From Candidatus Nanoarchaeia archaeon (GTDB taxonomy: Archaea; Nanobdellota; Nanobdellia; CSSed11-243R1): 64,000 nucleotides of DNA. The notes below the pieces were generated by a model. That model was not told the DNA's origin, searched no databases, and was given only the letters and a program-made list of their open reading frames with translations. A program made the translations under genes and the position numbers. The DNA is taken from contig JAQTNH010000001.1 in assembly GCA_028713895.1 (NCBI GenBank), forward strand, positions 181,808 to 245,807, in the 5' to 3' direction. Positions within the stretch are counted from its first letter, which is position 1. The number at the start of each line of letters is the position of its first letter. Below, piece by piece: positions 1 through 64,000 of the stretch.

Positions 1-1104
1 GCGAAGCTGGTTCCAAAAGTAATTGAAGAGTGCGGGCAGAAAGCCGTCAAGGCCGTGATAATAATTTCATCAGGGTTCTCTGAAGCAGGTAACAAGGCTC
101 TGGAAAAGGAAGTCATTGAAACTGCGCAGAAACACAACATTAGAATTCTAGGGCCGAACTGCCTCGGAGTAATTGTCCCGCGCATAAACATGAACGCGAG
201 CTTTTTCAGCAAGACTCCTGAAAAGGGCGGGATAACATTCATATCGCAGAGCGGAGCATTGGGGGTTGCAATGCTTGACTGGGCAATAAAGCACCAGCTC
301 GGCCTGAGCGCATTCGTGTCAATGGGAAATGCAGGCGATGTTGATTTCGCAGACATGATTAAATACTTTGAGAAAGACGCAGACACAAAAGCAATCTGCC
401 TGTACATGGAAAGCCTGAAAGACGGCAGAAAGTTTTTGGAAGCGACGAAAGACTGCAAAAAGCCGATAATTGTGCTGAAAGCTGGCAGGACTGAAGGCGG
501 GCAAAAAGCAGCAGCAACGCACACAGCAGCCCTGGCAACAGAGGACAGGGTTTATGACGGCGCGTTCAGGCAGTACAGGCTGATTCGCGTGAACACCCTT
601 TACCAGCTGTTTGAGATTGCGCAGTATTTTGTTTACGGGCACGCGCCAAAAGGAAAGCGCGGGCTGATAGTAACAAACGCGGGCGGGCCTGGAGTGCTGG
701 CAAGCGACGGATTTGAGCGCGAAGGGATTGAAATCGTAAAAATAGACGAGGCAAAAGAAGAGCTTAACAAAGTCCTGCCGCAGCAGTGGAGCAAAAGCAA
801 TCCTGTTGACATTGTCGGAGATGCAACACCTGACAGGTACAAGGCTGTGTTTGACGTCTTGAAAAACAAGAAGTTCTTTGACTTTGTGCTGTGCATACTC
901 ACCCCGCAGGCGATGACAGAGCCAAAGGATGTTGCTGAACTTTTCGTGAAATTTTACAGGGAGACTGGCGTCCCCTGCTTTGGGTGCTTCATGGGCGGGG
1001 ACTCAATCAGCACAGCGAAAAGGATATTAAGGGATAATCACATTACCAATTTTGTTGAGCCAGATTATGCGGCCAAAGTCATATCAAAGATGGTGAAAAA
1101 ATGA
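1..1104 (+). CDS. Acyl-CoA synthetase (ADP-forming) alpha subunit, C-terminal part; the reading frame is open from base 1, so the gene starts upstream of the window
   Basis: CoA-binding/succinyl-CoA-synthetase-like flavodoxin domain with the SQSGALG motif. The frame is open to the window edge. Confidence 0.6.
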   Translation, partial: AKLVPKVIEECGQKAVKAVIIISSGFSEAGNKALEKEVIETAQKHNIRILGPNCLGVIVPRINMNASFFSKTPEKGGITFISQSGALGVAMLDWAIKHQLGLSAFVSMGNAGDVDFADMIKYFEKDADTKAICLYMESLKDGRKFLEATKDCKKPIIVLKAGRTEGGQKAAATHTAALATEDRVYDGAFRQYRLIRVNTLYQLFEIAQYFVYGHAPKGKRGLIVTNAGGPGVLASDGFEREGIEIVKIDEAKEELNKVLPQQWSKSNPVDIVGDATPDRYKAVFDVLKNKKFFDFVLCILTPQAMTEPKDVAELFVKFYRETGVPCFGCFMGGDSISTAKRILRDNHITNFVEPDYAAKVISKMVKK

Positions 1105-1739
1105 ATATAAACCTTATCGAATTTTCAACTGCAGTCAAGGAAATAGTCCGCGGGAAAGTCTCGGACAAAACAACAGAGTTCTTGAAGTCGCTGCCAGACG
1201 GCGTAATAATAAAGAAATTTGGATTTATTCTGAATGGCAATACAATACAGGTGGTTTCGCCGTTCAGGAGCCTGCCTGCAATCACCAAAATGGTGCTGCG
1301 CGCAAGCGAGCATGACGATTACAACTACACAATCCGTGTGCAGGGAGACGGGCAGATGACAAACCTGACAAAGAGGTTCGTGTCTGCAGTTGATGTTGAC
1401 TCTGCAAAAAAAGAGCTTCTGCTCGGGAAAAATACAGACAGGGAATTCTACGAGATTGTCGCGACTCCGGACTTTGAAGTAAAATACACAGAGTACGAAG
1501 GCACAACAATCAAGGCAAATGACCCTGAGATGGCGCGGAAATACTTCCAGAGCCTGATGGGGCTGTTCCCGTATGTCGAGCTGGAAAAAACCCACAGGAA
1601 AGTAAAGATGGAGTTCGAGTTCCAGAAAGAGGCATACAAGGAGTTCCGCAAGGAACCTGCGCATAAAGGGCATCTTTCGTGCGCAATTGAGCTGGACGGA
1701 ATACCTGCAGGCACAAAAGGCGGAAGCTTCATTTACTGA
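1101..1739 (+). CDS. Hypothetical protein co-transcribed with the upstream synthetase gene (ATGA start/stop overlap)
   Basis: 212-aa ORF with a 4-nt overlap with the upstream gene. No ATP-grasp motifs are recognisable, so it is not called as the ACD beta subunit. Confidence 0.5.
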   Translation: MNINLIEFSTAVKEIVRGKVSDKTTEFLKSLPDGVIIKKFGFILNGNTIQVVSPFRSLPAITKMVLRASEHDDYNYTIRVQGDGQMTNLTKRFVSAVDVDSAKKELLLGKNTDREFYEIVATPDFEVKYTEYEGTTIKANDPEMARKYFQSLMGLFPYVELEKTHRKVKMEFEFQKEAYKEFRKEPAHKGHLSCAIELDGIPAGTKGGSFIY

Positions 1740-1744
1740 TTTTT

Positions 1745-1954
1745 ATGGCAGAATCTCTTGAAACAATAATCGGAACTGGGATGATACTAACCGCAGGAGC
1801 ATTAACATACAGCGCAGGATACACTCTGGAAAAATTTTCAGAAAACGGATACAAACTTGGAATCGCACTCAGTGCTATAGGATTTTTGCTTGCAGCTCCG
1901 CTTATGTTTATAGGGCCCTATCTTGTAAATCAGGGGATTCCAGAAGAGAAATAA
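1745..1954 (+). CDS. Small membrane protein (2 predicted TM helices)
   Basis: 69-aa hydrophobic ORF directly after the previous gene. Confidence 0.4.
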   Translation: MAESLETIIGTGMILTAGALTYSAGYTLEKFSENGYKLGIALSAIGFLLAAPLMFIGPYLVNQGIPEEK

Positions 1955-2236
1955 TCATTTCTTCTTTTTCAATTCGGGCTTTTTGCCAGTGATATCAAAG
2001 CCTGACTTCACCAATTGCTCGCTTGTCATGATTTTTACGTTCTTCTCGCTGGACTTCTCGCCAAACATCTGGAGAATCTGCTCAACTGACTTGTTTCCCT
2101 GCTCGTTCAGGCAGACATCGCAGACTTTTGCGCACTTGCTGTCTTCGTTATCATAGACAATGCGGATTTCCTTGATAAATTTGCATATAGAACATTTGTC
2201 TTTTTCATAGCCGAGTGATATGCCGTAGCGCGCCAT
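1955..2236 (-). CDS. Small zinc-ribbon protein (CxxC...CxxVCxxC), translationally coupled to the upstream GTPase gene
   Basis: Start MARYG at 2236 overlaps the stop codon of the GTPase gene. It has a Cys cluster and a Lys-rich tail. Confidence 0.5.
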   Translation of the reverse strand: MARYGISLGYEKDKCSICKFIKEIRIVYDNEDSKCAKVCDVCLNEQGNKSVEQILQMFGEKSSEKNVKIMTSEQLVKSGFDITGKKPELKKKK

Positions 2237-3297
2237 TATGCCTTGCCTTCGTGGATTTTTCCTGCACCAACAACCTTGATGCTTTTCCAATGCGCTTCAG
2301 GATTATAAATTATGCAGTGCTGCCCTTTTTCAAATGCGAACGCGACTTTTGTCTCGACTGTGACATGTGCTTTTTGCCCGGTTGTAATGCTCTGGACTTC
2401 TGCGCCGTCTTTTACTATTTTTGTGACTGTGACCGGGAGTGTCTGCATTCCTATGTTAAACAGGACTTCGCTGTCCTGCCTGAGCTCGTCCTTGAAGAAC
2501 TTGCTCACTTCAAAATCAGCAATAATAGTTTTGCCTTTCTCGAGCGAACCTTCTGCTGCAACAACATCGCCCTGCTGGACATCCCATTTGTTCAGCCCTT
2601 TGTAAAGAATATCAACACGCTGGCCTGCAGCCGCCTTCTCGACAACAAGCCCCTCGACTTTGATTTCCTGGACAATGAATTCCTTTGTCCACGGCATCAT
2701 GAAAGTTTTATCGTACTTTTTGACGGTGCCGCGGTCAATCACTCCGACAATTGATGTGAACCCGCTCTTTGCCTCGACAGGAGCCTCGATTCCCATTTTG
2801 AATTTCCCGTTTGCATCGCGCAATTTTGGGCTAAGCTGGGTGAGGGCTGTTTTCAATTCATTGAATCCCTCCTCAGTCAGGGAGGATGTGCCGATGATTT
2901 CAACATTCTTCAAGGAAGTTTCTGCGAGAATCTTCGGGAGCACTGCCTTGAGCCTGTCAACATTTTCAGGGGCTGAGTCTGTTTTTGTGATTGCAATGAC
3001 TCCGCTCTCAAGCTTCATGTAATTTATGAGGAGGATTAGCTCTCCGAGCTTTGGCAAATCAATTGTTGCAGGCACGCAGAACAAACAGGCGTCTGCTTCA
3101 GCCATCAAAGCAAGGGTCGGCTTTATTTTCATTGAGTCGTAGGGCGCGTCTGCAAGATAAACAAGCGCGTCCCCTATCTTGAAAGAATGACAGGTATAAT
3201 CTTCAGTCTCTATTTCCAGCTTCTGCTGCAGCATTTTTACGATAGTTGTTTTTCCGGACTCCTTGGGCCCGATTACGCAAACTTGCAAGCTTTTCAT
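2236..3297 (-). CDS. EF-Tu/SelB/aIF2-gamma-like translational GTPase paralog (G domain plus beta-barrel domains II/III)
   Basis: P-loop GPKESGKTT, G4 TKTD and G5 SSL motifs. The G3 motif is degenerate (DAPY instead of DxxG). The start MKSLQ at 3297 was chosen over the 47-aa upstream extension of the ORF-track call. Confidence 0.6.
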   Translation of the reverse strand: MKSLQVCVIGPKESGKTTIVKMLQQKLEIETEDYTCHSFKIGDALVYLADAPYDSMKIKPTLALMAEADACLFCVPATIDLPKLGELILLINYMKLESGVIAITKTDSAPENVDRLKAVLPKILAETSLKNVEIIGTSSLTEEGFNELKTALTQLSPKLRDANGKFKMGIEAPVEAKSGFTSIVGVIDRGTVKKYDKTFMMPWTKEFIVQEIKVEGLVVEKAAAGQRVDILYKGLNKWDVQQGDVVAAEGSLEKGKTIIADFEVSKFFKDELRQDSEVLFNIGMQTLPVTVTKIVKDGAEVQSITTGQKAHVTVETKVAFAFEKGQHCIIYNPEAHWKSIKVVGAGKIHEGKA

Positions 3298-3376
3298 AGA
3301 AAGGGCAAAATGATTTGATTTTATAAAAGTTATGTTTAGCTTCAGCATACATTTAGAAACTGTTAAATAGAATAAA

Positions 3377-3715
3377 TTGTTTGGTGTGATTATGATTGTT
3401 AAAAAATATGAGTTCTTGGAACCTGATGGAATACTCAATGAATTAAAGAGTTTATTGGAAGATGAAGCAGATATAGGACATGGCGGATGGTTTGGAGATG
3501 CGGATGTTTATCATTTGGGAGACTCAACTCTGGTTATGGAATATGAATTAAATGAGCACCAGCCAGGTGCCAAATTTAGCTATCTTAGATGTTATCTGGC
3601 GTCATCAAATGAGGAAATCAACAAAAAAGATTTTGACCTGCTTGTGGGGTATATACGCAGGATAAAACCAGACTGTGATTTAACCAAAGTTTTGAATGAA
3701 ACCAAACCAGCTTAG
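3377..3715 (+). CDS. Hypothetical protein
   Basis: 112-aa ORF. The start could instead be MIVKK at 3392. Confidence 0.4.
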   Translation: MFGVIMIVKKYEFLEPDGILNELKSLLEDEADIGHGGWFGDADVYHLGDSTLVMEYELNEHQPGAKFSYLRCYLASSNEEINKKDFDLLVGYIRRIKPDCDLTKVLNETKPA

Positions 3716-4254
3716 CTGCGTATATCGGTTTCAAACTTCTCAATAAAGGACCGGATTTGGGTGAACCTGTCGAAGATTGACCTGCTCTTGTGGTATCTGC
3801 CCTGCTTCTTCTCGACGAGCCCGATGGCTTTGAGCTTGTTGAGGATTGAATAATAGCTTGAGACGCAGGAATTCCACTTCAAAGCCTTTTCAAGCACCTG
3901 CTTTTCAGCTTCACTAAGACTCAGCCTGCCTTTGCTGTGCATGCCGAGCAGGTTTTCATACGGCTTGCTTCCGCGCTTTGTGTCAGTGATGTTGTGCTTG
4001 AGGATTATCCCGTCGAGAAGCGCGCTGTCTTCTGCTGAAACCTGCTTTGTATTGAAGATTGTCTCGATGTAGCTCTTCCAGTTCGCAGCTGAAAGCCCGA
4101 GTTCTTTCCTGTCATAAATCAAACGCATGAGTTCGTATGCAGGCGCTGAAAGATTTTCATCCTTATAGAACACGTCTTTCAAAAAATCATTCAGGATTTC
4201 ATAATTGCTTGACCTGAACTTGATTAATGTCTTGTTTTTGTCTTTGATAGGCAT
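3712..4254 (-). CDS. Winged-helix DNA-binding protein (MarR/ArsR-like wHTH near the C-terminus)
   Basis: The segment SYYSILNKLKAIGLVEKKQGRY resembles a wHTH recognition helix plus wing. Confidence 0.5.
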   Translation of the reverse strand: MPIKDKNKTLIKFRSSNYEILNDFLKDVFYKDENLSAPAYELMRLIYDRKELGLSAANWKSYIETIFNTKQVSAEDSALLDGIILKHNITDTKRGSKPYENLLGMHSKGRLSLSEAEKQVLEKALKWNSCVSSYYSILNKLKAIGLVEKKQGRYHKSRSIFDRFTQIRSFIEKFETDIRS

Positions 4255-4324
4255 GAAATTGACTTGATTTTTTGGATTTATAATGATATCGCACCTGAAA
4301 AAAGATTATAAAGACAATAATTTT

Positions 4325-4600
4325 TGTTTAGCTGGTATGGTAATAGTCCGGGAAGGTTATGCAATCATCGCTGCGAGCGAGAGCAAGGCATTGCAGAGAG
4401 ATATGGACTTGTTATAGCTCCTGATGAAGACATTAACTGCCTGAGCGTAGAGTATTTGAAAGAACTCCATGCACAAAACCCAAAGGCGGCAGCCGTACTG
4501 ATTAATACAATTCCTCCGGGCTTGGACGCCTGTAGCGGGCTTGAAAAAGCAGTGCACGCAAGTTTACGCATCAAAAAGCATATAAAGATGTAAATTGATG
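4325..4600 (+). ncRNA. rnpB: Candidate structured ncRNA, possibly a reduced RNase P RNA
   Basis: GC-rich ~275-nt segment covered only by three mutually overlapping short ORFs on both strands. The 5' segment TAGTCCGGGAAGG and the 3' segment ACAATTCCTCCGGGCTTGG, ~165 nt apart, resemble the two strands of the RNase P P4 pseudoknot (AGUCCGGGC / ACAGAAnCCCGGCUUA). There are internal hairpins (TGCAAT...ATTGCA) and a GAAAG motif. Confidence 0.35.
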
Positions 4601-4608
4601 TATATTGC

Positions 4609-4824
4609 ATGAGATTCCAGATGAGCGTGTCAAAAGAAATGGCTTCTGCGCTTAATTGCGAGCAGAAAGAGCGAATGCTTGGAAGCCTGCAGGAAACAAT
4701 GCGCTCGATTATTGCGGATTACTTTATGATTAAAAGGATGCAGAGCCAGGAGTCTGCGCCGAAAAAAATAAAAAAACAAAAAGAAGAAAAACTTGAAATA
4801 ATCCACAACCCCCTGGTTGTGTGA
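4609..4824 (+). CDS. Hypothetical small protein
   Basis: 71-aa ORF with a Lys-rich C-terminal region. Confidence 0.3.
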   Translation: MRFQMSVSKEMASALNCEQKERMLGSLQETMRSIIADYFMIKRMQSQESAPKKIKKQKEEKLEIIHNPLVV

Positions 4825-5031
4825 TTACTTCTTATAGTCTTTTACAACATAGTATACCATCCATAAGCCCGCTATTCCCACAAGCATGTAGACTAATGTT
4901 GCAATTATGTTGATTTTTATCAGCTGCACAAACAAGAAGTTGACTAAATCGAACCCGAAGAGTCCGTAAAGCCCCCAGTTTAATGCACCGATAATCACCA
5001 GAACTAATGCAATAAGGTCCATTTTCTCCAT
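4825..5031 (-). CDS. DUF378-family small membrane protein
   Basis: The motif LNWGLYGLFGFDLV and two TM helices are typical of DUF378. Confidence 0.6.
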   Translation of the reverse strand: MEKMDLIALVLVIIGALNWGLYGLFGFDLVNFLFVQLIKINIIATLVYMLVGIAGLWMVYYVVKDYKK

Positions 5032-5093
5032 TGCACTGTCACCTCCACCATTGATATAAAACAGAAGAAGTTTTTAAGTTATTAACTTTGCTT

Positions 5094-5231
5094 TCAGTCA
5101 GCGAATTCGTCGCGGCCAAACAGCACTTCGCCTGTGTAGCCGCAGTCCTCGCAGAAATGTTTACCTGCATCTGCGCCGCTTTCAATAAAAGTTATATTGA
5201 CCGAAGCGCAGTGCGGGCATTTCTTCACCAT
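5094..5231 (-). CDS. Zinc-ribbon micro-protein (45 aa, CPHC...CEDCGY)
   Basis: Not in the ORF track because it is under 60 aa. Its ATG overlaps the TAA of the upstream micro-gene (TAATG). Four Cys are arranged as two CxxC pairs. Confidence 0.45.
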   Translation of the reverse strand: MVKKCPHCASVNITFIESGADAGKHFCEDCGYTGEVLFGRDEFAD

Positions 5232-5374
5232 TATTTCTTTGCCAATTTGTGTTTTTTGATGTACTGCCAGATTTTCTTTGTCATCTCAGACGGAGTCACT
5301 GCTTTGTTTCCTACAATTGCTGCAAATTTTTCGTCTGGTTTAATCTGATAGCCGCCAAATGGTTTTTTTGCCAT
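5231..5374 (-). CDS. SWIB/MDM2-like half-domain micro-protein (47 aa)
   Basis: MAKKPFGGYQIKPDEKFAAIVGNKAVTPSEMTKKIWQYIKKHKLAKK matches the N-terminal half of the SWIB consensus (LSPELAAFVG...SRTEVVKKLWEYIKENNL). The call rests on recalled family patterns, not a search. Not in the ORF track. Confidence 0.4.
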   Translation of the reverse strand: MAKKPFGGYQIKPDEKFAAIVGNKAVTPSEMTKKIWQYIKKHKLAKK

Positions 5375-5443
5375 GATTGCACCTCACTTTTGATAAAATA
5401 GATAAACCCTAAGGACTTATAAAATATTATGTGAGGTGAGTTT

Positions 5444-5707
5444 ATGGCGAAACCAGAACATAATCCAATGGCTGTGGCAAAAACAGCAGCAGTGATGTTC
5501 GGAGCATGGACAGCTTTGCTGTGGATTATTGGAAGCATAGGGATTTACAGCGGAAACGGAATTTATGGCGGAATGTTTACAATGCTTAAAAGCTGCCATC
5601 TTTTCTTCGACGTAGGAGCGCTTGGCTTAATACTGGGCACTGCTGAATCGCTGGTATACGGCTTTGTTGCAGGATACGCATTTGCGTGGCTGTACAACAA
5701 GATGTAA
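5444..5707 (+). CDS. Small membrane protein
   Basis: 87 aa with 2-3 TM helices. Confidence 0.5.
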   Translation: MAKPEHNPMAVAKTAAVMFGAWTALLWIIGSIGIYSGNGIYGGMFTMLKSCHLFFDVGALGLILGTAESLVYGFVAGYAFAWLYNKM

Positions 5708-5793
5708 AGTTTTTTAAAGAGTTCATTATTTGAATTTTTATGGAACTTCCTTTTTAAGTAGTTCTAATAAGAAAAAGAGATGTAACAGCAGTT

Positions 5794-6843
5794 ATGGCAA
5801 AAAATGATTTGAAAAAATATGTGGGAAAGAAAGTCGCAGTTGCAATGAGCGGAGGCGTTGACTCAAGCGTCGCAGCCTATCTGCTAAAAAAAGCCGGCGC
5901 AGACGTGTTCGGAGTCACGATGCAGATTGTTCCGTGGTCGCGCTGCTGCCTGCCTAAAGACATTGTCATGGCAAAAGTGATTGCGCACCAGCTCGGGATA
6001 AAGCATTATGTCATCAACCTGATAAAGCCGTTCAAAAAGGCGGCAATAGATTATTTTGTTCGGGAAAGCCGCAGGGGAAGAAATCCCAATCCGTGCGTTC
6101 CATGCAACCTGGAAATAAAGTTCGGGGCGCTCATGAAAGCGGCAGCAGCGAAAGGCGCAGAATTCTTTGCAACAGGGCATTATGCGCGGCTGGAAAACGG
6201 GAAGCTCAAACGCCCGAAGGATGTGAAAAAGGACCAGTCGTATGTTCTCGGCATGCTGCCAAAAGAAATTTTCAAAAAGCTGATTTTCCCGATAGGAGAC
6301 TATACAAAAGAGAATGTCCGCAAGATTGCGGCAAAAGCAAAGATACCTGCAGCAGAGAAACCCGGCAACCAGGACTTGTGCTTCCTTAACATGGAAAAGG
6401 GAAACTTCATAGAGGACTGGAGCAAAAAAAAGAACAAACCAGGAAACATTGTGGACAATAAAGGGAAAAGTCTCGGAAAGCACGAGGGAATTGTGCATTA
6501 CACAGTAGGACAACGGAGAGGGTTGGGTTTGAACACGCAGGAAAAGCTTTATGTGACAGAAGTTGATGCTGGAAAAAACAGGATTGTTGTGGGCGCTGCA
6601 GGGGAACTGTTCAGGAAAGACTTTTATGTTGATGATGTGAACTGGCTCACTGATGCGCCGAAGAAATTGATGAATGTTGACGTGCTTGTGCGCAACAAGG
6701 CTGAACCGCAGAAAGCAAAGATTTTAATTGCAGGGAATCAAGTTAAAGTGACGCCTGCAAAGCCAATCTGGGCAGTGAGCCCTGGGCAGATTGCAGTGTT
6801 CTTGAAAGGAGATGTTGTACTTGGCGGCGGATGGATACTGTAG
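5794..6843 (+). CDS. mnmA: tRNA-specific 2-thiouridylase MnmA
   Basis: PP-loop SGGVDSSV, catalytic Cys motifs NPCVPCN, length 349 aa. Confidence 0.85.
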   Translation: MAKNDLKKYVGKKVAVAMSGGVDSSVAAYLLKKAGADVFGVTMQIVPWSRCCLPKDIVMAKVIAHQLGIKHYVINLIKPFKKAAIDYFVRESRRGRNPNPCVPCNLEIKFGALMKAAAAKGAEFFATGHYARLENGKLKRPKDVKKDQSYVLGMLPKEIFKKLIFPIGDYTKENVRKIAAKAKIPAAEKPGNQDLCFLNMEKGNFIEDWSKKKNKPGNIVDNKGKSLGKHEGIVHYTVGQRRGLGLNTQEKLYVTEVDAGKNRIVVGAAGELFRKDFYVDDVNWLTDAPKKLMNVDVLVRNKAEPQKAKILIAGNQVKVTPAKPIWAVSPGQIAVFLKGDVVLGGGWIL

Positions 6844-6856
6844 CGACCTCATTGAG

Positions 6857-7567
6857 ATGAAGAAATACATAAATCACAGAGTTAACTCGCTTACAGAATT
6901 GCATATAATTGATTACTTAAGCCGATATTCTGACATGCTTCTTGAAGAGATTGTAAAAAAACCAAATTATAGATATGTAGTGATTGACAACAAGCTGGCA
7001 TACTCCTGCTGCAAAAAAAAGTTATCGCAAATGCTGACAAACATACACGGGGAATACGAAATGGCGTTCAGCATGAGAATTGATGACATGAACACGTTGG
7101 CTGAACTGGTTGCAAAGCAGGGACTGCATGACCTTGAGACTATGGCGCGGCTGGGCGAAAGCTGCTACAGTGTAAGCCATATTGCATCTGATAACCAGGA
7201 TGATGACGTGTCTGCGGTGGGAAAGATAATGGCGTATTCTGTGCTGCACTCTGCGTTTAACAGGGTGTTTAACTTTAAAATTAGAAACGAAAGAGGCAAA
7301 GAAGTCATATTCAACGCAAACACCCTGTCAAAGTGCTCAAAAGAAATATGTGAAAACAGGCTGTACACGGGCGATGAGACAAAAGAGAGATTGATATCCC
7401 TTCTTCCAAAAGTTTTGCGCGACCCAAAGTCAATTGCTTATTTTGAGACAAGGCTGCGCACATTCAGCTATCAAAGGGTGCAGAAAAGGAAAGGACTGCT
7501 GGAGAAGTTTGAAAGCGGGGAAATATCCCATGCGAGCATATACATCAAACAGGACTACGCTGCATAG
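6857..7567 (+). CDS. Hypothetical protein
   Basis: ORF 6812..7567. The internal start MKKYI at 6857 avoids overlap with mnmA. Confidence 0.45.
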   Translation: MKKYINHRVNSLTELHIIDYLSRYSDMLLEEIVKKPNYRYVVIDNKLAYSCCKKKLSQMLTNIHGEYEMAFSMRIDDMNTLAELVAKQGLHDLETMARLGESCYSVSHIASDNQDDDVSAVGKIMAYSVLHSAFNRVFNFKIRNERGKEVIFNANTLSKCSKEICENRLYTGDETKERLISLLPKVLRDPKSIAYFETRLRTFSYQRVQKRKGLLEKFESGEISHASIYIKQDYAA

Positions 7568-7623
7568 AACACCAGGGCTGCATTGAATACATTTAAAAAG
7601 GGGCATTTCTTTTTTTTGGTTAT

Positions 7624-8901
7624 ATGGATGAACCCAAAACATTTGAAGAACTGAACATAAGCGCTGATTTAAAAAGAGCGCTAAAAGAGCTTAATCTTAC
7701 CTCACTTTTTCCCATCCAGGCGCAGGCAATACCGCTGATGCTTGACGGAAAGGACATAATAGGGCAGGCGCAGACTGGAACAGGCAAGACAGCCGCATTT
7801 GCGATTCCGATAATTGAAAAGATAGATGCAAGCCTTGGAGCGCCGCAGGCAATGGTGCTTGTGCCGACACGCGAGCTTGCTGTGCAGGTCTGCGATGAGA
7901 TAAAAAAGCTCAGCAGATACAAACGCATCAACACGCTGGCAGTATATGGCGGCGCAAGCATTGAGCGCCAGATTGAAGCAATGGAACGCGGAGTTCACGT
8001 AATTGTGGGGACCCCGGGAAGAATAATTGACCACCTGAAGCGAGGAACACTGCGTTTAAGCAGGATAAAAATGTTTATTCTTGACGAAGCAGACAGAATG
8101 CTTGACATGGGATTCATTGACGACATAAAATTTGTGCTTGAACTGATTCCGCAGGACAAACAGACAGCACTGTTCTCAGCAACAATGCCTGAACCAATTG
8201 TTTATCTTGCAAAGGATTACATGAGAGACTACCAAATGATTTCGGTGAGCAAGGACGAAATAACAGTCGAGGAAATCGAGCAGGTGTATGTTGAGGTTGA
8301 CTATTACAACAAGATTGACACTCTCAAAAAAATAATCCAGGTCGAGCAGATTGAGTCTGCAATAATTTTCTGCAACACGAAACTCGGGGTGGACAAGCTC
8401 CAGAGCATCCTGCAAAAGATGAGATACCACGCAGAAGCAATCCATGGAAACCTTTCGCAGGGCAGAAGAAACAAGGTTATGGCTGATTTCAAGGCAGGCA
8501 GAATCCAGTTCATGATTGCAACAGATGTTGCAGCGCGAGGGCTGGACATAAAAGGGGTAAGCCATATCATAAATTACAATGCGCCTAAAGACCCGAAAGA
8601 TTATGTGCACAGGATAGGAAGAACAGGCAGGGCTGGAAAAACAGGCAAGGCAATCACATTCATTTCTGACCAGGATGCTGAAGCGCTCGGAAGCATTGAG
8701 TGGTACATCAACATGAAAATAAAGAAGGTTGATTATGGCGTGCCAAAGAGCAAGCAGCAGGGACCGCGCAGCCACGGCGGACAGCAGGGCGGATATGGCG
8801 GGCAACGCGGCGGATATGGGCAGCGCAGCGGGTATGGAGAACGCGGCGGAAACCAGGAAGCGCGACGCGAGCGCAACAAGTATGCCCTTGGCGAATTTTA
8901 A
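7624..8901 (+). CDS. DEAD-box ATP-dependent RNA helicase with a Gly/Gln-rich C-terminal tail
   Basis: Q-motif, AQTGTGKT, DEAD, SAT and HRIGRTGR motifs. The tail is GGQQGGYGGQRGGYG. Confidence 0.9.
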   Translation: MDEPKTFEELNISADLKRALKELNLTSLFPIQAQAIPLMLDGKDIIGQAQTGTGKTAAFAIPIIEKIDASLGAPQAMVLVPTRELAVQVCDEIKKLSRYKRINTLAVYGGASIERQIEAMERGVHVIVGTPGRIIDHLKRGTLRLSRIKMFILDEADRMLDMGFIDDIKFVLELIPQDKQTALFSATMPEPIVYLAKDYMRDYQMISVSKDEITVEEIEQVYVEVDYYNKIDTLKKIIQVEQIESAIIFCNTKLGVDKLQSILQKMRYHAEAIHGNLSQGRRNKVMADFKAGRIQFMIATDVAARGLDIKGVSHIINYNAPKDPKDYVHRIGRTGRAGKTGKAITFISDQDAEALGSIEWYINMKIKKVDYGVPKSKQQGPRSHGGQQGGYGGQRGGYGQRSGYGERGGNQEARRERNKYALGEF

Positions 8902-8912
8902 AAACCCTAAAG

Positions 8913-9782
8913 GTGATTAAAATCGTAGAACATGAAGAAAAAGTAGAAAAATTCTATACTACAGGCTCAAAAGTCAACCTGGCGGATTTTGATTCAACTG
9001 AGCTAAGAATAGACAATGAGGGATTTCTTTCATTCGGATACTGGGAAAACAAGACTGACAGATATCTTGACGCCACAAAGAGGCTGCTGAAATTTGTGAT
9101 TGAGAACAGCGAGGTAAAAGACGCGGACAGGATTTTGAATGTCGCATGCGGCTTTGGCCCGGAATCCTTTGCTTATTTTGAACATTTCAAGCCGAACGAA
9201 CTGATTGGGATTGACATAGCAAAAGTCCACACTGACTATGCGAACCTGAAAGCCAAGCAGCTTGGCGTGGCTGACAAGGTAAAATTTGTGCACGGAGACG
9301 CGGTTGCGCTGGATTTTCCAGACAGAAGTTTTTCGCACATACTCGGGATAGAAGGGCCTGCGCATTTCAACACGCGCGAAAAATTCTTCAAGTCAGCAGG
9401 GCGGGTGCTCAAGCAGGGCGGAGAACTTCTGCTTACTGACGTCATACTCGGAGAAAAATTCAAAGCATGGAATCCCCTGCACCAGACTGTCCTCAGGGTG
9501 GGGGCAAAGGGATGGGTTGTTCCGATGGCAAACGGGGTCAAGGAAGCCGCTTACAAAAAGCAGCTTGAAGATGCAGGATTTGAAATTGTTTTTTTGAAAA
9601 AAATAGGGGACAAAGTGTTCCCAGGATACAGCAGGAGCTTTGATTCGGAAGTCATACAAAAGCACACAAAGTGCATGGGGTTCATGACTTCAATGGGATT
9701 CACGTTCATAGGAAAGCTGCTCGGATGGCTTTACAAGAAAGGGTTCATAGAATACGTTTACGTGAAGGCGCGGAAGAAATAA
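8913..9782 (+). CDS. Class I SAM-dependent methyltransferase, RebM-like (sugar O-methyltransferase-like)
   Basis: FGYWE motif, SAM-binding loop ILNVACGFG, DAVALDFPDRSF. A GTG start is inferred. It is a paralog of 27671..28522. Confidence 0.75.
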   Translation: MIKIVEHEEKVEKFYTTGSKVNLADFDSTELRIDNEGFLSFGYWENKTDRYLDATKRLLKFVIENSEVKDADRILNVACGFGPESFAYFEHFKPNELIGIDIAKVHTDYANLKAKQLGVADKVKFVHGDAVALDFPDRSFSHILGIEGPAHFNTREKFFKSAGRVLKQGGELLLTDVILGEKFKAWNPLHQTVLRVGAKGWVVPMANGVKEAAYKKQLEDAGFEIVFLKKIGDKVFPGYSRSFDSEVIQKHTKCMGFMTSMGFTFIGKLLGWLYKKGFIEYVYVKARKK

Positions 9783-9787
9783 TTCAT

Positions 9788-10594
9788 TTAGAATTCGTCA
9801 AGCGGGCTTTTGATTTTTTTCAACTCAACATTTGAGACGTGAGTATACCGTTCTGTCGTATTGAGCGATGAGTGCCCAAGCAGGGTTTGTATCTTTCTTA
9901 TGTCAACCCCGTTTTCCAGCAGGTGCGTGGCGTACGAATGCCTAAGTGTGTGCGGGTGGACATTTTTTGTGATGCCTGCGCGCGCTGCAGCGAGAGTCAC
10001 GACTTTTTGTATTGCGCGCTTTGAGAGCTGCTTTCCTTTTGTTGCAAAGATGTATTCAGACGGATACTTTCTGTTCTGCAGATACTCTTTCAGATTTGTG
10101 ATGAATTTGTCAGAAAGAAGAATCATCCTGTCCTTTGCGCCCTTGCCGCTGCGCACCCATCCGGTTTTTTCCTCAAGCTCCAGGTCATTTATCTTCATGT
10201 TGATGCACTCGTTCAGGCGGATGCCTGTTGAGTAAATGAATTCAAGCATGAGCCTGTGCTTTTTGTTTTCAGTTAATTCAATCATGCGCCTGACTTCGTC
10301 TTTTGTGAGAACAACAGGCACCTGCTTTGGAATCTTAGGCGTCTTTATTGCAAAAGCTTTTTTCAGGACTTCGTTGTAAAAGAAAATCAGGGATGATTTT
10401 GCCAGGGCAAGTGTTGCATTTGAAACGCTGCGGCCAATCATGTCAGAAAGATAATTGCGGACATCGTTTTCATCAACAGCAACGGGCTCTTTTTTTATGA
10501 ATTCAAGAAACTTGCGGTTGTAGAACAGATAGGTTTTGATTGTTTCATTGCTCAAGCCGCGCAGGCGTAGTTCGGTTTCAAGCTGTTTTAACAT
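9788..10594 (-). CDS. xerA: Tyrosine site-specific recombinase (XerA/XerC/XerD family)
   Basis: Catalytic R...HxLRH...Y signature: HTLRHSYATHLLENGVDIRKIQTLLGHSSLNTTERYTHV. Confidence 0.85.
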   Translation of the reverse strand: MLKQLETELRLRGLSNETIKTYLFYNRKFLEFIKKEPVAVDENDVRNYLSDMIGRSVSNATLALAKSSLIFFYNEVLKKAFAIKTPKIPKQVPVVLTKDEVRRMIELTENKKHRLMLEFIYSTGIRLNECINMKINDLELEEKTGWVRSGKGAKDRMILLSDKFITNLKEYLQNRKYPSEYIFATKGKQLSKRAIQKVVTLAAARAGITKNVHPHTLRHSYATHLLENGVDIRKIQTLLGHSSLNTTERYTHVSNVELKKIKSPLDEF

Positions 10595-10697
10595 GCCAAA
10601 TTAAACGAACTTTTGGATTATACATGTTTTGGTTTATACAAAATTTTATAAGTGGCGTTTTAGTAGCTTTATTTGGTGGGGTTCTTGAAAGCGTGCA

Positions 10698-11912
10698 ATG
10701 ATGAAAGACATTTATTTTTGCAAAACAGATGAAGAATGGCTCAAACATTCAGAGGAACTGGAATACCCCATACATGTTACGCCATGTTCTATAATAATAG
10801 ACTATGATGATGACAATTGCATTTACAGACAACTTGACAACATACCTGCTGTTGCACGGCTGAACCACATAAAACAGCTTGGCATTGCAAATGAATGCAG
10901 GAATCTGGCAGGCAGCGGCCAGACGCGTTATATTCATTCGCTGATTTGTGCAACAAAAATTGATTATCTGGCGCAGATGAATAACCTTAACAGAGAGCTC
11001 GCAGTCACAGCTGCAATGATGCATGACATGGCAACAACGCCGTATTCTGACTCGGTTTCAAAAAAACTTAAATTGGGCGATGAAGCGAATTTTGAAAGCG
11101 TGCTAAACAGCAGCACTGGGGCGCTTGCATTCCTGGACAAGCATAACATTTCAAAAAAAGAGCTCTGCGACCTTGTGACAGGAAAGGATAAATCCGTGCT
11201 GGGGCAGCTTGTCAGCAGCAAAGGCTCGATTGATGTTGACAGGTGGAGTTATACCATATATGACGCCCAAAGAATTGGAAAACTTTCTTCTGTACTCGGC
11301 AACCCTTATTGCCCAGACCCGTTCAAGTCAATGAAAATTATTGACAACACTGTTGTGTTTGAAGATGTCAACGAAGTACGAAAGTTCCTTGAGACAAGAG
11401 TGTACATGTTTGAATCTGTTTACAGGAACGACGAGCTCATGGCAAAGGAAGCTTTTGTCGGCGAGCTGGCAAAGGAAATGTGGGAAAAAGGGATTATTAA
11501 TAAGTCAAATATTTTCAGACTGGATGACAGCCAATTCGAAAGTTTATGCCACAGATATAATGAAGAACTTTCAGCCCGAATATTCCATGTAGGATATTTT
11601 GACAGTTATGGCAAACTGCCTGCCGGTGAAGAAGAGGTACGGCAATTCATGGCAGGCATCACAGACAGGCCTTTTGTCGTAAAAAAAGGGTTCTCCATGA
11701 ACCCCGCCACAGACACGCCTGTGCTGTTTAAGGGAAAAGTGAAGCCGTACAAAGAGATTGATATGCCGCATTCCAACAGCTTACAGATGAGAGCGGACTC
11801 TTTCAAATATACTGCAGTGTACGGGTTTGAAGAGGACTCAGAACTTGCAAAAGCTGTTCGCAAGGCAGAGGCAAAGTTCGGAAGAGTGAATGCCCCGACA
11901 GAAACTAAATAA
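10698..11912 (+). CDS. HD-domain phosphohydrolase, dNTP triphosphohydrolase (Dgt/SAMHD1)-like
   Basis: H...HD...D architecture: RYIHSL, MMHDMATTPYSDS (compare LLHDIGHxPFSH) and DVDRWSYTIYD (compare DxDRxDYLxRD). Confidence 0.6.
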   Translation: MMKDIYFCKTDEEWLKHSEELEYPIHVTPCSIIIDYDDDNCIYRQLDNIPAVARLNHIKQLGIANECRNLAGSGQTRYIHSLICATKIDYLAQMNNLNRELAVTAAMMHDMATTPYSDSVSKKLKLGDEANFESVLNSSTGALAFLDKHNISKKELCDLVTGKDKSVLGQLVSSKGSIDVDRWSYTIYDAQRIGKLSSVLGNPYCPDPFKSMKIIDNTVVFEDVNEVRKFLETRVYMFESVYRNDELMAKEAFVGELAKEMWEKGIINKSNIFRLDDSQFESLCHRYNEELSARIFHVGYFDSYGKLPAGEEEVRQFMAGITDRPFVVKKGFSMNPATDTPVLFKGKVKPYKEIDMPHSNSLQMRADSFKYTAVYGFEEDSELAKAVRKAEAKFGRVNAPTETK

Positions 11913-11935
11913 GTTCTGACAATCTTGATTTTACC

Positions 11936-12409
11936 ATGATAATCAGAACAGCAAAAATAAAAGATTTGCCAGCTGTGCTTAAACTTGATTTAATGCTGAA
12001 AAAAGACCAGAACAGATACAACAAGAAGTATTTTGCACTTGCAGGTGAAAAGAGCCTGGTAAAAGAAACAAAAAAGTTCCTGAAAGGAAAACTAAACAGC
12101 AAAAAATCGCGCATTTTTATTGCAGAAGCGAATGGAAAAATAATAGGAATCTGCATGGCTGAACTTGAAAAGCGGCCGCCAATATTCAAATACAGGAACA
12201 ATGGTTTTATTGAATCAGTTTATGTCCTGCCTGTGTTCAGAGGAAAAGGAATTGGAACCCTGCTGCTCAAAAGCGCAATTAAATGGCTGAAAAAGAACAA
12301 GATGTCTTTTATCACGCTTGCAGTCCATGAGCAAAATATTCCTGCAATAAATGCCTATAAAAAATCCGGATTTGTTAATTTTTTCAATAAAATGCTGAAG
12401 GTGTTATGA
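11936..12409 (+). CDS. GNAT-family N-acetyltransferase
   Basis: Acetyl-CoA-binding motif VLPVFRGKGIGTLLL and a conserved NIPAINAYKKSGF tail. Confidence 0.8.
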   Translation: MIIRTAKIKDLPAVLKLDLMLKKDQNRYNKKYFALAGEKSLVKETKKFLKGKLNSKKSRIFIAEANGKIIGICMAELEKRPPIFKYRNNGFIESVYVLPVFRGKGIGTLLLKSAIKWLKKNKMSFITLAVHEQNIPAINAYKKSGFVNFFNKMLKVL

Positions 12410-12410
12410 A

Positions 12411-13091
12411 ATGTTGGACTTTGACAAGCTGATTGACGAGCACCTGAAAAAGGAAAATCGTCCGAAAGGGATTGGGAGATATTATCCGAGCGAAGCAGGA
12501 ACCTGCATGCGAAAAATCTGGTACTCGTACAAGTTTCCCTCTGAAGTTGAGCCAGAGCTTCTCAAGATTTTTGAGATGGGAAACATAGTCCATAATTTTG
12601 TTGTTGAAGTTCTGAAGAGCGAAAAAGTCAAGGACATTGAGCTTCTGGAATCCGAATTCCCGTTCAGGGAAGAGGTTGAAGATTTCATGATTTCCGGCAG
12701 GATTGACAATCTCATCAAAATTAAGGCGAGCGGGAAGATTTACCTGGTCGAGGTCAAGTCAACGAAGAGCATTGATTATGTAAAGGAAGCTTCACCGCAC
12801 AATGTGCAGCAGCTCCAGCTTTACATGCACTTCACAGGGGTGCACAACGGCTTTTTGCTTTACATCGACAAGTCAAACCTGAAGACAAAGACTTTTGAAA
12901 TAGAGTACAGCGAGGAAGAGGCAAAGCGGATTCTTGAGCGCTTCAAGTCGCTGCACAAGCACCTTAAAGAAGAAAACCTTCCCGAAGCAGAGGGCAGAAG
13001 CCACAAGGAAATCAAATGGATGTGCGGCTACTGCGAATACAAGGACAGGTGCCACACAGACACGCCAAAGGCAAAACACGAAGAGGAATAA
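12411..13091 (+). CDS. Cas4-like PD-(D/E)xK nuclease with a 4-Cys cluster (DUF83/RecB-like)
   Basis: D...EVK (GRIDNLIKIKASGKIYLVEVKS), QxxxY (QQLQLYMHF), an N-terminal Cys (GTCMRK) and a C-terminal CGYCEYKDRC. No cas genes are nearby. Confidence 0.7.
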   Translation: MLDFDKLIDEHLKKENRPKGIGRYYPSEAGTCMRKIWYSYKFPSEVEPELLKIFEMGNIVHNFVVEVLKSEKVKDIELLESEFPFREEVEDFMISGRIDNLIKIKASGKIYLVEVKSTKSIDYVKEASPHNVQQLQLYMHFTGVHNGFLLYIDKSNLKTKTFEIEYSEEEAKRILERFKSLHKHLKEENLPEAEGRSHKEIKWMCGYCEYKDRCHTDTPKAKHEEE

Positions 13092-13538
13092 TTATTTTTT
13101 CATTTTCTTAATAATGCGCCAGGCAACTATCCCAAAGACAGCAAGGATTATCAGCAGTGTAACGAAAACAGCTATCTTGTCCTGGAAGTTTGTTGCGACG
13201 CCTTCCATCACAAGTATTGCGCCGGTAGCCAGCCCTGTTATGCGTATGAAGTTCTCGCTCAACAGCAGCCCGACAAGCAGTAATATGAATCCTATCGGCG
13301 CAAAGATGTAGAAGCGCATCTGGTTGTACGGCTTCATGGCGTCTTCATATGCCTTGTTGCATGAGTCCCAATATGCCTGGTTTTCAGCATCGGTTTTTGA
13401 CTCGACAGCAATAGGCTTGCAGTAAGTGTCATATCTTGGCTCTTCAATGAAGATGCTTGTCCCTACATTGACAAGCGCTACAAAAATAATTGTCATAACT
13501 ATGCTGGCCAGTATTGTGAGCCCGAGCTTGCTTACCAT
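13092..13538 (-). CDS. Membrane protein (3-4 TM)
   Basis: 148-aa hydrophobic ORF. Confidence 0.5.
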   Translation of the reverse strand: MVSKLGLTILASIVMTIIFVALVNVGTSIFIEEPRYDTYCKPIAVESKTDAENQAYWDSCNKAYEDAMKPYNQMRFYIFAPIGFILLLVGLLLSENFIRITGLATGAILVMEGVATNFQDKIAVFVTLLIILAVFGIVAWRIIKKMKK

Positions 13539-13629
13539 GAGGTATCCAAAAGCCGGGCATATTTATAAAGTTCTGCTAAGAGCCGGCAGAAAACGCACAT
13601 TTAAAAAATATAACCGAGTTCTAAAAAAT

Positions 13630-13995
13630 ATGATTTTATTAAAAGGGCTAAAAAGACGAGCACGCAGGCAGGCAAGGGAGACGCTGGACACTCTCATAGT
13701 GGAATCCGTCTGCAAGGACTGCATCCCAAAAACAAGATATGGCATACAGGATTATTTGCGGGAGCAAGGATTTGAAGTCAGTGACGAGACAATCGGGAGG
13801 CATGCGAAGAAACTGCTGTACTGCTTAACTTACAGGGAGATAAGAAAAGAATCGAATACGCTTGTTTCTACAGAATTCAGAATGCCCGACCGCACCCAAT
13901 TTTACCTTCCAAAAGATGCTAACATGCGTGAAAAAGCACTGCGCAGATTTGCGTATTCCAAATTACAAAAGTTGTATAAATATGAAGTGAGTTAG
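13630..13995 (+). CDS. Hypothetical basic protein
   Basis: The internal start MILLKG was chosen because the longer ORF (from 13426) overlaps the convergent membrane-protein gene. A TATA-like TTTATAAA lies at ~13562. Confidence 0.35.
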   Translation: MILLKGLKRRARRQARETLDTLIVESVCKDCIPKTRYGIQDYLREQGFEVSDETIGRHAKKLLYCLTYREIRKESNTLVSTEFRMPDRTQFYLPKDANMREKALRRFAYSKLQKLYKYEVS

Positions 13996-14016
13996 AAAAC
14001 TATTGAGGTGATAGTC

Positions 14017-14088
14017 ATGGCGACAAAAAAGAAGCATCATGCAAAGAAAAAATCAAAATGCAGCTGCAAGAAATGCAAATGCAAGTAG
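14017..14088 (+). CDS. Possible 23-aa Lys/Cys-rich micro-peptide (MATKKKHHAKKKSKCSCKKCKCK)
   Basis: A GAGGTGA Shine-Dalgarno site lies 6 nt upstream of the ATG. It is too short for the ORF track. Confidence 0.2.
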   Translation: MATKKKHHAKKKSKCSCKKCKCK

Positions 14089-14111
14089 TAATATAACTTA
14101 TTTTTCTTTTT

Positions 14112-14513
14112 TTATTGTATAAGAAAACTCCAGTCGTATCCCTTTTTCTGGCGGTAATGCTCCAGCACTTTCTTGAAAAATTCGCTGACTGACTCAGGAG
14201 TCCGTTCAACTTTGCCTTCGATTATTCTTTGTTTTTGTGAAGGTTCGTCAAAATCCTGGTAATAGGACCGTGCAGTAAGCCCTGACTCATAAGTCTCAAC
14301 CAAAACCAGGCATACCAGAGTTTTGTCAAAATGAGTGATGAGCACATAATTGTTTTTATCGTCTATAACACAAGCAGAATCCCTGATAAGCCCTTTTGCT
14401 TTGCAGTTCTTCCCTACACTGTCCAGAAGGGATTCGAGCTCAGGAGATTTTACCCACTCCCTGAATTGTTTCCTGTACGCTTCAAAGCCCTGGGCCTCGG
14501 GTGCGGTTTCCAT
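14112..14513 (-). CDS. Hypothetical protein
   Basis: 133-aa ORF. Confidence 0.45.
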   Translation of the reverse strand: METAPEAQGFEAYRKQFREWVKSPELESLLDSVGKNCKAKGLIRDSACVIDDKNNYVLITHFDKTLVCLVLVETYESGLTARSYYQDFDEPSQKQRIIEGKVERTPESVSEFFKKVLEHYRQKKGYDWSFLIQ

Positions 14514-14640
14514 AAAAAAACAAAATCTGCTTTGGCTTATAAAGTTTACTACTGAGGGGTGTATACACTTCTTTTTATTGGGGCTGTGTTTTGGGTTTTA
14601 TACAACATTTGTTGGAGGTGAAATATTGGAAAAGAACAAA

Positions 14641-15363
14641 ATGATTTTTACGGGAATGATTATCCTTGGAATCTGCATTCTGGCGGCAATTGGCATTATC
14701 GGCTTCGGGGTTGTTTCATGGACAAGCTCGTTCAGCCAGAAGACAATCAGCGCGACAGGCGAGGCAGAGAAGATAGTTGCGCCTGACCAGGCTGTGATAG
14801 GCATAGGCTACACTGTAACAAAAGCCACTGCCGCAGACGCGCAGAGCGACATGAACACAGTGATGGACAAGGTGATTGCTGGCCTGAAAGCAAGCGGAAT
14901 CGCGGACGCAGACATCAAAACAACTTACTTTGACGTAAGCCCGGCATACAACTGGAGCAGCGGAACCTCGGAGATTTACGGCTACACCGCAACACATAAT
15001 ATAGATGTCAAAACAACAGAGTTCAGCAAGGCGGGGGCAATCATTGACACGGCAACACAAGCTGGCGCGAACCAGATAAACAGCGTGAGATTTGAGCTGA
15101 AAACAGACACTGAGAAAACAATAAAGCAGGAACTGTTCACACTGGCGTCACAGGATGCGCGCACAAAAGCTGACAGCATTGCAACAGGGCTCGGCACATC
15201 AGTCAAGAGCGTGAAATCTGTTTCAATAAGCGACTACTATTACCCGCCAATCATGTATGCATATGACTCAGTTTCAAAAGCAGAGGCTGGAGTTGCACAG
15301 ACAAGCGTGTCGCCAGGCGAGCTGACAGTCTCAGTGAGCGTAAATGTTGAATTCTTAATTTAA
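14641..15363 (+). CDS. SIMPL-domain (DUF541) membrane-anchored protein
   Basis: N-terminal TM helix followed by the SIMPL pattern (IGIGYTVT...TTYFDVSPAYNW...ATHNIDVKT...SVRFEL). A GGAGGTGA Shine-Dalgarno site is upstream. The long ORF-track N-terminus from 14350 is rejected. Confidence 0.7.
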   Translation: MIFTGMIILGICILAAIGIIGFGVVSWTSSFSQKTISATGEAEKIVAPDQAVIGIGYTVTKATAADAQSDMNTVMDKVIAGLKASGIADADIKTTYFDVSPAYNWSSGTSEIYGYTATHNIDVKTTEFSKAGAIIDTATQAGANQINSVRFELKTDTEKTIKQELFTLASQDARTKADSIATGLGTSVKSVKSVSISDYYYPPIMYAYDSVSKAEAGVAQTSVSPGELTVSVSVNVEFLI

Positions 15364-15389
15364 TCCTTTTGTTTTCTTATTTTTGTTTT

Positions 15390-15589
15390 TTTTCACTCTG
15401 AAAAAGTTTAAAAGGCAGTATCCTCTCAATTTAAGACAGGGAAATGTTGATGGTTGAGGTGGAAAAATGAATTCTAAGGGAGAGAGCAGACTAAATTTAA
15501 TTCTAAACAGGTTCGGAGCGTCAAAAGCATCCGCATCACTGAAGATTTTCCTCGCACTCATCATTTTCGGCATAGCGTCAGCTTTCCTC
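15390..15589. repeat. Copy 1 of a ~200-bp duplicated promoter plus signal-peptide module
   Basis: Near-identical to 21856..22054. It carries the TATA box, the Shine-Dalgarno site GAGGTGG, and a first 41 codons identical between the two giant genes. Confidence 0.9.
15406..15412 (+). promoter_or_regulatory. TATA box (TTTAAAA) of giant surface protein gene 1
   Basis: AAAGTTTAAAAGG lies 55 nt upstream of the ATG. GAGGTGG at 15456..15462 is the Shine-Dalgarno site. Confidence 0.5.
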
Positions 15590-18500
15590 CTCGGCGTTGT
15601 CTTCGCAACACACAGCTATTCGCCAGCCCCGGCAACAGTTCCAAACTGGACAAGTTCATGCGGCAACAGTGACGAAGGTCCAGGACCTGGAGATGCAATG
15701 ATAAACCTGACAAAAAATATCACGCTGACAGCAACAGGCAATGACACTTCATATCTCAACTTAACGCTCCTCAACTCAACTTCAAATTATACAATCCAAG
15801 ACTTCCTCACATTCTACCCGGCAAGCACGCTTAGCTGTTTAAAATCATCAGACACTTTAATTGAATGCACCAACACAACTGCAAATGTTCTGGCAGGGAC
15901 TGGAATGACAGTCCAGTTTAATACATCAGTCAACAGGAGCAGGCTTTGCATGGCAAACGGGCTGGACATGTTTTATTGGAATATATCAACCCTGGACAAT
16001 GAAACCAGTTTTAATTCTACGATATTGATAGACAAATTTGATTCACAAAGCCCAATGCCTTCAGGCATGATGATAACATCAACCAAATACACAAACGGTT
16101 CAAATTGGTTTGTAACAAGCCCGTATGATCTAACAGTTCCAACCGGGACAGACGGGAGCGGTTCAGGAATAAACACAAGCTCATGCGTGTATACAACGAA
16201 TATGAGCGGAATGCCTACTGTATGGACTGCAGCTACGTATGCAGACCCCAACTGTACAAAAACAGGAATAACAATTGCAGACGGTGTTTTGCACCAATCA
16301 AGTTTAGCTGTATCTGACATTGCAGGCAACCGTGGCGGATCTGGCTCATTAGACATTTATGGAGACGCATTAGCTCCAACAATCACATGGAATTCCCTTG
16401 CCAGCGCATACAAATTAGGCACAATAGTCACGCTTAATGTAACAGCCGCAGACGCGGGCTCAGGAGTCAATACGTCTGCGTTCACATTTAATGTTTCCTG
16501 CACAGGCAGCTCAAACGGCTCGCTTGGCGCGCTAACATGCACGCCGGGCTTGGTTCCCAAATCAACAGAATGCACACAGGCCTGGACAGCCCCAGATGCA
16601 GTTGCAAACTGCAACATAACTGCAAACGCAACAGATGCCCTCGGGCAGACAAATACAAGCATCGCAAACCTGAACATTGACTTTGGATGCGGAGACAACA
16701 TTTCATATTCAACCGTATTAATCCATAATATAACAGGATGCACCTCAGGCGCTCTTTTCATCAATACAAGCAATTTAGTTCTTGACTGTGACGGATATGC
16801 AATAGATGGATACGATGTCACAGAATCAGGCATTGAAATATCCCCAGGAATCGAAAATGTAACAATCCAAGACTGCATTATTTGGGGTTACACTGACACA
16901 GCCGGCATCGTGGGCAACGGACTTGGCAGCAGCGACGGCAACATAAGCATAGTATCCAACACATTTTATAGCAATGGACAGGCTATCCTCTTGAATGCAA
17001 CTTCAGCAGGAAGCAATGATTATGACATAAACAGCAATATAATCTACAACACAACAGATGCTTCAAAGGATGCAATCTATGTTGGAAGTTCGGGAAACAT
17101 CTACATAGACCACAATGAGATTTATAGTGCTGCCAGCACAGGAATATCTGTGCGTTCATCAAGCGGAACAATCTCAAACAATGTAATAAACAACACTCTT
17201 ACAGGATACGGCATTTCAACAAATGCATTCGCAGGAGTTATAGAACTCAATAATGTTTCGTATGCAGAACGCGGAATCAATTATTTTGCATCAGGCCCCA
17301 TTGCGAACATTACAAACAACACTTTGAATATCAATGACTACGGATTATACATCTCTTCAAGCATGGACATATCAGTATGGCATAATAATGTATATAATAA
17401 TACTATGAATGTTCTTTCAACTAGCCCCATTGAATTGTCCTATAGCAGCGAAGGAAACTACTGGGGACACGATGGATGCCCTGTGTTCAGTGCAGGGATA
17501 GATTCAAACTCAGCAACTGTAATCGACAGCTACGCTTACAATACATCAAGCGGATGGCTGACAACAACACCAGCGTTCTGCGCGCCGCAAATAATTACAT
17601 TTGCAGATGTTTTCAGTGGCTTTGCATATGCGAACATAGGAATCGGAGAATCAATGGCGATGCCATTTGTTCTGGATGTTTATGTTAACATAACAAACAC
17701 AACACCAGCATGGGTGAATCTTACAGGAGCTGGCGGCAGTTTGTGCATGGAGAGCTATGCGCCTAATGTAATGCTCAGCTATGAGGATTTGGGAGACGGC
17801 CCTGTATTCAACGCAGAGTGCACATTAAACAAAACAATACTTGCAACGCTGGGTCCACAGCATAACCTGACTGCGGTGGCATACTATGTGTCGTCACCAG
17901 CTATAACAAACACACAAAATTTCACATTGAATTCTGACTTTGAACGCCCAGTTATGAACTTTGGATGGTGGGACACAACAGGCGGGGACGGAACTCCTGT
18001 AAAATTTGTAAGCCCTGAGAACATGTTTAACAGGCAGGACATATTTTTCTCGCCAACAGACAATGCCGTACGGATAAGAGTTAATGTAACAGACAACAGC
18101 GTAGTGTCGTATGTGGAAGCAAATATGACTTCGCTTGACAGCGCAATGGCACTGACAGGCGGAAACTGCAGCGGAGTTGTAAACCTTACAGGTGTCGGCG
18201 GAAATTTCTGGGAATACAACTGCAGCCTTGGAGGCTTCAACAGAACGTTCATACAGGATGTCCTGAACGGAGGCACATTCAGCCCGGTATTCGAAGGACA
18301 GACAGACGTACAGATAGCAGCACATGATGTATTCGGAAACCCGACTGCAATAGCGTATAATACTTCTGAAATCACACCAGTGGAATGCGTGGGATACGTA
18401 GAGGGGCAATGCATGTCACTTGTTACACCGATAGTCATACATGACATTGAAGTGATGGGGCCGACAAGCATCAGCGCCATACATGACCAGATAGAAGAAT

Positions 18501-21500
18501 TTTCTGGCTGCATATGGGGAGCAAACTGCAGCGCATGCGGACCAGGAGAAACCCCTGAGACAGACGGATGTTATGAAGCTGCACAGCTTTGCTTCCTGTT
18601 TGGTTCGCAGACAACAAACTTCAGCAATGTTGCAAATTTCTCGGATGTAAACTTTTCGGTTGAGATGCAGGTAAACATGTCATGCCTTGAAGAAGCTGGA
18701 GGAATTGTGACTGACATACCCATGCCGACTGGACACACAACAATGATGAAAGTGAATTTCAGCAGCATTGACTTCAACAGCCAGGAGACTGCTGGAAAAC
18801 TTGCACAGCTTCCAGAAAACCTCAACGTGTACATAAGCCCGGCAGGAACTTTCGGGGACTCGTACATTATGCTGAACTCAAGCTACTTTGAGATGCTGAA
18901 TGCTTCCGCAACAATCGTGTTCTATCACTTGCCATTCATATCAGCGCCGTATGTTTACGGAATTGGGGGCGCAGTGACTGCCACACCGACAATAACATGG
19001 GCGCCATTCAATGATGACTTGTGGGACGGACGACCTGCTGGAAACCTTACATTCAATGTAGGTGGGTTCTCAGGATACGAGATAACAGACTCAATAAAGC
19101 CGACAGTGGTGATTGATGCGCCGGCAGCAGGCACAAACCTGACTGTTAACACAACATGGCTTAACATGACTTTGAACGGGACAGGCACACAGATAAGCAA
19201 TGTGCTTGTGTATGATGGAGCAGTACTTAAATACAATTACACAGCAAATGAAAGCATGTGCCTGAATGTAACGCTCGGTTCAGAGCTGTTCTTCTGCAAC
19301 ATTTCGCTTACAGGGCTGGCAGACGGAACGCACACACTGACTGTCCAGGCATTTGACTTTGGCGGAAACGAATCGCCGGGAAACAACAACACCACAACGC
19401 GGGCATTTATAATTGACTCGAGTGCGCCAAACATCACGATAACAGCGCCTGTGTCAAATGCAGTGCTTAACGCAGCAATGCTTCCGTACAATATAACCGG
19501 AACAGCAGCTGACAATTATGTGGGCATATCAAATATAACGTGGTATATAGACAATGCTGAACAGGGCACAGTTGACATGTCGCCACTGCCATTGTGGTGG
19601 ACAAGCTGGAACCCCTCAGACGGAGTGTACAACATTACTGCGCAGTCATGCGACTATTTCAGCAACTGCGCAAATGCGACAGCAGTAACACTGATAACAG
19701 TTGATGCGCTAAAACCAAAAATCTCAATAACCTACCCGACAAACAACCTTAACATCTCGTCATCAACGCTGGTAGTGAACACAACGACAAACGAGACAAA
19801 CCCGAACAGGCTTCTTGTTTATGTCAACGGTGCATTAACAAACAACACAACATACTCAAGCGGGGAACAAAACAACACAATTGTGCTTACCCTTGCAGAC
19901 GGAACATATGTTGTGTATGCAACTGCAACAGATACGGCAGGAAACTCCAATACAACATCCAATTACACTGTAATGATAGACACGACTGCGCCGACACTGA
20001 ACATTATAACACCAACTAATAATTCATATCAAAACCGCAACAATACAATAGTTAACTGGACAGTGAACGATACAAACTACAACTACACTTACATTGAACT
20101 TTACAATTCAACAGACGACCTCGCAGCGAACGGCACAGTCCCGTATACGTTTGGGCCATACACTTATCCGAACTATATAGTAAATTGGACAGATGTGCCA
20201 GACGAGGTTTACAGGCTTGTATTAGTTGCATACGACATAGTGGCAAATAACAGGACAGAAACGGTTTATAATATTACAGTTGACACGACTGCGCCAAAGA
20301 TTGCGGTATCGTACCCGGCAAACAACAGCAACTCAACCAGCTCGACTGTGACAATAAATGTGACAACAAACGAAACAAATGCAAACTCAATGAAACTGTA
20401 TGTTGGTGGCTTGCTTGTCAACACGACAAGTTACACGGCAGGAAACAACAAGGTAAAAACATTCACTGTCAGCATGGCAGACGGCAACAGAACATTCTAT
20501 GCGAATGCAACAGATTTGGCTGGGAACTACAATGCAACAGGAACGTATTACATAATAGTTGACACGACTGCGCCGGCAATGAGCAGCATATTTGCTGATA
20601 CAATCACAAATGAAAGCGCAGACATACACGTGACAACAAACGAGATAGCAAATTGCTCTGTTGATTTCGGAACTGATACGTCATACGGCTCGGTTGCAAG
20701 CTCAGTAAGCGGAAGCGGAGCGCTAAGCCTCGCAATTCCAAGCGCAGCCCAGGGAACATTGTATTATTACAGATGGAACTGCACTGATGTCTACGGAACC
20801 AGCGGAGTAAGCGCAGGATACACGTTCACAACAGCGAACTACCAGACAGATACGATTGTCAACACAACAACCACAAACATGACATTCAACTTTACAGAGG
20901 ACGGAACCAATACGACAAATGCAGGCGTTGAGATTTCGCTCAATGAAACAATTGATGCGACTGTCAAAATTGCAAAGGGAATAGCCCCGACTGCAAATTT
21001 CAGCGCGTCCGGCATAACAGGACTTGGAACGTACTACACAATTGAGTCAGATGAAATCAACAGCACAAATGCCGAGTGGCTGATGATAAAGCTGTATTAT
21101 GAGGACTCGCAGGTGCCAATCGGGATAAATGAATCCACACTCAGGCTGTACTGGTACAACACAACAAGTTCAGCATGGGAAATCATAACACCTGGCGGAG
21201 TTGATACAGTAAACAACTATGTCTGGGGTAACACAACGCACTTCAGCGAGTACACAATCGCGGGAGCAGCAGACACAGAGGTAACAGCACCAACATCACC
21301 AGGCGGCTCAAGCGGAGGAATACCTTCTGCGGGACTGACTCATGAAGTCAATCTTGACGTGCAGGTGACATACACGCAGGCAGGAATGGCTGTGAAGGAC
21401 AAGATAAACTTCACTCTTAACGGAGAGAAGCACGTGCTAACCCTTTCGTCAATGATGATTGACCAGATTGTTGTTGACATAAGCTCGCTTTCGCAGAGAA

Positions 21501-21826
21501 TAACAGTGGACATGAACACGCCAAAAGCAGTTGACCTTGACGGAGACGGGATAAACGACCTTGAACTGAAACTGACAAAGATAATAGCTGGACGGGCGGA
21601 TTTGACGCTTACAAAGATTACAGCGACAGGAGCTGCAGCAGAGCCTGAAGAGGTTACAGTTGAAACGCCGGCAGAAGTTCCGACAGAAGAACCGCAGCCA
21701 ACAGTGACTGTAATCAGCGAAGAAATCAAGGCAGTTTCAGGCAACTACGGGATATACATTGTAGCTGCAATAGCCTTGCTGGGAATCATAGCAGTAACGT
21801 ATTACGTGTTCTTCAGAAAGAGGTAA
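15467..21826 (+). CDS. Giant cell-surface protein (2119 aa): signal/anchor N-terminus, parallel beta-helix (NosD/pectin-lyase-like) repeats, Ig-like repeats, fibronectin-III-like domain, Ca-binding DxDGDGxxD loop, C-terminal TM anchor
   Basis: Hydrophobic N-terminus. Beta-helix repeats are visible as NVINNT / NNTLNIN. About 5 tandem ~95-aa repeats end in DTTAP. The C-terminus is YIVAAIALLGIIAVTYYVFFRKR. The protein is full of N-x-S/T sequons. Confidence 0.9.
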   Translation: MNSKGESRLNLILNRFGASKASASLKIFLALIIFGIASAFLLGVVFATHSYSPAPATVPNWTSSCGNSDEGPGPGDAMINLTKNITLTATGNDTSYLNLTLLNSTSNYTIQDFLTFYPASTLSCLKSSDTLIECTNTTANVLAGTGMTVQFNTSVNRSRLCMANGLDMFYWNISTLDNETSFNSTILIDKFDSQSPMPSGMMITSTKYTNGSNWFVTSPYDLTVPTGTDGSGSGINTSSCVYTTNMSGMPTVWTAATYADPNCTKTGITIADGVLHQSSLAVSDIAGNRGGSGSLDIYGDALAPTITWNSLASAYKLGTIVTLNVTAADAGSGVNTSAFTFNVSCTGSSNGSLGALTCTPGLVPKSTECTQAWTAPDAVANCNITANATDALGQTNTSIANLNIDFGCGDNISYSTVLIHNITGCTSGALFINTSNLVLDCDGYAIDGYDVTESGIEISPGIENVTIQDCIIWGYTDTAGIVGNGLGSSDGNISIVSNTFYSNGQAILLNATSAGSNDYDINSNIIYNTTDASKDAIYVGSSGNIYIDHNEIYSAASTGISVRSSSGTISNNVINNTLTGYGISTNAFAGVIELNNVSYAERGINYFASGPIANITNNTLNINDYGLYISSSMDISVWHNNVYNNTMNVLSTSPIELSYSSEGNYWGHDGCPVFSAGIDSNSATVIDSYAYNTSSGWLTTTPAFCAPQIITFADVFSGFAYANIGIGESMAMPFVLDVYVNITNTTPAWVNLTGAGGSLCMESYAPNVMLSYEDLGDGPVFNAECTLNKTILATLGPQHNLTAVAYYVSSPAITNTQNFTLNSDFERPVMNFGWWDTTGGDGTPVKFVSPENMFNRQDIFFSPTDNAVRIRVNVTDNSVVSYVEANMTSLDSAMALTGGNCSGVVNLTGVGGNFWEYNCSLGGFNRTFIQDVLNGGTFSPVFEGQTDVQIAAHDVFGNPTAIAYNTSEITPVECVGYVEGQCMSLVTPIVIHDIEVMGPTSISAIHDQIEEFSGCIWGANCSACGPGETPETDGCYEAAQLCFLFGSQTTNFSNVANFSDVNFSVEMQVNMSCLEEAGGIVTDIPMPTGHTTMMKVNFSSIDFNSQETAGKLAQLPENLNVYISPAGTFGDSYIMLNSSYFEMLNASATIVFYHLPFISAPYVYGIGGAVTATPTITWAPFNDDLWDGRPAGNLTFNVGGFSGYEITDSIKPTVVIDAPAAGTNLTVNTTWLNMTLNGTGTQISNVLVYDGAVLKYNYTANESMCLNVTLGSELFFCNISLTGLADGTHTLTVQAFDFGGNESPGNNNTTTRAFIIDSSAPNITITAPVSNAVLNAAMLPYNITGTAADNYVGISNITWYIDNAEQGTVDMSPLPLWWTSWNPSDGVYNITAQSCDYFSNCANATAVTLITVDALKPKISITYPTNNLNISSSTLVVNTTTNETNPNRLLVYVNGALTNNTTYSSGEQNNTIVLTLADGTYVVYATATDTAGNSNTTSNYTVMIDTTAPTLNIITPTNNSYQNRNNTIVNWTVNDTNYNYTYIELYNSTDDLAANGTVPYTFGPYTYPNYIVNWTDVPDEVYRLVLVAYDIVANNRTETVYNITVDTTAPKIAVSYPANNSNSTSSTVTINVTTNETNANSMKLYVGGLLVNTTSYTAGNNKVKTFTVSMADGNRTFYANATDLAGNYNATGTYYIIVDTTAPAMSSIFADTITNESADIHVTTNEIANCSVDFGTDTSYGSVASSVSGSGALSLAIPSAAQGTLYYYRWNCTDVYGTSGVSAGYTFTTANYQTDTIVNTTTTNMTFNFTEDGTNTTNAGVEISLNETIDATVKIAKGIAPTANFSASGITGLGTYYTIESDEINSTNAEWLMIKLYYEDSQVPIGINESTLRLYWYNTTSSAWEIITPGGVDTVNNYVWGNTTHFSEYTIAGAADTEVTAPTSPGGSSGGIPSAGLTHEVNLDVQVTYTQAGMAVKDKINFTLNGEKHVLTLSSMMIDQIVVDISSLSQRITVDMNTPKAVDLDGDGINDLELKLTKIIAGRADLTLTKITATGAAAEPEEVTVETPAEVPTEEPQPTVTVISEEIKAVSGNYGIYIVAAIALLGIIAVTYYVFFRKR
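19090..20570 (+). repeat. About 5 tandem ~285-nt (95-aa) Ig-like domain repeats inside giant gene 1
   Basis: Repeating (D)TTAP linker followed by V/I-rich beta strands, e.g. PKISITYP..., PTLNIITP..., PKIAVSYP... Confidence 0.6.
20840..21640. repeat. Copy 1 of an ~800-bp duplicated C-terminal module
   Basis: About 90-95% identical to 26628..27420. It encodes TANYQTDTIVNTTTTNMTFNF...LRLYWYN...VDLDGDGINDLELKLTKI. Confidence 0.85.
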
Positions 21827-21862
21827 GCCTCCTTTCTTTTTTATTTTTTTATTATTTTCACT
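21827..21862 (+). terminator. Oligo-T tract (archaeal-type terminator) after giant gene 1
   Basis: TCCTTTCTTTTTTATTTTTTTATTATTTTCAC directly follows the stop codon. Confidence 0.4.
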
Positions 21863-22054
21863 CTAATAAAGTTTAAAAGGGAGCATGCTCTATTCTAAAG
21901 ACAGGGAAATGTTGATGGTTGAGGTGGAAAAATGAATTCTAAGGGAGAGAGCAGACTAAATTTGATTCTAAACAGGTTCGGAGCGTCAAAAGCATCCGCA
22001 TCACTGAAGATTTTCCTCGCACTCATCATTTTCGGCATAGCGTCAGCTTTCCTC
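21856..22054. repeat. Copy 2 of the duplicated promoter plus signal-peptide module
   Basis: See 15390..15589. The TATA box is at 21872..21878. Confidence 0.9.
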
Positions 22055-25000
22055 ATCTATGGAGTTTATGCCATAGACTTAAGGCACATCAGCGATGGCA
22101 ATGCAATCGCAGCAGATAACGAGACAATCGAAATTCCTGCGGAAGAAATTGCAGCCGAAGTTTCAGAAGCCACAGCACTTCCTGAAAAGCCCCAGGCAGT
22201 ATTTGCTGACAGGCCGGGTTTAACGCCGAAAGAAAAAGATATCAATGCAAAAAACACATTTGAAAGAAAATTTCCGTCTTTAGCTAACGAGTATATCCTG
22301 TTCCTTAAAAGCCCGATGAAGGTTGAAGGGCCATCCATTGCGTCTGTAACAAATTCAGAACAGCTGCAGAAAACAATGTCTGACAGGGGAATCAAGACGT
22401 ATAATACAATACCTGAACTCAATGCAATCATTGCCTATGTGCCTGATTCGCAAATTGACTCAGTAAATAGGATTCCTGGAGTGGAAAATGCTGAGCCCAT
22501 CAAATATTTTCATTCCCTGCTTAATGTAAGCATACCCACAATAAATGCGGATGATGTATGGGATTTGGGATACAATGGCACAGGCGTTGATGTCTGCATA
22601 ATTGACACGGGCGTTGACAAGTGGCATCCAAGCATCAAGCAGGCAACCGCGTCTGCAGATTTCACAACACACGACTGGTGCATTGACCTGGGCTTACAGA
22701 ATCATGGCTATGACGAGGGAGTATTCCAGTCAGTTGTCGGCTCAAACAGACAGTTTAACATGTCGCTGAATGTAACAAACTCAACAATGAACTGGCTTGA
22801 AGTCGGAGTGACATCTTATTACAACGGCAACTGGAGCGGTGATGAGCAAAGGTATGACATGACAATCTTTTGGCCAAATAACACAAAAATAAATGACACA
22901 AATTCCATTCCAAATGCAAATATGCGCATTGACGATGACTTAAATTATTGGGCGGTTCTGAACCTTTCAATCGGCAGTGTAACCGGGCTTTATACAATCC
23001 AAATAGATGAGACAAACATCGGAACCAGCATGGATTACCCGCTTGTTATTTGGGGCTCAAATGTAACATGGCTGTACACTAACTTTTACGAATACAGCGG
23101 TTACATCTGCGATACATTTAACACAACATACTCAAATTTTAATCCATACGAATCAACTGACAGCGTCTTTAAGGACAGGCGCGCATTCAACAACATTGTT
23201 GCAAATGATGACGCTGGACACGGGACTCATGTAGCAGGAACAGTAGCAAGCAACAACACAACTTATGAAGGAGTTGCGCCCGGCGCAAACTTGTATATTG
23301 CAAAAGCTCTTGACATGTACGGGATGGGTACAACACCAGGAGTTATAGACGCAATACTCTGGTGCCAGAGCAAAGATGTTGATTTAATAAGCATGAGCCT
23401 TGGAGGAGCTGCAGGACAGGGATGCAATGATTCTGAAGTTGTAATTTTGGACTCTGTGGTTGCAGACAATATGCTCCCAATTATTGCCGCGGGCAATGAA
23501 GGAGAACATGGCGCAGTTACAATAGGCTCGCCCGGCTGTGCAAGAAATGTTTTGACAATCGGCGCAGTTAATGACAGCGATGTTATAGCATGGTTCTCAA
23601 GCCAGGGGCCGACAAACGACACAATGCCACGAATAAAACCTGAAGTTGTTGCGCCTGGTGTAGCAATCTATTCAACAATACCAACAGGCAGATGGGACAA
23701 TATGCAGGGGACATCAATGGCAACACCGCATGTTGCGGGTTTGGCTGCCCTGATCAGGCAGGCGCATCCAACATGGACGCCTGGACAGATTAAAGCGGCA
23801 ATCATAAATTCCGCCAACCAGACAAAAGTTGGGTTTGGAGCGCATAATACTACATATGGATATGGAAGAGTTGATGCACTTGAAGCAGTCAATGACACGT
23901 GGGTGGCATCAATAAATATGACAAACGACACAATAGACAGCACTTTAAAAATGAATCTTACAGCTGCAAAAAACCTGAAGGTAACAATATACTGGGAGGA
24001 AAACGCATCAGACAGCCACAGCAGGATATATCTTAACCTGACAAACAGCAGCGGTGATATTGAGGACGAATCAAGTGACAGAAATGAAACAATACAGCTG
24101 GCTGCAGTAGCTTCAGCAGCAGCTGGCGAATACCACATAAGAGTAATCGGGGACCATGTACACGGTACAAAGATTGTCTGGATTGCAACAAATGTACCTT
24201 TATCCGAATCTATACCTCCTGTGCTGACGATTGTTTCGCCGCAGAACGCAACTTACGGAGCGTCTGTTGAGTTCAATGTTTCCACAAACGAGGCAGCAAG
24301 CTTATGCGTTTCCAGCCTGGACGGGGCAGCAAATGTCTCGATGGGCAACACTTCGTTAACTGCATGGAACTACACAAGCTCAGGCATGACAAGCGGCCTG
24401 CACAATGTAACGTTCTACTGCAATGACACTTCAGGAAACTGGAACCTTACACCTGTACGCTATTTCACATCTGACATCAGTGCGCCGGTTGTAACAATAA
24501 TATCACCGCAGGACACAACTTACGGAAAGACAGTTGCATTCAATGTTTCCACAAGTGAAGCGGCAGCGTGGTGCAACATCACAATGGATGGAATTGTAAA
24601 CATTTCGATGAGCAACACTTCAGCAACGTCATGGGCATACACAAATTCCAGCATGATAGACGGAGGGCACAATGTGACTTTCAGGTGCAATGATTTGTAC
24701 AACAACACAGGCACAAATCTGACCAATTTCACAGTTGATGCGGTTGAACCTTTGATAACAATTGTTGTGCCACAAAACACAACTTATGGAATCAACGTCA
24801 CATTTAACATAACCACAAATGAAGCAGCGTCAGCCTGTAATTTCAGCCTGGACGGGGCTGCAAATGTCTCAATGACAAATATTTCAACAACTGCGTGGGG
24901 ATACTTTAAGACAAACATGGCTGAGGTGCTGCATAACCTAAAGTTTTACTGCACTGACCTGTACGGCAACACAAATATAAGCGCCACTGTGTACTTTTCA

Positions 25001-27601
25001 GTCAACACGAGCTTCTTAGCAACAATAACATATCCTGCAAACCAGCCGTATAATACTGTAAACATGACTGCCAATGTCTCCACAACTGCAAATGCAGATG
25101 TGTGCCTGATAAGCATTGACGGCGGAGCAAATGCTTCGATGGGCAATTCAACTCCAACAGCATGGAACTACAGCATGATAGACTTGTCAGAAGACGTACA
25201 CAATCTCAGCGTGTGGTGCAATAACAGCGGCGGAACCCTTGCAACAACAGCAACAGGCTCATTCACAATTGATTTGACAGAACCGATGATAACGATGGTT
25301 GCGCCCGGAAACACAACGTACGGCACAACTGTGGTATTCAATGCAACAACAAATGAAGCAGCGTCATGGTGCAACTTCAGCCTGGACGAAACGACAAATG
25401 TGAGCATGACCGGAGCTGCAGCTTCATGGGCATACACAAATTCAAGCATGACAAATGGAGGGCACAATGTGACTTTCTACTGCAGCGACTTGGCAGGGAA
25501 CGCCAACAACAGCGCAATAAGAATTTTCACAGTTGATGCGATTTTACCTGTGATAACAATAAATTCCCCTGCAAATACGACATACAATACAACCACGACT
25601 TTGTTTAATGTTACAGCAAACGAAAATGCTTCATGGTGCAGGTATAGCCTGGACGGGGCTGCAAATGTCTCAATGACCAACAGCTCGATGACATCATGGT
25701 TTAACTCCACCACTGTAGCAGAGAACAACCATAATGTTGTGTTCTACTGCAGCGATGTTTACAGCAACATCAATTCTACAACTGCGCTGTACTTCATCAC
25801 AGACACAACAAAGCCGGTGATAGCAATAGTCTCGCCAGGCAACACAACGTACGCCAACACAACAATCTGGTTCAACATAACAGTAACAGAAACGCGCCCG
25901 GACAACTGCGTCTACAGCCTGGACGAAGCAGCAAATGCGACAATGACAAGGAGCGGAAGCGCATGGAATGCTTCAAAGAATGACTTTAGCGGAGAAACAC
26001 AGCACAACATAACATATTACTGCAATGATACAGCCGGAAATGTGAATGGCAGCGCAATGAGATACTTTGTAGTTGATACTGTCGCGCCGCGCGTTACGAT
26101 ACTCTTGCCGCTGAATAACACAAAATTCAATAACCAATATGTCAATTTCAGCGTAAATGCGTCTGACGCCAACATTTTACAGCTCAAGATGATAGAAGAC
26201 AATTATGTAGCGCAGACAGTGAATCTTTCCAGCTCAGGAATAACTAATGTAACACTGGACATCGGCCCTGGAACGCATGTAATAAAAGCGAATGTCACGG
26301 ACAGCGCAGGAAATTACAATTTAACTGACAGCACCATAGTTTTGATGGATACCATAGCGCCGGTAATGTCAGGCATCAGCGAAGAAGACATAAATGACAC
26401 CTGGGTAACGTGGCTGGTAACAACAGATGAAAATGCAACCTGTTTTGTAGAGTATGGCACCGACACAGGATATGGAAGCACAACAGGGAGTTCAACTGGA
26501 GAAGGTTCGCATGAACATACTTTAGCTGGGATTGATGCAGCAACGCTTTACCACTACAGATGGAACTGCACTGATACATACAACAACAGCGCAGTAAGCA
26601 GCGATTACACATTCATAACAGCAAACCACCAGACAGATACGATTGTCAACACAACAACAACAAACATGACATTCAATTTCACAGAGGACGGAACAAATGT
26701 AACAAGTGCAAAGATTGAGATTTCGCTCAATGAAACAATTGATGCGACTGTCAAAGTTACAAAAGAAATCACTCCGACTGCAAATTTCAGCGTGTCCGGC
26801 ATAACCTTGATTGGAACGTACTACACAATTGAGTCAGATGAGATTAACTCGACAAATGCCGAGTGGCTGATGATAAAGCTGTACTATGAAGACTCGCAGG
26901 TGCCAATCGGGATAAATGAATCCACATTAAGACTGTACTGGTACAACGCAACAAGTTCAGCATGGGAATTGGTTACTCCTGGCGGGGTTGACACAGGGAA
27001 CAACTATGTATGGGGCAACACAACGCACTTCAGCGAATATGCAATCGGTGGAGCAGCAGACACAGAGGAAGTAACACCAACATCACCAGGCGGCTCAAGC
27101 GGAGGAATACCTTCTGCGGGACTGACTCATGAAGTCAATCTTGACGTGCAGGTGACATACACGCAGGCAGGAATGGCTGTACGGGATATGATAAACTTCA
27201 CTTTGAACAGAGAGAAGCACGTGCTAACCCTCACTTCAATGATGCTGGATCAGGTTGTAGTTGACATAAGTTCGCTTTCGCAGAGAATAACAGTGGACAT
27301 GAACACGCCAAAAGCAGTTGACCTTGATGGAGACGGGATAAACGACCTTGAACTGAAACTGACAAAGATAATATCTGGACGGGCTGATTTGACGCTTACA
27401 AAGATTACAGCGACAGGAGAAACAGCAACACCTGAAACAGCTGCAACTCAAGCGCCTGCAGAGGCACCAGCAGAGGTTTCTACAGAGCAGCCAACAGGAA
27501 TCCAGGCGGTTTCAAGCAACTACGGAGTATACATTGTAGCTGCAATCGCACTGGCAGGGCTTGGAGTATTGATATATTACGTGTTCTTCAGAAAGAGGTA
27601 A
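21932..27601 (+). CDS. Giant surface-anchored S8 (subtilisin-like) serine peptidase (1889 aa) with about 8 Ig-like repeats and a shared C-terminal module plus TM anchor
   Basis: S8 catalytic triad: Asp in VCIIDTGVD, His in HGTHVAGTVAS, Ser in GTSMATPHVAGLAALI. The N-terminus is identical to gene 1. Eight ~95-aa repeats each carry a conserved Cys pair. The protein is dense in sequons. The C-terminal anchor is IVAAIALAGLGVLIYYVFFRKR. Confidence 0.9.
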   Translation: MNSKGESRLNLILNRFGASKASASLKIFLALIIFGIASAFLIYGVYAIDLRHISDGNAIAADNETIEIPAEEIAAEVSEATALPEKPQAVFADRPGLTPKEKDINAKNTFERKFPSLANEYILFLKSPMKVEGPSIASVTNSEQLQKTMSDRGIKTYNTIPELNAIIAYVPDSQIDSVNRIPGVENAEPIKYFHSLLNVSIPTINADDVWDLGYNGTGVDVCIIDTGVDKWHPSIKQATASADFTTHDWCIDLGLQNHGYDEGVFQSVVGSNRQFNMSLNVTNSTMNWLEVGVTSYYNGNWSGDEQRYDMTIFWPNNTKINDTNSIPNANMRIDDDLNYWAVLNLSIGSVTGLYTIQIDETNIGTSMDYPLVIWGSNVTWLYTNFYEYSGYICDTFNTTYSNFNPYESTDSVFKDRRAFNNIVANDDAGHGTHVAGTVASNNTTYEGVAPGANLYIAKALDMYGMGTTPGVIDAILWCQSKDVDLISMSLGGAAGQGCNDSEVVILDSVVADNMLPIIAAGNEGEHGAVTIGSPGCARNVLTIGAVNDSDVIAWFSSQGPTNDTMPRIKPEVVAPGVAIYSTIPTGRWDNMQGTSMATPHVAGLAALIRQAHPTWTPGQIKAAIINSANQTKVGFGAHNTTYGYGRVDALEAVNDTWVASINMTNDTIDSTLKMNLTAAKNLKVTIYWEENASDSHSRIYLNLTNSSGDIEDESSDRNETIQLAAVASAAAGEYHIRVIGDHVHGTKIVWIATNVPLSESIPPVLTIVSPQNATYGASVEFNVSTNEAASLCVSSLDGAANVSMGNTSLTAWNYTSSGMTSGLHNVTFYCNDTSGNWNLTPVRYFTSDISAPVVTIISPQDTTYGKTVAFNVSTSEAAAWCNITMDGIVNISMSNTSATSWAYTNSSMIDGGHNVTFRCNDLYNNTGTNLTNFTVDAVEPLITIVVPQNTTYGINVTFNITTNEAASACNFSLDGAANVSMTNISTTAWGYFKTNMAEVLHNLKFYCTDLYGNTNISATVYFSVNTSFLATITYPANQPYNTVNMTANVSTTANADVCLISIDGGANASMGNSTPTAWNYSMIDLSEDVHNLSVWCNNSGGTLATTATGSFTIDLTEPMITMVAPGNTTYGTTVVFNATTNEAASWCNFSLDETTNVSMTGAAASWAYTNSSMTNGGHNVTFYCSDLAGNANNSAIRIFTVDAILPVITINSPANTTYNTTTTLFNVTANENASWCRYSLDGAANVSMTNSSMTSWFNSTTVAENNHNVVFYCSDVYSNINSTTALYFITDTTKPVIAIVSPGNTTYANTTIWFNITVTETRPDNCVYSLDEAANATMTRSGSAWNASKNDFSGETQHNITYYCNDTAGNVNGSAMRYFVVDTVAPRVTILLPLNNTKFNNQYVNFSVNASDANILQLKMIEDNYVAQTVNLSSSGITNVTLDIGPGTHVIKANVTDSAGNYNLTDSTIVLMDTIAPVMSGISEEDINDTWVTWLVTTDENATCFVEYGTDTGYGSTTGSSTGEGSHEHTLAGIDAATLYHYRWNCTDTYNNSAVSSDYTFITANHQTDTIVNTTTTNMTFNFTEDGTNVTSAKIEISLNETIDATVKVTKEITPTANFSVSGITLIGTYYTIESDEINSTNAEWLMIKLYYEDSQVPIGINESTLRLYWYNATSSAWELVTPGGVDTGNNYVWGNTTHFSEYAIGGAADTEEVTPTSPGGSSGGIPSAGLTHEVNLDVQVTYTQAGMAVRDMINFTLNREKHVLTLTSMMLDQVVVDISSLSQRITVDMNTPKAVDLDGDGINDLELKLTKIISGRADLTLTKITATGETATPETAATQAPAEAPAEVSTEQPTGIQAVSSNYGVYIVAAIALAGLGVLIYYVFFRKR
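24210..26350 (+). repeat. About 8 tandem ~270-290-nt Ig-like repeats, each with 2 conserved Cys, inside giant gene 2
   Basis: Repeating pattern P(V/L)(I/V)T(I/M)VSPxNTTYG...NV(S/T)TNEAA(S/A)xC...SLDGAANVSM...HNVTFYC(N/S)D... Confidence 0.7.
26628..27420. repeat. Copy 2 of the duplicated C-terminal module
   Basis: See 20840..21640. Confidence 0.85.
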
Positions 27602-27640
27602 AACCTCCTTTCTTTTTTATTTTATTTTTATTGCAAAATA
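27602..27640 (+). terminator. Oligo-T tract after giant gene 2
   Basis: AACCTCCTTTCTTTTTTATTTTATTTTTATTG. The same sequence follows gene 1. Confidence 0.4.
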
Positions 27641-27670
27641 TTTATAATGCCACCTAAATTAGTTCTTGGC

Positions 27671-28522
27671 ATGAACCAGCATGAAAAAGACGTGGAAAAT
27701 TTCTATTCAAAAGGCGCGCGCAGGGTTGTGAAGGAAGGCGAGAATTTCAAGCATTTCTCTGAGGGGTTTATCTCATTCGGATACTGGGAGCCTGGGGACA
27801 CTTATGTTGACGCTGCAAAGCGCCTGCTCAGGTTCTTCATTGACAACAGCGGAATAAAAAAGGCAGGCAGGATTTTGAATGTCGCATGCGGATACGGGGC
27901 TGAGTCATTCGCGTACTTCAAGAAGTTCAGGCCAGGCGAGCTGATTGGGATAGACATAACCCAGGCGCATGTTGATTACGCAAACTGGAAAGCAAAAGAG
28001 CTTGGTGTTGCGAAAAAAGTAAAGTTCGTTCATGGCGATGCGGTTGCGCTGGATTTCCCTGACGCAAGCTTCTCGCACATACTCGGGATAGAAGGGCCTG
28101 CGCATTTCAACACGCGCGAAAAATTCTTCAAGTCAGCAGGGCGGGTGCTTAAAAAGAAGGGGGAACTTCTGCTCACTGACATAATTTTGGGAGAAAAATT
28201 CAGAAAATGGAACCCAGTCCACCAGATTGTTCTAAGGGCAGGAGCAAAAGGATGGGTTGTTCCAATCATAAACGGCATCAAGGAAAAGGAATACGTGAAG
28301 CAGCTTGAAGGCGCGGGATTTGAAATTGTTTTTTTGAAGCGCATCGGCGACAAAGTGTTCCCTGGCTATGCAGGGCATTTTACAGAAGAAAAAAGAAAAG
28401 AGAACAGGAAGCGAATGAGCTTCTTTGCAGAACTGGGGCTTACAAAAATAGGAAGGATGCTCGGATACCTTTACAGGAAAGGGTTCATCGAGTACATCTA
28501 TGTAAAGGCGCGGAAGAAATAA
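27671..28522 (+). CDS. Class I SAM-dependent methyltransferase, RebM-like, paralog 2
   Basis: About 80% amino-acid identity to 8913..9782. An ~80-nt DNA stretch is near-identical (28049..28130 versus 9310..9390). The start MNQHEK aligns with paralog 1. The alternative start is 27647. Confidence 0.75.
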   Translation: MNQHEKDVENFYSKGARRVVKEGENFKHFSEGFISFGYWEPGDTYVDAAKRLLRFFIDNSGIKKAGRILNVACGYGAESFAYFKKFRPGELIGIDITQAHVDYANWKAKELGVAKKVKFVHGDAVALDFPDASFSHILGIEGPAHFNTREKFFKSAGRVLKKKGELLLTDIILGEKFRKWNPVHQIVLRAGAKGWVVPIINGIKEKEYVKQLEGAGFEIVFLKRIGDKVFPGYAGHFTEEKRKENRKRMSFFAELGLTKIGRMLGYLYRKGFIEYIYVKARKK

Positions 28523-28579
28523 GTTTTTAAACAGACAAATATTGTAATTTTTCGGTGGGGTTCTTAGAAAGGTGAAATC

Positions 28580-28975
28580 ATGCATGACAACATATTTTTA
28601 GACTTGATGGCAGGAGACAGCGAACTGCTGCTTGTTATAAACAGCCAGGACGAGAAGCTAAAGAAGAAGGATGATTTTCTTGGAGAGATATTCGAACGAA
28701 AGGACGGCATGTGCTCGTACATGCAGGTGGCAAGCCTTGCCTCTGTGCTGTATCCTGACGGAACAAGACTGGACAGCACTTTCAAAGAAAACAGCAAAAA
28801 CTATATTTTTAAGATAATTGACAAAAAAAGAATTGAGGGCAGGAACCCTGTCATCAGCGGAAAAGCCTATGCGTATGAGCTAAAGTCTAATTCATTTTCT
28901 GAAATAGGGGAAGACGTAATAGTGCGGATAAAAAATGTGCTTGGCTACAAGGTGCCTGCGACACTCAAGTCCTGA
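28580..28975 (+). CDS. Hypothetical protein (131 aa)
   Basis: Preceded by the GGTGGGGTTCT leader motif and an AGGTGA Shine-Dalgarno site. Confidence 0.5.
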   Translation: MHDNIFLDLMAGDSELLLVINSQDEKLKKKDDFLGEIFERKDGMCSYMQVASLASVLYPDGTRLDSTFKENSKNYIFKIIDKKRIEGRNPVISGKAYAYELKSNSFSEIGEDVIVRIKNVLGYKVPATLKS

Positions 28976-28977
28976 AA

Positions 28978-31518
28978 TTATACCATATCTTTCTGTAAGT
29001 ACTTATAATATAGGTGCTTTGCCAACTCAGTTACTGCAAAATATGCCAGCAGGATTGCTGCAATTGCTGCGAGAAGCCCCAGCGGAAGCGGCACGAACTT
29101 GAACAGCTGCCCTATCCGGGAGAACTGGACAATGAAAAGCGTGACTGCTATTGTTGCAAGCGAAACCAAAATCAGGGGCTTGCTTGGCAGCTTGCTTGCG
29201 AAGAAAGGCTTTCTGCTGCGCACTGCAAACACAATGATTATCTCTGAGAGCCCGCTCTCGAGGAACCATGCTGTGCGGAACATGTCAGCGCCTGCATTAA
29301 CCACAAACAGCAGGACAAAAATTGTCACGAAATCAAACACCGAGCTGATTGCGCCGAGAAATGCGCTGAGCTTTACAATGTGCGAAAGATTCCAGCGGCG
29401 AGGCTTCTTCAGCTCAGAATCGTCAACAGTGTCGGTTGCAACAGCCATCATCGGGGTGTCTGACAAAGCATTGTTCAGAAGAATCTGTGTGGGAAGGAGC
29501 GGAAAAAATGAAAGGAACGGCGAAATTATCCCGAGAGTGCCCATGTTCCCGAAGTTCGCGCTGATTGTGTTGACAATGTATTTCACAATGTTGCTGAAAA
29601 TAATCCTGCCCTCGCGGACTCCTGTGAGAACAACATCCAGGCCTTTGCGAAGCAGGACAATGTCAGCAGCGTCCTTTGCAACATCAACCCCGCTGTCAAC
29701 TGAGATGCCGACATCAGCCTCCTTGAGTGCAGGCGCGTCATTTGCGCCGTCGCCAAGATATGCAACAATGTGCCCGCTCTCGCGGAGCGCCTTTATTATC
29801 CTGTATTTGTGCTCGGGGTTTATCCGCGCAAAAATAACAGTCTCGTCAGCAATGTTTTTCAGCTCCTGCTCGCTCATTTTTTCAATCTGCTCGCCAGCCA
29901 GAACGCGGGTCGCATCAACCTCCAGACCAACCTGCCTTGCAATCGCGATTGTTGTGTGGGGCTCGTCTCCGGTGAGAATCTTGATTTTCATCCCAAGATG
30001 TTTTGCGTGCTCAAGGTATTCTTTTGCTGATTTTTTCGGGGGGTCCATAAAAACAAGGAACCCGACAAAAGCCATTGCATTCTCGTCGCTCTTGCTTATC
30101 CGCGCCTTTGCTGTTTCTTTTACTGCAACTCCAATCACGCGATAGCCCTGATTTCCGAGCACCTGGTTTTTTTCAAGTATTGCAGACGCGAACTTTTTAA
30201 TCGGGACAGTGAATTTTCCAACTTTTATGTGCGTGCATGCTTTCAGCACGCTCTCCACTGCGCCTTTTGTTATAATTAGACGCTTATTGTCTGACTGGAC
30301 AAGCACGGACATCATGCGCCTGCGGTAGTCAAAAGGCGCATCAGCAAGCTTTACAAAACCCTTTGCGGAAAAGTTGTTTGTCTTTGCATACTGCCGGATT
30401 GCAACATCAATGGGATTGCCTTTCAGCTCAACAGCTGAATTGCAGACAAGCCCGTACTCAACAAGCCCAGGCACAGTTTTCCCGTTGATATCAATGAAGC
30501 TCTCAAGAGTAATCCTGTTCTCGGTGAGCGTGCCTGTCTTGTCAGTGCAGAGAATGTCAACGTTTCCCAAATCCTCGATTGAAACAAGCTTCTTTACAAC
30601 AACATTTTTCTTTGCAAGAACAGCTGCGCCGAATGAAAGAGAGATTGTGATTATAATAGGCAGGGACTCTGGGATTATCCCCACTGCCAGGGCAACAGCG
30701 AAAAGGAAGGAATCCATCCACTGCTTGCCAAGAAAAGCATTGACAAAGAAAATCAGGATTACGACAGTAACAATTATGTTTGTGAGGGTTTTTCCGAATT
30801 TGCGGATGTTTTTCTGGAAATCGCTTTCTGACTCAACCTCGCGCATGAGAGCCGCTGTTTTTCCTAACTCAGTTGAATTGCCAGTGCCAACCACCACCCC
30901 GGTTGCCTCACCTTCTGAAACAATAGTCCCCATGAATGCAAGGTTTGAAAGCTCCTGCACCAGAGGTTTTTCTTTTTCCAGAAGTTTTGCGTTCTTTATT
31001 GCAGGATAAGGCTCTCCGGTAAGAAGGGATTCGTCCACAGAAAGATTGTTTGCAGCCAAAAGGCGGATATCAGCCGGAATCTTGTCCCCGTTTTCAATAA
31101 AGACAATATCCCCCGGAACCAGCTCGTTTGCATTAACCTCAATCTCCCTGCTGTCGCGGAGAACTTTTGCGTGATAGGAGATGTACTGCTTGAGCTTCTC
31201 GACTGTTTGCGCAGACTTGTATTCCTGGTAAAACCCCATCAGGCCGTTTATCAGGACAATTATAAGGATAATCAGGGAATCCATGGCTGATGCGACAAAC
31301 AATGAGAGAAGCGCTGCAACAATAAGCACCAGAATCAGGGGGCTGGTGAACTGGGAAATAAGGATATTCAGCCAGGTACGCGCTGCTTTGGAAATCTCAT
31401 TTTTCCCGTATTTGGACAGCCTGTTCTTGGCTTCTGCCGTGCTCAACCCTGACATGGATGTGTCCAGCCTGCTGAGAAGCGTCTCACCAGGAAGCTGCCA
31501 GTAAATGTTGTTTTCCAC
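28978..31518 (-). CDS. P2-type cation-transporting P-type ATPase (Ca2+/Mg2+-like)
   Basis: DKTGTLT phosphorylation site, TGDEP... and GDGANDAPALKEADVGISV hinge, PESLP in TM4, about 10 TM helices, 846 aa. Confidence 0.9.
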   Translation of the reverse strand: MENNIYWQLPGETLLSRLDTSMSGLSTAEAKNRLSKYGKNEISKAARTWLNILISQFTSPLILVLIVAALLSLFVASAMDSLIILIIVLINGLMGFYQEYKSAQTVEKLKQYISYHAKVLRDSREIEVNANELVPGDIVFIENGDKIPADIRLLAANNLSVDESLLTGEPYPAIKNAKLLEKEKPLVQELSNLAFMGTIVSEGEATGVVVGTGNSTELGKTAALMREVESESDFQKNIRKFGKTLTNIIVTVVILIFFVNAFLGKQWMDSFLFAVALAVGIIPESLPIIITISLSFGAAVLAKKNVVVKKLVSIEDLGNVDILCTDKTGTLTENRITLESFIDINGKTVPGLVEYGLVCNSAVELKGNPIDVAIRQYAKTNNFSAKGFVKLADAPFDYRRRMMSVLVQSDNKRLIITKGAVESVLKACTHIKVGKFTVPIKKFASAILEKNQVLGNQGYRVIGVAVKETAKARISKSDENAMAFVGFLVFMDPPKKSAKEYLEHAKHLGMKIKILTGDEPHTTIAIARQVGLEVDATRVLAGEQIEKMSEQELKNIADETVIFARINPEHKYRIIKALRESGHIVAYLGDGANDAPALKEADVGISVDSGVDVAKDAADIVLLRKGLDVVLTGVREGRIIFSNIVKYIVNTISANFGNMGTLGIISPFLSFFPLLPTQILLNNALSDTPMMAVATDTVDDSELKKPRRWNLSHIVKLSAFLGAISSVFDFVTIFVLLFVVNAGADMFRTAWFLESGLSEIIIVFAVRSRKPFFASKLPSKPLILVSLATIAVTLFIVQFSRIGQLFKFVPLPLGLLAAIAAILLAYFAVTELAKHLYYKYLQKDMV

Positions 31519-31598
31519 GAGGAATATGACGCAACAATAAGTTTTATAAATTGCCTTTTAGGGGATTATTATTGGTGGGGTTCTGATGGTGGTTAAAA

Positions 31599-31736
31599 AT
31601 GGATGGCAAATTAAGGCTATTGCTTGTCGCAGCGCTGGTTGCGGCGGGGATAACAGCGGCAATCGCGCTTCCAGGCTGGTGGAAAGCGCTCGGAATCGCA
31701 CCCATAGTTGCAGGGCTTGTCTTTGCAAAGATGTGA
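31599..31736 (+). CDS. 45-aa hydrophobic micro-protein (MDGKLRLLLVAALVAAGITAAIALPGWWKALGIAPIVAGLVFAKM)
   Basis: Downstream of a GGTGGGGTTCT motif (31574..31584). Below the ORF-track size cut-off. Confidence 0.35.
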   Translation: MDGKLRLLLVAALVAAGITAAIALPGWWKALGIAPIVAGLVFAKM

Positions 31737-31821
31737 ACCTATAGCTTTAAAAAGGGAAGTATTCTCGATATTTTATACAGGAAATCAAAATTCCTGGAAT
31801 AAAATAAACGGAGAATGAAAA

Positions 31822-31986
31822 ATGGGATACGGAGACAATAGGAACTTCGGCGAACCACGCGAAATGCACAAAGCAGTTTGCGCGGATTGCAAAAAAGAAT
31901 GCGAAGTACCTTTTAAACCAGCAGCAGACAAACCAGTCTATTGCAGGGAATGCTACGCAAAACACAGACCACCACGAAGATTCTAG
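31822..31986 (+). CDS. 54-aa zinc-ribbon protein (CADC...CRECY)
   Basis: MGYGDNRNFGEPREMHKAVCADCKKECEVPFKPAADKPVYCRECYAKHRPPRRF. Shine-Dalgarno-like GGAGAATGAAAAATG is upstream. Not in the ORF track. Confidence 0.45.
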   Translation: MGYGDNRNFGEPREMHKAVCADCKKECEVPFKPAADKPVYCRECYAKHRPPRRF

Positions 31987-32122
31987 TTTTAGAGAATTCG
32001 TAAGGACTAATAGCGTAAAACTGTTTTTTTGTGGCTGCGGCTGTGATGGTCGCGGTTGTTTTTTATTTTTAAATGGAGCTTAGGGAGAAAACTAAATAAG
32101 CACGGACTTTTTCTGAAAAATC

Positions 32123-32410
32123 ATGGAAGACAAGGTAAACCAGAAGGAATTCAGGTGGGTACGCCCAAACGTTGTGACGTACAAAATACTTACAGGGCCT
32201 GACAGGCACTTTATAGCATTCAGGGTGGACGGCAAACAGGAAGTCGCGCTCTCAAAAGAGAAGACAATCGAAGCGCTGGCTTTGAAGCTCTTTACGCCGG
32301 GACAGACAACTGAAGTCATAACAGGCGAGAAACGCGGCTTTGAGAAAGTCAGCCAGAACGACTTGCTTGCCCTGAAACTTAAGCTGAAGAACCTGCTTGT
32401 CAATGCCTGA
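32123..32410 (+). CDS. Hypothetical protein (95 aa)
   Basis: ORF with a balanced composition. Confidence 0.4.
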   Translation: MEDKVNQKEFRWVRPNVVTYKILTGPDRHFIAFRVDGKQEVALSKEKTIEALALKLFTPGQTTEVITGEKRGFEKVSQNDLLALKLKLKNLLVNA

Positions 32411-32451
32411 TTTCTCAGATTCGTGAACAAACTGATTTAGTCTTAGAACTA

Positions 32452-33213
32452 TCAGTCCTCGCCTTCGGCTTCTGCTTTTGATGCGCGGCGGCGAAGCCTG
32501 AGTTTTTTGAAAAGCCAGAATCCTGCAAACATTGTGAAAGCGCCGATTACGGTTATTACTGCAAGAATTACAAATGCTGTAAAGCTGCCGTTGACAAGGA
32601 AGTGCCCGATATTTGTGTAAATGAGAACCTTTGGAATTGTCGCGATCAGGGTGACAACAAGATATTTCCAGAACGACATTTTTGTGAGCCCTGCGCTGTA
32701 GCTGATTACGTCAAAGGTTGCAATGGGCAGAATCCTTATGATTGCGAAGACAAGGATTCCCTTGTGCTCGCTGAAGAACCTGTCTGCTTTTTCCAGCTGC
32801 TTCGGGCTGACAAGCTTCTCGACAATCGGCCTTCCGAAGAAACGCGAAATGTAAAAAGGGAATACTGAGCCAAGCACTGTGCCAAAAATTGCGAGCAGAG
32901 AGCCCCAGAGCGGGCCATAAAGCGAGCCCGCTGCTATTGTGACAATCTGCCCTGGAATCGGAGCAAGTATTGACTCAAGTATGAAAATTATCACGATGAT
33001 GACCGGAGCCAGCATCCCGAAGCTCTTTACAAACTCAGTGATAAGTTCAGGATTGATGTCCGCAAGAAAGGACGCTATTTTCTGGTAATTGTTATTGTAG
33101 CCAACCCACAATGCTGCGAAGTTGAGCAGAACCAGAAAAGCGATTACAAGCAGCCAGGCGTTCTGCGCAAACCAGCTGCGCGATGTTTTTTCCATACCAA
33201 AAATAAACTGCAC
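32452..33213 (-). CDS. DedA/TVP38/SNARE-associated family membrane protein
   Basis: The motifs LAPIPGQIVTIAAGSLYG and the VISYSAGLT pattern are typical of DedA. Confidence 0.75.
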   Translation of the reverse strand: MQFIFGMEKTSRSWFAQNAWLLVIAFLVLLNFAALWVGYNNNYQKIASFLADINPELITEFVKSFGMLAPVIIVIIFILESILAPIPGQIVTIAAGSLYGPLWGSLLAIFGTVLGSVFPFYISRFFGRPIVEKLVSPKQLEKADRFFSEHKGILVFAIIRILPIATFDVISYSAGLTKMSFWKYLVVTLIATIPKVLIYTNIGHFLVNGSFTAFVILAVITVIGAFTMFAGFWLFKKLRLRRRASKAEAEGED

Positions 33214-33273
33214 ATTCTTAAATAGGTTTACTGGGGGATTAATTTAAATAGTTTAAGCTGCTTACAGGATATC

Positions 33274-33927
33274 ATGGCTAAAAAAGTTCGCGTAGAACTT
33301 AAATGGGTTGTAATGACAGCAACGCTGTCCCTGATAGCCCTTATTGCATTGCTAAAATACAACACAGGATACTTCAAGGACCTTATTTTTACAGGAGCCA
33401 TTGTTACGATACTGTTCCTGCTGTATGAAAGATTAAGAATGACTCCGGAGACTTACGCAGCAGTATGCCTGGCAATAATAGTCCACAATCTCGGAGCGTT
33501 TGGTTTTTACGGCAACAACCCGATACTGCCGAGCATACCTTACGATGTAATAACCCATGTCATGGGCATTTTTGCGGCAACACTTATTGCCGCGAATTTT
33601 TTGTCGCATTATCTGAAAGTACGCAAAGATTTTGTCGCCAAAGATATTATCCTGCTGTGCGTGATTTTTCTTGTGGGACTTGGCATAGGCTCGGTGGTTG
33701 AAACCATGGAGTTCACAGGATACCTGATGTGGGGCGCAGGCGAAGGGTTTTTCCAGTTCGGAACAGGAGATTATAACGGGATAAGCGACTGCGGAAAATT
33801 AACTGACATTGTCGGCGGAGGATATTTTGACACCATGGAAGACCTGATTGCCAACATGTTTGGCGCTGCCGCAGCTGTTATCCTGATGGGAATAAACTTT
33901 TTTGTCTTAAAAAGAGAGCTCGTCTGA
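33274..33927 (+). CDS. Polytopic membrane protein (about 6 TM)
   Basis: 217-aa hydrophobic ORF. Confidence 0.5.
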   Translation: MAKKVRVELKWVVMTATLSLIALIALLKYNTGYFKDLIFTGAIVTILFLLYERLRMTPETYAAVCLAIIVHNLGAFGFYGNNPILPSIPYDVITHVMGIFAATLIAANFLSHYLKVRKDFVAKDIILLCVIFLVGLGIGSVVETMEFTGYLMWGAGEGFFQFGTGDYNGISDCGKLTDIVGGGYFDTMEDLIANMFGAAAAVILMGINFFVLKRELV

Positions 33928-34149
33928 TGGCTGTTGTGCGGTTTTAGCAGCCTGCCTTTGTTCCCTGATTTTTTTCATGAATTCCCTGCGCTTGTTTTTC
34001 ATCTTTGCTTTTGCTATCTGCATCCTTTCCCTGACTTCAGGACGGTTGAGATAAATTTTCCGCTGGGCTTTCATGCGCGCGTAAATCGCTTTCCTGCGCT
34101 CTTTCATTATCGCTTTCCAGTCTTTTTTTGGCTCGGTTTCGTTTTCCAT
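33907..34149 (-). CDS. Small, highly basic Lys/Arg-rich protein (80 aa)
   Basis: Start MENETEPKK chosen. The longer ORF-track N-terminus has odd composition and overlaps the convergent gene. Confidence 0.35.
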   Translation of the reverse strand: MENETEPKKDWKAIMKERRKAIYARMKAQRKIYLNRPEVRERMQIAKAKMKNKRREFMKKIREQRQAAKTAQQPSDELSF

Positions 34150-34210
34150 TGCACAAGTTAGGAGATTCTGCGGAAGTATATGCTTTTTGGAAGCCTGCAG
34201 GGGAAAACAT

Positions 34211-34217
34211 TTAAAAA
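34211..34217 (+). promoter_or_regulatory. TATA box of the ORFan operon
   Basis: TTTAAAAA lies 29 nt upstream of the GGTGGGGTTCT leader. Confidence 0.45.
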
Positions 34218-34223
34218 CACATG

Positions 34224-34237
34224 TATACTGCAGGATA
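34224..34237 (+). promoter_or_regulatory. Palindromic operator-like box TATACTGCAGGATA (copy 1 of 4)
   Basis: Imperfect palindrome centred on CTGCAG, sitting between the TATA box and the leader motif. The same box occurs at 38383, 42921 and 43788. Confidence 0.5.
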
Positions 34238-34239
34238 CA

Positions 34240-34250
34240 GGTGGGGTTCT
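34240..34250 (+). promoter_or_regulatory. GGTGGGGTTCT leader motif
   Basis: Invariant 11-mer, 10-23 nt upstream of start codons at 8 loci. Confidence 0.55.
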
Positions 34251-34260
34251 GGGGCAAGTT

Positions 34261-34524
34261 ATGGCTAGTGAAGTGTATAAAAAAGTTATTGATATAATGA
34301 CACAAAGTGGGGTAAATCCTCTCAAAGCAATTTATGAGTTGCAGACTTATTGTGAAGAATCGAAAATATCTACGGAGGATTTTGATTATGGACACATCAA
34401 AGAATATAGGTTACACTTTTCAGAACCCGAACACGTAAAGAATTTGGAAAATAAAGTGGGTGCTCTTGCTGTCAAAAAAATTATGAGACGCCTTGAAAAG
34501 GTTGTTGAGGCAATAGAAAAATAA
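34261..34524 (+). CDS. ORFan operon gene 1 (87 aa)
   Basis: Start MASEVYKK, 10 nt after the leader motif. Confidence 0.5.
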   Translation: MASEVYKKVIDIMTQSGVNPLKAIYELQTYCEESKISTEDFDYGHIKEYRLHFSEPEHVKNLENKVGALAVKKIMRRLEKVVEAIEK

Positions 34525-34533
34525 AGGCATATT

Positions 34534-35103
34534 TTGGGTTTTAAGAGAGTAATGAGGCTAAGGATGGATGAACTGATAAAAATTCTGGACAAGGTGGGGA
34601 TTTGCCAGTGCGATAATTTGGACAAAGAACAGAAGGCTGTAGCAAAGGCAGTCAGTTTATACCTGAACAATAAACCCTGTTTGTACAGTGATGTTCTTGC
34701 CTGTGCATTGAGATTTATAGAACACAGGGGGCAGAAGGTTGCAACATGTGAAAGATATGCATTTCATCTGGAAGACGTTTCAAGTCAGCCATCAAATCCG
34801 TGTTTTGAACAAGAAGGAGTTTATTCGTCCAGCCTGCAGGATATGTTAGACAAAATAGTAAACGAAAGGGATGCGCCAGAATGTGCTGATTTTGACTACA
34901 CTATCAGGAGCAAAGAACCTGTAAAAAAGCCTGGTGCAGATGGATACCTGGACAAAATAAAGCCAATCACAGCCGCAAGCATGTTTTTTTACAAAGACAG
35001 AATACAGTTTTATAAATATCTCAAAAAATGCCTGAAAAATCCTGCCAAGATAACATATCAGGTTGATTTAGAAATGGCAGGGCCGTTGGTGCAGAACAGA
35101 TGA
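34534..35103 (+). CDS. ORFan operon gene 2 (189 aa, several Cys)
   Basis: Same strand, 9-nt gap. Confidence 0.5.
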   Translation: MGFKRVMRLRMDELIKILDKVGICQCDNLDKEQKAVAKAVSLYLNNKPCLYSDVLACALRFIEHRGQKVATCERYAFHLEDVSSQPSNPCFEQEGVYSSSLQDMLDKIVNERDAPECADFDYTIRSKEPVKKPGADGYLDKIKPITAASMFFYKDRIQFYKYLKKCLKNPAKITYQVDLEMAGPLVQNR

Positions 35104-35807
35104 ACCCAAATAAACTGTCAAACAATGACCTGAGATGGATTCATCAAAACCTGGGCAGAGTCCTTGAGGGATACGAAGCGTATATCGGCAATGGCATCGA
35201 GCTCAGGGCAGAAGGCCCTTTTGTACTGACTCCTGAAAAGCCGAACACTGCCAGAACCATTGTTACTGTATGGCAGGACGATGAAAAATTAGCAAAAATG
35301 TTTGCCATCCTGTTTAAGCACGGAGACGGAACAGGAGACGCAAACACCTACAAGCCAGGGCAGCTGATTGTGCCGTACTACTTACAATTTGAGAACAAGC
35401 CTGAAAGGATTTTTCCACGAAAAAAAGACTGTGAGGAAGAAATATTCCTGCCATTCTTCTCTGTAATCGGGGGAAAGACTTATGACAATATTGTTTCGCT
35501 GGAAGAGCTGACTGTTGACAGTGTTGAAAATCCAAAAACAATTGTCAGAGCCAAGACTCTGGGCAGTTCGGTAAAAGAATACGAAAATATGATATGCGGG
35601 GCGGATATTAAAAAACAACAGCCTTACCACCTGCGCACCACAGGATACAAGAACGGAGCAAGGTTCGGGGACCCGCACGCCATATATCAAAGGGACGACC
35701 TGGAATCAATACAGGTAGCAGGATTCATTTCGCTTGAAAAAGAAAATCCGCTCATCAGAATTTTCAGGGAGATACCTGCGCAGCCGTACAAAAAATGCTA
35801 TGTTTAA
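35100..35807 (+). CDS. ORFan operon gene 3 (235 aa)
   Basis: ATGA overlap with gene 2. Confidence 0.5.
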   Translation: MNPNKLSNNDLRWIHQNLGRVLEGYEAYIGNGIELRAEGPFVLTPEKPNTARTIVTVWQDDEKLAKMFAILFKHGDGTGDANTYKPGQLIVPYYLQFENKPERIFPRKKDCEEEIFLPFFSVIGGKTYDNIVSLEELTVDSVENPKTIVRAKTLGSSVKEYENMICGADIKKQQPYHLRTTGYKNGARFGDPHAIYQRDDLESIQVAGFISLEKENPLIRIFREIPAQPYKKCYV

Positions 35808-35819
35808 CGCTTTCGGACA

Positions 35820-36473
35820 ATGAAGAATATGACAAACAAATACCTTTTTTTTGCTGAAAAACTGGACGAGCTTTCAGAATTGTGTAATGACAAAGCCCTG
35901 GAAATGGGGGCGCGCAGCAAAAATCTTGCGCATATACTGTTAAGGGAACAGACGCCAGAATTTTACAGAATCTTTGTTGACATGGCACGTCTGGGATACA
36001 AGTACTCAATACCAAGCAGCACAGGTATTCTACTGAATTTTGTGGGCACAAAAGCCAAGGACAAAATTGTGACTCACATAAACCCCCAAAAAGCAATTCC
36101 CTGCGCTTTATTTTGCAAGAGCTTAGAATGGAGACACATGGACTATTTTCTTAAAAAATTAAAATGCACCCCATACGGACATGAAACAGAAATTTACTAT
36201 GTCGGGGGCCCAGAGATTATGGAAGCAATTGGTATTGCTGTTGAGAAAGGAGGGCCTTCATGCGAAGAGCGTTTTAATGACGGCCACAGGCTCTGCTTTG
36301 ATGCGAATAATATTTACAAGCTTAACAAACAAGACTTTGTGGGTTACCTTATGGATATGGTTACAGAAAAGGGGAAACACAATTATTTTGAATTAAGAAA
36401 CGCGGCTTTCCAGGCAGCAGGCACGAAAGAGCTCGGGATAGAGGCTGCGATAGAACTGATGATGGAAGGATAG
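35820..36473 (+). CDS. ORFan operon gene 4 (217 aa)
   Basis: 12-nt gap. Confidence 0.5.
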   Translation: MKNMTNKYLFFAEKLDELSELCNDKALEMGARSKNLAHILLREQTPEFYRIFVDMARLGYKYSIPSSTGILLNFVGTKAKDKIVTHINPQKAIPCALFCKSLEWRHMDYFLKKLKCTPYGHETEIYYVGGPEIMEAIGIAVEKGGPSCEERFNDGHRLCFDANNIYKLNKQDFVGYLMDMVTEKGKHNYFELRNAAFQAAGTKELGIEAAIELMMEG

Positions 36474-36476
36474 GAT

Positions 36477-36791
36477 GTGATTTTAGATATGGGCAAAAAG
36501 ACTGCGCCAGAATGCGTAGAAATTGACATGGCAAAAGGGAACCAAAAAGAGATAGCTGCGCGCATTGGCAAACATTCTGAAAACGGAACGCTTGAGGTAA
36601 GGCTGCTGTTCCCGGATGTCTGGAACGCAGACACATACTGCCTGAGCGGAAGGCTTCCAATTCTAGAGAAACCGCCTGTGCATCTGCTGCTGTACAGCCT
36701 GGCCAGCAATTACAACCAATTGTACTCATGTTCATACAAAAGTGGGGACAGCCATGCTGTGCTTGAGCCCCTTATGAAAAAAGAGCGTTGA
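36477..36791 (+). CDS. ORFan operon gene 5 (104 aa)
   Basis: 3-nt gap. Confidence 0.45.
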   Translation: MILDMGKKTAPECVEIDMAKGNQKEIAARIGKHSENGTLEVRLLFPDVWNADTYCLSGRLPILEKPPVHLLLYSLASNYNQLYSCSYKSGDSHAVLEPLMKKER

Positions 36792-36800
36792 ATTGCTGTT

Positions 36801-37346
36801 TTAATCTTCTGTCGTATCCCCGATACAGCTTATAATCTCTATGCTGCCCTCTGCAATGGAGTTCATGCCCAGTAAAGGGATAACTTTTATTGTTTTTTTA
36901 TTGATAACCTGAAGTGAATAATCCGCATAAGGAAATTCCAGATAACCGGCTTGTTCAGACAGTTCCAATGCTTTAGCAAAATTTGGAAGCTGTATTTTAT
37001 ACTCCTTTTCAGAATCTGTTAATTCTTCAAGGAAGGGGCGATAAAAAAGAGTAAAACCATAGCTTATTTTTGATTTATATCCATGTTCAACAATTTCAGC
37101 AGAATATACTTGTACATAATGGTCATGTACTTGGCTCTCTATCTCCTCACGAGAACCCTTAACACTAAGGATATGCAGTTTTGGCGTTTCTTCCATAAAA
37201 GGAGCAAAAAATTCCTTATTGGCTTTTAGGTATTCACTAAAATCTGGCTTGTAGCCTGGATATCTCTCTTTTATTTTTTCCCTTATTGCTTCAATCCTCT
37301 TTTTTATGAAGTCTTTTACAAAAGTAGTATTTGTCATATCTAACAT
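36801..37346 (-). CDS. Conserved hypothetical protein, paralog A of 39976..40509 (C-terminal ISCIGDTTED)
   Basis: About 70% identity to the paralog on the opposite strand 2.6 kb away. Confidence 0.55.
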   Translation of the reverse strand: MLDMTNTTFVKDFIKKRIEAIREKIKERYPGYKPDFSEYLKANKEFFAPFMEETPKLHILSVKGSREEIESQVHDHYVQVYSAEIVEHGYKSKISYGFTLFYRPFLEELTDSEKEYKIQLPNFAKALELSEQAGYLEFPYADYSLQVINKKTIKVIPLLGMNSIAEGSIEIISCIGDTTED

Positions 37347-37420
37347 ATTGGAATAACCATTAATAAACTTATTTCACTGAAGAGGGGTTAACAAGTCAGT
37401 TAAACTTCGCTGAATTGCTG

Positions 37421-38209
37421 TTAATCGAAGTTTGAGAATACGAGTATGCTGCTCTCAGGATGTGAGTAACGAAGGTTCTTTTCTTTTAAAAAGTGCCCCC
37501 TGAGATAAGAATCCACAAACTGTTCAAGGGAATACCATGTTGCATCTTCTCCCTCGAAATGCTTGACTTTTTTGCCGAACTTAAACCGCAGGTCATAGGT
37601 GGTGATTGTGCCAGCCTCTTCAGTTTCAACAGACTCTTTCTTAGCCAGTGTTATTTCGCCTTTCAGGACATCATCAACATAGACCAAAATCTTATTTTTT
37701 TCGCTGATAGGTTCGACCTTTTTATTGGCGTAAAACTCTGAAAATGCATTTTTGCCCTTATGTTTTACAGCATCCAAAAAGTAATTCTCGGCTTCACTAG
37801 AAGAAGGCGCATTTTTGTGAGCCATCACTTTCTTCAGGCTGGGCATAAAATTTTCAGATGTCTTTACAATAGCATTCAAATCCCGTCCTCCAGTGACATG
37901 AGTCAATCTTAACTTTCCTGCTTTGGCTTTTTCTGCAAGCTTTATCAGCTTTTCCTCGTTTTTGGGACTAATTTTTTTATTGTAAGGCAGCCCTGGCTTT
38001 GGGCTGTCTTTCAACAAAGAAAAATACTGGTCAGAAGTCAACAGAAAGTCCAATGCATTATAATCAATGTCTGTCAGGGAGTCTTTGTATACATTGAGAC
38101 TGCGATACTCCTTGTTGAGATGGTACTCTTTCTGGATATCCCTAAATTTATCTGACTTTGGCTTTTTATCCAAAGGTACTCCAGTTACGTATTTTATTAT
38201 GTGTTCCAT
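37421..38209 (-). CDS. Hypothetical protein (262 aa from MEHIIKY)
   Basis: ORF 37421..38257 with a probable internal start. Confidence 0.45.
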   Translation of the reverse strand: MEHIIKYVTGVPLDKKPKSDKFRDIQKEYHLNKEYRSLNVYKDSLTDIDYNALDFLLTSDQYFSLLKDSPKPGLPYNKKISPKNEEKLIKLAEKAKAGKLRLTHVTGGRDLNAIVKTSENFMPSLKKVMAHKNAPSSSEAENYFLDAVKHKGKNAFSEFYANKKVEPISEKNKILVYVDDVLKGEITLAKKESVETEEAGTITTYDLRFKFGKKVKHFEGEDATWYSLEQFVDSYLRGHFLKEKNLRYSHPESSILVFSNFD

Positions 38210-38382
38210 GATATGTAGCCTAGCATATCGTGATTTATAAATCCAACTCGCCAGCAAAACTACGCTTATTTCTGTTAGAAGAAGTTCTTAGAAAAAAGCC
38301 TTAATCCTTAAACTTCAGAAGACTTTTAGGAATCGTGCCATAGCTCTTTGATTTACAGCTTCGTTAAATTTAAAAGCAAGTA

Positions 38383-38396
38383 TATACTGCAGGATA
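38383..38396 (+). promoter_or_regulatory. Palindromic box TATACTGCAGGATA (copy 2)
   Basis: Preceded by CGTTAAATTTAAAAGC (BRE/TATA). Here the GGTGGGGTTCT leader is replaced by GGTGCTATAAAG. Confidence 0.5.
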
Positions 38397-38410
38397 TAGG
38401 TGCTATAAAG

Positions 38411-38737
38411 ATGGGATACCTGAGGGTCATAACTGAATTGCATGCCAGGAGAGCAGGGCTTGTGCTGGAAGAAAGAGAACTGTTTGAAAACTTAGGCAGC
38501 TCTGTTGATATTGGACAAGCAGCAAAACGAGGAGCTTATTCTTTACAGATAACAGAAACCGTGCACAAAAGCGAATCAGGAAAAATAAGCATAGACGAGT
38601 TTGTGGACATCATAGACACCCAAAAATCTGCAATAGTGTTCAGCATGGAAGGCAGTAGAATCTTTGACAGGGCAGAAGCAGAAAGAACGATAGAGCAAGA
38701 GATTAAAAAGTATTTTGTGGATCCTTTAGTTCTTTGA
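38411..38737 (+). CDS. Hypothetical protein (109 aa)
   Basis: Start MGYLRV, 15 nt after the palindromic box. Confidence 0.45.
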   Translation: MGYLRVITELHARRAGLVLEERELFENLGSSVDIGQAAKRGAYSLQITETVHKSESGKISIDEFVDIIDTQKSAIVFSMEGSRIFDRAEAERTIEQEIKKYFVDPLVL

Positions 38738-38786
38738 GCGCTCTCGGGGCGAAAGATTTTTATCTGTATACAGTTTAGAAACCTGC

Positions 38787-39134
38787 ATGGAAACAACAAT
38801 GTGGATGATTTTGGGCGCAATAATTGTGATTGCCCTGATATACGCAGTTGTTTTGGTTCACAAAAACAAAAAACTGCTAAAGCCATGGACTGACGAAACA
38901 TGGATTGAATCAGGCGGAATGTTTCTTTTGATCGGGTATGTCCTTTCTTTGCTGGGCATTGAAATGAGCGTATTAATGGCTATTGGTTCAATTTACTTTG
39001 TAATCGGGTTTGTTAAAAAACATATTATAAAAGAGAAGAAACTGAATGAAAGGCAGAGAATGTATGCAACAATAGGAATAGCTGTATTGGTTGCGCTGTG
39101 TGTTATTATTTTCTTAATCTTTGTTGTCAAATAG
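38787..39134 (+). CDS. Membrane protein (3 TM)
   Basis: 115-aa hydrophobic ORF. Confidence 0.5.
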   Translation: METTMWMILGAIIVIALIYAVVLVHKNKKLLKPWTDETWIESGGMFLLIGYVLSLLGIEMSVLMAIGSIYFVIGFVKKHIIKEKKLNERQRMYATIGIAVLVALCVIIFLIFVVK

Positions 39135-39260
39135 AGTCATGAAACGCTTTCTGGCAAGTTCTTTTGAGTTCCAGCTCTCTCAGGGTAATTTATTGTCAAT
39201 ATTGAAGAAAAATAAAAGAAAAATAAGAAAAAAGTTGGGGAATGACTAAATTTGTTAAAA

Positions 39261-39356
39261 TTACTCTGTTTCTTCTTGTGTTTCTTCAGCTGCGTTCTCT
39301 GCTGGTGCTGCTTTTTCTTCTTCGTGCTTGTGTGCGCTCTTTTTTGGTCTTGCCAT
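39261..39356 (-). CDS. 31-aa micro-protein MARPKKSAHKHEEEKAAPAENAAEETQEETE
   Basis: Strong Shine-Dalgarno site AAGGAGGT 7 nt upstream of the ATG. The longer ORF-track version is rejected. Confidence 0.3.
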   Translation of the reverse strand: MARPKKSAHKHEEEKAAPAENAAEETQEETE

Positions 39357-39547
39357 GGTAGAACCTCCTTTGATTTGGGTTCGTGATTTCAGAAAAAGGG
39401 TATTAATACGCCTTTCGAAAGGTATATAGGGAGTTTTGGGGGCTAGGGGTGTGGTCGGGGTATTTGTTTTCAATATGGAAATTAAAGCAGAGAAAGGTTT
39501 ATAAGTGACTACTTGTTAGTAATGATTTAGTAGCGGGTGGACAAAAA

Positions 39548-39934
39548 ATGGGAAAACTGTCTGGAATACAAAAGATATTGGCGGAATCCTCTGATAAAGA
39601 GTTAAAAACAAGTTTAGCAAAAGGAAGGATAAAGATTCCAGGAGTAGAATTATCGGTAGATTTTGATGCAATGCTGGCGATAAAGGATATTAAATCCTTT
39701 TTAAAAAAGCCTCCAGAGGAATACTTGATATATATTTCTTGTCCGTCTTGTCCAAACCATGACATAGATTCATTCACATTAAGTTATAATTCAACATCAG
39801 ATACTTTAGAATACTTTTCGGAAGCAGATAAAGATTGTATTGATCTTGGTGAAAATGGATGCAAAAATTATAAGTCCTGCAAGATGGTTAAGCTGTACAA
39901 TGAGCTTAAGAAACAAGAAAGTTCTGAAAACTAA
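39548..39934 (+). CDS. Hypothetical protein (128 aa, Cys cluster CPSCPNH...C...C)
   Basis: ORF. Confidence 0.45.
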   Translation: MGKLSGIQKILAESSDKELKTSLAKGRIKIPGVELSVDFDAMLAIKDIKSFLKKPPEEYLIYISCPSCPNHDIDSFTLSYNSTSDTLEYFSEADKDCIDLGENGCKNYKSCKMVKLYNELKKQESSEN

Positions 39935-39975
39935 TTTTTTCTTAAAATGTTCGCTGAATATGGAGTGATGATAAA

Positions 39976-40509
39976 ATGAAAAAATCTGATACTACGTTTA
40001 TAAGAGAATTCATAAAAAAGAGAATCATAAGGATAAGAAAAGAAGTGAATGAAAGATATCCAAACTTTAAAACAGATTTTAGCGAATATTTGGCAGCCAA
40101 CAAGGAATTTTTTGCACCTTTCATGGAAGAGAAACCTGAGCTGCATACCCTCACTGTCAAAGGTTCTCGTGAGGAAATAGAAGACAAAGTTCGTGACCAC
40201 TACATACAAATGTATTCTGCTGAGATTGTGGAAGAAGGGCGCAAATCAAAAGTAAGCTATGGTTTCAGTCTGGTATATCGTCCTTTTATTGAAAGATTAA
40301 CAGACCCTGAAAAGGAGTATACAATTCAACTTCCAAACTTTACTAAAGCCATGGGGCTGTTGGATCATTTAAAATTTCCTTATGAGGATTATTCAGTTCA
40401 AGTCATCAAGAAAAAAACTATAAAGATTATTCCATTATTAGGCATAGAATCTCTTGCACAAGGAGGAATAGAAATTATAAGTTGTATCGGGGATACGACT
40501 GAAGATTAA
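39976..40509 (+). CDS. Conserved hypothetical protein, paralog B of 36801..37346
   Basis: Preceded by the repeat TTCTTAAAATGTTCGCTGAATAT. Confidence 0.55.
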   Translation: MKKSDTTFIREFIKKRIIRIRKEVNERYPNFKTDFSEYLAANKEFFAPFMEEKPELHTLTVKGSREEIEDKVRDHYIQMYSAEIVEEGRKSKVSYGFSLVYRPFIERLTDPEKEYTIQLPNFTKAMGLLDHLKFPYEDYSVQVIKKKTIKIIPLLGIESLAQGGIEIISCIGDTTED

Positions 40510-40706
40510 AAATGACTGTTAATTGCCTTAACCGATTTTTTATTTCAGTAATTCTTTTGGGTCCCAGCTCTCTTAGGGGCAGGTTTAAAGGGAATTCAGC
40601 GCAGGGTTTTTGAGTCGATTACTGGAAATAGTGGACAACACCCTAAATTTGATAAAGATAAACCCTCATTAGATTTTACTATTGCAAAAATTCGTGAGGT
40701 GATATT

Positions 40707-40940
40707 ATGGATCTTGCTATAAAATTCTGGAAAAACTGGCTTGAAGAAAAGAATCCAATGAAAAGATGGAGAATGATTGAAAAATTGCCTGTGGTTATAG
40801 AGATTACTGATTATATTGCACTCAACAAGATTTCTAAAAAAGAAAGATTAAGAACGTTTTCACCAACACTTGATTCGCTATTCGAAGATTTAAAAGATAC
40901 AATTTATAGCCTGGAGCTAAAGAAGAAGACAAGAAAATGA
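40707..40940 (+). CDS. Hypothetical protein (77 aa)
   Basis: ORF. Confidence 0.35.
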   Translation: MDLAIKFWKNWLEEKNPMKRWRMIEKLPVVIEITDYIALNKISKKERLRTFSPTLDSLFEDLKDTIYSLELKKKTRK

Positions 40941-41050
40941 AACGTAGCGCTGCAATAAAGAAGTCAATAAAAGGAGTTTTAATATGAATTGCATGATTGG
41001 TACAATTAAATGGACAAAAGGTATAAATAGATGTACTTATTAGTAAAATA

Positions 41051-41602
41051 GTGAACGGTATGGTACAACAGTTTAGATTATCCAAAGTTTCGGGAAAATT
41101 TATTGAGATACTTCTGTGGCTTATCGGGCTAAATCGCGAAGAAATCTATGTTTCAGAGCTAAGCAAGGAACTAAAAATGTCAAAGTCAACAGTCATAAAA
41201 TGGCTTGAGGAATTAACCAAATGGGAGCTTGTAACCGAACGAAAGCGCGGAAACATGCATTATTACAGGATAAATGGAGAAAACCCAATTATAAAGCAAT
41301 TCAAAATCCTGCAAAGCGTTTCTGAATTGACTCCGCTCATGAAAAGCTTGAAAGGTATGGCTGAAGTTTATTTGTTTGGCTCTTCAGCGCGAGGCGAGGA
41401 CAGGCCAGACAGTGATTATGACATTCTTGTTGTAACCAAACTTAATTCAAATGAAGTCTTTAAGAAACTTAAGAATGAGGACAGACTCAAAAACAGGAAA
41501 ATAAGCCTGCTTATAGTAAAACCCTTTGAATATGCAGACATGGCAAAACATGATCCTGCACTTTACCAAAGGATAGAAATAGACAAAATCAGGCTGGTAT
41601 AA
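41051..41602 (+). CDS. Minimal nucleotidyltransferase (MNT) with N-terminal wHTH
   Basis: NTase motif LFGSSARGEDRPDSDYDILVV. Confidence 0.75.
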   Translation: MNGMVQQFRLSKVSGKFIEILLWLIGLNREEIYVSELSKELKMSKSTVIKWLEELTKWELVTERKRGNMHYYRINGENPIIKQFKILQSVSELTPLMKSLKGMAEVYLFGSSARGEDRPDSDYDILVVTKLNSNEVFKKLKNEDRLKNRKISLLIVKPFEYADMAKHDPALYQRIEIDKIRLV

Positions 41603-42075
41603 TGGACATAAACGAAGCAAAAGATGAAGGACTAATAAGTGATTTGCCTAAAGAAGAAAATGTTACAGACATTGTTGAAAAAGAAATAAAGTCTGCAGAG
41701 TATGACTTAAGCGAAGCAAAAGAAGGGTTCAGCAAGGGCAAGACAAAATGGCCTGTAGTACAGGCCTATTATGTTATATTTCATGCTGCAAGAGCGCTGA
41801 TGTATAAGTTCAAGCTGAAGGAAATAAAGCATGAGGGAATAGTTGTTTTCCTGGAAGAGAGGGTAAAAGTCGGAAAACTGAGAAACGAGTTTGTGACAAT
41901 ATTCAAATCGCTTAAATCAACTAGGGAAGACTCAAACTATGACAGCGATTTCAGCGAAGAACGCGCAAGAAAATCAATAGAAAGCGCAGAAGAGTTTTTG
42001 AAAGAAATGAAGGCGCAGCTGAGCGAAAAAAAGGCCGGAAAAACCGGCAAACAGTTTGTTTTCTTGTTGTTGTAA
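41602..42075 (+). CDS. HEPN-domain protein, partner of the MNT (MNT-HEPN module)
   Basis: Start overlaps the MNT stop. The HEPN-like motif is TREDSNYD. Confidence 0.65.
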   Translation: MDINEAKDEGLISDLPKEENVTDIVEKEIKSAEYDLSEAKEGFSKGKTKWPVVQAYYVIFHAARALMYKFKLKEIKHEGIVVFLEERVKVGKLRNEFVTIFKSLKSTREDSNYDSDFSEERARKSIESAEEFLKEMKAQLSEKKAGKTGKQFVFLLL

Positions 42076-42159
42076 AAGTCCAATAATTCTTTGAGTTTAG
42101 GGCTCTTTGGGCAGGGTTTTTGGGCTAAAAAGGGCACGCACTTATAACGAACGCAAGAA

Positions 42160-42513
42160 TTATCTGTCCTTATACCCAAATTTTTTATTATATTTTGGAT
42201 GATCAATGATGTCTAAAACAAAAGCAATGATTTCTATTTCGCTTTCATTGTTTGTAAGAGTATAAAGCATGCGCCAAAAATTCGGGAGCTCTATCCTGAA
42301 AAGGTTTGTGATGCCATATTTTTGTTTGTACTCTTCAGGTATGAGCTTCTTGGCTATCGGGTCACCATAGTGAGGATTAGATTTCAGAAATTCTACTTTG
42401 TTGTTCAGAGCATTAAGAATTATCTTTTCTGTTTTTGAGCCAGGCGCCTGTTCATTGAGGTATTTGTAAACTTCCTCTGCTTCAGGCGAAAGTATGACCC
42501 TTATTATCTTCAT
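42160..42513 (-). CDS. RelE/YoeB-like toxin candidate
   Basis: 117-aa basic protein. The C-terminal IEIIAFVLDIIDH pattern resembles YoeB/Txe. It overlaps the upstream small gene by 4 nt. Confidence 0.4.
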   Translation of the reverse strand: MKIIRVILSPEAEEVYKYLNEQAPGSKTEKIILNALNNKVEFLKSNPHYGDPIAKKLIPEEYKQKYGITNLFRIELPNFWRMLYTLTNNESEIEIIAFVLDIIDHPKYNKKFGYKDR

Positions 42514-42788
42514 AGTTCCACACCTGCTGCAATTGCCCTCTTAAGGTTCTGATTTGTATTGTGTATCCATGTTATGCCTTTCATTGTAATCAATATTTTA
42601 TTGCTTTTTTCAAGATATTCAAGAATTATTTTAAGGGTGTTGTGATTAATCTGTTTGGGAAGCCTTCGCTTAAGTTCAGCTATTGTAATTGCGCTTTCAT
42701 CCATGTTTGTCAGGACATTTTCCACCATGAAGACAGTATTAAGAGTAGGTGAATGTTCCAATTTTTCCATTTGAACCTGTTTTGCCAT
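42510..42788 (-). CDS. Putative antitoxin / small DNA-binding protein
   Basis: Start MAKQVQM. It is coupled to the toxin-like gene. Confidence 0.35.
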   Translation of the reverse strand: MAKQVQMEKLEHSPTLNTVFMVENVLTNMDESAITIAELKRRLPKQINHNTLKIILEYLEKSNKILITMKGITWIHNTNQNLKRAIAAGVEL

Positions 42789-42920
42789 ATTTATCACTCC
42801 GTATCATTTAGTTATTAATAAATAAGTAATAGTTACTATTTTATATAGTTACTCTTCGTTTGAGGTTCCAGTAATTTCTTGAGTCCTGGGGGCACGCTTC
42901 GTTAACTTTAAAAACCAATA

Positions 42921-42934
42921 TATACTGCAGGATA
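42921..42934 (+). promoter_or_regulatory. Palindromic box TATACTGCAGGATA (copy 3)
   Basis: Flanked by the TATA box TTTAAAAA (42907) and the leader motif (42940). Confidence 0.5.
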
Positions 42935-42939
42935 TAAGT

Positions 42940-42950
42940 GGTGGGGTTCT
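42940..42950 (+). promoter_or_regulatory. GGTGGGGTTCT leader motif
   Basis: See the motif family. Confidence 0.55.
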
Positions 42951-42973
42951 AGAATTAAATAAGCTGATGTTAA

Positions 42974-43717
42974 ATGAAAATCAAATTTCATGGCGTATCA
43001 AACGGCTATGCTTACGAAAACCAAAATTTGGGGTGTATTTGTTTAGATGATAAAATCCTTTTAGACTGTGGCATAACAAGTTTTCCACGACCTTATTTTG
43101 ATAGCTTAGATGCATTATTTTTGTCTCATGGACATAAGGATCACATAGTTGGTATAAGCTCGCTTACATTGGGCTTAGCTGTTGAAACAGACAGAAAAAC
43201 AAGAAGGGATAGGGATTTTTGCATCTATGTTCCTGCAGGCATAAAAGACAAAATAGAAGACCGTATTGATAAAACATACAAAGACAAAGTAAAGATATTT
43301 GAAAAGAATCCAGGGGATAAATTCAGATTTTTGGATGAATATGACATAAAAACTGTCAAAGTAGAGCACAAGGGAGATTGTTTAGCATACAGATTTGAGA
43401 AGGATGGAAAAAGTTTTGTTTATACTGGCGATGCTGTACCTTCTCAAGAAGTAATTGACCTTTCAAAAAATGTTGATGTGCTGATACATGAAGCCAGCTT
43501 TGTAAATAAGTTTAGAGAAGTGGCAAATAGCTGGAAACACTCGACTTCTGAACAAGCAGCAGAGGTTGCACAAAAGTCTGGTGCAAAAACACTGATTTTA
43601 ACATTAATCTCACCTCATGTAAGGCTGAATAATATGGAAGAATACCTGACTGAAGCACAAAATGTCTTTCTTGGCAAAATTATTATTGCATACGAAGGCC
43701 TGGTTTATGAGTTATAG
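42974..43717 (+). CDS. Metallo-beta-lactamase-fold hydrolase
   Basis: HxHxDH motif (HGHKDHIVG) and downstream His/Asp residues. Confidence 0.8.
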   Translation: MKIKFHGVSNGYAYENQNLGCICLDDKILLDCGITSFPRPYFDSLDALFLSHGHKDHIVGISSLTLGLAVETDRKTRRDRDFCIYVPAGIKDKIEDRIDKTYKDKVKIFEKNPGDKFRFLDEYDIKTVKVEHKGDCLAYRFEKDGKSFVYTGDAVPSQEVIDLSKNVDVLIHEASFVNKFREVANSWKHSTSEQAAEVAQKSGAKTLILTLISPHVRLNNMEEYLTEAQNVFLGKIIIAYEGLVYEL

Positions 43718-43787
43718 TGATGCTGTTTGATAATCCAGTAATTCTTTGAGTCCTGGGGGCACGGTTCGTTAACTTTAAAAACGACTG

Positions 43788-43801
43788 TATACTGCAGAAT
43801 A
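43788..43801 (+). promoter_or_regulatory. Palindromic box TATACTGCAGAATA (copy 4)
   Basis: TATA box at 43774 and leader motif at 43808. Confidence 0.5.
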
Positions 43802-43807
43802 TAGGTT

Positions 43808-43818
43808 GGTGGGGTTCT
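43808..43818 (+). promoter_or_regulatory. GGTGGGGTTCT leader motif
   Basis: See the motif family. Confidence 0.55.
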
Positions 43819-43832
43819 AAGAGGGAAAATAA

Positions 43833-44258
43833 ATGAATGGTGATAAGATGGATTACAGGCTGCCTAACAGGTATGTTAAAGCTACAGACCACAACAAAGA
43901 ACTGGAAGTGAATATGGACGCGGAAAGAATTCTTAAAATATGGTGTTCTGGCTGCAGCAAAAATAAGAAATGCGATTACATGCCAACATTGGTTTCAATG
44001 ATTGGCGTCACTGAAGTTGATAAAGCAGACGAGGAAAATTTGATGGAAACTATAACATTCATATACAGGCCTGATATGGACAGCAGCAGAGCTCCCTTTT
44101 GCAAGAATGCAGACGAGAAATCGATTGTACGTTTTGAGGAAGCTTCTGAAAGATTACGCAAGGAAATCGAGCTTAAAGAAAATTACAAGCGATCCCAAAA
44201 AGATAAATATCTTGGCTTAGAGATTAAAATAATTGGAGACACAGTAAACGATGAGTAG
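43833..44258 (+). CDS. WCSGC-motif protein, paralog 1 (141 aa)
   Basis: Shares the YRLP..YV...WCSGC...C...C pattern with the next gene. Confidence 0.55.
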   Translation: MNGDKMDYRLPNRYVKATDHNKELEVNMDAERILKIWCSGCSKNKKCDYMPTLVSMIGVTEVDKADEENLMETITFIYRPDMDSSRAPFCKNADEKSIVRFEEASERLRKEIELKENYKRSQKDKYLGLEIKIIGDTVNDE

Positions 44259-44268
44259 GTGGGGTTCT
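44258..44268 (+). promoter_or_regulatory. GGTGGGGTTCT leader motif (starts at the stop codon of the previous gene)
   Basis: 13 nt upstream of the ATG at 44282. Confidence 0.5.
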
Positions 44269-44281
44269 TGGAGTGGGATAA

Positions 44282-44704
44282 ATGAGCAATGACAAAAAAA
44301 ATTACAGACTGCCTGAAGGGTATGTTGAAACTGACGGAGATTGGGGAGTAGACTATAAAACAGCAGTTAATGTGCTCAGGAACTGGTGTTCTGGCTGCAA
44401 GAAAAAGGAAGATGGAAATTGTGAAACTGTGATAGACCTTGTAGGTTTATTGAGTATGGAAGAAATCCCTGGCGTAGCTTATGAGTTCATGACACGAATC
44501 AAGCCTAAGAAGGGTGGAAGAAGCATTCTTTACTGCACAAAGGCTGACAGCCTATCAATTGCATATTTTGAGGAAAGGCAGAGGGACTTAGAAAGAGAAA
44601 AAAGAAAATTAAAGGCTGCTATCGATGAAGGCTTTGCCGAAGCAGAAAAAGAATTAGCAAAAGGAAGAGAGGCAAGACTAAGAAAGTTGGGATTAAAGAA
44701 ATAG
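44282..44704 (+). CDS. WCSGC-motif protein, paralog 2 (140 aa)
   Basis: Paralog of 43833..44258. Confidence 0.55.
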   Translation: MSNDKKNYRLPEGYVETDGDWGVDYKTAVNVLRNWCSGCKKKEDGNCETVIDLVGLLSMEEIPGVAYEFMTRIKPKKGGRSILYCTKADSLSIAYFEERQRDLEREKRKLKAAIDEGFAEAEKELAKGREARLRKLGLKK

Positions 44705-44721
44705 ATGGAGAGTGATGAAAG

Positions 44722-44976
44722 ATGGAAAAACCATATCAAATAAAACCATATCAAGTTTTACAAGAATATCAAAGTTTACACGAAGGAATCAAACCTTTAA
44801 AACATGCTTCGAAGTATGCCCCAATAGTAGTAGAACTGGGAGAAACTGTAACTTTAAGCAGTTTAGGCATAGACACTTCCAGTAGACTGGCGTTTCTATG
44901 CAGCTTGCCTTCAGATACGGTAATGCATACAGACAGAGATGGACATGTTACATGCACATTCTCTATAGAGAAATAA
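44722..44976 (+). CDS. Hypothetical protein (84 aa)
   Basis: ORF. Confidence 0.4.
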   Translation: MEKPYQIKPYQVLQEYQSLHEGIKPLKHASKYAPIVVELGETVTLSSLGIDTSSRLAFLCSLPSDTVMHTDRDGHVTCTFSIEK

Positions 44977-44998
44977 ACAAATCTTGAGAGGGATATAA

Positions 44999-45481
44999 AT
45001 GAACAAAACGCTAACTGAAATTTTAAAAAAGGACCCGAAGGATGTAACTATCCAAGAAAAAGAGTGTCTGGATTTAGAAGAAATCAGTAAGTTAGCTGAT
45101 AGATTTAATAAGCAGTACGAAAGTCTCATACAGCAAGCCAATGAGCCATACAAAGACAAGGAAAATGTAAGTTTGGTGTTCTGCGATGGAAAACTTGTTA
45201 AGGCTTACACTATGCAACGTTATGATATCCCTTTTGATGAGATTTCTAAAATTGAACAAGAACAGGGCAAAGCATGTTATGTAGTTGAGATGATAAACAA
45301 ACCGTCTGAAGACGACATCCGTATTTTTGAACCCCAAACAGGCATAAGAGACTCCTACAAAAACCTTAATGATGCATATAAAAAAATGGGTGACGATATG
45401 CATACTTTTGAGCAGGAATTGCGTGAAGGAATCAAAGAAGTGCGTAAGGAAGTTAAATCGCTTGAAAAGAAGCAAAAATAA
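44999..45481 (+). CDS. Hypothetical protein (160 aa)
   Basis: ORF. Confidence 0.5.
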   Translation: MNKTLTEILKKDPKDVTIQEKECLDLEEISKLADRFNKQYESLIQQANEPYKDKENVSLVFCDGKLVKAYTMQRYDIPFDEISKIEQEQGKACYVVEMINKPSEDDIRIFEPQTGIRDSYKNLNDAYKKMGDDMHTFEQELREGIKEVRKEVKSLEKKQK

Positions 45482-45525
45482 AATTTTCTTAAAATGTTCG
45501 CTGAATATACATTAAACGAAGTTTT

Positions 45526-45828
45526 TTAATGCGATTTTTGATGTTTTTTATGGTTTTTTTGAACCTTTATTATTACTTTGCTTGCTTTTCCTGCTTCCAA
45601 GGCTGGCAAAAGGTGCGACAGGAACTGTTCTGCAGTCATCTTTCGGACTGTGCCATTGGTGGTCTGAGTCCATTGGCCTTTGACTTTCTTGTATTTCTGT
45701 TTCCAGCCGCTTTTCTTGATAATGAGATAGATCGTGCATTCGTCGTTCTTCATGATTTTAGCTCGTGTTAGACACACACGTTTACTTGTTTTGACTCTGC
45801 TTGCAGGGACAATGTTTTTGCCTGGCAA
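45526..45828 (-). CDS. Hypothetical basic protein
   Basis: ORF. The real start may be the internal MKNDEC. Confidence 0.3.
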   Translation of the reverse strand: MPGKNIVPASRVKTSKRVCLTRAKIMKNDECTIYLIIKKSGWKQKYKKVKGQWTQTTNGTVRKMTAEQFLSHLLPALEAGKASKVIIKVQKNHKKHQKSH

Positions 45829-46127
45829 GTCCTGTTTGTGCAGTCTGAGTCATCATTGCAGTAATCAGTGCAAATTCCTATGCTTTCATTTGCTTTTTGA
45901 GTGCAAATGCCTTCAGCGAAATTCAGGCATTCAACATAGCATATCTGGCCTGAGCTGCATTCATCATTTATGTGGCATTCTCCTGGATTATGCACATAGA
46001 CATGGTGCTCAACAGCTGTGAAATTTGGCTTAACAATCATAACGAGAGCGACAAATGCAAGAACAATAACAGCAAAAAGAATGTTTCTAGAACAAAAGAT
46101 GCATTTGAAATCTAATTTTTTAGCCAT
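45768..46127 (-). CDS. Secreted Cys-rich small protein (signal anchor plus about 12 Cys)
   Basis: Start MAKKLDF preceded by GGAGGG. The mature part is NPGECHINDECSSGQICYVECLNFAEGICTQ...CTDYCNDDSDCTNRTC. Confidence 0.5.
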   Translation of the reverse strand: MAKKLDFKCIFCSRNILFAVIVLAFVALVMIVKPNFTAVEHHVYVHNPGECHINDECSSGQICYVECLNFAEGICTQKANESIGICTDYCNDDSDCTNRTCQAKTLSLQAESKQVNVCV

Positions 46128-46150
46128 AGTTATCCCTCCAAAACATCCTG

Positions 46151-46303
46151 TCAAAGCTTGAATCTTTTTGGCTTCTTTTCTGTTTCCTCTTCTAATACAA
46201 GAGCGCCTACATAGCCGCATTTATTACATTGGTATTGGCCAAAATTGCCGCCCATGTAGAGGTCTATCTCTTTTGAGCGGCATTTTGGGCACATCTTTGC
46301 CAT
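46151..46303 (-). CDS. 50-aa zinc-ribbon micro-protein (CPKC...CNKCGY)
   Basis: Not in the ORF track. The arrangement TAATATG couples it to the upstream gene. Confidence 0.45.
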   Translation of the reverse strand: MAKMCPKCRSKEIDLYMGGNFGQYQCNKCGYVGALVLEEETEKKPKRFKL

Positions 46304-46304
46304 A

Positions 46305-46544
46305 TTATTTGCAGCAATTGTTGTTGCAGCTGCAGTGGCCTTTCTTCATCAGTGCAAATGCTATCACTAGCAATGCAAGAATCCACCATGCGATGCCATC
46401 AAAGATGATTCCTTTTGTGTTAAGTATCCACACAAGCAAGCCTGCGAAGACAAGTCGCGCTAAAAAGCCGCCGTGGCAGCCGCAGCACATTCCTTGCCAG
46501 GACCACACCATCATTTTTGGTTCAATTTTTGATTTTTTTGCCAT
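46305..46544 (-). CDS. Small membrane protein with CCGCHGG and CSCNNNCC motifs
   Basis: Start MAKKSK preceded by GAGGTG. Two TM helices. Confidence 0.5.
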   Translation of the reverse strand: MAKKSKIEPKMMVWSWQGMCCGCHGGFLARLVFAGLLVWILNTKGIIFDGIAWWILALLVIAFALMKKGHCSCNNNCCK

Positions 46545-46587
46545 ATTTTTACACCTCAAAGTTTTAAGATTTGCTCGAATCTTTTAA

Positions 46588-46854
46588 TCATGATTCGCGT
46601 TCAATTTCGCGGGCTTTTGTTTTTACGTCTACTACAACTTCGCGCTCTTTGTTAAGCACGCCAGTAAATTCTTCCAAATGTTTTATGCCTATGTCTGCCT
46701 GGTTTTTTGCATCCTCAAGAAGCTTTAAATTGTTCTTTTCAATAGCGCGATCTATTATAGTTTTGATGGTTTTGAGATTATTTGCTGCTTTTTTAATCTC
46801 TTCAAAGCCTATTCCCTCAAGCGCCTGAAGGTTCTTTGGCAGTTCTTTTGGCAT
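46588..46854 (-). CDS. Hypothetical protein (88 aa, start MPKELPK)
   Basis: ORF-track call trimmed to the Shine-Dalgarno-supported start. Confidence 0.4.
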   Translation of the reverse strand: MPKELPKNLQALEGIGFEEIKKAANNLKTIKTIIDRAIEKNNLKLLEDAKNQADIGIKHLEEFTGVLNKEREVVVDVKTKAREIERES

Positions 46855-46858
46855 GTAA

Positions 46859-47575
46859 TCACCCTTTTTTAATTTTGTAGTATATTTTCTTTCCAATGGC
46901 TTCTTTTTCCAGGGCGCCCAGCTCTGCGAGCCTGTTCAGCCTGAATGAAGCTGTTGAACGGGATAAATTGATATAGTCAGCGAGCTGGTTTGCTGTGACG
47001 CGCTCCTGGCGGCCGACCCAGTCAATAACTTCCTTGTCCTTGATTGTGAGCTGGCTTATGTGAGTTATTGCGCTGTCCAGAGTCTGTGAGGAAACTCCTT
47101 TTTCAGCTATTTCGTCCTTTGTTCGCTGCAATAGGTCAAGTATAAAGTCTAATTTCTCTAAATCATTGAGTTTTTCAAGGCGATGGTCCATTGACTTAAG
47201 AACATGATTTAATTCCTCTAAAATCTGGGAATTTATGATTTTAACCTGTGATAAAGGATGCTGCTGCGCTGCCTTTATAGTGTCTTCCCACTGCTTTATT
47301 GCTATGTGCGAAGCTTCTTCCTGCAGCTTTAGCTTTGTTGGCTCGTGTTGAACAGTTGATTGGCGCTCCTGCCTTATTTTGGCTAAATCTGCCTCAAAAT
47401 CATGTTTTAAGTGTTCGTCAACAGGTTCGTCAGTTGTTGATTGCTGTTCAACAGAATTTTTTTGCTCGTCTAGAAGGTAGGGCCTAACTATTTTTTCAGA
47501 ATCCATCTTTTCTACCGGAAGGCTGTCTTCAGGCTTGCTGCTGAAAAGACGTTTTAAAGCGTCTAATATCCCCAT
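46859..47575 (-). CDS. Transcriptional regulator with C-terminal wHTH and N-terminal coiled coil
   Basis: The wHTH segment is LADYINLSRSTASFRLNRLAELGALEK. Confidence 0.6.
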   Translation of the reverse strand: MGILDALKRLFSSKPEDSLPVEKMDSEKIVRPYLLDEQKNSVEQQSTTDEPVDEHLKHDFEADLAKIRQERQSTVQHEPTKLKLQEEASHIAIKQWEDTIKAAQQHPLSQVKIINSQILEELNHVLKSMDHRLEKLNDLEKLDFILDLLQRTKDEIAEKGVSSQTLDSAITHISQLTIKDKEVIDWVGRQERVTANQLADYINLSRSTASFRLNRLAELGALEKEAIGKKIYYKIKKG

Positions 47576-47639
47576 TTCACCTGCTTTTTAAAGGCAAGGG
47601 ATGTTTATTAAGCTTTCTATGGCGCATTTTAGGGGTTCG

Positions 47640-47940
47640 CGCGCGAGCGCACCTGTTGGCGCAGTTCCAACACATCCAACACTTTAGTCAACAACTTCGA
47701 CACATTCGACACATCATCCAACACATTCGACAGTCAACACATCCAACACTTCCAACATATGTTGAACACATGCTTAATTTGCCTATTTTTTCCTTCAAAT
47801 TACGTGGTTTTAGTGTTCAACAGATTCGTCAAAAACCCAACAGATTCAACAGTCAACACATTCGACAGTCAACAAGTTCGACAACAAGTTCGACACATTC
47901 GTCAACAAGTTCGACAGATGGTCCAACACATAGATTAGAG
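47640..47940. repeat. Iteron-like degenerate direct-repeat array with a 9-bp inverted repeat
   Basis: More than 20 copies of short units (TTCGACAC/G, ATCCAACAC, GTCAACAC/AAG). The inverted pair is GTTGAACAC (47762) and GTGTTCAAC (47815). Confidence 0.6.
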
Positions 47941-48108
47941 CTGAAGTATAGTATTACATTATTATTCAATATTGAAATCAAATAAAGTGAGATGGGTTTT
48001 TAGGAGTAAAAAGAGAGGGTGGGCCTAAGTTGGTAAGAGGTGAGAATAAGGGGTCAAAAAGTGAGGGTTCTAAGAGAGATGTTTGAAAAGAAGGCAAAAA
48101 TGGCGAGA

Positions 48109-48456
48109 TTAACTGTTGTTTCGTTTAATTAAGTCTTCTACAATTAGTTTTGGGTCAATATCTTTGTTTTTCAGGCGAAACATGCGCATCCTGATTCCTG
48201 TTGACTCGTAAACGGCTTCTGGTTCGAGCATTTCCACAAAATTCTGGAGGTATTTGTCAATCAAGTAGCTTACTGCATAGGGTTTCAGGCTTGTATTCTT
48301 TGCTATTTTGCGTATCCAGACCCAAGCTTCCTGTGTTTTAAGGTATGCAAGCACCTTGAAAACCTTATGCATTGGGTCGCGTTCAGATGGCTGACGCTGC
48401 TTTCGAACTGACTTTAACTCGAATTCTTTGGCGCAGTGTGGACAAACGACCTTCAT
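48109..48456 (-). CDS. Zinc-ribbon (CPHC) plus wHTH-like small regulator (115 aa)
   Basis: Start MKVVCPHCAKEF with the Shine-Dalgarno site AGGTG. The ORF-track N-terminal extension is rejected. Confidence 0.5.
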   Translation of the reverse strand: MKVVCPHCAKEFELKSVRKQRQPSERDPMHKVFKVLAYLKTQEAWVWIRKIAKNTSLKPYAVSYLIDKYLQNFVEMLEPEAVYESTGIRMRMFRLKNKDIDPKLIVEDLIKRNNS

Positions 48457-48548
48457 ATTTACACCTGTAAAAAGATAAGAATATGGTAGAATATAAAGCT
48501 TATTATTAGTCAAATTGCCTAATAGCTGTGTTTTAATGCATTTTAGCG

Positions 48549-48851
48549 TTATCCAGTTGTTTTCATTACAGCTGTACAAACATGACTTACGCACTTGCAG
48601 GAACCTGCGCCGCAATCCATTGTTCCATTACTGCATTCCATTGTGCAAAAAGTATCCATACAATTTGGCGTTTGGTCAACTGGAACACAGGAAGTTGAAT
48701 GACAGCACTGGGCTTCAACGCAATCTAAATCTTCAGTGCATTCAGGCTGCTGGGCTTCGATTTGATTTAAAACAGGTTCGTACTTATTAAACAAAAGTAA
48801 GGCTGCAACCAAAGCAACCACGATTACAAAAAAAGCTAACCAAATTTTCAT
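48549..48851 (-). CDS. Secreted Cys-rich small protein, paralog of 45768..46127
   Basis: Signal anchor, then QQPECTEDLDCVEAQCCHSTSCVP...CKCVSHVC with about 16 Cys. Confidence 0.55.
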   Translation of the reverse strand: MKIWLAFFVIVVALVAALLLFNKYEPVLNQIEAQQPECTEDLDCVEAQCCHSTSCVPVDQTPNCMDTFCTMECSNGTMDCGAGSCKCVSHVCTAVMKTTG

Positions 48852-48883
48852 AATAAAAAAGAAACATTCAAAGAATAAAAAGA

Positions 48884-49336
48884 TTATGACGCAGAGGATT
48901 TACCCTGTTTTTCAGGCTTAAGCGATGGAAGCGGTATTGGCGAAGGAAGCCCTACTTTTGCTGCCTGTTCAATCGCTTCTATCTGGCTTTTATTCATTGC
49001 CGCGTTAAGTATCCCAACCATCAGTTTGGGCTCAAGTTTTTTATTCTTTTTCCATTCATCAACCACTTTGCTAATCTCGTCTTTAGTGTTCACATAAACT
49101 ATTTCGCCTTTAACCAAAATCTCTCCGAGGTTCTGGTCTTTTGGCTCTTTCAGTTCATATTTGACAGCATAAACAAAGTCTATTATGACGCCATTATTTT
49201 CCCTGCCAAAAGATTTAAGCTCGCGAACATCATCAATTTTAATGTCGTTTGAGCGTGCACTTGGCTTTATAATATCCGCTTTGATAATATTTCTAACCGC
49301 TTTGGTTTCTCTTAATGTAATATTAACAATTGGCAT
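48884..49336 (-). CDS. Hypothetical protein (150 aa)
   Basis: ORF. Confidence 0.45.
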   Translation of the reverse strand: MPIVNITLRETKAVRNIIKADIIKPSARSNDIKIDDVRELKSFGRENNGVIIDFVYAVKYELKEPKDQNLGEILVKGEIVYVNTKDEISKVVDEWKKNKKLEPKLMVGILNAAMNKSQIEAIEQAAKVGLPSPIPLPSLKPEKQGKSSAS

Positions 49337-49424
49337 TTTGTATCACCAGCTTGAGCAAGCTTTTGAGAATTTATAAAATTAACTAAATCAGCAGATTTTT
49401 AAATGAGCCATTTCTTGCATTTCT

Positions 49425-49435
49425 GGTGGGGTTCT
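49425..49435 (+). promoter_or_regulatory. GGTGGGGTTCT leader motif
   Basis: TATA box TTTTAAAT lies 26 nt upstream. The ATG is at 49449. Confidence 0.55.
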
Positions 49436-49448
49436 AGATGGTGAAATA

Positions 49449-49715
49449 ATGGCTTACAAACAGAAAAAAATACTCAAAAATGAAACAGCTGAAGTTTTTT
49501 GCAATGATTTCAGGAATATTCTGAAGGTGTCAACCAGCATTGATGATGCTTTTGACAAGGTTGATGTTTACCAGCATAACAGGGATGTGGCGTATACAGA
49601 AGCAATGGAACTCGAAGAGCGCGAGAATTTCAAGGCTAAACTTGCGCTTGGAGGGATAATGCTCGGAATCGTTGCTGCAAGTTTAATCGGCTACTATGTA
49701 TACATAAATCTATAA
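49449..49715 (+). CDS. Small C-terminally TM-anchored protein (88 aa)
   Basis: ORF with a C-terminal hydrophobic helix. Confidence 0.5.
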   Translation: MAYKQKKILKNETAEVFCNDFRNILKVSTSIDDAFDKVDVYQHNRDVAYTEAMELEERENFKAKLALGGIMLGIVAASLIGYYVYINL

Positions 49716-49933
49716 ACACCAGAACCCAAAAGATAAAAAACTTGGACATGCTTAGTAAATGGGGCTGATAAAATGGTGTACAGGATACAAAATGCAGTGA
49801 ACAGAGTTGAGGACATACTTGAAAATTTTGATACATATACTAGTTTAGCTGCGGTAATCCAGAACGTGCCTACCACTAAAAGGTATCAAACCAAACACAT
49901 GTCAGACTATTTTTTTGAAAAAATTGCGAATGT

Positions 49934-50515
49934 TTAGGACGAAATCGAAGGAATCCTATTTTTAAGTTTCTGCACAGCGAAAGCCATTGTTCCGCCCACA
50001 AGTGCTGTGACAAGCTGAAGCATGCCCATATTCATGAATGCCTTTGGAATTATTGCGAGCGAGACGAGAACAAATGCTGCGCCAAGGATAACTGCTGTCT
50101 TTGCCGCAGATGCTATCCATAGAACAGGGAAAAAGCGCAGATTATGCTGCAGCTGAAGCCATTTGAATGCCAGAACAATTAGCGCGTTTCCAAGCCAAAT
50201 GAATGGAAGGGCATAAACCAGGTACATTGTAAATCCGCCGAACACATATCCGCCTGCGATAATGCCCAAACTTGGGAAAAGAATTACCGGAAGAAGCTTT
50301 ATTCCGCGCAGGTTAAACGCCGCCAAAACAAGAGCCATGTTCACGAGAGAGCCGACCAAGAACTGCGGCTGCTTCAGGAACATTGGAATAAAAAACGCAA
50401 GCGCAGAATAAACTGAAAGCTCAATCAGCTCCTGAATATTACTTATCTGGAACTCCTGTTTATTGAAGATGCTGTGAACATAATCGCAGAATCCTGAAGT
50501 TTTATCATTTTTCAT
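49934..50515 (-). CDS. Polytopic membrane protein, possibly an ECF-transporter S-component-like protein
   Basis: 193 aa, 5-6 TM helices. The family assignment is uncertain. Confidence 0.5.
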   Translation of the reverse strand: MKNDKTSGFCDYVHSIFNKQEFQISNIQELIELSVYSALAFFIPMFLKQPQFLVGSLVNMALVLAAFNLRGIKLLPVILFPSLGIIAGGYVFGGFTMYLVYALPFIWLGNALIVLAFKWLQLQHNLRFFPVLWIASAAKTAVILGAAFVLVSLAIIPKAFMNMGMLQLVTALVGGTMAFAVQKLKNRIPSISS

Positions 50516-50569
50516 GCAATATCGAAGCTGACAGCAATATTTTAATGTTGCGGACGCATTGGATTCTGC

Positions 50570-51481
50570 ATGGAGACAAGCGCGGATGTCAAAAAAGTAA
50601 TCGGGCTGCTCAAGGGCAAAAAGAAGCTCATTGCAATGCTTGCGCCTTCCTTTGTTGTGGATTTCAAGTATCCTGACACAATTATCCTACTCAAACAAAT
50701 GGGGTTTGACAAGGTAAGCGAGCTGACATTTGGCGCGCGCATAATAAACAAATATTATCATGAAATAATCAAGAAAAATCCGGACACGATGTTCATAAGC
50801 ACTGCATGCCCGGTTGTCGCGATGATGGTGAAGTCGCAGTATCCGCAGTATGCGGGCAATCTCATGCCTGTTGTGTCTCCGATGGCTGCAACCGCGAGGA
50901 TTCTCGACAAAAATTATCCAAACCATGATATTGTGTTCATTGCGCCGTGCCCAGCAAAAAAAGAAGAGGCAAAAATCTACGGAAAGCTGATTGACGCGGT
51001 GATTACATACAAAGAACTGAAGCAGCTGATTGAATATGCCCAAGAAAACAAGATGATTAAGCCCAAAAAAGTCAAAAGCCATCTTTTTGACAGGTTCTAT
51101 GCAGACTACACGAAAATTTACCCGATATCAGGAGGTTTGTCAAAGACGCTTCATAAAAGAGACATACTGAAAGAAAATGAAGTAATCGTGCTGGAAGGGC
51201 CTGCTGAAATGCAGAAGCTGTTCAGCTCAAAGATTCCAAAACACATACGCTTCCTTGATGTGCTGTTCTGCAAGGGCGGATGCATCGGAGGGCCTGGAGT
51301 GAATTCCCAAGAGCCGATTGAAGCGCGGCGCGCGAAAGTGCTCAGCTATCTTGAGCTGGCAAAACATGAGAAGATGGGCAAGAGGCGCGGGATGATTAAG
51401 GACACTGAAGGCGTTGAGTTCAACACGCCAAAAAAATACATAGGCAACAAGTGCTTTACAGAATGCGAAAGGGATTTTTAA
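50570..51481 (+). CDS. [FeFe]-hydrogenase-like H-domain protein (Fe_hyd_lg_C, Nar1/HydA-like)
   Basis: Motifs ISTACPVVA (L1-like, only one Cys), IAPCPAKKEE (L2, MPCxxKxxE) and FCKGGCIGGPG (L3). There are no N-terminal ferredoxin domains. Confidence 0.55.
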   Translation: METSADVKKVIGLLKGKKKLIAMLAPSFVVDFKYPDTIILLKQMGFDKVSELTFGARIINKYYHEIIKKNPDTMFISTACPVVAMMVKSQYPQYAGNLMPVVSPMAATARILDKNYPNHDIVFIAPCPAKKEEAKIYGKLIDAVITYKELKQLIEYAQENKMIKPKKVKSHLFDRFYADYTKIYPISGGLSKTLHKRDILKENEVIVLEGPAEMQKLFSSKIPKHIRFLDVLFCKGGCIGGPGVNSQEPIEARRAKVLSYLELAKHEKMGKRRGMIKDTEGVEFNTPKKYIGNKCFTECERDF

Positions 51482-51690
51482 CCCATTTTCAGAACGGATT
51501 CTTCGACAACAAATTCTTTTCCCTGGATGTCAACCTTGTCTCCGACGTGGAGCTTTTTGCGGTTTTGAGTCTCAATCGCGCCGTTTACTTTAACGTGCTT
51601 GCTTCGGATAATCAGCTTTGCCTGTCCGCCTGTCGAGGCGAATCCCTTCAGCTTCACGAATGCATTCAGCTCGATGTATTTGTCTGCCAT
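51478..51690 (-). CDS. S4-domain RNA-binding protein (YbcJ-like)
   Basis: 70 aa. The motif KLHVGDKVDIQGKEFVV is typical of S4-like proteins. Confidence 0.65.
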   Translation of the reverse strand: MADKYIELNAFVKLKGFASTGGQAKLIIRSKHVKVNGAIETQNRKKLHVGDKVDIQGKEFVVEESVLKMG

Positions 51691-51697
51691 ACCAGAA

Positions 51698-52582
51698 TCA
51701 GATTTGTTTTGTCTTTAATATGTTTGTCCTTCCGAGCGGCTTCTTCTCGATGAGCCCGCTTTCCTCAAGATTGCGGATTAGCCTGCTCAAGCGCGGCTTT
51801 GAGAACTCAAGTGCGTTCTGCACGTCTTTCTGGTTCACCTCGCCTTTTTCGCGCACAAACTCATAAATTTTTTTCTCATCGCTGCTCAGCCCGACAGTAA
51901 CTATCTTTTTTTCGCGCTTCTTGAACTGCAGAACAATAATTATAACCGCTGCTATTGCGGACAATATGATAAGCGCTGGGATTAAAATGGTTAATATTGA
52001 AACTCCCCTGGACGCTTGTTCGTAAGTAACAAAAGCCTCAAAATCTTCGCTTGGAGATGTCTTTTCCCAGTTCAGGATTATACGCTTGCCATCGCTCAGC
52101 ATGCTGTCCGGCTCAGGAACTGCGAGAGACTCCTTGTCAAGCTCAGAGACAAAATAACCCTGGGGCAGCATGATTGTGAAACCAAACAATTGGGTGTTTT
52201 CGGGAATCGGCTGCTGGATGCGCACAAGCTGTTTACCACCTGATTGCGAGACTATGTTGGAAAAATAGACATCTGCAACAACAATTTTGCTTGAGCCCGA
52301 ACCAACAGAAATGTAAAAAGACAGTGCGCTGTCTGAGATTGTGAAATTGATATTCTCAAAAGAGCTTCTGTCGTAAACAACAGCTCCCTCTGCTTCGAAG
52401 GGCAGGGAAATTTCTACGTTTCCTTCAAAAGGACCTGCTGTCACAAAAGAGTATTGAGCAGAGGATACTGCAGTTTCGGACAAATCCAGGACAACACCCA
52501 TCTCCTCGATGCCCTGTGCATAAGAACTATTGAATGCTACCAAAATCAAAACTACTGATGCGAATAATGAAAATCTTTTCAT
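51698..52582 (-). CDS. Membrane-anchored wHTH transcriptional regulator with an N-terminal extracytoplasmic domain
   Basis: Signal peptide, about 190-aa outside domain, one TM helix (ILTILIPALIILSAIAAVIIIVL) and a C-terminal wHTH (FVREKGEVNQKDVQNALEFSKPRLSRLIRNLEESGLIEKK). Confidence 0.55.
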   Translation of the reverse strand: MKRFSLFASVVLILVAFNSSYAQGIEEMGVVLDLSETAVSSAQYSFVTAGPFEGNVEISLPFEAEGAVVYDRSSFENINFTISDSALSFYISVGSGSSKIVVADVYFSNIVSQSGGKQLVRIQQPIPENTQLFGFTIMLPQGYFVSELDKESLAVPEPDSMLSDGKRIILNWEKTSPSEDFEAFVTYEQASRGVSILTILIPALIILSAIAAVIIIVLQFKKREKKIVTVGLSSDEKKIYEFVREKGEVNQKDVQNALEFSKPRLSRLIRNLEESGLIEKKPLGRTNILKTKQI

Positions 52583-52646
52583 GCGCTCACTTAAAATAAA
52601 TAAAAAAGGGAAAGAATTAAATCTTTCCTATTTTTCCATGTTTGGC

Positions 52647-53450
52647 TTATTCAGACGCGACTTCAGTTTCATTCTCTATTTCAACTTCAGTCTCTTCCAC
52701 AGGTTCGGTTTCTTCTACCTCAACCGCTTCCTCAGGCTCAACCCCAGTTTCTTCCACTTCAGTTTCAGATTTAACATTATTTCCATGATTAGTCTTCTCT
52801 GTTTCTTCTGTCTCTGTTTCGACTTCTTCCGCGCTCTTTTCAGTCTGAAGCTTTACCTTAACGCTGGTTTCCTCTTTTTTGTTCTGTATCTCTATCTTGA
52901 GCTTTGCAGTTGAGTTGCCCATTCCAGCCACCATTTCGTCAACAGTTGCCTGCTGCTCTGCTGTAAGGGTGCCTTTGGTCTTAATCATTATATTGTCAAG
53001 CTTCTCAACGTACATCCTGTGCTCGTTGATTCCTGCTTCGATTTCAGCAACCGCTTCTGCCTCGTCTGTTGCATTGCTTTCGCTCAAATCCGCCACCTCT
53101 ACCTCAACTTCAGCAAGAGATTCGTCATGAGCTTTCTGCGCTTTTGCAGCCTGGTCCAGCTTCTTTTCCTGCACCATTTGCTGCACTTCTGCAAGCCTCT
53201 CGTTTGCATGTTCAAGTCCAAGCTTTGCCTTGTCTGCCTTGTCGAAAGTCAGGGCAAGCTGGATTCGCTCCATTGCGCGCTCAAGTCCGTAGAACGGGCT
53301 GTCTGGAGTCACGCCTGCATCAGGTAGTCCTTCAACAATTGTTTCCTCTGCCGGAACTTCGATTGTCTCGTTTGTACTCTCTGCCAATGCGACAGGCAGG
53401 AAGAACAATACTGCAATCAAAATACCGAACAACATCTTATTTGCGTTCAT
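52647..53450 (-). CDS. Secreted acidic protein, DUF5667-like
   Basis: Signal peptide, SPFYGLERAMERIQLA...GLEHANERLAEV, then an E/T-rich tail. Confidence 0.5.
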   Translation of the reverse strand: MNANKMLFGILIAVLFFLPVALAESTNETIEVPAEETIVEGLPDAGVTPDSPFYGLERAMERIQLALTFDKADKAKLGLEHANERLAEVQQMVQEKKLDQAAKAQKAHDESLAEVEVEVADLSESNATDEAEAVAEIEAGINEHRMYVEKLDNIMIKTKGTLTAEQQATVDEMVAGMGNSTAKLKIEIQNKKEETSVKVKLQTEKSAEEVETETEETEKTNHGNNVKSETEVEETGVEPEEAVEVEETEPVEETEVEIENETEVASE

Positions 53451-53470
53451 CTTCACATCCTCCATTTATC

Positions 53471-53794
53471 TTATTTAATAGTAAGACCATTATTATATCT
53501 TCTTTTATTTGGCTGATAAGGCGGTTGTTGTGCTTCAATGCGTTTTGAAGTCCATACTTCAACAGTCTCCTGAGAGTTTGTTTGAGTTTTTGCGTTCATC
53601 TCAGCCATTTTCATTTGTATGTCCCTGTCCAATTCCTCTTCTAACCGGCTCGGGTTTGACATCTGACCAGCTTCAAGGCCAGGGGACTCATTAACAGGGT
53701 ATGCTTCGGGAATGCGCGGTTTTCTACATTTTTTCCGTACACTATTCAAACTGCCTTCATCATCCAAACTTGTTTTGTAGTCTGATGTCTCCAT
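53471..53794 (-). CDS. Hypothetical protein
   Basis: The internal start METSDY was chosen to avoid a 70-nt overlap with the upstream gene. Confidence 0.3.
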   Translation of the reverse strand: METSDYKTSLDDEGSLNSVRKKCRKPRIPEAYPVNESPGLEAGQMSNPSRLEEELDRDIQMKMAEMNAKTQTNSQETVEVWTSKRIEAQQPPYQPNKRRYNNGLTIK

Positions 53795-53807
53795 GCTGTA
53801 TCGCTCC

Positions 53808-54692
53808 CTAAAAAAATCCTGCAACCGCGTGTTTTGCCTTTTTAAAATATGCACCAAATTTTTTAAAGCCTGAAACAAAATAATTTTTAATCTTCGTTCC
53901 TATCGAAATCTTTTCTTGCGCAGGCTTGTGCATTGACTCTATTGTTCTTTCAAGATTGATGTAATGGACGTCATCCTCTGTCTGGACTCCCTGCGCTTGG
54001 TAAATTCTGTCAAGCATCCTTTTAGCCAGACTATTATCAGGGTCAATTGACAAGGCATTTTGAACGTTTTTCCTTGCACGATCGTAGTTACCGATTTCGT
54101 AACATCTTCTGCCCTTTTTGAGATAGTCCACAATCTCAAGCCTCTGCTCAAGCATGCTGTATGGCCCAAGTGAAGAATGCCCTGATTTCACTTTCATGAG
54201 TTTCCGCACTATTTTTGGTTTTTTGACACTAATCCCAACGGCTTGTTTTTCTTCAGCAGCAACAGGCAATGTTTTTGTCTGTTCTACTTCTTCTTCAAGA
54301 AGCCCGGTAATCTGTATTCTTCGCGGTTTACGCAAATATGCTTCTTCAAACTGCTGTGCAGCTGTCTTTTCATAGACTTCTACAATTTCTATCTCGTCTT
54401 TAGAATAGATATACAGCTCTTCGGTTTCAGGCCCCTTTTGTTCGTATGTCGGATACTTATCTGCTGATTTTTCATAGATGTGCGCTACAAATTTATGCGC
54501 TTTTGTTTCCAATTCTTTTTTAGATTTATCCAAATTGTTAACGTCTGTTCTCAGAGCCAAAGTTACAAAAACTTCCGCTTCAGCAGCCTGTTTATCCTCT
54601 TTTGTAAAAGTATTGGTTACGCTATCAGACTCATGGTTAATCCCTTCATGTCCGTCTACAACAAGAGATGCAAGCGACATTTTAACCATCAC
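53808..54692 (-). CDS. Hypothetical protein with C-terminal TPR-like helices
   Basis: 294-aa ORF. Confidence 0.5.
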   Translation of the reverse strand: MMVKMSLASLVVDGHEGINHESDSVTNTFTKEDKQAAEAEVFVTLALRTDVNNLDKSKKELETKAHKFVAHIYEKSADKYPTYEQKGPETEELYIYSKDEIEIVEVYEKTAAQQFEEAYLRKPRRIQITGLLEEEVEQTKTLPVAAEEKQAVGISVKKPKIVRKLMKVKSGHSSLGPYSMLEQRLEIVDYLKKGRRCYEIGNYDRARKNVQNALSIDPDNSLAKRMLDRIYQAQGVQTEDDVHYINLERTIESMHKPAQEKISIGTKIKNYFVSGFKKFGAYFKKAKHAVAGFF

Positions 54693-54900
54693 CTGTCAGA
54701 TATGGAGATTCGCTGAAATCAAAATCCTGGTAAATCCGTGCTCTCATCTGTTTGAGTTCGTCGTGTGTTATTTCTCCGTGTATATGTTGTTTGTATAAAC
54801 CTACCAATGATTTCAAAAACAGTTCCATATCGTTAGACACTCTTTGGTATGGACCCACATTTTCCTCGTTTGCAATCCGGTTCAAATTCATTTTAATCAC
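54682..54900 (-). CDS. Hypothetical small protein
   Basis: 72 aa. Its end overlaps the downstream gene. Confidence 0.4.
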   Translation of the reverse strand: MIKMNLNRIANEENVGPYQRVSNDMELFLKSLVGLYKQHIHGEITHDELKQMRARIYQDFDFSESPYLTGDG

Positions 54901-55054
54901 TCTATATGTATAGACAGCCAGGGTACATTATTTCTTACAGAGAACTGTTTCAAGAGGCCTTAAGAATAACCCTAAAACAATGATGTTTAAAGGAAAAAAG
55001 CCCGAAACAGGTATTTAACTGTTCTAAGAGGTTTTTTTGCAGAGAAAAAATCAA

Positions 55055-55158
55055 TAGCCCCGCGCGGATTCGAACCGCGGTCACAAGGTCCAGAGCCTCG
55101 TATCCATAGTCTCTATCCTCGTCGCCTAGAATAGATTTGACCACTAGACTACGGGGCT
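55055..55158 (-). tRNA. tRNA-Gln(CUG) with a putative 32-nt non-canonical intron in the D-loop region
   Basis: Perfect 7-bp acceptor stem AGCCCCG/CGGGGCT plus discriminator A. T-arm CGCGG-TTCGAAT-CCGCG. Anticodon arm CGAGG-CTCTGGA-CCTTG gives CUG with U33. Variable loop TGAC. The gene is 104 nt. Removing 55106..55137 gives a 72-nt canonical tRNA. The 3' end of the intron (AGACTA) pairs with the exon D-stem strand (TAGTCT), as expected for a BHB-type substrate. Confidence 0.6.
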
Positions 55159-55192
55159 ATCTAAAAGATAAACAGAAATCTGGTTTATAAAG

Positions 55193-56242
55193 TTATTCGA
55201 AAAACTCAGGGTCTGCACTACCGAACAATCGCTTGTTCTCTTCCTCGTGTTTTTTGTTTAATTCATCGCGCAATTTCCTGTGCTGTTCGTAACGCTGGCG
55301 CGGAGTCGGATAATCAGGCATATCCATCTCCTTGCAAGGCTTGTTGACTTTCTCGACAGTCTTTGCCAATCGTTCAACATCGCCAGAACCTTTCTTGTCT
55401 TTAGAACCTTCAGGCGAGGCCTGTTGTGGCTCCTGTGCATTTTCAAGCTGCTCTTTCTTGCTTCGCTTGTAATCGCTGTACAGACTCCTGCTGTCCTCGT
55501 ATATGTTCTGCTCAAAGAAACTGAGATCGTTCCTTTCTGATTCGCGCAAATCTCGTATGGACTTGTTAAGCCCCCTTATTTTTACGCGCTCATAGGTCTT
55601 GCCCTTTTTTGAGTACGCTGCAAAATAATACATCTCTTTTAAAATAAAAACTCCAGCAGCTATGCCTAGTCCGATAGGCGCTGAGTATTCCAGCGGCAAG
55701 CCCAACGCTGTTGTCACAGAAGTTGCAACGGTTCCGCTTGCAAGAGGTATTGTTGCTTTTTGTATTCCCTTACCTATCTTTGATTTTATGCTTTTAACGT
55801 GCATCTTGAAATCAAATTTTTCATCCTGGCAGTCCTTTATCTCATCTGCAAAATCCTCGTAGTGCGGCCTTCGAAGACGGACATAGTACATTATCCTATC
55901 GTATATTTTTTTGTTGTAAATATGCTCAGGTGTTTTTTCGTCAAAACAATTGACTATTTTTTCCAAATCATCCTTAACCAGTTTAAGACTGTCAAGCCCC
56001 TCATTTGCACGGTCTATCTCAGTCTTGAACTCCTCGCGCTCCAAATAGGAAGTTGACTTGTTAAGAAGACCCTGAAGCCTGTATACCCTGCGCTTTTCAG
56101 CCTGGTACTGCGCGATTGACTCAACATATCCATAAACTTCGAATGGGCGAATCAATCTGTTATCATAAACTGTCTTGTCAAGAACCCGCTCTAAGTTAGC
56201 TGCAACCTTCTTCCCAGATTTAGAGCCAATTGTCTTTTCCAT
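55193..56242 (-). CDS. Hypothetical protein with one TM segment (349 aa)
   Basis: ORF. Confidence 0.5.
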   Translation of the reverse strand: MEKTIGSKSGKKVAANLERVLDKTVYDNRLIRPFEVYGYVESIAQYQAEKRRVYRLQGLLNKSTSYLEREEFKTEIDRANEGLDSLKLVKDDLEKIVNCFDEKTPEHIYNKKIYDRIMYYVRLRRPHYEDFADEIKDCQDEKFDFKMHVKSIKSKIGKGIQKATIPLASGTVATSVTTALGLPLEYSAPIGLGIAAGVFILKEMYYFAAYSKKGKTYERVKIRGLNKSIRDLRESERNDLSFFEQNIYEDSRSLYSDYKRSKKEQLENAQEPQQASPEGSKDKKGSGDVERLAKTVEKVNKPCKEMDMPDYPTPRQRYEQHRKLRDELNKKHEEENKRLFGSADPEFFE

Positions 56243-56345
56243 AATCGCACCCGTAATATACTATATACAGTCTTTACCTATAAATTTATCGTCACTGAAA
56301 GGTGAATATATTACTTATTTAATCCGTGAAATTGTGGGTTTAAAT

Positions 56346-57074
56346 ATGGTCGCATTGATAGCGTCAAAAAAAGACAAAGCAGCGCTCAACATATCGAAAC
56401 ACCTCTCTAATGTATATAATATAGGTGAGGAAAGCATCAAGACTGGGAAACTTCCTGAGACCAGCGATTTGTACATCTTTCTTTCAAAGCACAAGTCAGA
56501 GAGCGGGAAAGCAACACTGACTGCGCATTTTCCAGGGAACTTCGGGGAAGACAACAGCTATGGCGGAGAAGCAAAAACGCTGGCATGTAGCGCTCCGAGC
56601 TGGCATAAGGAGTTCATGAAACAGCTGTGGAAGCTCAGAGAAAGAGTTCTGGAATTCCAGATTGTGACAGAGCCGACGCATCACGGCCCAACAAAATTTG
56701 ACAAGCCTGTTTTGTTTGTTGAAATCGGCTCGAGCGAAAAAGAGTGGACAAATGAAATCGCCGGAAAAGTTGTCGCAGAAGCTGTGGAACAGACAATCAA
56801 AGCGCATCCGCACTATGAAAAAATCGCGATTGCATTCGGCGGAGGGCATTATTCGGAGAAGTTTACAGATTTGATTATAAATGACAAATATGCAATCGGG
56901 CATATTGCTGCAAAGCACTCAATAGATGACCTGACAGGGGATGTAATGGACCAAATGGTTGAAAAAAGCGCAGAGCCTGTGGAATACTGCCTGATAGACT
57001 GGAATGGCTGCAACCAAAAGCAAAAGATTATTGAGTGGGCAAAGAATAGGAGATTAGAGGTGATAAAAGTATGA
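56346..57074 (+). CDS. dtdA: D-aminoacyl-tRNA deacylase, archaeal DTD2 type
   Basis: N-terminus MVALIASKKDKAALNISKHL matches the DtdA family start, about 240 aa. The ORF-track upstream extension is rejected. Confidence 0.65.
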   Translation: MVALIASKKDKAALNISKHLSNVYNIGEESIKTGKLPETSDLYIFLSKHKSESGKATLTAHFPGNFGEDNSYGGEAKTLACSAPSWHKEFMKQLWKLRERVLEFQIVTEPTHHGPTKFDKPVLFVEIGSSEKEWTNEIAGKVVAEAVEQTIKAHPHYEKIAIAFGGGHYSEKFTDLIINDKYAIGHIAAKHSIDDLTGDVMDQMVEKSAEPVEYCLIDWNGCNQKQKIIEWAKNRRLEVIKV

Positions 57075-57337
57075 AACTGTTGAGAAGAATACCAAAAGAG
57101 GAGCTGATTGCAGACATTATATTTTTCATAATTCCTGCAGTGATTTCACTTCTCGTAGTAATCCTGTTTGACATGCACTGGAGCTTTTATCCTGGACGAG
57201 AAATACAGTTCATTTTCACGAACAAACTTCCATACCTGATTGCATTCTTTGCCGGAGGAACAGCAGGATTTTTCCTCATAAAACTGCTCATGTTCGGGTT
57301 CATTGAAGAAGAAAAAGCAATCAAAAAGAGGAAATAA
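57071..57337 (+). CDS. Small membrane protein
   Basis: 88 aa, 2 TM helices. ATGA overlap with dtdA. Confidence 0.45.
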   Translation: MKLLRRIPKEELIADIIFFIIPAVISLLVVILFDMHWSFYPGREIQFIFTNKLPYLIAFFAGGTAGFFLIKLLMFGFIEEEKAIKKRK

Positions 57338-57338
57338 T

Positions 57339-57842
57339 ATGGTTGATGTGCTTGTACAGATACTGTCCACGTTCGCGCTTGTGCTGGGTGTGGCTGGCGG
57401 AGAAGCGCTTGCATCACGGGCATTCGGGATGTTCAAGAAGCCGTGGATGTACTTGTTTGAAATAGTGGCTTTTGTTGTCGGCATTGTGATAATCTTCAAC
57501 TTTTTCTCGTTCACAGACTTCAGCGCAGTGCTTTTCATACTGACTTATTTTGCAATCGGTTTTTTGGTGATTCTGGTTGTGCGCGGAATAATGACTGCGG
57601 CAGGAGTTTTTGCAGAACACATCAAGGAAAAGGTGCTGAAAGTGCGGGATGAAAAAGATTATGTGCTTGGGCTGAACAAGGCGCTTGAGAGAAGGGGTTT
57701 TGCAAAGGCAGAAATCGTGCGGATTGCAAAAGAAGTGGGGTACAAGCCGGATTTGGTGGATGATGTCCTTATTTTCTTCGGCTACAAAAAAGCTGATAAA
57801 CCCAAAAAGACAGTTAAAAAGCAGAGAAGAAAGAAAAGGTAA
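57339..57842 (+). CDS. Membrane protein with a basic C-terminal tail
   Basis: Start MVDVLVQ after AGGAAATAAT. 3 TM helices. Tail KKQRRKKR. Confidence 0.5.
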   Translation: MVDVLVQILSTFALVLGVAGGEALASRAFGMFKKPWMYLFEIVAFVVGIVIIFNFFSFTDFSAVLFILTYFAIGFLVILVVRGIMTAAGVFAEHIKEKVLKVRDEKDYVLGLNKALERRGFAKAEIVRIAKEVGYKPDLVDDVLIFFGYKKADKPKKTVKKQRRKKR

Positions 57843-57885
57843 GGCTTATTAATTGTAAAGTAGTAACATAATAAAGGGGCAGCTT

Positions 57886-59958
57886 ATGGTTTGTGAACAA
57901 GAAATACGAAAGATAGGTAATAAGAACTTTCTTATGATAAACTGTCTTCACTGTGCAAACAACTCCTCATTGGGCAACATAACCTGCTTCAGACGCATTC
58001 TTGACAAAATCAGGGAGAATAAGGATGTAGACAGCATAATTTTCCAGCGCGGATACAAAAAAATCCTTAATCCAAGCTCATTCAAAACGCTAAGGGAATA
58101 TGTGGATGTGATTGACAGCATCGAGGACGAAGAAGAAATGTGCGACGCTGACTTTGAAGCGTTCTCAATCCTGAAATTCAAGATGCAGGAAGACCCTGTG
58201 GGCGCAATACTGCACCTTATGAACATAGAACCGTGCAAGGATGACAAAAAAGTTTTTGACAGCATCAAAAAGAAATTTGAAAAGACAGAAATCTGGAAGC
58301 TCGTGAATGAAAACAAATCAAAATACAAGGAAAACGAACTTTTTCACATAATTTTCAGGGACAGGATACTGCCCGGATTTGTCAGCTTTTATACAGAGGC
58401 AATACCGCGCGATGCAAAAATAATTGAAAAATATGAAATCGCAGGCTCAAGCGTGCAAATCTATGAGATGAATGAAAAACCGCATCCTGTTTACCACATC
58501 ACGCCAAAAGAACTGAACCTCGGACGAAACGAACTTATACTCCTCAACAAGGCATTCATGAGGCTCAGCAAGGAAGAGTTTGACCAGAAGCGCGGACAGG
58601 CAATATGCGAGAAAGTGATAACCGAGCTCAGCCCTGAGATTTCAGAAGAAAAGAAAAAGGAGCTTGCAGCTGCGCTGCGAAGATATTCATTCGGATACGG
58701 AATAATCGAAGTGCTTTTCCAGGACCCGCGGATACAGGATGTATTTGTAGATTCTCCGGGAGACAAGCAGATTTACATCAACCATGCTGACTATGCTGAG
58801 TGCGCAACAAACATTATACTGTCTGCAGAAGAGCTTGAGAAGCTCTCAACACGATTCAGGCTGATTTCAGGACGCCCGTTTGACGAGAGCTACCCGATAC
58901 TTCACGCCGAGCTCAAGGATATGGGAATACGTATCGCAGGAGTCACAGAGCCGATGACATTCAACGGAATAGGATTCGCTTTCAGAAAGCACTCTGTGCA
59001 GCCGTGGACAATGCAGCAGTTCATAAAAAACGGAACAGTCAGCGCAGAAGCTGCAGGACTGATTTCGTTCCTTGTTGACGGGCAGCAGAGCATACTTGTA
59101 ACAGGCTCGCGAGGAAGCGGAAAGACATCAATACTCAGCAGCCTGTTTGCAGAGATTCCGCAGAATTTCAGGATAATCACAATCGAAGACACGCCTGAAC
59201 TCCCAATTGAGGAGCTCAGGGATTTGGGATACAATATCCAGCACCTCAGGGTAAAGTCAAGCCTGCAGAGAGAAGCTTATGAAGTAACTGCTGAAGAAGC
59301 GCTCAGAAGCGCGCTCAGACTTGGAGAATCTGTACTTGTAATAGGAGAAGTACGTGGGGAAGAAGCAAAATCGCTTTTTGAAGCCATGAGAATCGGGGCG
59401 GCAGGAAATGTTGTCATGGGAACAATCCATGGCAGCTCAGCGTATGATGTATGGGATAGAATTGTAAATGATTTGAAAGTCCCTTCAACAAGCTTCAAGG
59501 CAGCAGACATTGTCATAAACTGCGCGCCTGTCAGGAAAGGGGAAAAAATAAAAAGGGAACGAAGAATTATCGGGATAACAGAGATAGGAAAGTTCTGGAA
59601 CGCAGACCCGCAGAAAGAGAAAGGATTTGTTGACTTGATGGTATACAACCGCTCACGGGACAGGCTTGAGGTTTCAAAAGATTTGCGAAAAAGCTATGCG
59701 CTAAAAACAATCGCTATGAAAAAAGGGATGTCAATGGCAGATGTGATGAAGAGCATAAAGACGCGCGCAAAGATAAAAGAAGCAATTGTCAAGGCGTCAA
59801 ACAAGAACAACAACCTGCTTGATGTAAAGTTCGCGCTTATGTCAACAAACAAGTTCATTGAAATCATGAAAGGCTTCAGGACAAAGCCAAGCTATCCAAA
59901 AGTCCTCAGGGATTTCAGGAAATGGCTTGCTGTGCAGCAGAAAACATTTAAGGGATAA
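57886..59958 (+). CDS. Type IV pilus/archaellum-type secretion ATPase (FlaI/ArlI/GspE family) with a long N-terminal extension
   Basis: Walker A GSRGSGKTS, Asp box ITIEDTPEL, Walker B/His box GEVRGEEA...TIHGSS. 690 aa. Confidence 0.8.
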   Translation: MVCEQEIRKIGNKNFLMINCLHCANNSSLGNITCFRRILDKIRENKDVDSIIFQRGYKKILNPSSFKTLREYVDVIDSIEDEEEMCDADFEAFSILKFKMQEDPVGAILHLMNIEPCKDDKKVFDSIKKKFEKTEIWKLVNENKSKYKENELFHIIFRDRILPGFVSFYTEAIPRDAKIIEKYEIAGSSVQIYEMNEKPHPVYHITPKELNLGRNELILLNKAFMRLSKEEFDQKRGQAICEKVITELSPEISEEKKKELAAALRRYSFGYGIIEVLFQDPRIQDVFVDSPGDKQIYINHADYAECATNIILSAEELEKLSTRFRLISGRPFDESYPILHAELKDMGIRIAGVTEPMTFNGIGFAFRKHSVQPWTMQQFIKNGTVSAEAAGLISFLVDGQQSILVTGSRGSGKTSILSSLFAEIPQNFRIITIEDTPELPIEELRDLGYNIQHLRVKSSLQREAYEVTAEEALRSALRLGESVLVIGEVRGEEAKSLFEAMRIGAAGNVVMGTIHGSSAYDVWDRIVNDLKVPSTSFKAADIVINCAPVRKGEKIKRERRIIGITEIGKFWNADPQKEKGFVDLMVYNRSRDRLEVSKDLRKSYALKTIAMKKGMSMADVMKSIKTRAKIKEAIVKASNKNNNLLDVKFALMSTNKFIEIMKGFRTKPSYPKVLRDFRKWLAVQQKTFKG

Positions 59959-59992
59959 TTTTAAATAGGCATATTCTTTTTAGGATTTTATT

Positions 59993-60064
59993 GGGTTTGT
60001 AGCTCAGCGGGAGAGCACACGGCTGAAGACCGTGGGGTCGGGAGTTCAATCCTCCCCAAACCCA
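59993..60064 (+). tRNA. tRNA-Phe(GAA)
   Basis: Acceptor GGGTTTG/CAAACCC, D-arm GCTC/GAGC, anticodon arm CACGG-CTGAAGA-CCGTG, T-arm GGGAG-TTCAATC-CTCCC, discriminator A. No intron. Confidence 0.85.
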
Positions 60065-60272
60065 CTAATCTTTTCTCTTGTAAGCCGAAAGACTTCGTCT
60101 TTGGCTGCAGAGACAAAATCTCCGCAGAGAAAACATTAATGAAAAGAGAACATATCACTTTCTTGGCAACCTACCTTCGTTATCAAAGAAGGCGGAAACA
60201 TTAACGAAAGAAAGGGGAACTACTCCGAATCTTTATAAACATGGACGCTTCTAATGTAGTATTGGTGGTGTA

Positions 60273-61040
60273 ATGACAAGATTCATTGTTTTCGCAAGCG
60301 GAAAGGGTGGGGTAGGAAAAACAACACTTACAACGAACCTTGGTGCAGCTATCCACAAGTTCGGCAAAGACGTCATTGTTGTAGACGGCAACATGAGCAC
60401 TCCGAATGTTTCTGTTCTATTAGGCATGCCAAAGCTTCCGGTAACGCTTCATGATGTGCTCGCTGGAAAGGCAAAAGCGCGGGAAGCAGTATACCTTCAC
60501 CCTTCAGGCCTGAAGATAATGCCTGCAGGATTGGGGATAAGCCAGATGAAAATGAGCCAGAAAAAGCAGCTGGCTCATGTGCTGAATGAGTTCGCGAACC
60601 AGACAGAATACATGCTCATTGACTGCGCAGCAGGATTAGGGCAGGAAGCAATGCAGGCAATGCATGCAGGCGACGAACTGATACTTGTAACAAACCCAGA
60701 AATCCATGCAATGACTGACGCGCTTAAAGCGTATGAATATGCAAAAGAAATAGGCATCCGCCCGATTGGAGTCGTGGTAAACAAAGTGCGCAACAAGGAA
60801 TGGGAAATGACAAAGAAAAATGTCGAGGAATTCATTGAACTGCCTGTCATCGGAATGATTCCAGAAGATGACAATGTAAAGAGGTCAATCGCATACAAAA
60901 AGCCGCTGGTTTATGCTTATCCGAAATCGCCTGCAGCACGGGCAATCAAAAGGCTGGCAGCATCCATCATTGGCGAGGATTACAGGATGCTTGAGCCGGA
61001 AACCTTTGGCGAGACAATTCTTAGACTAATAGGATTTTGA
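60273..61040 (+). CDS. MinD/ParA-family P-loop ATPase
   Basis: Deviant Walker A SGKGGVGKTT. Confidence 0.85.
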   Translation: MTRFIVFASGKGGVGKTTLTTNLGAAIHKFGKDVIVVDGNMSTPNVSVLLGMPKLPVTLHDVLAGKAKAREAVYLHPSGLKIMPAGLGISQMKMSQKKQLAHVLNEFANQTEYMLIDCAAGLGQEAMQAMHAGDELILVTNPEIHAMTDALKAYEYAKEIGIRPIGVVVNKVRNKEWEMTKKNVEEFIELPVIGMIPEDDNVKRSIAYKKPLVYAYPKSPAARAIKRLAASIIGEDYRMLEPETFGETILRLIGF

Positions 61041-61042
61041 AT

Positions 61043-61828
61043 ATGGCACGAAAGAAAAAAGTCGCGGTACTCCTGAGCGCCGGTGCTGCAAAGGGATTTG
61101 CGCACCTTGGTGTCCTTAAGGCACTTGAGGAACATAATATACCTATTGACTTAATTATCGGGACAAGCATGGGCTCATTGGTCGGGGCATGCTATTCAAT
61201 TGTCCCAAAAGCGGATTACTGGATTAAAAAACTAGCAGAGGTAACACCGCTCCATCTTTTCGATTTAAACGATTTCAAGATAAATCCGCGCGGACTGATG
61301 ACTGGGAATTCTCTGCAGCATTACATTGAAAAGCACCTGGGCATATCAACTTTCAGGGACACAATCATACCGCTGATAATCAATTCCGCAGATCTTGTCT
61401 CAAACAAAAGCGTGAAGTTTACCAGGGGAAAGATATCTGATGCTGTGCGCGCCAGCGGAGGGATACCTTTAATTTTTGATGTTGTACGGCAGAAAAACAA
61501 GCTTCTCGTGGACGGCTTTGTGATTGACCCTATCGGCATAAAATGGCTGAAAGGAAAATATGATTTGGTTATTGTGGTAAACGTAAATACTGCGAATGAC
61601 AACCTGATTACAGAAAAATCAAATGCTTTTGACATATTGCTGCGTTCAGTAGAGCTGATGCAGAGAGAGCTTGTGCACGAGAAAATAAAATGTTTGAATA
61701 ATGCCGTGCTGATTGAGCCCAATATGAATGGACTGCGATACACTGATTTCCACAGGGCGAAGGAATTTGTGGAGCGCGGATACGCTGCGGGCAAAAAAGT
61801 AATCAAACAAATCAAAAAGTATTTATAA
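61043..61828 (+). CDS. Patatin-like phospholipase family protein
   Basis: GxSxG (GTSMGSLVGA), a Gly-rich oxyanion hole (LSAGAAKG) and a DG motif (VDGF). Confidence 0.7.
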   Translation: MARKKKVAVLLSAGAAKGFAHLGVLKALEEHNIPIDLIIGTSMGSLVGACYSIVPKADYWIKKLAEVTPLHLFDLNDFKINPRGLMTGNSLQHYIEKHLGISTFRDTIIPLIINSADLVSNKSVKFTRGKISDAVRASGGIPLIFDVVRQKNKLLVDGFVIDPIGIKWLKGKYDLVIVVNVNTANDNLITEKSNAFDILLRSVELMQRELVHEKIKCLNNAVLIEPNMNGLRYTDFHRAKEFVERGYAAGKKVIKQIKKYL

Positions 61829-61940
61829 CACTACATTCTTTGAAGTATTATGGCAACCAAATTGATTCATTGCTAAAGAGAATTCTGAGATTTTGATAGT
61901 TGCGAGAAGTTTTAAAAGTACAGATTCCTCAAATAAGAGT

Positions 61941-63242
61941 ATGGAATACGAGACGCCGAAAGGCATGCGGGACTTTCTGCCAGAGGAGAAAATACTGCGC
62001 GATGAAGTAGTTGCAAAACTCAAGAAAACATTTGAGCTGTACGGGTTCAACCCAATTGAAACTCCTGCGCTGGAAGACTACAAAACCTGCACTGCAAAGT
62101 TCGGAGCAGGAGAAGAAGCTGATGTCCTGCAGGAGCTTTTTGCGCTGGAAGACAGGGCAGGAAGAAAGCTTGGACTGCGATTTGAGATGACATTTCCGCT
62201 GGCGAGAGTGATAGCCAACAATCCCCAGCTTGCAAAGCCATTCAAGAGATACGCAATGGGGCCTGTGTGGAGAAACGGGCCTATAAAGCTGGGAAGATAC
62301 CGCGAATTCTGGCAGGCTGACGTGGACATAGTGGGCACAAGCGAACTGAGTTCAGACGCGGAAATGCTAAGCCTTGCTGAAACAGCATTCAAGAAACTCG
62401 GGCTGGATATTGTAATCAAGGTGAACAACCGCAAGCTGCTGAAAGGCATGATGAACAGCTGCAATATCCCTGAGAAAGAACAGGATTCTGTAATAATCAC
62501 AATTGACAAGCTGAACAAAATAGGGCTTGAAGGGGTAAAGGCTGAGCTGAAAGAAAAGGGAATCAGCACAGACAGCATCTCAAAACTTCTGAAGCTTATC
62601 CAGCTCAAAGGAAATGCAAAACAAATCACAGCAATGCTAAAGAGCGAGCTGCGAAATGAAATCGCCGGCGAAGGAATCGCTGAAATCAATGCGCTGTTTG
62701 AGTACCTGAAAGAGTTCGGAGTGAAGAGTGCGGAGCTTGACGTGAGCCTTGCACGCGGCTTGAGCTATTACACAGGAACAATCTTTGAAGTTTTCATGAA
62801 AGAGGGAGAAATAAAGTCCTCGATTGCTGCAGGCGGACGCTGGGATGATATGATTCAGAAATTCGCAAACAGCAAGCTGCCAATGCCTGCAGTCGGAATA
62901 TCTTTCGGGCTTGACGTAATATGCGATGTGCTGAAACTGCAGGAGAAGACAAGCGCAAGGAAAAGCATTGTAAGCGCATACCTTGTCCCGCTGGGCACTG
63001 TAAAAGAATCCATAAAGATTGCGCAGAAACTCCGCGAAGGGGGAATCAATACAGACCTGGACCTTACGGGAAAGAGCATAAGCAAGAACCTTGAATATGC
63101 AAACAGGCAAGGCATCCCTTACGTTGCAATTATAGGCCCAAAAGAGCTGAAGGAAGATTCAGTCATGCTCAAAGACATGAAAAAAGGCGAAGAGAAAAAA
63201 ATCAAAACAGCTGAGTTGGTTAAAGCTTTAAAGAACAAATGA
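61941..63242 (+). CDS. hisS: Histidyl-tRNA synthetase
   Basis: Class II aaRS motifs, HisRS GGRWDD and an anticodon-binding C-terminal domain. Start MEYETPKGMRDF. Confidence 0.9.
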   Translation: MEYETPKGMRDFLPEEKILRDEVVAKLKKTFELYGFNPIETPALEDYKTCTAKFGAGEEADVLQELFALEDRAGRKLGLRFEMTFPLARVIANNPQLAKPFKRYAMGPVWRNGPIKLGRYREFWQADVDIVGTSELSSDAEMLSLAETAFKKLGLDIVIKVNNRKLLKGMMNSCNIPEKEQDSVIITIDKLNKIGLEGVKAELKEKGISTDSISKLLKLIQLKGNAKQITAMLKSELRNEIAGEGIAEINALFEYLKEFGVKSAELDVSLARGLSYYTGTIFEVFMKEGEIKSSIAAGGRWDDMIQKFANSKLPMPAVGISFGLDVICDVLKLQEKTSARKSIVSAYLVPLGTVKESIKIAQKLREGGINTDLDLTGKSISKNLEYANRQGIPYVAIIGPKELKEDSVMLKDMKKGEEKKIKTAELVKALKNK

Positions 63243-63263
63243 TTCAGGTAAAACGGTGAGAGG

Positions 63264-64000
63264 ATGAGTAATCTAACACAGTTCTCCGGATACGGGGGCT
63301 ATTACAGCCAGCAGCAACAGGGCGCTGCACAGTATGCCTATCCCAAGAAGAAATTCCCGTGGCTTTATGCTGTTCTTGGCGCGGCTGCAGTTCTCACAAT
63401 CGGACTAATAGTCTATTTCCTGTTCTTCATGCAGACATCTCCTGCGCTGGAATTGTCCTCGCCAAGCATAGACATCCAGACATCCCCAGGAGACAGCGCA
63501 ACAAGCACAGTAACAGTTACAAATCCGCGAAAAAGCACAATACAGACAAACCTGCAGACAAATCTTCCTGCATGGATAACAATTGACAAAACTTCGCTTA
63601 CGTTAAGGGCGGGCGAGACGGCAACAGTAACAATAACTGCAAGCCCTGTTGCAGACTCGCAGACAACCTCAGGAAGCATAAATTTCGAGGGCACAGACGT
63701 GTTCGTACAGATAAACGCGCAGGTTTTGCCAGTGCCGCAGATATCCCTGAATGTGCCAACCACCTCGTTCACAATTTATGAAGGCGAAAAACGAAGCATA
63801 CTTGCGACAGTTTCAAATACAGGATTGTCAAACGCGGTAAACGCAAACCTGAGCATAACAGGAATCCCAGCTGAATGGCTGCAGATGGACACAGCGCCGT
63901 TTACACTGGAAGCAGGCAAGGAAGTTTCAAAAACAATAGTAATCGATATCCCAGAAATAGCTGAGACAGGAAACTACCAGGGGCTGCTTAACCTGAAAGG
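63264..64000 (+). CDS. N-terminally membrane-anchored surface protein with Ig/CARDB-like repeats; the frame is still open at the window end, so the gene continues downstream
   Basis: ATG at 63264 after GGTGAGAGG. A TM helix, then repeats of the type TVTVTNP...TNLQTNLPAWITIDKTSLTL. The ORF track misses it because there is no stop inside the window. Confidence 0.6.
   Translation, partial: MSNLTQFSGYGGYYSQQQQGAAQYAYPKKKFPWLYAVLGAAAVLTIGLIVYFLFFMQTSPALELSSPSIDIQTSPGDSATSTVTVTNPRKSTIQTNLQTNLPAWITIDKTSLTLRAGETATVTITASPVADSQTTSGSINFEGTDVFVQINAQVLPVPQISLNVPTTSFTIYEGEKRSILATVSNTGLSNAVNANLSITGIPAEWLQMDTAPFTLEAGKEVSKTIVIDIPEIAETGNYQGLLNLK

Follow-up and report, generated by a model that had tools for sequence, protein, structure and literature searches.

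The closest described counterparts of the domain considered here, a 12-cysteine domain in a protein that we call P_B, are the small modules of the EGF-like, WAP four-disulfide core, antistasin and TIL types. Like them, the P_B domain is about 60 residues long, dominated by cysteines, probably extracellular and used singly, in tandem or as an accessory module, but it has 12 cysteines instead of six to eight and is found in archaeal and myxobacterial rather than metazoan hosts. The N-terminal half of the domain (C-x2-D-x-D-C-x4-CC-x4-C) appears to resemble the WAP signature, CxxDxDC...CC...C, and the inferred cysteine pairs C1-C11, C3-C6, C5-C10 and C8-C9 discussed below do not seem to match the WAP connectivity. 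A second relevant module is the small DUF333 domain (PF03891) of secreted proteins or lipoproteins, which stands N-terminal to the 12-Cys domain in 11 of the 55 longer members of the P_B family. Both are small, cysteine-containing extracytoplasmic modules, although DUF333 has 47 residues and four cysteines in the copy at locus L062 and is absent from P_B itself, and as it has no established function, nothing functional can be transferred from it to the P_B family.

Two further comparisons concern genes near P_B. In the orphan protein P_A, two CxxDxxC-type stretches, GECHINDECSSGQIC and YCNDDSDCTNRTC, weakly match the 22-residue repeat of TIGR04201 Myxo_Cys_RPT (E=0.014, 15.5 bits, under the curated cut-off of 25 bits). 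Small mercury transporters of the MerF type have two transmembrane helices and vicinal cysteine pairs on the cytoplasmic side of the membrane. A 79-aa membrane protein encoded between P_A and P_B is similar in its size of about 80 residues, its two spans, its vicinal CC clusters and a winged-helix regulator in its operon, as well as in having two cysteine clusters, one ahead of the first span and one C-terminal, that seem to be cytoplasmic, but its family is restricted to a few close relatives. We rejected MerF as an assignment for this protein, which matches no Pfam family at E<=0.1, MerF included; its 84%-identical homolog P0007 matches no NCBIfam family, and the scanned neighbours comprise no mercuric reductase, merA, merP-like or other mer gene.

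These genes lie in a 64,000-nt stretch of DNA from the genome of a DPANN archaeon (Candidatus Nanoarchaeia), hereafter the window, in which positions are counted from the first nucleotide. The earlier note described them as a single cluster of paralogous cysteine-rich mini-proteins with associated genes. With a probability of roughly 60%, we instead read the region as three independent items and not one system, namely P_B as a putative surface binding module, P_A, and an operon for a regulator, a membrane protein and a putative zinc ribbon.

Two unrelated cysteine-rich proteins

Both cysteine-rich ORFs were correctly placed on the minus strand, P_A at 45768..46127 and P_B at 48549..48851, and both are indeed small, signal-anchored (each with a hydrophobic 19-mer) and rich in cysteine, so that display on the outside of the cell is probable for the two of them. 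Each contains 12 cysteines, the low end of the 12 to 16 proposed, and the "EGF/defensin-like" spacing ascribed to them corresponds to no Pfam, NCBIfam or PDB family above threshold. Cysteine-richness alone is no evidence in this genome, since roughly 70 stop-to-stop segments of the window contain eight or more cysteines, and nearly all of these are in non-coding frames.

The supposed paralogy did not hold: BLASTP of P_A against P_B gave E=0.26 over 12 residues, and when the P_A ectodomain was compared with the profile of the P_B family by hhalign, the probability was 0.7%. A six-frame scan of the window with that profile returned a single hmmsearch match, at 48552-48899, and none in P_A. The idea of a functional cluster fails as well, as P_A is missing from otherwise syntenic relatives and P_B-family genes occur in various, mostly housekeeping neighbourhoods.

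P_B belongs to a large unnamed domain family

P_B is a 100-aa ORF encoding a type II (signal-anchored) surface protein and is identical to PHC66_01055 at NCBI, which comes from a Candidatus Nanoarchaeia archaeon and is annotated as "hypothetical protein". Its start site is supported by the conserved N-terminus, MKIW..., which is kept in four close homologs. The hydrophobic 19-mer spans residues 3-21 (Kyte-Doolittle 3.1), and all 12 cysteines are in the ectodomain, where the 12-Cys domain occupies residues ~36-97 (48561..48746, minus strand) and ends three residues ahead of the stop codon. Structural modelling gave a confident AlphaFold2 model (pLDDT 94, pTM 0.68, from an 83-sequence alignment), in which residues 1-33 form one helix that includes the transmembrane segment (continuous over 2-33), and according to this model P_B probably stays membrane-anchored with its hydrophobic segment uncleaved. 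Foldseek searches with the model, a weak method for small disulfide-rich folds, gave a best E of 4.2 with TM<=0.22 against the PDB and nothing below 2.7 against BFVD. For domains of this type such a miss is hardly informative, so the P_B domain may yet be distantly related to a known fold.

At the sequence level, a profile built from five close homologs retrieved 703 protein clusters at E<=1e-3 and 379 at E<=1e-10, with independent members scoring E=1e-15 to 1e-30 per single domain, and this conservation across 703 clusters validates P_B as a gene. A relative of the domain is encoded in 204 GTDB species genomes, and the hosts are DPANN archaea, Methanomicrobiales and Myxococcota. The domain has no Pfam, NCBIfam or PDB sequence match (zero Pfam families at E<=0.1), and every named member is annotated as a "hypothetical protein". 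As such, it is a large family that is unnamed and absent from curated libraries. The consensus, ECxxDxDCVPAxCCHPxSCVxxxxAPDCxxxxCTxECxPGT(L/M)DCG(Q/A)GxCxCxxGxCxA, has as its hallmarks 12 conserved cysteine columns, a CCH motif and a GT(L/M)DCGxG loop. The 12 columns are kept across the family, and P_B has a cysteine in every one of them, together with CCHSTSC and GTMDCGAG. Beyond the cysteines, the 248 domain copies retain His19 in 96%, Asp47 in 98% and Pro30 in 92% of cases.

A single copy of the domain is found in 146 of the 157 retrieved proteins and two to seven copies in the others; proteins with one copy typically end with it (a median of zero residues beyond the domain). A hydrophobic 19-mer lies N-terminal to the domain in 134 of the 157, and several members have lipobox-like LAGC or VSGC signals. 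The domain occurs on its own, in tandem arrays or at the C-terminus of surface proteins and enzymes, with fusions to alpha/beta-hydrolase, TIR plus PEGA and desulfoferrodoxin-like domains and, among the 55 longer members, to chagasin I42, PKD and Big_2 domains in one case each.

We infer from these features that P_B is extracellular and that its domain serves as a rigid recognition or binding module. Of the functions that had been suggested, an adhesion or binding module fits P_B best, given the use of the domain at the C-terminus of surface enzymes and in tandem arrays. Here we propose that the N-terminal signal anchor would insert P_B in the membrane so that the domain sits just outside the cell, where six disulfides would lock its ~60 residues, and that the conserved patch formed by His, Asp, Thr and the Gly loop may be a candidate binding site. 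Evolution has redeployed the same domain as an anchored knob, in tandem arrays, and at the C-terminal end of surface enzymes and of proteins that resemble adhesins.

Neighbourhoods of the P_B family and a possible protease connection

Directly upstream of P_B, across a 32-nt gap, lies a 150-aa ORF (48884..49336, minus strand) that is also present in the relative L001 at 3205-3660 and has no Pfam or NCBIfam match above threshold. Downstream is a 115-aa ORF with an N-terminal CxxC (48109..48456, minus strand, ATG at 48456), which is called with the same length in L001 and L086 and has only weak, sub-threshold Pfam matches. Across 80 related loci the neighbours of P_B-family genes vary by lineage and are mostly housekeeping genes, which form at least three synteny groups (UPF0047 / AAA_18 kinase / NFACT; RNase J / S8 / Pop5; GatD / VIT1). 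ABC transporters (ABC_tran) account for two of the 207 neighbour ORFs, and no immunity, ABC-export or modification genes recur across the 80 loci.

One of these groups raises the question of whether P_B-type domains are partners of secreted subtilases, acting as inhibitor, chaperone or tether and thereby shielding the cell's own surface, in the manner of other small disulfide-rich inhibitors. In about nine DPANN loci (L013, L015, L016, L022, L029, L048, L051, L062 and L072) a Peptidase_S8 gene for a protein of ~1000 aa either directly adjoins the family gene or shares a few nucleotides with it, and in L062, the sole copy examined closely, the peptidase also has an I9 propeptide; in the Myxococcota locus L054 an S8 gene is directly upstream. 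This tight coupling, together with the one fusion to the chagasin I42 inhibitor domain, would fit a protease-related role that is more specific than generic binding, and the presence of a gene for a 1889-aa S8 protein in the window (21932-27601) is in line with it. However, the nine loci all belong to one synteny group and therefore do not represent independent events, the closest relatives of that group (L024 and L036) lack S8, a neighbouring protease gene is missing from the majority of the 80 loci, and 21 kb separate P_B from the subtilase in the window. As the family also matches no Pfam or PDB inhibitor family, we regard a protease partnership as unlikely, though the least so of the alternatives, and retain the surface binding module as the preferred reading of P_B.

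P_A, an orphan at the boundary of a variable island

The start of P_A at ATG 46127 (119 aa) stood up to scrutiny: it is used by the gene callers of three assemblies and follows a GGAGG located 7 nt upstream that is common to relatives, while an alternative ATG at 46220 (150 aa) would overlap the zinc-ribbon gene. The transmembrane segment covers residues ~16-34 (hydrophobic 19-mer, Kyte-Doolittle 2.8), and ten of the 12 cysteines are in the 87-residue ectodomain, with the other two ahead of the transmembrane segment. Among 5.8 billion clusters P_A retrieved only itself, and no homolog was found in GTDB genomes or viral contigs; it is known from a single population, and its best Pfam match, CarbpepA_inh, reached 15.1 bits against a cut-off of 25. 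Homology to L001-L003 ends at window position 46131, 4 nt ahead of the P_A ATG, and these relatives have an unrelated 65-aa ORF in its place. The adjoining island, with a GC content of 0.36-0.38 versus 0.44-0.47 elsewhere, contains duplicated genes as well as HEPN/NTase and RelE-like pairs. P_A is thus a strain-specific orphan, unrelated to P_B and probably a surface protein, whose gene borders a variable island of low GC. There it fills a variable slot behind the last shared ribosome-binding site of the operon, a slot occupied by another ORF in sister strains.

P_A could also be non-functional, either an ORF that arose by chance or the remnant of a decaying gene at the island boundary, as might be suspected from the absence of a homolog everywhere searched, from the frequency of cysteine-rich ORFs in non-coding frames of the host genome, from a single-sequence AlphaFold2 model that is not usable (pLDDT 60) and from a codon score of 0.006, under the 5th percentile of coding windows (0.10). 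Yet none of the other five frames scores as high, the value exceeds the 95th percentile for non-coding frames (-0.038), and P_B, a proven gene, scores lower (-0.19). The clean transmembrane segment, the even number of ectodomain cysteines, the shared GGAGG and the gene calls in three assemblies likewise speak for a gene, and we consider it unlikely that P_A is non-functional.

Disulfides or metal in the P_B domain

The pattern of cysteine loss bears on the chemistry of the P_B domain. Ten or all 12 of the cysteines are present in 246 of 248 non-identical domain copies, and those that are missing go in fixed pairs: C1 and C11 are lost together 15 times and alone once, C3 and C6 five times and never alone, C5 and C10 12 times and never alone, and C8 and C9 three times and never alone (Fisher p from 4e-7 to 4e-23, with counts that are of sequences, not independent evolutionary events, and with pairs that cover eight of the 12 cysteines, leaving C2, C4, C7 and C12 outside). 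Loss in fixed pairs indicates disulfides, which the domain would thus be predicted to contain.

The same residues might instead ligate Zn, Fe-S or another metal, making this a metal-binding or redox domain, given 12 cysteines and a nearly invariant His and Asp within 60 residues, in a family many of whose hosts are strict anaerobes. Cys4 sites would, however, be expected to disappear as quartets, not as pairs with the other ten cysteines kept. In addition, signal anchors or signals like those of lipoproteins precede the domain, its hosts include aerobic Myxococcota (Nannocystis and Enhygromyxa, for example), and its sequence lacks CxxCH and ferredoxin-type spacing, which leaves metal binding by P_B distinctly improbable. 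Of the metal-binding role proposed for the region, the part that concerns P_B is hence unlikely on account of the paired losses, and the part that concerns the membrane protein and the zinc ribbon is plausible.

Some hosts of the P_B family are strict anaerobes, in which extracellular disulfide formation is not assured.

The proposal that P_A and/or P_B are secreted toxins or bacteriocin- or archaeocin-like peptides with a regulator and accessory genes, which draws on their small size, cysteine-richness and export, on the strain-specific position of P_A beside an island that contains genes of the toxin-antitoxin type and on a very weak, not significant match of its ectodomain to the antimicrobial peptide LEAP-2 (E=0.39), is very improbable, because both proteins have 19-20-residue hydrophobic segments without an obvious cleavage site and so probably stay anchored, neither has a gene for immunity, ABC export, a protease or modification next to it (no transporter or peptidase domains were found among the scanned neighbours, namely the MarR-like regulator, the membrane protein, the putative zinc ribbon and the proteins of 88, 115 and 150 aa), P_B orthologs in many lineages have housekeeping neighbours, there is no PHROG or PADLOC match and none in viral contigs, and relatives have the operon without P_A.

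The regulator, membrane-protein and putative zinc-ribbon operon

Between the two cysteine-rich genes, the MarR-like, 88-aa, 79-aa membrane-protein and 50-aa zinc-ribbon genes, all on the minus strand, form a lineage-specific operon conserved only in close relatives (L001-L004). The first gene (46859..47575) encodes the winged-helix regulator recognized in the earlier note, a 238-aa protein whose HTH at residues ~175-226 matches PF12802 MarR_2 (29.8 bits, cut-off 27) and PF09339 (24.5 bits, cut-off 22), and which is conserved in L001, L002 and L004. The second (46588..46854), which starts 4 nt past the MarR-like stop codon, encodes a charged 88-aa protein that is called with the same length in L001-L004 and L086 and belongs to no Pfam or NCBIfam family.

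The 79-aa membrane protein (46305..46544) has two hydrophobic spans, and its gene is joined by the reported TAA-T-ATG junction to that of the zinc ribbon (46151..46303). The CCGCHGG and CSCNNNCC motifs described previously are present, as MCCGCHGG ahead of span 1 and HCSCNNNCCK behind span 2, and an alignment shows them to be largely conserved in three homologs (71-84% identity), the only ones among 5.8 billion clusters; a metagenome scan yielded no further homologs, and the protein has no NCBIfam, PADLOC or PDB match. Judging from its Lys-rich ends, the predicted topology would place both Cys/His clusters in the cytoplasm, where they probably bind metal, possibly together with the zinc ribbon. 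The latter, a putative zinc ribbon of 50 aa with the motif CPKC-x18-CNKC, differs by one residue in L001 and matches eleven zinc-ribbon Pfam models, all under their cut-offs, the best being Zn_ribbon_IS1595 (E=3.4e-4, 21 bits, cut-off 25.4).

Upstream of this operon, a 530-nt spacer carries a dense array of YCRACA hexamers (TCGACA, TCAACA and CCAACA) on the plus strand at 47654..47928, with 24 copies in 275 nt versus ~2.6 per kb elsewhere in the window. Two blocks of these hexamers flank the inverted repeat I1, and the entire spacer falls within a block that L001 shares at 83% identity.

The twelve-cysteine domain of P_B

The ectodomain of P_B, a signal-anchored protein of 100 aa (48549-48851), encoded in a Candidatus Nanoarchaeia (DPANN) metagenome-assembled genome, is a widespread and confidently modelled module, probably extracellular and held by six disulfides, without a curated family or a solved relative. 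The family is new, its type of domain familiar. The P_B gene belongs to a series that lies entirely on the minus strand and reads, in the order of transcription, as an unknown gene of 150 aa (48884-49336), P_B, an unknown gene of 115 aa (48109-48456), a repeat-rich spacer of 530 nt (~47580-48108), the genes for a MarR-like regulator (46859-47575, 238 aa), a charged protein (46588-46854, 88 aa), a membrane protein (46305-46544, 79 aa) and a zinc ribbon (46151-46303, 50 aa), and the gene for P_A, a Cys-rich orphan protein of 119 aa (45768-46127).

Four close homologs of P_B were found by indexed search (50-73% identity), with the N-termini and the Cys pattern kept. A family profile built from the ectodomains (alignment A2) and searched against 1.84 billion representatives matched 703 clusters at E<=1e-3, of which 379 reached E<=1e-10. 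By our own domain count, 146 of the 157 proteins retrieved have a single copy of the domain and the others two to seven, while HMMER reported up to ten matched stretches in one member, P0011. A hydrophobic 19-mer stands ahead of the domain in 134 of the 157, lipobox-like signals were seen on several inspected members, and in single-domain proteins the domain is followed by a median of 0 residues. The consensus, ECxxDxDCVPAxCCHPxSCVxxxxAPDCxxxxCTxECxPGT(L/M)DCG(Q/A)GxCxCxxGxCxA, has 12 conserved Cys, and His19 (96%), Asp47 (98%) and Pro30 (92%) are likewise conserved in 248 non-identical domain copies.

Either 10 or 12 of the 12 Cys are present in 246 of these 248 copies, and the losses occur as fixed pairs, namely C1-C11 (lost together in 15 copies, alone in 1), C5-C10 (together in 12, alone in 0), C3-C6 (together in 5, alone in 0) and C8-C9 (together in 3, alone in 0), with Fisher p values of 4e-7 to 4e-23 in which the counts are of sequences and not of independent evolutionary events. 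The pairing signal is limited to these eight Cys; C2, C4, C7 and C12 are essentially invariant, and their partners are for that reason not assignable. Judged from this covariation, paired loss is the pattern expected of disulfide partners and not that of Cys4 metal sites. Heme binding by the CCH motif was rejected, as the sequence contains no CxxCH.

The AlphaFold2 model of P_B, based on 83 family sequences (pLDDT 94, pTM 0.68), consists of a single helix at residues 2-33, which includes the transmembrane segment, followed by a small domain of short strands with a C-terminal hairpin. Foldseek, which is weak on such small folds, returned nothing significant for this model from the PDB (best E=4.2, TM<=0.22) or BFVD, and a PDB sequence search gave nothing. 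No Pfam model covered the 12-Cys domain in 75 members (P_B, a set of ten, 55 longer ones, and ten also among the 55), the members tried had no match in NCBIfam, PHROGs and PADLOC gave nothing for P_B, and the source name of the family members was 'hypothetical protein' in every case. The family is absent from Pfam, NCBIfam and the PDB, which makes it a concrete new family for curation. A literature search for DUF333, a domain fused in 11 of the 55 longer members, and for cysteine-rich surface proteins of DPANN archaea found nothing relevant, most DUF333 matches being to DUF333x families.

Distribution, genomic context and possible function

DPANN archaea have tiny genomes and are reliant on cell contact, and most of their surface proteins are without annotation. 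The P_B domain is conserved across many of their lineages, often within blocks of housekeeping genes, and extends to methanogens and myxobacteria. A scan with one genome per GTDB species found a relative in 204 genomes, the best 80 of which fall into three groups: DPANN (Woese-, Pace-, Nano-, Nanohalo-, Undin-, Micr-, Aenigmat- and Altiarchaeota), Methanomicrobiales (Methanoregula and others) and Myxococcota (including cultured Nannocystis and Enhygromyxa). Two GTDB genome contigs of ~30% GC labelled 'uncultured Methanosarcinales archaeon', L010 (CAZXME010000078.1) and L014 (CAYWLA010000029.1), share the synteny UPF0047 / 12-Cys gene / AAA_18 kinase / NFACT with Woesearchaeota contigs and are probably mis-binned DPANN sequence.

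The most likely role of the P_B domain is in binding or recognition at the cell surface. Its fusion partners are of extracytoplasmic or surface type (alpha/beta-hydrolase lipoprotein, TIR-TM-PEGA, desulfoferrodoxin-like, chagasin I42, PKD and Big_2), and no universal neighbour of the family was found; the DPANN loci form at least three synteny groups made of housekeeping genes, namely UPF0047 / family gene / AAA_18 kinase / NFACT, RNase J / family gene / Peptidase_S8 / Pop5, and GatD / family gene / VIT1. Two apparent common 'neighbour' clusters (1 and 2) were discarded, being ORFs in other frames of, or antisense to, the family gene itself.

The main alternative is that the domain serves as a partner of a protease. 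A subtilase of ~1000 aa is the only recurring extracellular partner, and its gene lies directly next to the family gene or overlaps it by a few nt in about nine DPANN loci (L013, L015, L016, L022, L029, L048, L051, L062 and L072), all of one synteny group. The L062 subtilase includes an I9 propeptide and a CUB-like domain, and the family member at that locus has a DUF333-like N-terminal module. An S8 gene also adjoins the family gene in one myxobacterial locus. A more specific proposal, which we consider unlikely at roughly one chance in seven, is that the 12-Cys 'CCH' domain has a new fold and performs a specific task on the surface of ultra-small episymbiotic archaea, either docking to or controlling the large secreted subtilases with which some DPANN lineages co-transcribe it or acting as a contact module in host-cell attachment. 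If true, its occurrence in Methanomicrobiales, which are possible hosts, and in Myxococcota would represent inter-domain transfer of a surface-interaction module.

A toxin role is not supported. ABC transporters made up 2 of 207 neighbour ORFs, and viral contigs, PHROGs and PADLOC yielded nothing. The earlier note had described P_A and P_B as paralogs in a cluster of secreted Cys-rich proteins, possibly toxins, bacteriocin-like peptides, adhesion modules or metal-binding proteins, and this observation holds in part: both have an N-terminal hydrophobic 19-mer (Kyte-Doolittle mean 2.8 in P_A and 3.1 in P_B) and 12 Cys. The paralogy itself was contradicted by BLASTP (E=0.26 over 12 residues) and by hhalign (probability 0.7% when the P_A ectodomain was aligned to the profile of the P_B family), and neither protein reaches any threshold of the Pfam and NCBIfam models. 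Cys-richness by itself says little in the window, where ~70 stop-to-stop segments have at least 8 Cys, nearly all of them in non-coding frames of other genes. The tempting reading of a toxin cluster is without support and can be cleared away. A mobile element or defence system was likewise rejected, with PHROGs and PADLOC matching only generic wHTH and metallo-hydrolase models.

P_A, an orphan in a variable slot

P_A, a strain-specific orphan, is probably a real gene whose product is an anchored surface protein with 10 Cys in the ectodomain. Its ATG lies 23 nt past the zinc-ribbon stop and is preceded by GGAGG at a distance of 7 nt, and its frame has the best codon score of six, but a low one (0.006), that of P_B, certainly a gene, being lower still. 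P_A and P_B each match an NCBI 'hypothetical protein' that has a PHC66_ locus tag and is recorded on a 956-kb contig; the gene calls of three independent assemblies give the same starts for the genes of 119, 50, 79, 88 and 238 aa. Among 5.8 billion clusters P_A matches only itself; no relatives were found in GTDB genomes or viral contigs, PDB sequences gave noise only, and a single-sequence AlphaFold2 model was uninformative (pLDDT 60).

Across the operon, identity to the window is 83-89% in three related contigs, L001-L003, of which L001 alone is long enough to cover P_B as well, and in all three the alignment ends at 46131. Homology runs through the zinc-ribbon stop codon and a common TTTTGGAGG(G/T)ATA, and divergence sets in at the start codon, past which the window continues into P_A and the relatives into an unrelated 65-aa ORF without Cys. 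A common ribosome-binding site is here followed by one ORF in the window and by another in the relatives, an exact swap and a small, clean example of a variable gene slot at the boundary of an island.

The MarR-like operon and its spacer

The MarR-like, 88-aa, 78/79-aa and 50-aa genes are conserved in the related contigs L001, L002 and L004, and L003 has the same operon DNA with the 50-aa gene uncalled. The 88-aa gene starts 4 nt past the MarR-like stop codon, and the membrane-protein and zinc-ribbon genes are joined by TAA-T-ATG, as the earlier note described. Only three homologs of the 79-aa membrane protein were found (71-84% identity); a metagenome scan for relatives added none beyond a contig already known, and a PDB profile search gave noise. 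The conserved motifs are MC..(C/G)HGG, which precedes span 1, and HCxCxNNCCK, which follows span 2; both ends are Lys-rich, which by the positive-inside rule should place both Cys/His clusters in the cytoplasm. This layout recalls that of MerF-type transporters, for which we found neither a profile match nor a mer gene. Tentatively, the protein is predicted to be a small metal-binding membrane module that acts with the coupled zinc ribbon.

The spacer upstream of the operon (47580-48108) contains a one-stranded array of YCRACA hexamers (TCGACA, TCAACA and CCAACA) at 47654-47928, with 24 copies in 275 nt (~2.6 per kb elsewhere) at spacings of 7, 9 or 12 nt, and an inverted repeat (47757-47769 / 47813-47825) between its two blocks. 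The spacer is conserved in L001 and without a match in Rfam, and the array may serve as an operator or consist of iteron-like repeats. A low-complexity ORF of 109 aa (47656-47985, plus strand) is kept in the window and L001; it is uncalled in L001 and in L086.

The probable variable island and other genes of the window

Downstream of P_A, a low-GC stretch (~36000-46130; GC 0.36-0.38 versus 0.44-0.47) looks like a strain-variable island. In the NCBI assembly, a separate contig starts at the membrane-protein gene (~46544) and reaches 7.6 kb into the island, which would be expected of a region that varies between strains. The island has a nucleotidyltransferase/HEPN pair (41051-42075), a RelE-like pair (42160-42797), an MBL-fold protein with a precomputed match to the anti-Pycsar Apyc1 family (42974-43717), a paralog pair of 181 and 177 aa (36801-37346, minus strand, and 39976-40509, plus strand; 71% identity, E=1e-82), and a tandem paralog pair of 141 and 140 aa (43833-44258 and 44282-44704, plus strand; 29% identity, E=2e-13), both members of which have a WCSGC motif.

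Farther away, two adjacent giant genes on the plus strand encode a protein of 2119 aa that has beta-helix and Ig-like domains (15467-21826) and a Peptidase_S8 subtilase of 1889 aa, also with Ig-like domains (21932-27601), the latter 21 kb from P_B. In this small genome the two probably count among the major surface proteins. A 303-aa protein (50570-51481, plus strand), conserved in L001, has an ortholog whose sole domain is the C-terminal one of the Fe-hydrogenase large subunit (PF02906); for a DPANN genome, it is odd to find this domain on its own.

Follow-up and report, generated by a model that had tools for sequence, protein, structure and literature searches.

Positions 47640–47940 of the window (the whole 64-kb stretch of DNA analyzed here) contain an array of approximately 22 nine-base units that resemble binding sites and lie 5′ of a winged-helix regulator gene. 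The array is probably the cognate autoregulatory multi-site operator of the 238-aa winged helix-turn-helix (wHTH) protein that this gene encodes (probability of roughly 0.6, based on sequence comparisons). Because the array is deeply conserved in front of a gene that is found only in Nanoarchaeia, the regulator's own operator, and not the origin of a mobile element, is most likely. The first-pass annotation had offered two readings, a multi-site operator and the replication origin of an integrated element. The former is favored by the constant orientation of the array before the orthologues, by its contact with or enclosure of the BRE/TATA elements and by units that change together with the recognition helix; the latter is not supported. 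A literature search yielded no description of this array.

The array consists almost wholly of short plus-strand units of the forms TTCGACAC, TCCAACAC and GTCAACA. Of the 123 occurrences of the hexamer YCRACA in the whole window, 21 are on the plus strand within 47640–47940, where the minus strand has only two. These units span positions 47664–47932, and outside the array the hexamer appears only about 0.5 times per 300 nt, with no second 300-nt interval of comparable density in the 64 kb. TCRACA peaks at 14 copies per 300-nt interval against a mean of 0.36, and its maximum on the other strand is 2. The two-unit pattern TGTYGRNNNTGTYGR, with a 9-nt spacing, has 10 of its 13 window matches in the array (0.12 expected by chance). 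The array is thus present where it had been annotated, far beyond chance. In the sense of the 238-aa gene, plus-strand YCRACA reads TGTYGR, and the nine-base unit consensus is A-T/A-G-TGT-T/C-G-G/A-A. The orientation is overwhelmingly direct, with 21 units against one or two inverted ones.

The units are arranged in two blocks of 10 contiguous units each (Table 1), with start-to-start spacings of 9, 12 or 7 nt. In the distal block, TGTCGAA and TGTTGAC units alternate with phasings of 9 + 12 = 21 nt and 7 + 9 nt. Because of the 9/12/7-nt phasing, the array is not simple low-complexity sequence, and the positional periodicity whose lack would have refuted the first-pass annotation is observed. 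Chance or low complexity as the source of the array is ruled out by the counts, the phasing and the conservation. A hidden coding repeat was also rejected: the minus-strand frames are all interrupted, the only open reading frames are repeat artefacts, and the 7-nt spacings break the frame. The inverted repeat that had been described around an AT-rich spacer is found; it arises because a single unit stands in the opposite orientation, and the same unit also forms a perfect palindrome, CAACATATGTTG, at 47753–47764. The flanking genes, which had been called divergent, are both on the minus strand (48109–48456 and 46859–47575) and are therefore in tandem, so that in their direction of transcription the array follows the Zn-ribbon gene and precedes the gene of the 238-aa wHTH protein.

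Table 1. Features of the array region in window coordinates, listed in the sense of the wHTH gene
Feature	Position	Strand	Description
CTCACTTT box 2	48058–48065	−	family consensus AACTCTCACTTTT
CTCACTTT box 1	47984–47991	−	family consensus AACTCTCACTTTT
Palindrome TTCAATATTGAA	47965–47976		directly 3′ (gene sense) of the array-proximal CTCACTTT box
Distal repeat block	47813–47932	−	10 contiguous TGTYGR units (47837–47928), plus TGTTGA (47817–47822) and a TGACGA variant
Inverted repeat flanking the spacer	47757–47825		arms 47757–47769 and 47813–47825, 13 nt, 92% complementary, 43 nt apart
AT-rich spacer	47770–47812		43 nt, ~70% A+T, between the two blocks
Proximal repeat block	47664–47769	−	10 contiguous TGTYGR units (47667–47757), TGTTGG-rich, plus an inverted unit at the distal edge
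Putative core promoter of the wHTH gene	47604–47618	−	BRE-like AGAAAGC, then TATA-like TTAATAAA (47604–47611), 29–36 nt before the ATG
Shine-Dalgarno-like AGGTGA	47577–47582	−	just before the ATG at 47573–47575
Gene for the 238-aa coiled-coil/wHTH protein	46859–47575	−	presumed array binder
Intragenic unit-like sequences	47413–47455	−	TGTTGA, TGTTGAC and antisense TCAACA; codons 41–55 of the wHTH gene, variable linker

The comparison set comprised 23 GTDB species loci and additional metagenome loci, approximately 30 related loci in all. In these loci, the densest TGTYGR stretch always lies directly 5′ of the wHTH orthologue and in the same orientation. Clusters of at least three units are found only 5′ of the gene, save a few in its own 5′ coding part, across 286 kb of loci and the 64-kb window. 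The 150-nt upstream regions contain 46.9 TGTYGR units per kb, and all other DNA of the loci 1.5 per kb. Arrays contain 20–25 units in the clade of the window and 5–12 units in more distant clades, and most clades have a single block of 50–140 bp. Over 26 loci, the units are spaced by 9 nt (n = 129), 12 nt (n = 61) or 7 nt (n = 16), and the recurrent 9 + 12 = 21-bp composite is TGTCGAAcTTGTTGACgaa. Direct units outnumber inverted ones by 190 to 13 across all loci, and dyads are restricted to L038 and to single positions.

The array blocks are more conserved than the neighboring coding DNA. The distal block is 95–96% identical to those of both L001 and L003, and the proximal block is 96% and 87% identical, respectively; by comparison, identity to L001 and L003 is 91% and 76% in the wHTH coding sequence and 70% and 66% in the gene of a 150-aa protein (p150). 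The inverted repeat is kept in L001 and rearranged in L003. L006, L007 and L009 have equivalent AT-rich spacers of 45–100 nt whose sequences are not conserved, and more distant clades lack a spacer. The only locus without units, L027, has an N run (a scaffold gap, at about 3923–3933) at the exact position of the array, which suggests that the repeats can break assemblies. The array is a strongly selected, class-wide cis-element that is paired with a lineage-specific regulator. Unit-like sequences also occur within the wHTH gene of the window, and similar intragenic clusters were observed in the 5′ coding regions of L014, L017 and L028. These sequences may serve as operator sites downstream of the promoter, or they may derive from the array and have been recruited into the coding region.

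The gene order of the close relatives, with the array kept, is p150, (100 aa), 115 aa, an ~0.5-kb gap, wHTH and 88 aa. Genes for HisRS, a ParA-like protein, a T2SSE ATPase, a tRNA deacylase and p150 lie near the wHTH gene in distant relatives as well. The locus is a vertically conserved chromosomal neighborhood. The genes downstream of the wHTH gene encode products of 88, 84 and 50 aa without a family match. The syntenic p150 gene (48884–49336, minus strand) is located 5′ of the wHTH gene in 21 loci. Its product is modeled with a SecB-like fold (pLDDT of 68.6), and the top Foldseek matches are SecB of Haemophilus influenzae and Escherichia coli and Rv1957 of Mycobacterium tuberculosis (E 3e-4). 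A chaperone gene next to that of a regulator whose disordered linker is long is reminiscent of toxin-antitoxin-chaperone systems, but no toxin was seen.

Between the array and the wHTH start codon, a putative core promoter is assigned from its sequence only. The window version, AGAAAGCTTAATAAA at 47604–47618, corresponds to the conserved element cGAAAaGTTAATAAAta, which also follows the last unit in L006–L009 and L035, and the TATA-like part matches the plain TTTAAAA/TTTATAAA type of the other window promoters. In the clade of the window, the last array unit adjoins a conserved cGAAAaGTTAATAAA. Other clades have the TATA-like run within the array; two to three units separate this run from the ATG, and the final one overlaps the Shine-Dalgarno sequence (TGTTGGGGTG...ATG). 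The units thus overlap or adjoin what is probably the core promoter of the regulator's own gene, and their placement at the BRE/TATA and Shine-Dalgarno elements is as would be expected for a factor that controls the wHTH-gene promoter. The true start of the protein is the conserved MG[ILF]LD. Upstream of it, nine-base units read ATG-TGT-TGG in L010, L012, L013 and L015, and because the units contain ATG, predicted proteins are given N-termini that run into the array (MCWGV..., MCWNRCWNKCW...), as is also seen for protein P0042.

The 238-aa protein is identical to a protein of a 'Candidatus Nanoarchaeia archaeon' (DPANN) MAG. It begins with an amphipathic helix and a disordered linker; the conserved HPLSQVKIIN helix comes next, followed by a coiled coil and, at the C-terminus, a wHTH domain. 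In the family alignment, the N-terminus is conserved as MG[ILF][LF]DxLKKLF, the Lys/Glu-rich linker is variable and the W...HPLSQVKIIN helix is invariant. A coiled-coil segment comes next and then the C-terminal winged helix with a near-invariant recognition helix, SRSTAS[FS]RLN[RK]L, which reads SRSTASFRLNRL in the protein of the window. The amphipathic character of the N-terminus is expressed in a median hydrophobic moment of 0.53, a value reached by a median of 4% of shuffled sequences. In the AlphaFold model, confidence is limited to the wHTH domain and the preceding helices. A fold search with this model returned generic ArsR/SmtB, MarR and CodY-type regulators, and the N-terminal two-thirds, a part that is modeled with low confidence, had no specific match. 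The Pfam and NCBIfam matches are weak and generic (MarR_2, HTH_IclR, ArsR, Sta1 and Lrs14). The protein is predicted to be a DNA-binding wHTH protein of the ArsR/MarR/TrmB type.

All homologues with a named source (n = 83 homologues in total) are from DPANN/Nanoarchaeia. When 1.84 billion representatives were searched exhaustively with a profile, only approximately 77 clusters reached E <= 1e-10, and the family is therefore small and lineage-specific. A 2026 preprint (10.64898/2026.05.13.725050) describes a wHTH regulator without a name, OG0000296, as a Nanobdellota-wide single-copy marker. OG0000296 may or may not be the same family as the 238-aa protein.

The sequence of the units co-varies with that of the recognition helix. 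In the main family, the SRSTAS[FS]RLN helix is nearly invariant wherever the units are TGTYGR, and the 27 loci with this helix contain 190 TGTYGR units versus 7 units of the TGTTWAA type. The divergent subfamily B (three loci) has the helix SRSNASLKLN (full form ISRSNASLKLNKL), and its 150-nt upstream regions contain no TGTYGR but 15 TGTTWAA/TTWAACA units (ACGTGTTAAACACG; changed unit TGTTAAAC). Within the main family, TGTCGA units number 4–10 when the helix has Phe and 0–2 when it has Ser, a trend that is confounded by phylogeny. This co-variation, which comes from three loci of one divergent subfamily and few independent lineages, gives the best reason to regard the encoded protein as the probable reader of the units. 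It bears directly on a very unlikely alternative in which the units are bound by a different protein, such as the 115-aa Zn-ribbon protein or a global factor, and the wHTH gene is merely a regulated target. The 115-aa gene (48109–48456, minus strand) is syntenic in the clade with the largest arrays, but it is missing from most loci that still carry the array; the units change along with the wHTH helix, and no second array was found in the DNA examined.

The anatomy of the array, its conservation, its proximity to the promoter and the co-variation of helix and unit are direct observations; for binding itself, its cooperativity and the sign of regulation, we infer the following model. Each nine-base unit would serve as one binding site for the wHTH domain. 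The 238-aa protein, dimerized or oligomerized through its coiled coil, would load head-to-tail onto contiguous units that are 9 or 12 bp apart. The resulting extended nucleoprotein filament would reach the BRE/TATA elements of the protein's own gene and set its transcription, that is, autoregulation. An operator is favored by the linkage of array and gene, the phasing, the promoter contact, the selection on the units, the co-variation, the wHTH fold and the lack of an RNA-structure signal. Several points weigh against it. At least 20 sites far exceed the needs of autoregulation. MarR/ArsR-type dimers usually recognize dyads, but the units are repeated directly, and the dyad-symmetric dimer site typical of these regulators is absent. 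The units could be read by another factor. Finally, an operator accounts for neither the CTCACTTT boxes nor the long upstream non-coding stretch.

The CTCACTTT boxes belong to a second motif (consensus AACTCTCACTTTT) of which nearly every locus (L006–L040) has 2–12 copies, spread over 0.2–2.4 kb on the 5′ side of the array. The copies are always in the sense of the gene, also in the divergent subfamily B. In the 64-kb window, CTCACTTT has only four copies, two of which are the boxes of Table 1. The array-proximal box is followed by a T/A-rich run and then by the palindrome, which is kept as TTCAATATTGAA or TTCAATATGGAA in L003, L006–L009, L027 and the subfamily B locus L036. A role of CTCACTTT as a general promoter element was rejected, given its four copies in 64 kb and the plain TTTAAAA/TTTATAAA type of the other window promoters.

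Because the sites are so many, so exactly conserved and laid out in two blocks, which is more than autoregulation needs, a centromere-like or tethering site is kept as the main rival or extension of the operator, although it is unlikely. In such a site, the filament would be a structural complex comparable to ParR-parC, TubR-tubC, omega-heptads or Noc/RacA that marks one chromosomal locus and couples it to a partner or, through the N-terminal amphipathic helix, to the membrane, with autoregulation as a by-product. Many sites in two blocks that flank an AT-rich core recall parC and tubC, and the array of two blocks of 10 lies 5′ of the gene of a candidate adaptor and reaches its promoter, which the adaptor would regulate. 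There is one array per 64 kb and none elsewhere in the 286 kb of loci. The conserved, amphipathic N-terminus of the protein, MG[ILF][LF]DxLKKLF, precedes a disordered linker rich in Lys and a coiled coil, and it would fit a tethering function. The family is widespread within a single archaeal class and does not occur outside it. However, a cognate NTPase of the ParA, ParM or TubZ type in the same operon is lacking: no partition NTPase adjoins the array in the window or in five other ±10-kb contexts, and a ParA/MinD- or ParA/CbiA-like gene is found 6–13 kb from the locus, beside the T2SSE ATPase gene. Moreover, most clades have 5–12 units in one block of 50–140 bp, which is the size of an operator, and membrane binding by the N-terminus is only presumed. 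A broader form of this idea is distinctly improbable. The array and the protein would then form a Nanoarchaeia-specific, near-universal chromosome-organizing device in which the protein polymerizes on 5–25 phased units at one fixed chromosomal locus and, by its N-terminal helix, tethers this locus to the membrane or to a partner. Such a device would be the archaeal counterpart of Noc/RacA or ParR-type complexes without a dedicated NTPase, and the CTCACTTT boxes would extend the landmark.

Known partition systems offer the closest parallels to such a site. In type III plasmid and phage partition, the winged-helix adaptor TubR binds iteron clusters in tubC, which contains approximately seven repeats of 12 bp, and works with the TubZ GTPase from the same operon. 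The array resembles this system in that a winged-helix protein gene lies beside two direct-repeat clusters upstream of it, which are presumably coated cooperatively. It differs from tubC in its approximately 22 units of 9 bp, in the lack of an adjoining NTPase and in its chromosomal, vertically inherited location, and there is no detectable sequence relationship. ParR of plasmids R1 and pSK41 and omega of pSM19035 are ribbon-helix-helix adaptors with a ParM or ParA partner. Like the array, their sites have short direct repeats in two sets of about 10, without gaps between units, around a promoter-like core, and the same sites act as operator and assembly platform. Unlike these plasmid systems with a partner protein, the array is chromosomal and archaeal, its candidate binder is a wHTH protein with a coiled coil, and no partner gene is seen. 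Lrs14/Sta1, TrmB and ArsR/MarR-type regulators have the same class of DNA-binding fold and sites on their own promoters, as in the operator model. They use one to a few dyad sites, whereas the array has 5–25 phased direct repeats, and the 238-aa family differs further by the coiled coil before its wHTH domain, its N-terminal amphipathic helix and its restriction to Nanoarchaeia. Plasmid iterons with their Rep proteins are similar to the array in having many short direct repeats in non-coding DNA beside a winged-helix gene; they are typically 17–22 bp long and helically phased, unlike the 9-bp units here; the 238-aa protein has no Rep-like match, and the locus is not on a mobile element.

An integrated mobile element was rejected as the source of the array. 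The array locus is syntenic across genera, and no integrase or Rep gene was found among the scanned window open reading frames or within ±10 kb in the related contexts. Homologues of the 238-aa protein were absent from PLSDB, INPHARED and IMG/VR, and the protein itself had no Rep match in Pfam/NCBIfam or in the fold search. Scans of metagenome and viral contigs for TGTYGR(N3)x4 are neutral on this point: among the matches listed, 240 loci were fetched, and no family member is encoded in them. Toxin-antitoxin genes and a low-GC stretch are located 5–10 kb from the array.

A chromosomal replication origin, in which the units and/or the CTCACTTT boxes would be initiator sites and the AT-rich spacer an unwinding element, is highly improbable. 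It would explain why the non-coding region 5′ of the gene, at 0.4–1.6 kb unusually long for a compact genome, contains two kinds of oriented repeats, and in the clade of the window two units inverted to each other flank the AT-rich spacer. Archaeal origins, in which ORB/mini-ORB elements surround a DNA unwinding element close to orc1/cdc6, share the long intergenic region with oriented repeats and, in this one clade, the AT-rich segment bordered by an inverted pair. However, no Orc1/Cdc6, Rep, integrase or other replication-associated gene was found among the scanned large window open reading frames or within ±10 kb in the related contexts, and no Pfam family of an Orc1/Cdc6 or WhiP-like initiator was present among the neighbors (±10 kb) in L029, L031, L032, L033, L034 and L035 or the large window open reading frames. 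The suggested likeness to clusters of origin-recognition boxes was not borne out either. ORB and mini-ORB elements have a dyad consensus of the TTCCA..GGAAA type. A search for TTCCASWGGAAA with up to two mismatches gave 32 matches versus 25 expected, with none clustered at the locus, and the TGTYGR units and CTCACTTT boxes have no dyad. Both blocks are direct repeats in the same orientation and are not inverted around the spacer, despite its one inverted unit pair. Most clades have no spacer, and their units lie on the promoter and the Shine-Dalgarno sequence. The cumulative GC skew, calculated for the 64 kb only, turns at about 45.5 and 56 kb, where the gene strand switches, and not at the array at 47.7 kb. 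The wHTH domain matches transcription regulators and not the winged helices of Orc, Cdt1 or Rep, and the co-variation of unit and helix points to the local regulator as the binder.

The least probable of the alternatives is an element that acts as RNA, in which the array would be transcribed as a long 5′ untranslated region or non-coding RNA and its repeats would serve as a protein sponge or as upstream open reading frames. The TATA-like run after the array-proximal CTCACTTT box could drive read-through, the last units must fall in the leader in some clades, and every ATGTGTTGG unit carries an AUG. However, the many upstream AUGs would harm a leader, BRE/TATA elements stand between the array and the ATG in the clade of the window, and the partner protein has a DNA-binding fold. 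A structured RNA or a known RNA family was rejected on the lack of a thermodynamic or structural signal (z values of −0.3 and −1.9) and of an Rfam match.

Several other features were observed in the window. The sequence GGTGGGGTTCT has eight exact copies versus 0.4 expected, all on the plus strand (10675, 28554, 31574, 34240, 42940, 43808, 44258 and 49425). Six of the eight lie 12–32 nt before the ATG of plus-strand genes, one of them in a 23-nt intercistronic spacer, and GGTGGGGTTCT may be a leader or translation-related motif. Two paralogous genes, 36801–37346 (minus strand, 181 aa) and 39976–40509 (plus strand, 177 aa), are 71% identical, inverted and 2.6 kb apart, and their products had no match to any known family. 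The region of approximately 37000–50000 has a lower GC content (0.34–0.41 versus 0.42–0.47) and contains an MNT/HEPN pair (41051–42075) and a ParE-like pair (42160–42797); no integrase was found. Two adjoining giant open reading frames (15467–21826 and 21932–27601, plus strand) encode 2119 and 1889 aa and have near-identical 80-nt leaders.

On balance, an operator of direct repeats, unusual in its size, is the preferred reading of the array, and a chromosome-organizing site is a less probable one. DPANN archaea have tiny genomes and almost no experimentally characterized regulators. Here, a lineage-specific wHTH protein is paired with a cis-element that can be read from sequence, a pairing backed by the co-variation of helix and site, which provides a concrete DNA motif and a testable protein–DNA pair for organisms that cannot be cultured alone. 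The succession of a SecB-like gene, CTCACTTT boxes, the unit array and the wHTH gene is a recognizable landmark of Nanoarchaeia. In practical terms, the ATG-bearing units mislead gene callers into MCW... N-termini, and the array may break assemblies. If the array is a tether or a centromere, it would bear on chromosome organization and segregation in the smallest archaeal cells.

Follow-up and report, generated by a model that had tools for sequence, protein, structure and literature searches.

Organization of the tRNA-Gln(CUG) locus

The window, i.e., the whole stretch of 64,000 nucleotides that was analysed, comes from a 'Candidatus Nanoarchaeia' MAG, so that the host of the genes described here is a DPANN archaeon. 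Its minus strand carries a tRNA-Gln(CUG) gene of 104 nt (55158..55055), AGCCCCGTAGTCTAGTGGTCAAATCTATTCTAGGCGACGAGGATAGAGACTATGGATACGAGGCTCTGGACCTTGTGACCGCGGTTCGAATCCGCGCGGGGCTA, which can be written from 55158 to 55055 in three blocks as AGCCCCGTAGTCTAGTGGTCAA-ATCTATTCTAGGCGACGAGGATAGAGACTAT-GGATACGAGGCTCTGGACCTTGTGACCGCGGTTCGAATCCGCGCGGGGCTA. This pre-tRNA body (55055..55158) was read directly from the sequence and does not encode CCA; ARAGORN identified it as tRNA-Gln(ctg) once the intron described below had been removed. The acceptor stem that encloses the gene is perfect and 7 bp long (AGCCCCG/CGGGGCT), and it is followed by the discriminator A. The 5' exon, corresponding to tRNA positions 1-21 (55137..55158, minus strand), contains the acceptor 5' strand AGCCCCG, U8 and A9, the D-stem 5' strand GUCU and the entire D-loop, AGUGGUCAA. 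The 3' exon (positions 22-73; 55055..55105, minus strand), known from direct reading and from the spliced product accepted by ARAGORN, comprises the D-stem 3' strand GGAU, the anticodon arm, a 4-nt variable loop, the T-arm, the acceptor 3' strand and the discriminator A. The anticodon CUG was located at 55091..55093 (minus strand) by direct reading and by ARAGORN run on the spliced form.

The anticodon arm, CGAGG-CUCUGGA-CCUUG, is uninterrupted and holds no canonical intron at position 37/38; the variable loop and the T-arm (CGCGG-UUCGAAU-CCGCG) are contiguous with it. All the surplus sequence of the 104-nt gene sits between the D-loop and GGAU. Both exons are colinear and contiguous within the 104 nt, and the gene is neither split nor permuted. 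The preliminary description of this DNA had proposed perfect acceptor strands around 104 nt, a contiguous anticodon arm, variable loop and T-arm, and a surplus between the D-loop and the D-stem 3' strand, and all of these elements were found exactly where it had put them.

A pattern built from the exon halves matched once in the window and never in 100 shuffles, which argues against a chance resemblance. The same 104 nt, identical throughout, were also recovered from another two assemblies of this organism, namely GCA_028713185.1 and the Logan assembly of SRR22315509, and since three assemblies in all agree, the locus is not an assembly artefact. A 104-nt tRNA-Gln(CUG) gene with a single insert between the D-loop and the D-stem 3' strand is thereby confirmed as a real feature of the genome. 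Neither ARAGORN with default settings nor Rfam at its gathering score made a call at 55055..55158.

The flanks of the gene were also inspected. A TATA-like box, TTTATAAA (55184..55191, minus strand), read directly from the sequence and putatively functional, lies immediately 3' of the stop codon of the upstream ORF, and its end is 25 nt ahead of the first base of the mature tRNA. On the other side, a run of six T residues (55045..55050, minus strand), also read directly, begins 4 nt past the discriminator base and may serve as a terminator. The tRNA-Phe gene of the window (59993-60065, plus strand) is preceded by TTTAAATA at 59955-59962, with a reported spacing the same as that of the tRNA-Gln box; both window tRNA genes, Gln on the minus and Phe on the plus strand, were described as having a TTTAWAWA box that ends 25 nt before the mature 5' end. 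Such boxes fit a promoter layout of archaeal type common to the two genes, and the TATA-like box together with the T6 run fits an expressed archaeal tRNA gene, the function of both signals being putative.

The tRNA-Gln(CUG) gene adjoins a gene for an archaeal-type D-aminoacyl-tRNA deacylase (DTD2, PF04414), in keeping with an archaeal host. Pfam scans of approximately 50 ORFs of the window detected no EndA or RtcB domains. Other ORFs with Pfam matches, at 5794-6843, 9788-10594, 12411-13091 and 50570-51481, correspond to an MnmA-type tRNA 2-thiouridylase, a Xer/phage-type integrase, a Cas4-like PD-(D/E)XK nuclease and a [FeFe]-hydrogenase large subunit C-terminal domain, respectively. On the plus strand, two giant ORFs lie side by side at 15467-21826 (2119 aa) and 21932-27601 (1889 aa). 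The region of approximately 36000-48000 has a GC content of 0.36-0.39, compared with about 0.44 elsewhere in the window, is crowded with short ORFs for which Pfam gave no match, and includes a nucleotidyltransferase/HEPN pair at 41051-42075; this low-GC stretch may be a genomic island.

Intron boundaries and the predicted spliced product

The insert was delimited as an intron of 31 nt, AUCUAUUCUAGGCGACGAGGAUAGAGACUAU, located between A21 and G22 (55106..55136, minus strand; 23-53 in pre-tRNA numbering), on the basis of BHB geometry, the predicted fold, intron-less homologues and related genes that carry an insert. Its removal leaves a 73-nt tRNA with a 9-nt D-loop, AGUGGUCAA, for which ARAGORN gave a tRNA-Gln(CUG) cloverleaf. 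When ARAGORN was run on 240 enumerated candidate deletions, nearly all of them were accepted as tRNA-Gln, and for this reason the boundaries were taken from BHB geometry and from homologues. According to the BHB rule of archaea, each strand presents a 4-nt strand of the central helix followed by a 3-nt bulge, and the cut falls after the second base of the bulge; the eukaryal anticodon-intron pair has the same spacing. Application of this rule to the window gene places the cuts at AA/A and AU/G, which makes the intron 55106..55136 and its length 31 nt. No second copy of the intron was found in the window with up to six mismatches allowed.

The cut sites obtained in this way agree, independently, with the junction seen in intron-less homologues. 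The pattern used in a metagenome scan admitted genes with and without the insert. Of the 20 loci retrieved, 18 were intron-less tRNA-Gln(CUG) genes, and every one of these 18 read GGTCAA/GGAT, the predicted junction. The predicted 73-nt tRNA differs from the closest of them (L140) by 2 nt, which form one compensatory pair (C27-G43 to G27-C43), and from two others by 3 nt (L123) and 4 nt (L131). The Rfam tRNA model scored four natural intron-less 73-nt genes at 59-67 bits versus 24.3 bits for the unspliced window gene. Moreover, the L123 locus is syntenic: the ORF lying immediately upstream of its intron-less gene shows homology (E = 2e-26; 36% across 197 aa) to ORF 55193-56242 of the window, and a neighbouring secretion ATPase is common to L128 and the window (67% identity). 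As close relatives possess the same gene minus the insert, the exon boundaries can be regarded as fixed.

The preliminary description had given the intron as 32 nt (55106..55137), which oversteps the 5' boundary by one base. Deletion of those 32 nt does yield, as it stated, a 72-nt product that ARAGORN accepts as tRNA-Gln(CUG), but the best-supported mature form has 73 nt.

Predicted fold of the precursor

Folding of the 104-nt RNA gave an energy of -43.5 kcal/mol (z = -3.1 relative to shuffles), and both the MFE and the centroid structures retained the acceptor, anticodon and T arms. In both structures the D-loop is captured by the intron through a 4-bp central helix, in which the exon strand GGUC (G18 G19 U20 C20a; 55139..55142, minus strand) pairs with the intron strand GACU (55108..55111, minus strand), i.e., nucleotides 17-20 with 48-51 of the pre-tRNA. 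The 5' splice site lies in a 3-nt bulge, AA/A (55136..55138, minus strand; pre-tRNA 21-23), present in the MFE and centroid structures, with the cut after 55137. Beyond this bulge, the intron forms an 8-bp inner helix, h', again in both structures, between UCUAUUCU (55128..55135, minus strand) and AGGAUAGA (55112..55119, minus strand), corresponding to pre-tRNA positions 24-31 and 40-47. The 3' splice site, AU/G (55105..55107, minus strand), was assigned to a bulge or internal loop from its distance to the 5' bulge, which amounts to four pairs plus two bases, the cut being after 55106.

The arrangement thus comprises two bulges on opposite strands flanking the 4-bp helix GGUC/GACU, which is the BHB. 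The strict hBHBh' form has a stable helix of 2 bp or more beyond each bulge; here the inner helix has 8 bp, but the outer one consists of a single pair. The outer closure of the 3' bulge in the window gene is a lone U16·G23 wobble. The centroid fold places the 3' splice site in a 3x2 internal loop beside a partly formed D-stem, and in the MFE fold the central helix is lengthened by two pairs, which abolishes the 3' bulge. Since the 3' side is closed by U16·G23 alone, the splicing motif is best described as relaxed and HBh'-like, and the one-wobble outer helix together with the loss of the 3' bulge in the MFE fold implies that cleavage would need an endonuclease that accepts relaxed motifs. When the window intron was shuffled, the BHB geometry was reproduced in 153 of 100,000 cases (0.15%).

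A different pairing had been suggested previously, in which AGACTA at the 3' end of the intron pairs with TAGTCT of the exon D-stem, as in a BHB-type substrate. The two strands are indeed complementary in this gene, but it is GGUC/GACU that sets the splice sites. As a conserved helix TAGTCT/AGACTA was rejected: it is kept in 19 of the 61 distinct sequences compared below and its 4-bp core in 24, as against 58 for GGUC/GACU.

Conservation of the intron among archaeal tRNA-Gln genes

A genome scan, with one genome per species, was performed for tRNA-Gln genes carrying 12-42 extra bases at the A21/G22 site, and the loci in which such an insert was revealed numbered at least 119. Among the matches listed, those from Nitrosopumilaceae and other Nitrososphaerota had inserts of 13-23 nt, nearly all of them in genes whose anticodon loop carries another insert. 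The listed matches also included tRNA-Gln genes of Bathyarchaeia and of MAGs assigned to Woesearchaeota, Pacearchaeota, 'Nanoarchaeota', Aenigmatarchaeota and Micrarchaeota, the latter group of MAGs having inserts of 23-40 nt. Both the CUG and the UUG isoacceptors were represented among them.

For the comparison of the splicing motif, 61 distinct sequences were used, namely the window gene, the scan matches listed and one additional locus, L127. All four central pairs could form in the same register in 58 of the 61, while registers shifted by 1-4 nt allowed this in at most one. The exon strand GGUC is invariant. The intron strand varies in the relatives (GAUC, GACU, GGCC, GAUU and GGCU), all of these variants can pair with GGUC, and the changes are exclusively pair-preserving transitions. 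Because GGUC never varies, the support for the central helix comes from one-sided changes only. The 5' bulge in the relatives was AA/A in 54 cases, AA/U in five and AA/G in one, and the 3' bulge conformed to A(A/U/G)/G. The outer helix consisted of the single 16/23 pair in all 60 unique sequences counted, with C-G at this place in most relatives.

The inner helix was evaluated in a pseudo-alignment of 18 long introns brought to a fixed length. Two-sided changes were found in all six pairs tested. In these 18 introns, 82% of the inner-helix cells were paired versus 67% in shuffles, none of the 500 shuffles reaching 82%, and the best register was the one at slide 0, ahead of all slid registers. 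Beyond what the BHB needs, the inserts of the listed relatives, 13-40 nt long, have nothing in common in sequence.

Several tRNA-Gln loci showed additional peculiarities. Many tRNA-Gln genes of DPANN archaea, among them L048, L086 (Aenigmatarchaeota, CP070804.1), L127, L124, L129/L137, L138, L002 and L072, have extra inserts in the T-arm or the T-loop, whether or not the D-loop intron is present; an example reads GGTTCGAA-ATATTGAACATACGAAA-ATCCGTC. The Bathyarchaeia genes L020 and L115 apparently have three inserts each. The gene of Nitrosopumilus sp. H13 (L112, RHFB01000091.1) has AAATGGT rather than AGCCCGA as its acceptor 5' strand and otherwise looks like the usual tRNA-Gln of Nitrosopumilus; the gene could be truncated, or it could have a further disruption near position 7/8. 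Finally, scaffold1 of 'Candidatus Rhodobacter oscarellae' (L046, NZ_LFTY01000001.1) contains at 6514-6565 a Nitrosopumilus-type tRNA-Gln(CUG) with inserts in the D-loop and the anticodon loop, identical over the displayed stretch to the gene of a Nitrosopumilus sp. (L019). Mis-binning or mis-scaffolding of thaumarchaeal DNA seems to have brought this gene into an assembly labelled as bacterial.

Alternative explanations

The data very probably describe a functional DPANN tRNA-Gln(CUG) gene with a 31-nt protein-spliced intron between A21 and G22. Three other readings were weighed against it.

The insert might have broken a once-intact gene and never be removed, leaving a tRNA-Gln pseudogene. 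Such a fate would agree with the silence of the standard detectors, and the finding that syntenic and near-identical relatives are intron-less means that the insert is dispensable. Against such a fate, every tRNA element is intact, and a single compensatory pair is all that separates the exons of the window gene from those of the closest intact homologue. The insert, moreover, occupies the exact site of the BHB-forming inserts in 58 of the 61 distinct related genes, and it builds the 4-bp helix and the bulges that so few shuffled inserts reproduce (0.15%). The TATA-like box and the T-run also flank the gene, with a spacing as for tRNA-Phe. Decay to a pseudogene is therefore considered quite improbable.

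The stability of the 104-nt fold, with its intact acceptor, anticodon and T arms, could also be explained by retention of the insert in the mature RNA, which would then be a tRNA with an enlarged D-arm bearing an extra hairpin. In that fold, however, G18 and G19 are sequestered in a helix, and residues paired in this manner would be unavailable for the tertiary pairs between the D-loop and the T-loop. The variable length of the relatives' inserts, which share only the sequence required by the BHB, is more in line with a removable element than with a functional domain. A retained insert thus appears very improbable.

The third reading assumes a different tRNA with a canonical anticodon-loop intron, and it draws on two computational results. 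ARAGORN in intron mode (-i) returned, for 55054-55159 on the minus strand, a tRNA-Pyl(CUA) with an 18-nt intron, and Rfam in E-value mode aligned its tRNA model with 55055-55126 at 24.3 bits. Almost no weight can be given to this reading, since the tRNA-Pyl(CUA) model needs an acceptor stem of 8 bp and a D-stem of 3 bp that includes a mismatch, turns the real anticodon arm into an unpaired extra arm and takes its 'CUA anticodon' from intron sequence conserved in none of the relatives listed, and the Rfam alignment stays below the gathering score of 29 with mismatched acceptor pairs. A better canonical fold with an intron at 37/38 had been named in the preliminary description as the outcome that would speak against a D-arm intron; the search for one gave only this poorly folded tRNA-Pyl(CUA), and the proposal stood.

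The Rfam match at 55055-55126 and a mascRNA-like match were both rejected as partial misfolds. The E-value scan of the whole window with Rfam revealed no further sub-threshold tRNA. Group I introns possess a ribozyme core of a few hundred nucleotides; a self-splicing intron of this group was rejected, as the insert has 31 nt and Rfam at E <= 10 gave only tRNA-like and chance matches here.

Proposed splicing pathway and implications

The reading of the locus as a tRNA-Gln(CUG) gene with a BHB-type intron at a non-canonical site of the D-arm, put forward in the preliminary description, is upheld by the fold, the intron-less homologues, the covariation and the archaeal host. The evidence for the protein-spliced intron consists of the sequence, the fold, the junction, the conservation, the covariation and the archaeal host, and from what is established about archaeal tRNA splicing we infer the transcription of the gene, the cleavage and ligation of the precursor and the type of endonuclease.

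In the proposed pathway, GACU of the intron would capture G18 G19 U20 C20a of the D-loop in the precursor, creating the 4-bp central helix of the BHB. One side of this helix would present the bulge A20b A21/A and the 8-bp intron hairpin, and the other side AU/G22 closed by U16·G23. EndA would cut at A21/A and U/G22, after the second base of each bulge, and a RtcB-type ligase would join the exons into the 73-nt tRNA with the D-loop AGUGGUCAA, the expected spliced junction being ...GGUCAA joined to GGAUACGAGG. Splicing would free the D-loop for its tertiary contacts, and the 31-nt intron would be released, probably as a circle. The relaxed motif with its 1-bp outer helix and the link drawn in the literature between such motifs and particular enzymes (PMC5829648) make it plausible that an endonuclease of relaxed specificity is required for this intron.

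Among the matches listed, the A21/G22 intron is common to Nitrosopumilales, Bathyarchaeia and several DPANN orders, and it is absent at syntenic loci of close relatives. It could tentatively be viewed as a position-locked feature of archaeal tRNA-Gln, either ancient with repeated loss or gained repeatedly at a preferred site, which on the sequences compared we consider rather unlikely. Convergence at A21/G22 is possible, since the shared sequence features are only those that the BHB itself demands. The pairing of the intron with G18 G19 could have a role of its own, e.g., keeping the precursor unfolded until splicing or guarding the gene against integrating elements.

The finding has consequences for annotation. 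Default ARAGORN and Rfam at its gathering score skip the gene, and the intron mode of ARAGORN miscalls it as a tRNA-Pyl(CUA) suppressor, so that a DPANN genome could seem to be without tRNA-Gln(CUG) or to possess a recoding tRNA. The tRNA-Pyl(CUA) call is a pitfall for annotators, who might take it as a sign of stop-codon recoding that does not exist. The locus also supplies a clean DPANN example for the catalogue linking relaxed BHB introns to splicing endonucleases of broad specificity, and the occupation of the same tRNA-Gln site in three archaeal groups makes it a handy marker for studies of intron gain and loss. The current understanding of archaeal tRNA splicing is left unchanged by the tRNA-Gln(CUG) intron.

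Comparison with known systems

The canonical tRNA intron of archaea and eukaryotes is located at 37/38 and adopts the strict hBHBh' form, in which EndA cuts in two 3-nt bulges four base pairs apart, and ligation follows. The chemistry and enzymes expected for the window intron are the same. It differs in its D-arm site, in the 1-bp outer helix that replaces the anticodon stem, and in the engagement of G18 G19, rather than anticodon-loop bases, in the central helix.

A close parallel is the pre-tRNA-Glu(UUC) of Methanopyrus kandleri, whose D-loop intron at 20b/21 has a relaxed HBh' motif and is cleaved in vitro by the broad-specificity (alpha-beta)2 EndA of A. pernix (PMC5829648). Both cases concern a short D-loop intron of a Glx tRNA with a relaxed motif formed by one clean bulge, a helix and an inner stem. 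The window gene belongs to Gln rather than Glu and to a DPANN archaeon rather than a euryarchaeon, and its intron is situated one base away, at 21/22 instead of 20b/21; the M. kandleri gene has a canonical intron in addition, whereas the window gene has the D-loop intron only, which is known here from its sequence. The endonucleases that cut relaxed, non-canonical introns are of the (alpha-beta)2 and epsilon2 types with specific loop insertions, and alpha4-type enzymes with the 'L3' insertion, found in several DPANN lineages, go together with more disrupted tRNA genes (PMC5829648).

Within DPANN, the pre-tRNA-Cys of ARMAN-2 (Micrarchaeum) contains an hBH intron at 59/60 that is cut by an epsilon2 EndA (PMC3239211). 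The window intron resembles the ARMAN-2 introns in its DPANN host, its relaxed BHB and its non-canonical position and, by analogy, probably in its dependence on an endonuclease of broad specificity. It differs from the ARMAN-2 tRNA-Cys intron, which is a T-loop intron of the hBH form, in lying in the D-loop and in having the HBh' form.

In the study of tRNAscan-SE 2.0, 673 non-canonical introns were reported in 217 archaeal genomes; the program models the non-canonical BHB introns of Thermoproteales and Thaumarchaeota, including a Thaumarchaeota-specific intron model, removes the intron and re-scores the remainder (PMC8450103). The term 'DPANN' does not occur in that paper (PMC8450103). The window intron falls into the same class, being defined by a BHB and placed outside 37/38 (PMC8450103). 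No paper naming position 21/22 of tRNA-Gln was found in the literature consulted, which is weak evidence of novelty. The nearest counterparts by position are the listed tRNA-Gln genes of Nitrosopumilaceae, which have an insert at the identical site with the same central helix; unlike the window intron of a DPANN host, these inserts are shorter (13-23 vs. 31 nt) and nearly always go together with a further anticodon-loop insert. The window gene is a further example, in a Nanoarchaeia MAG, of the documented non-canonical BHB introns of archaea.
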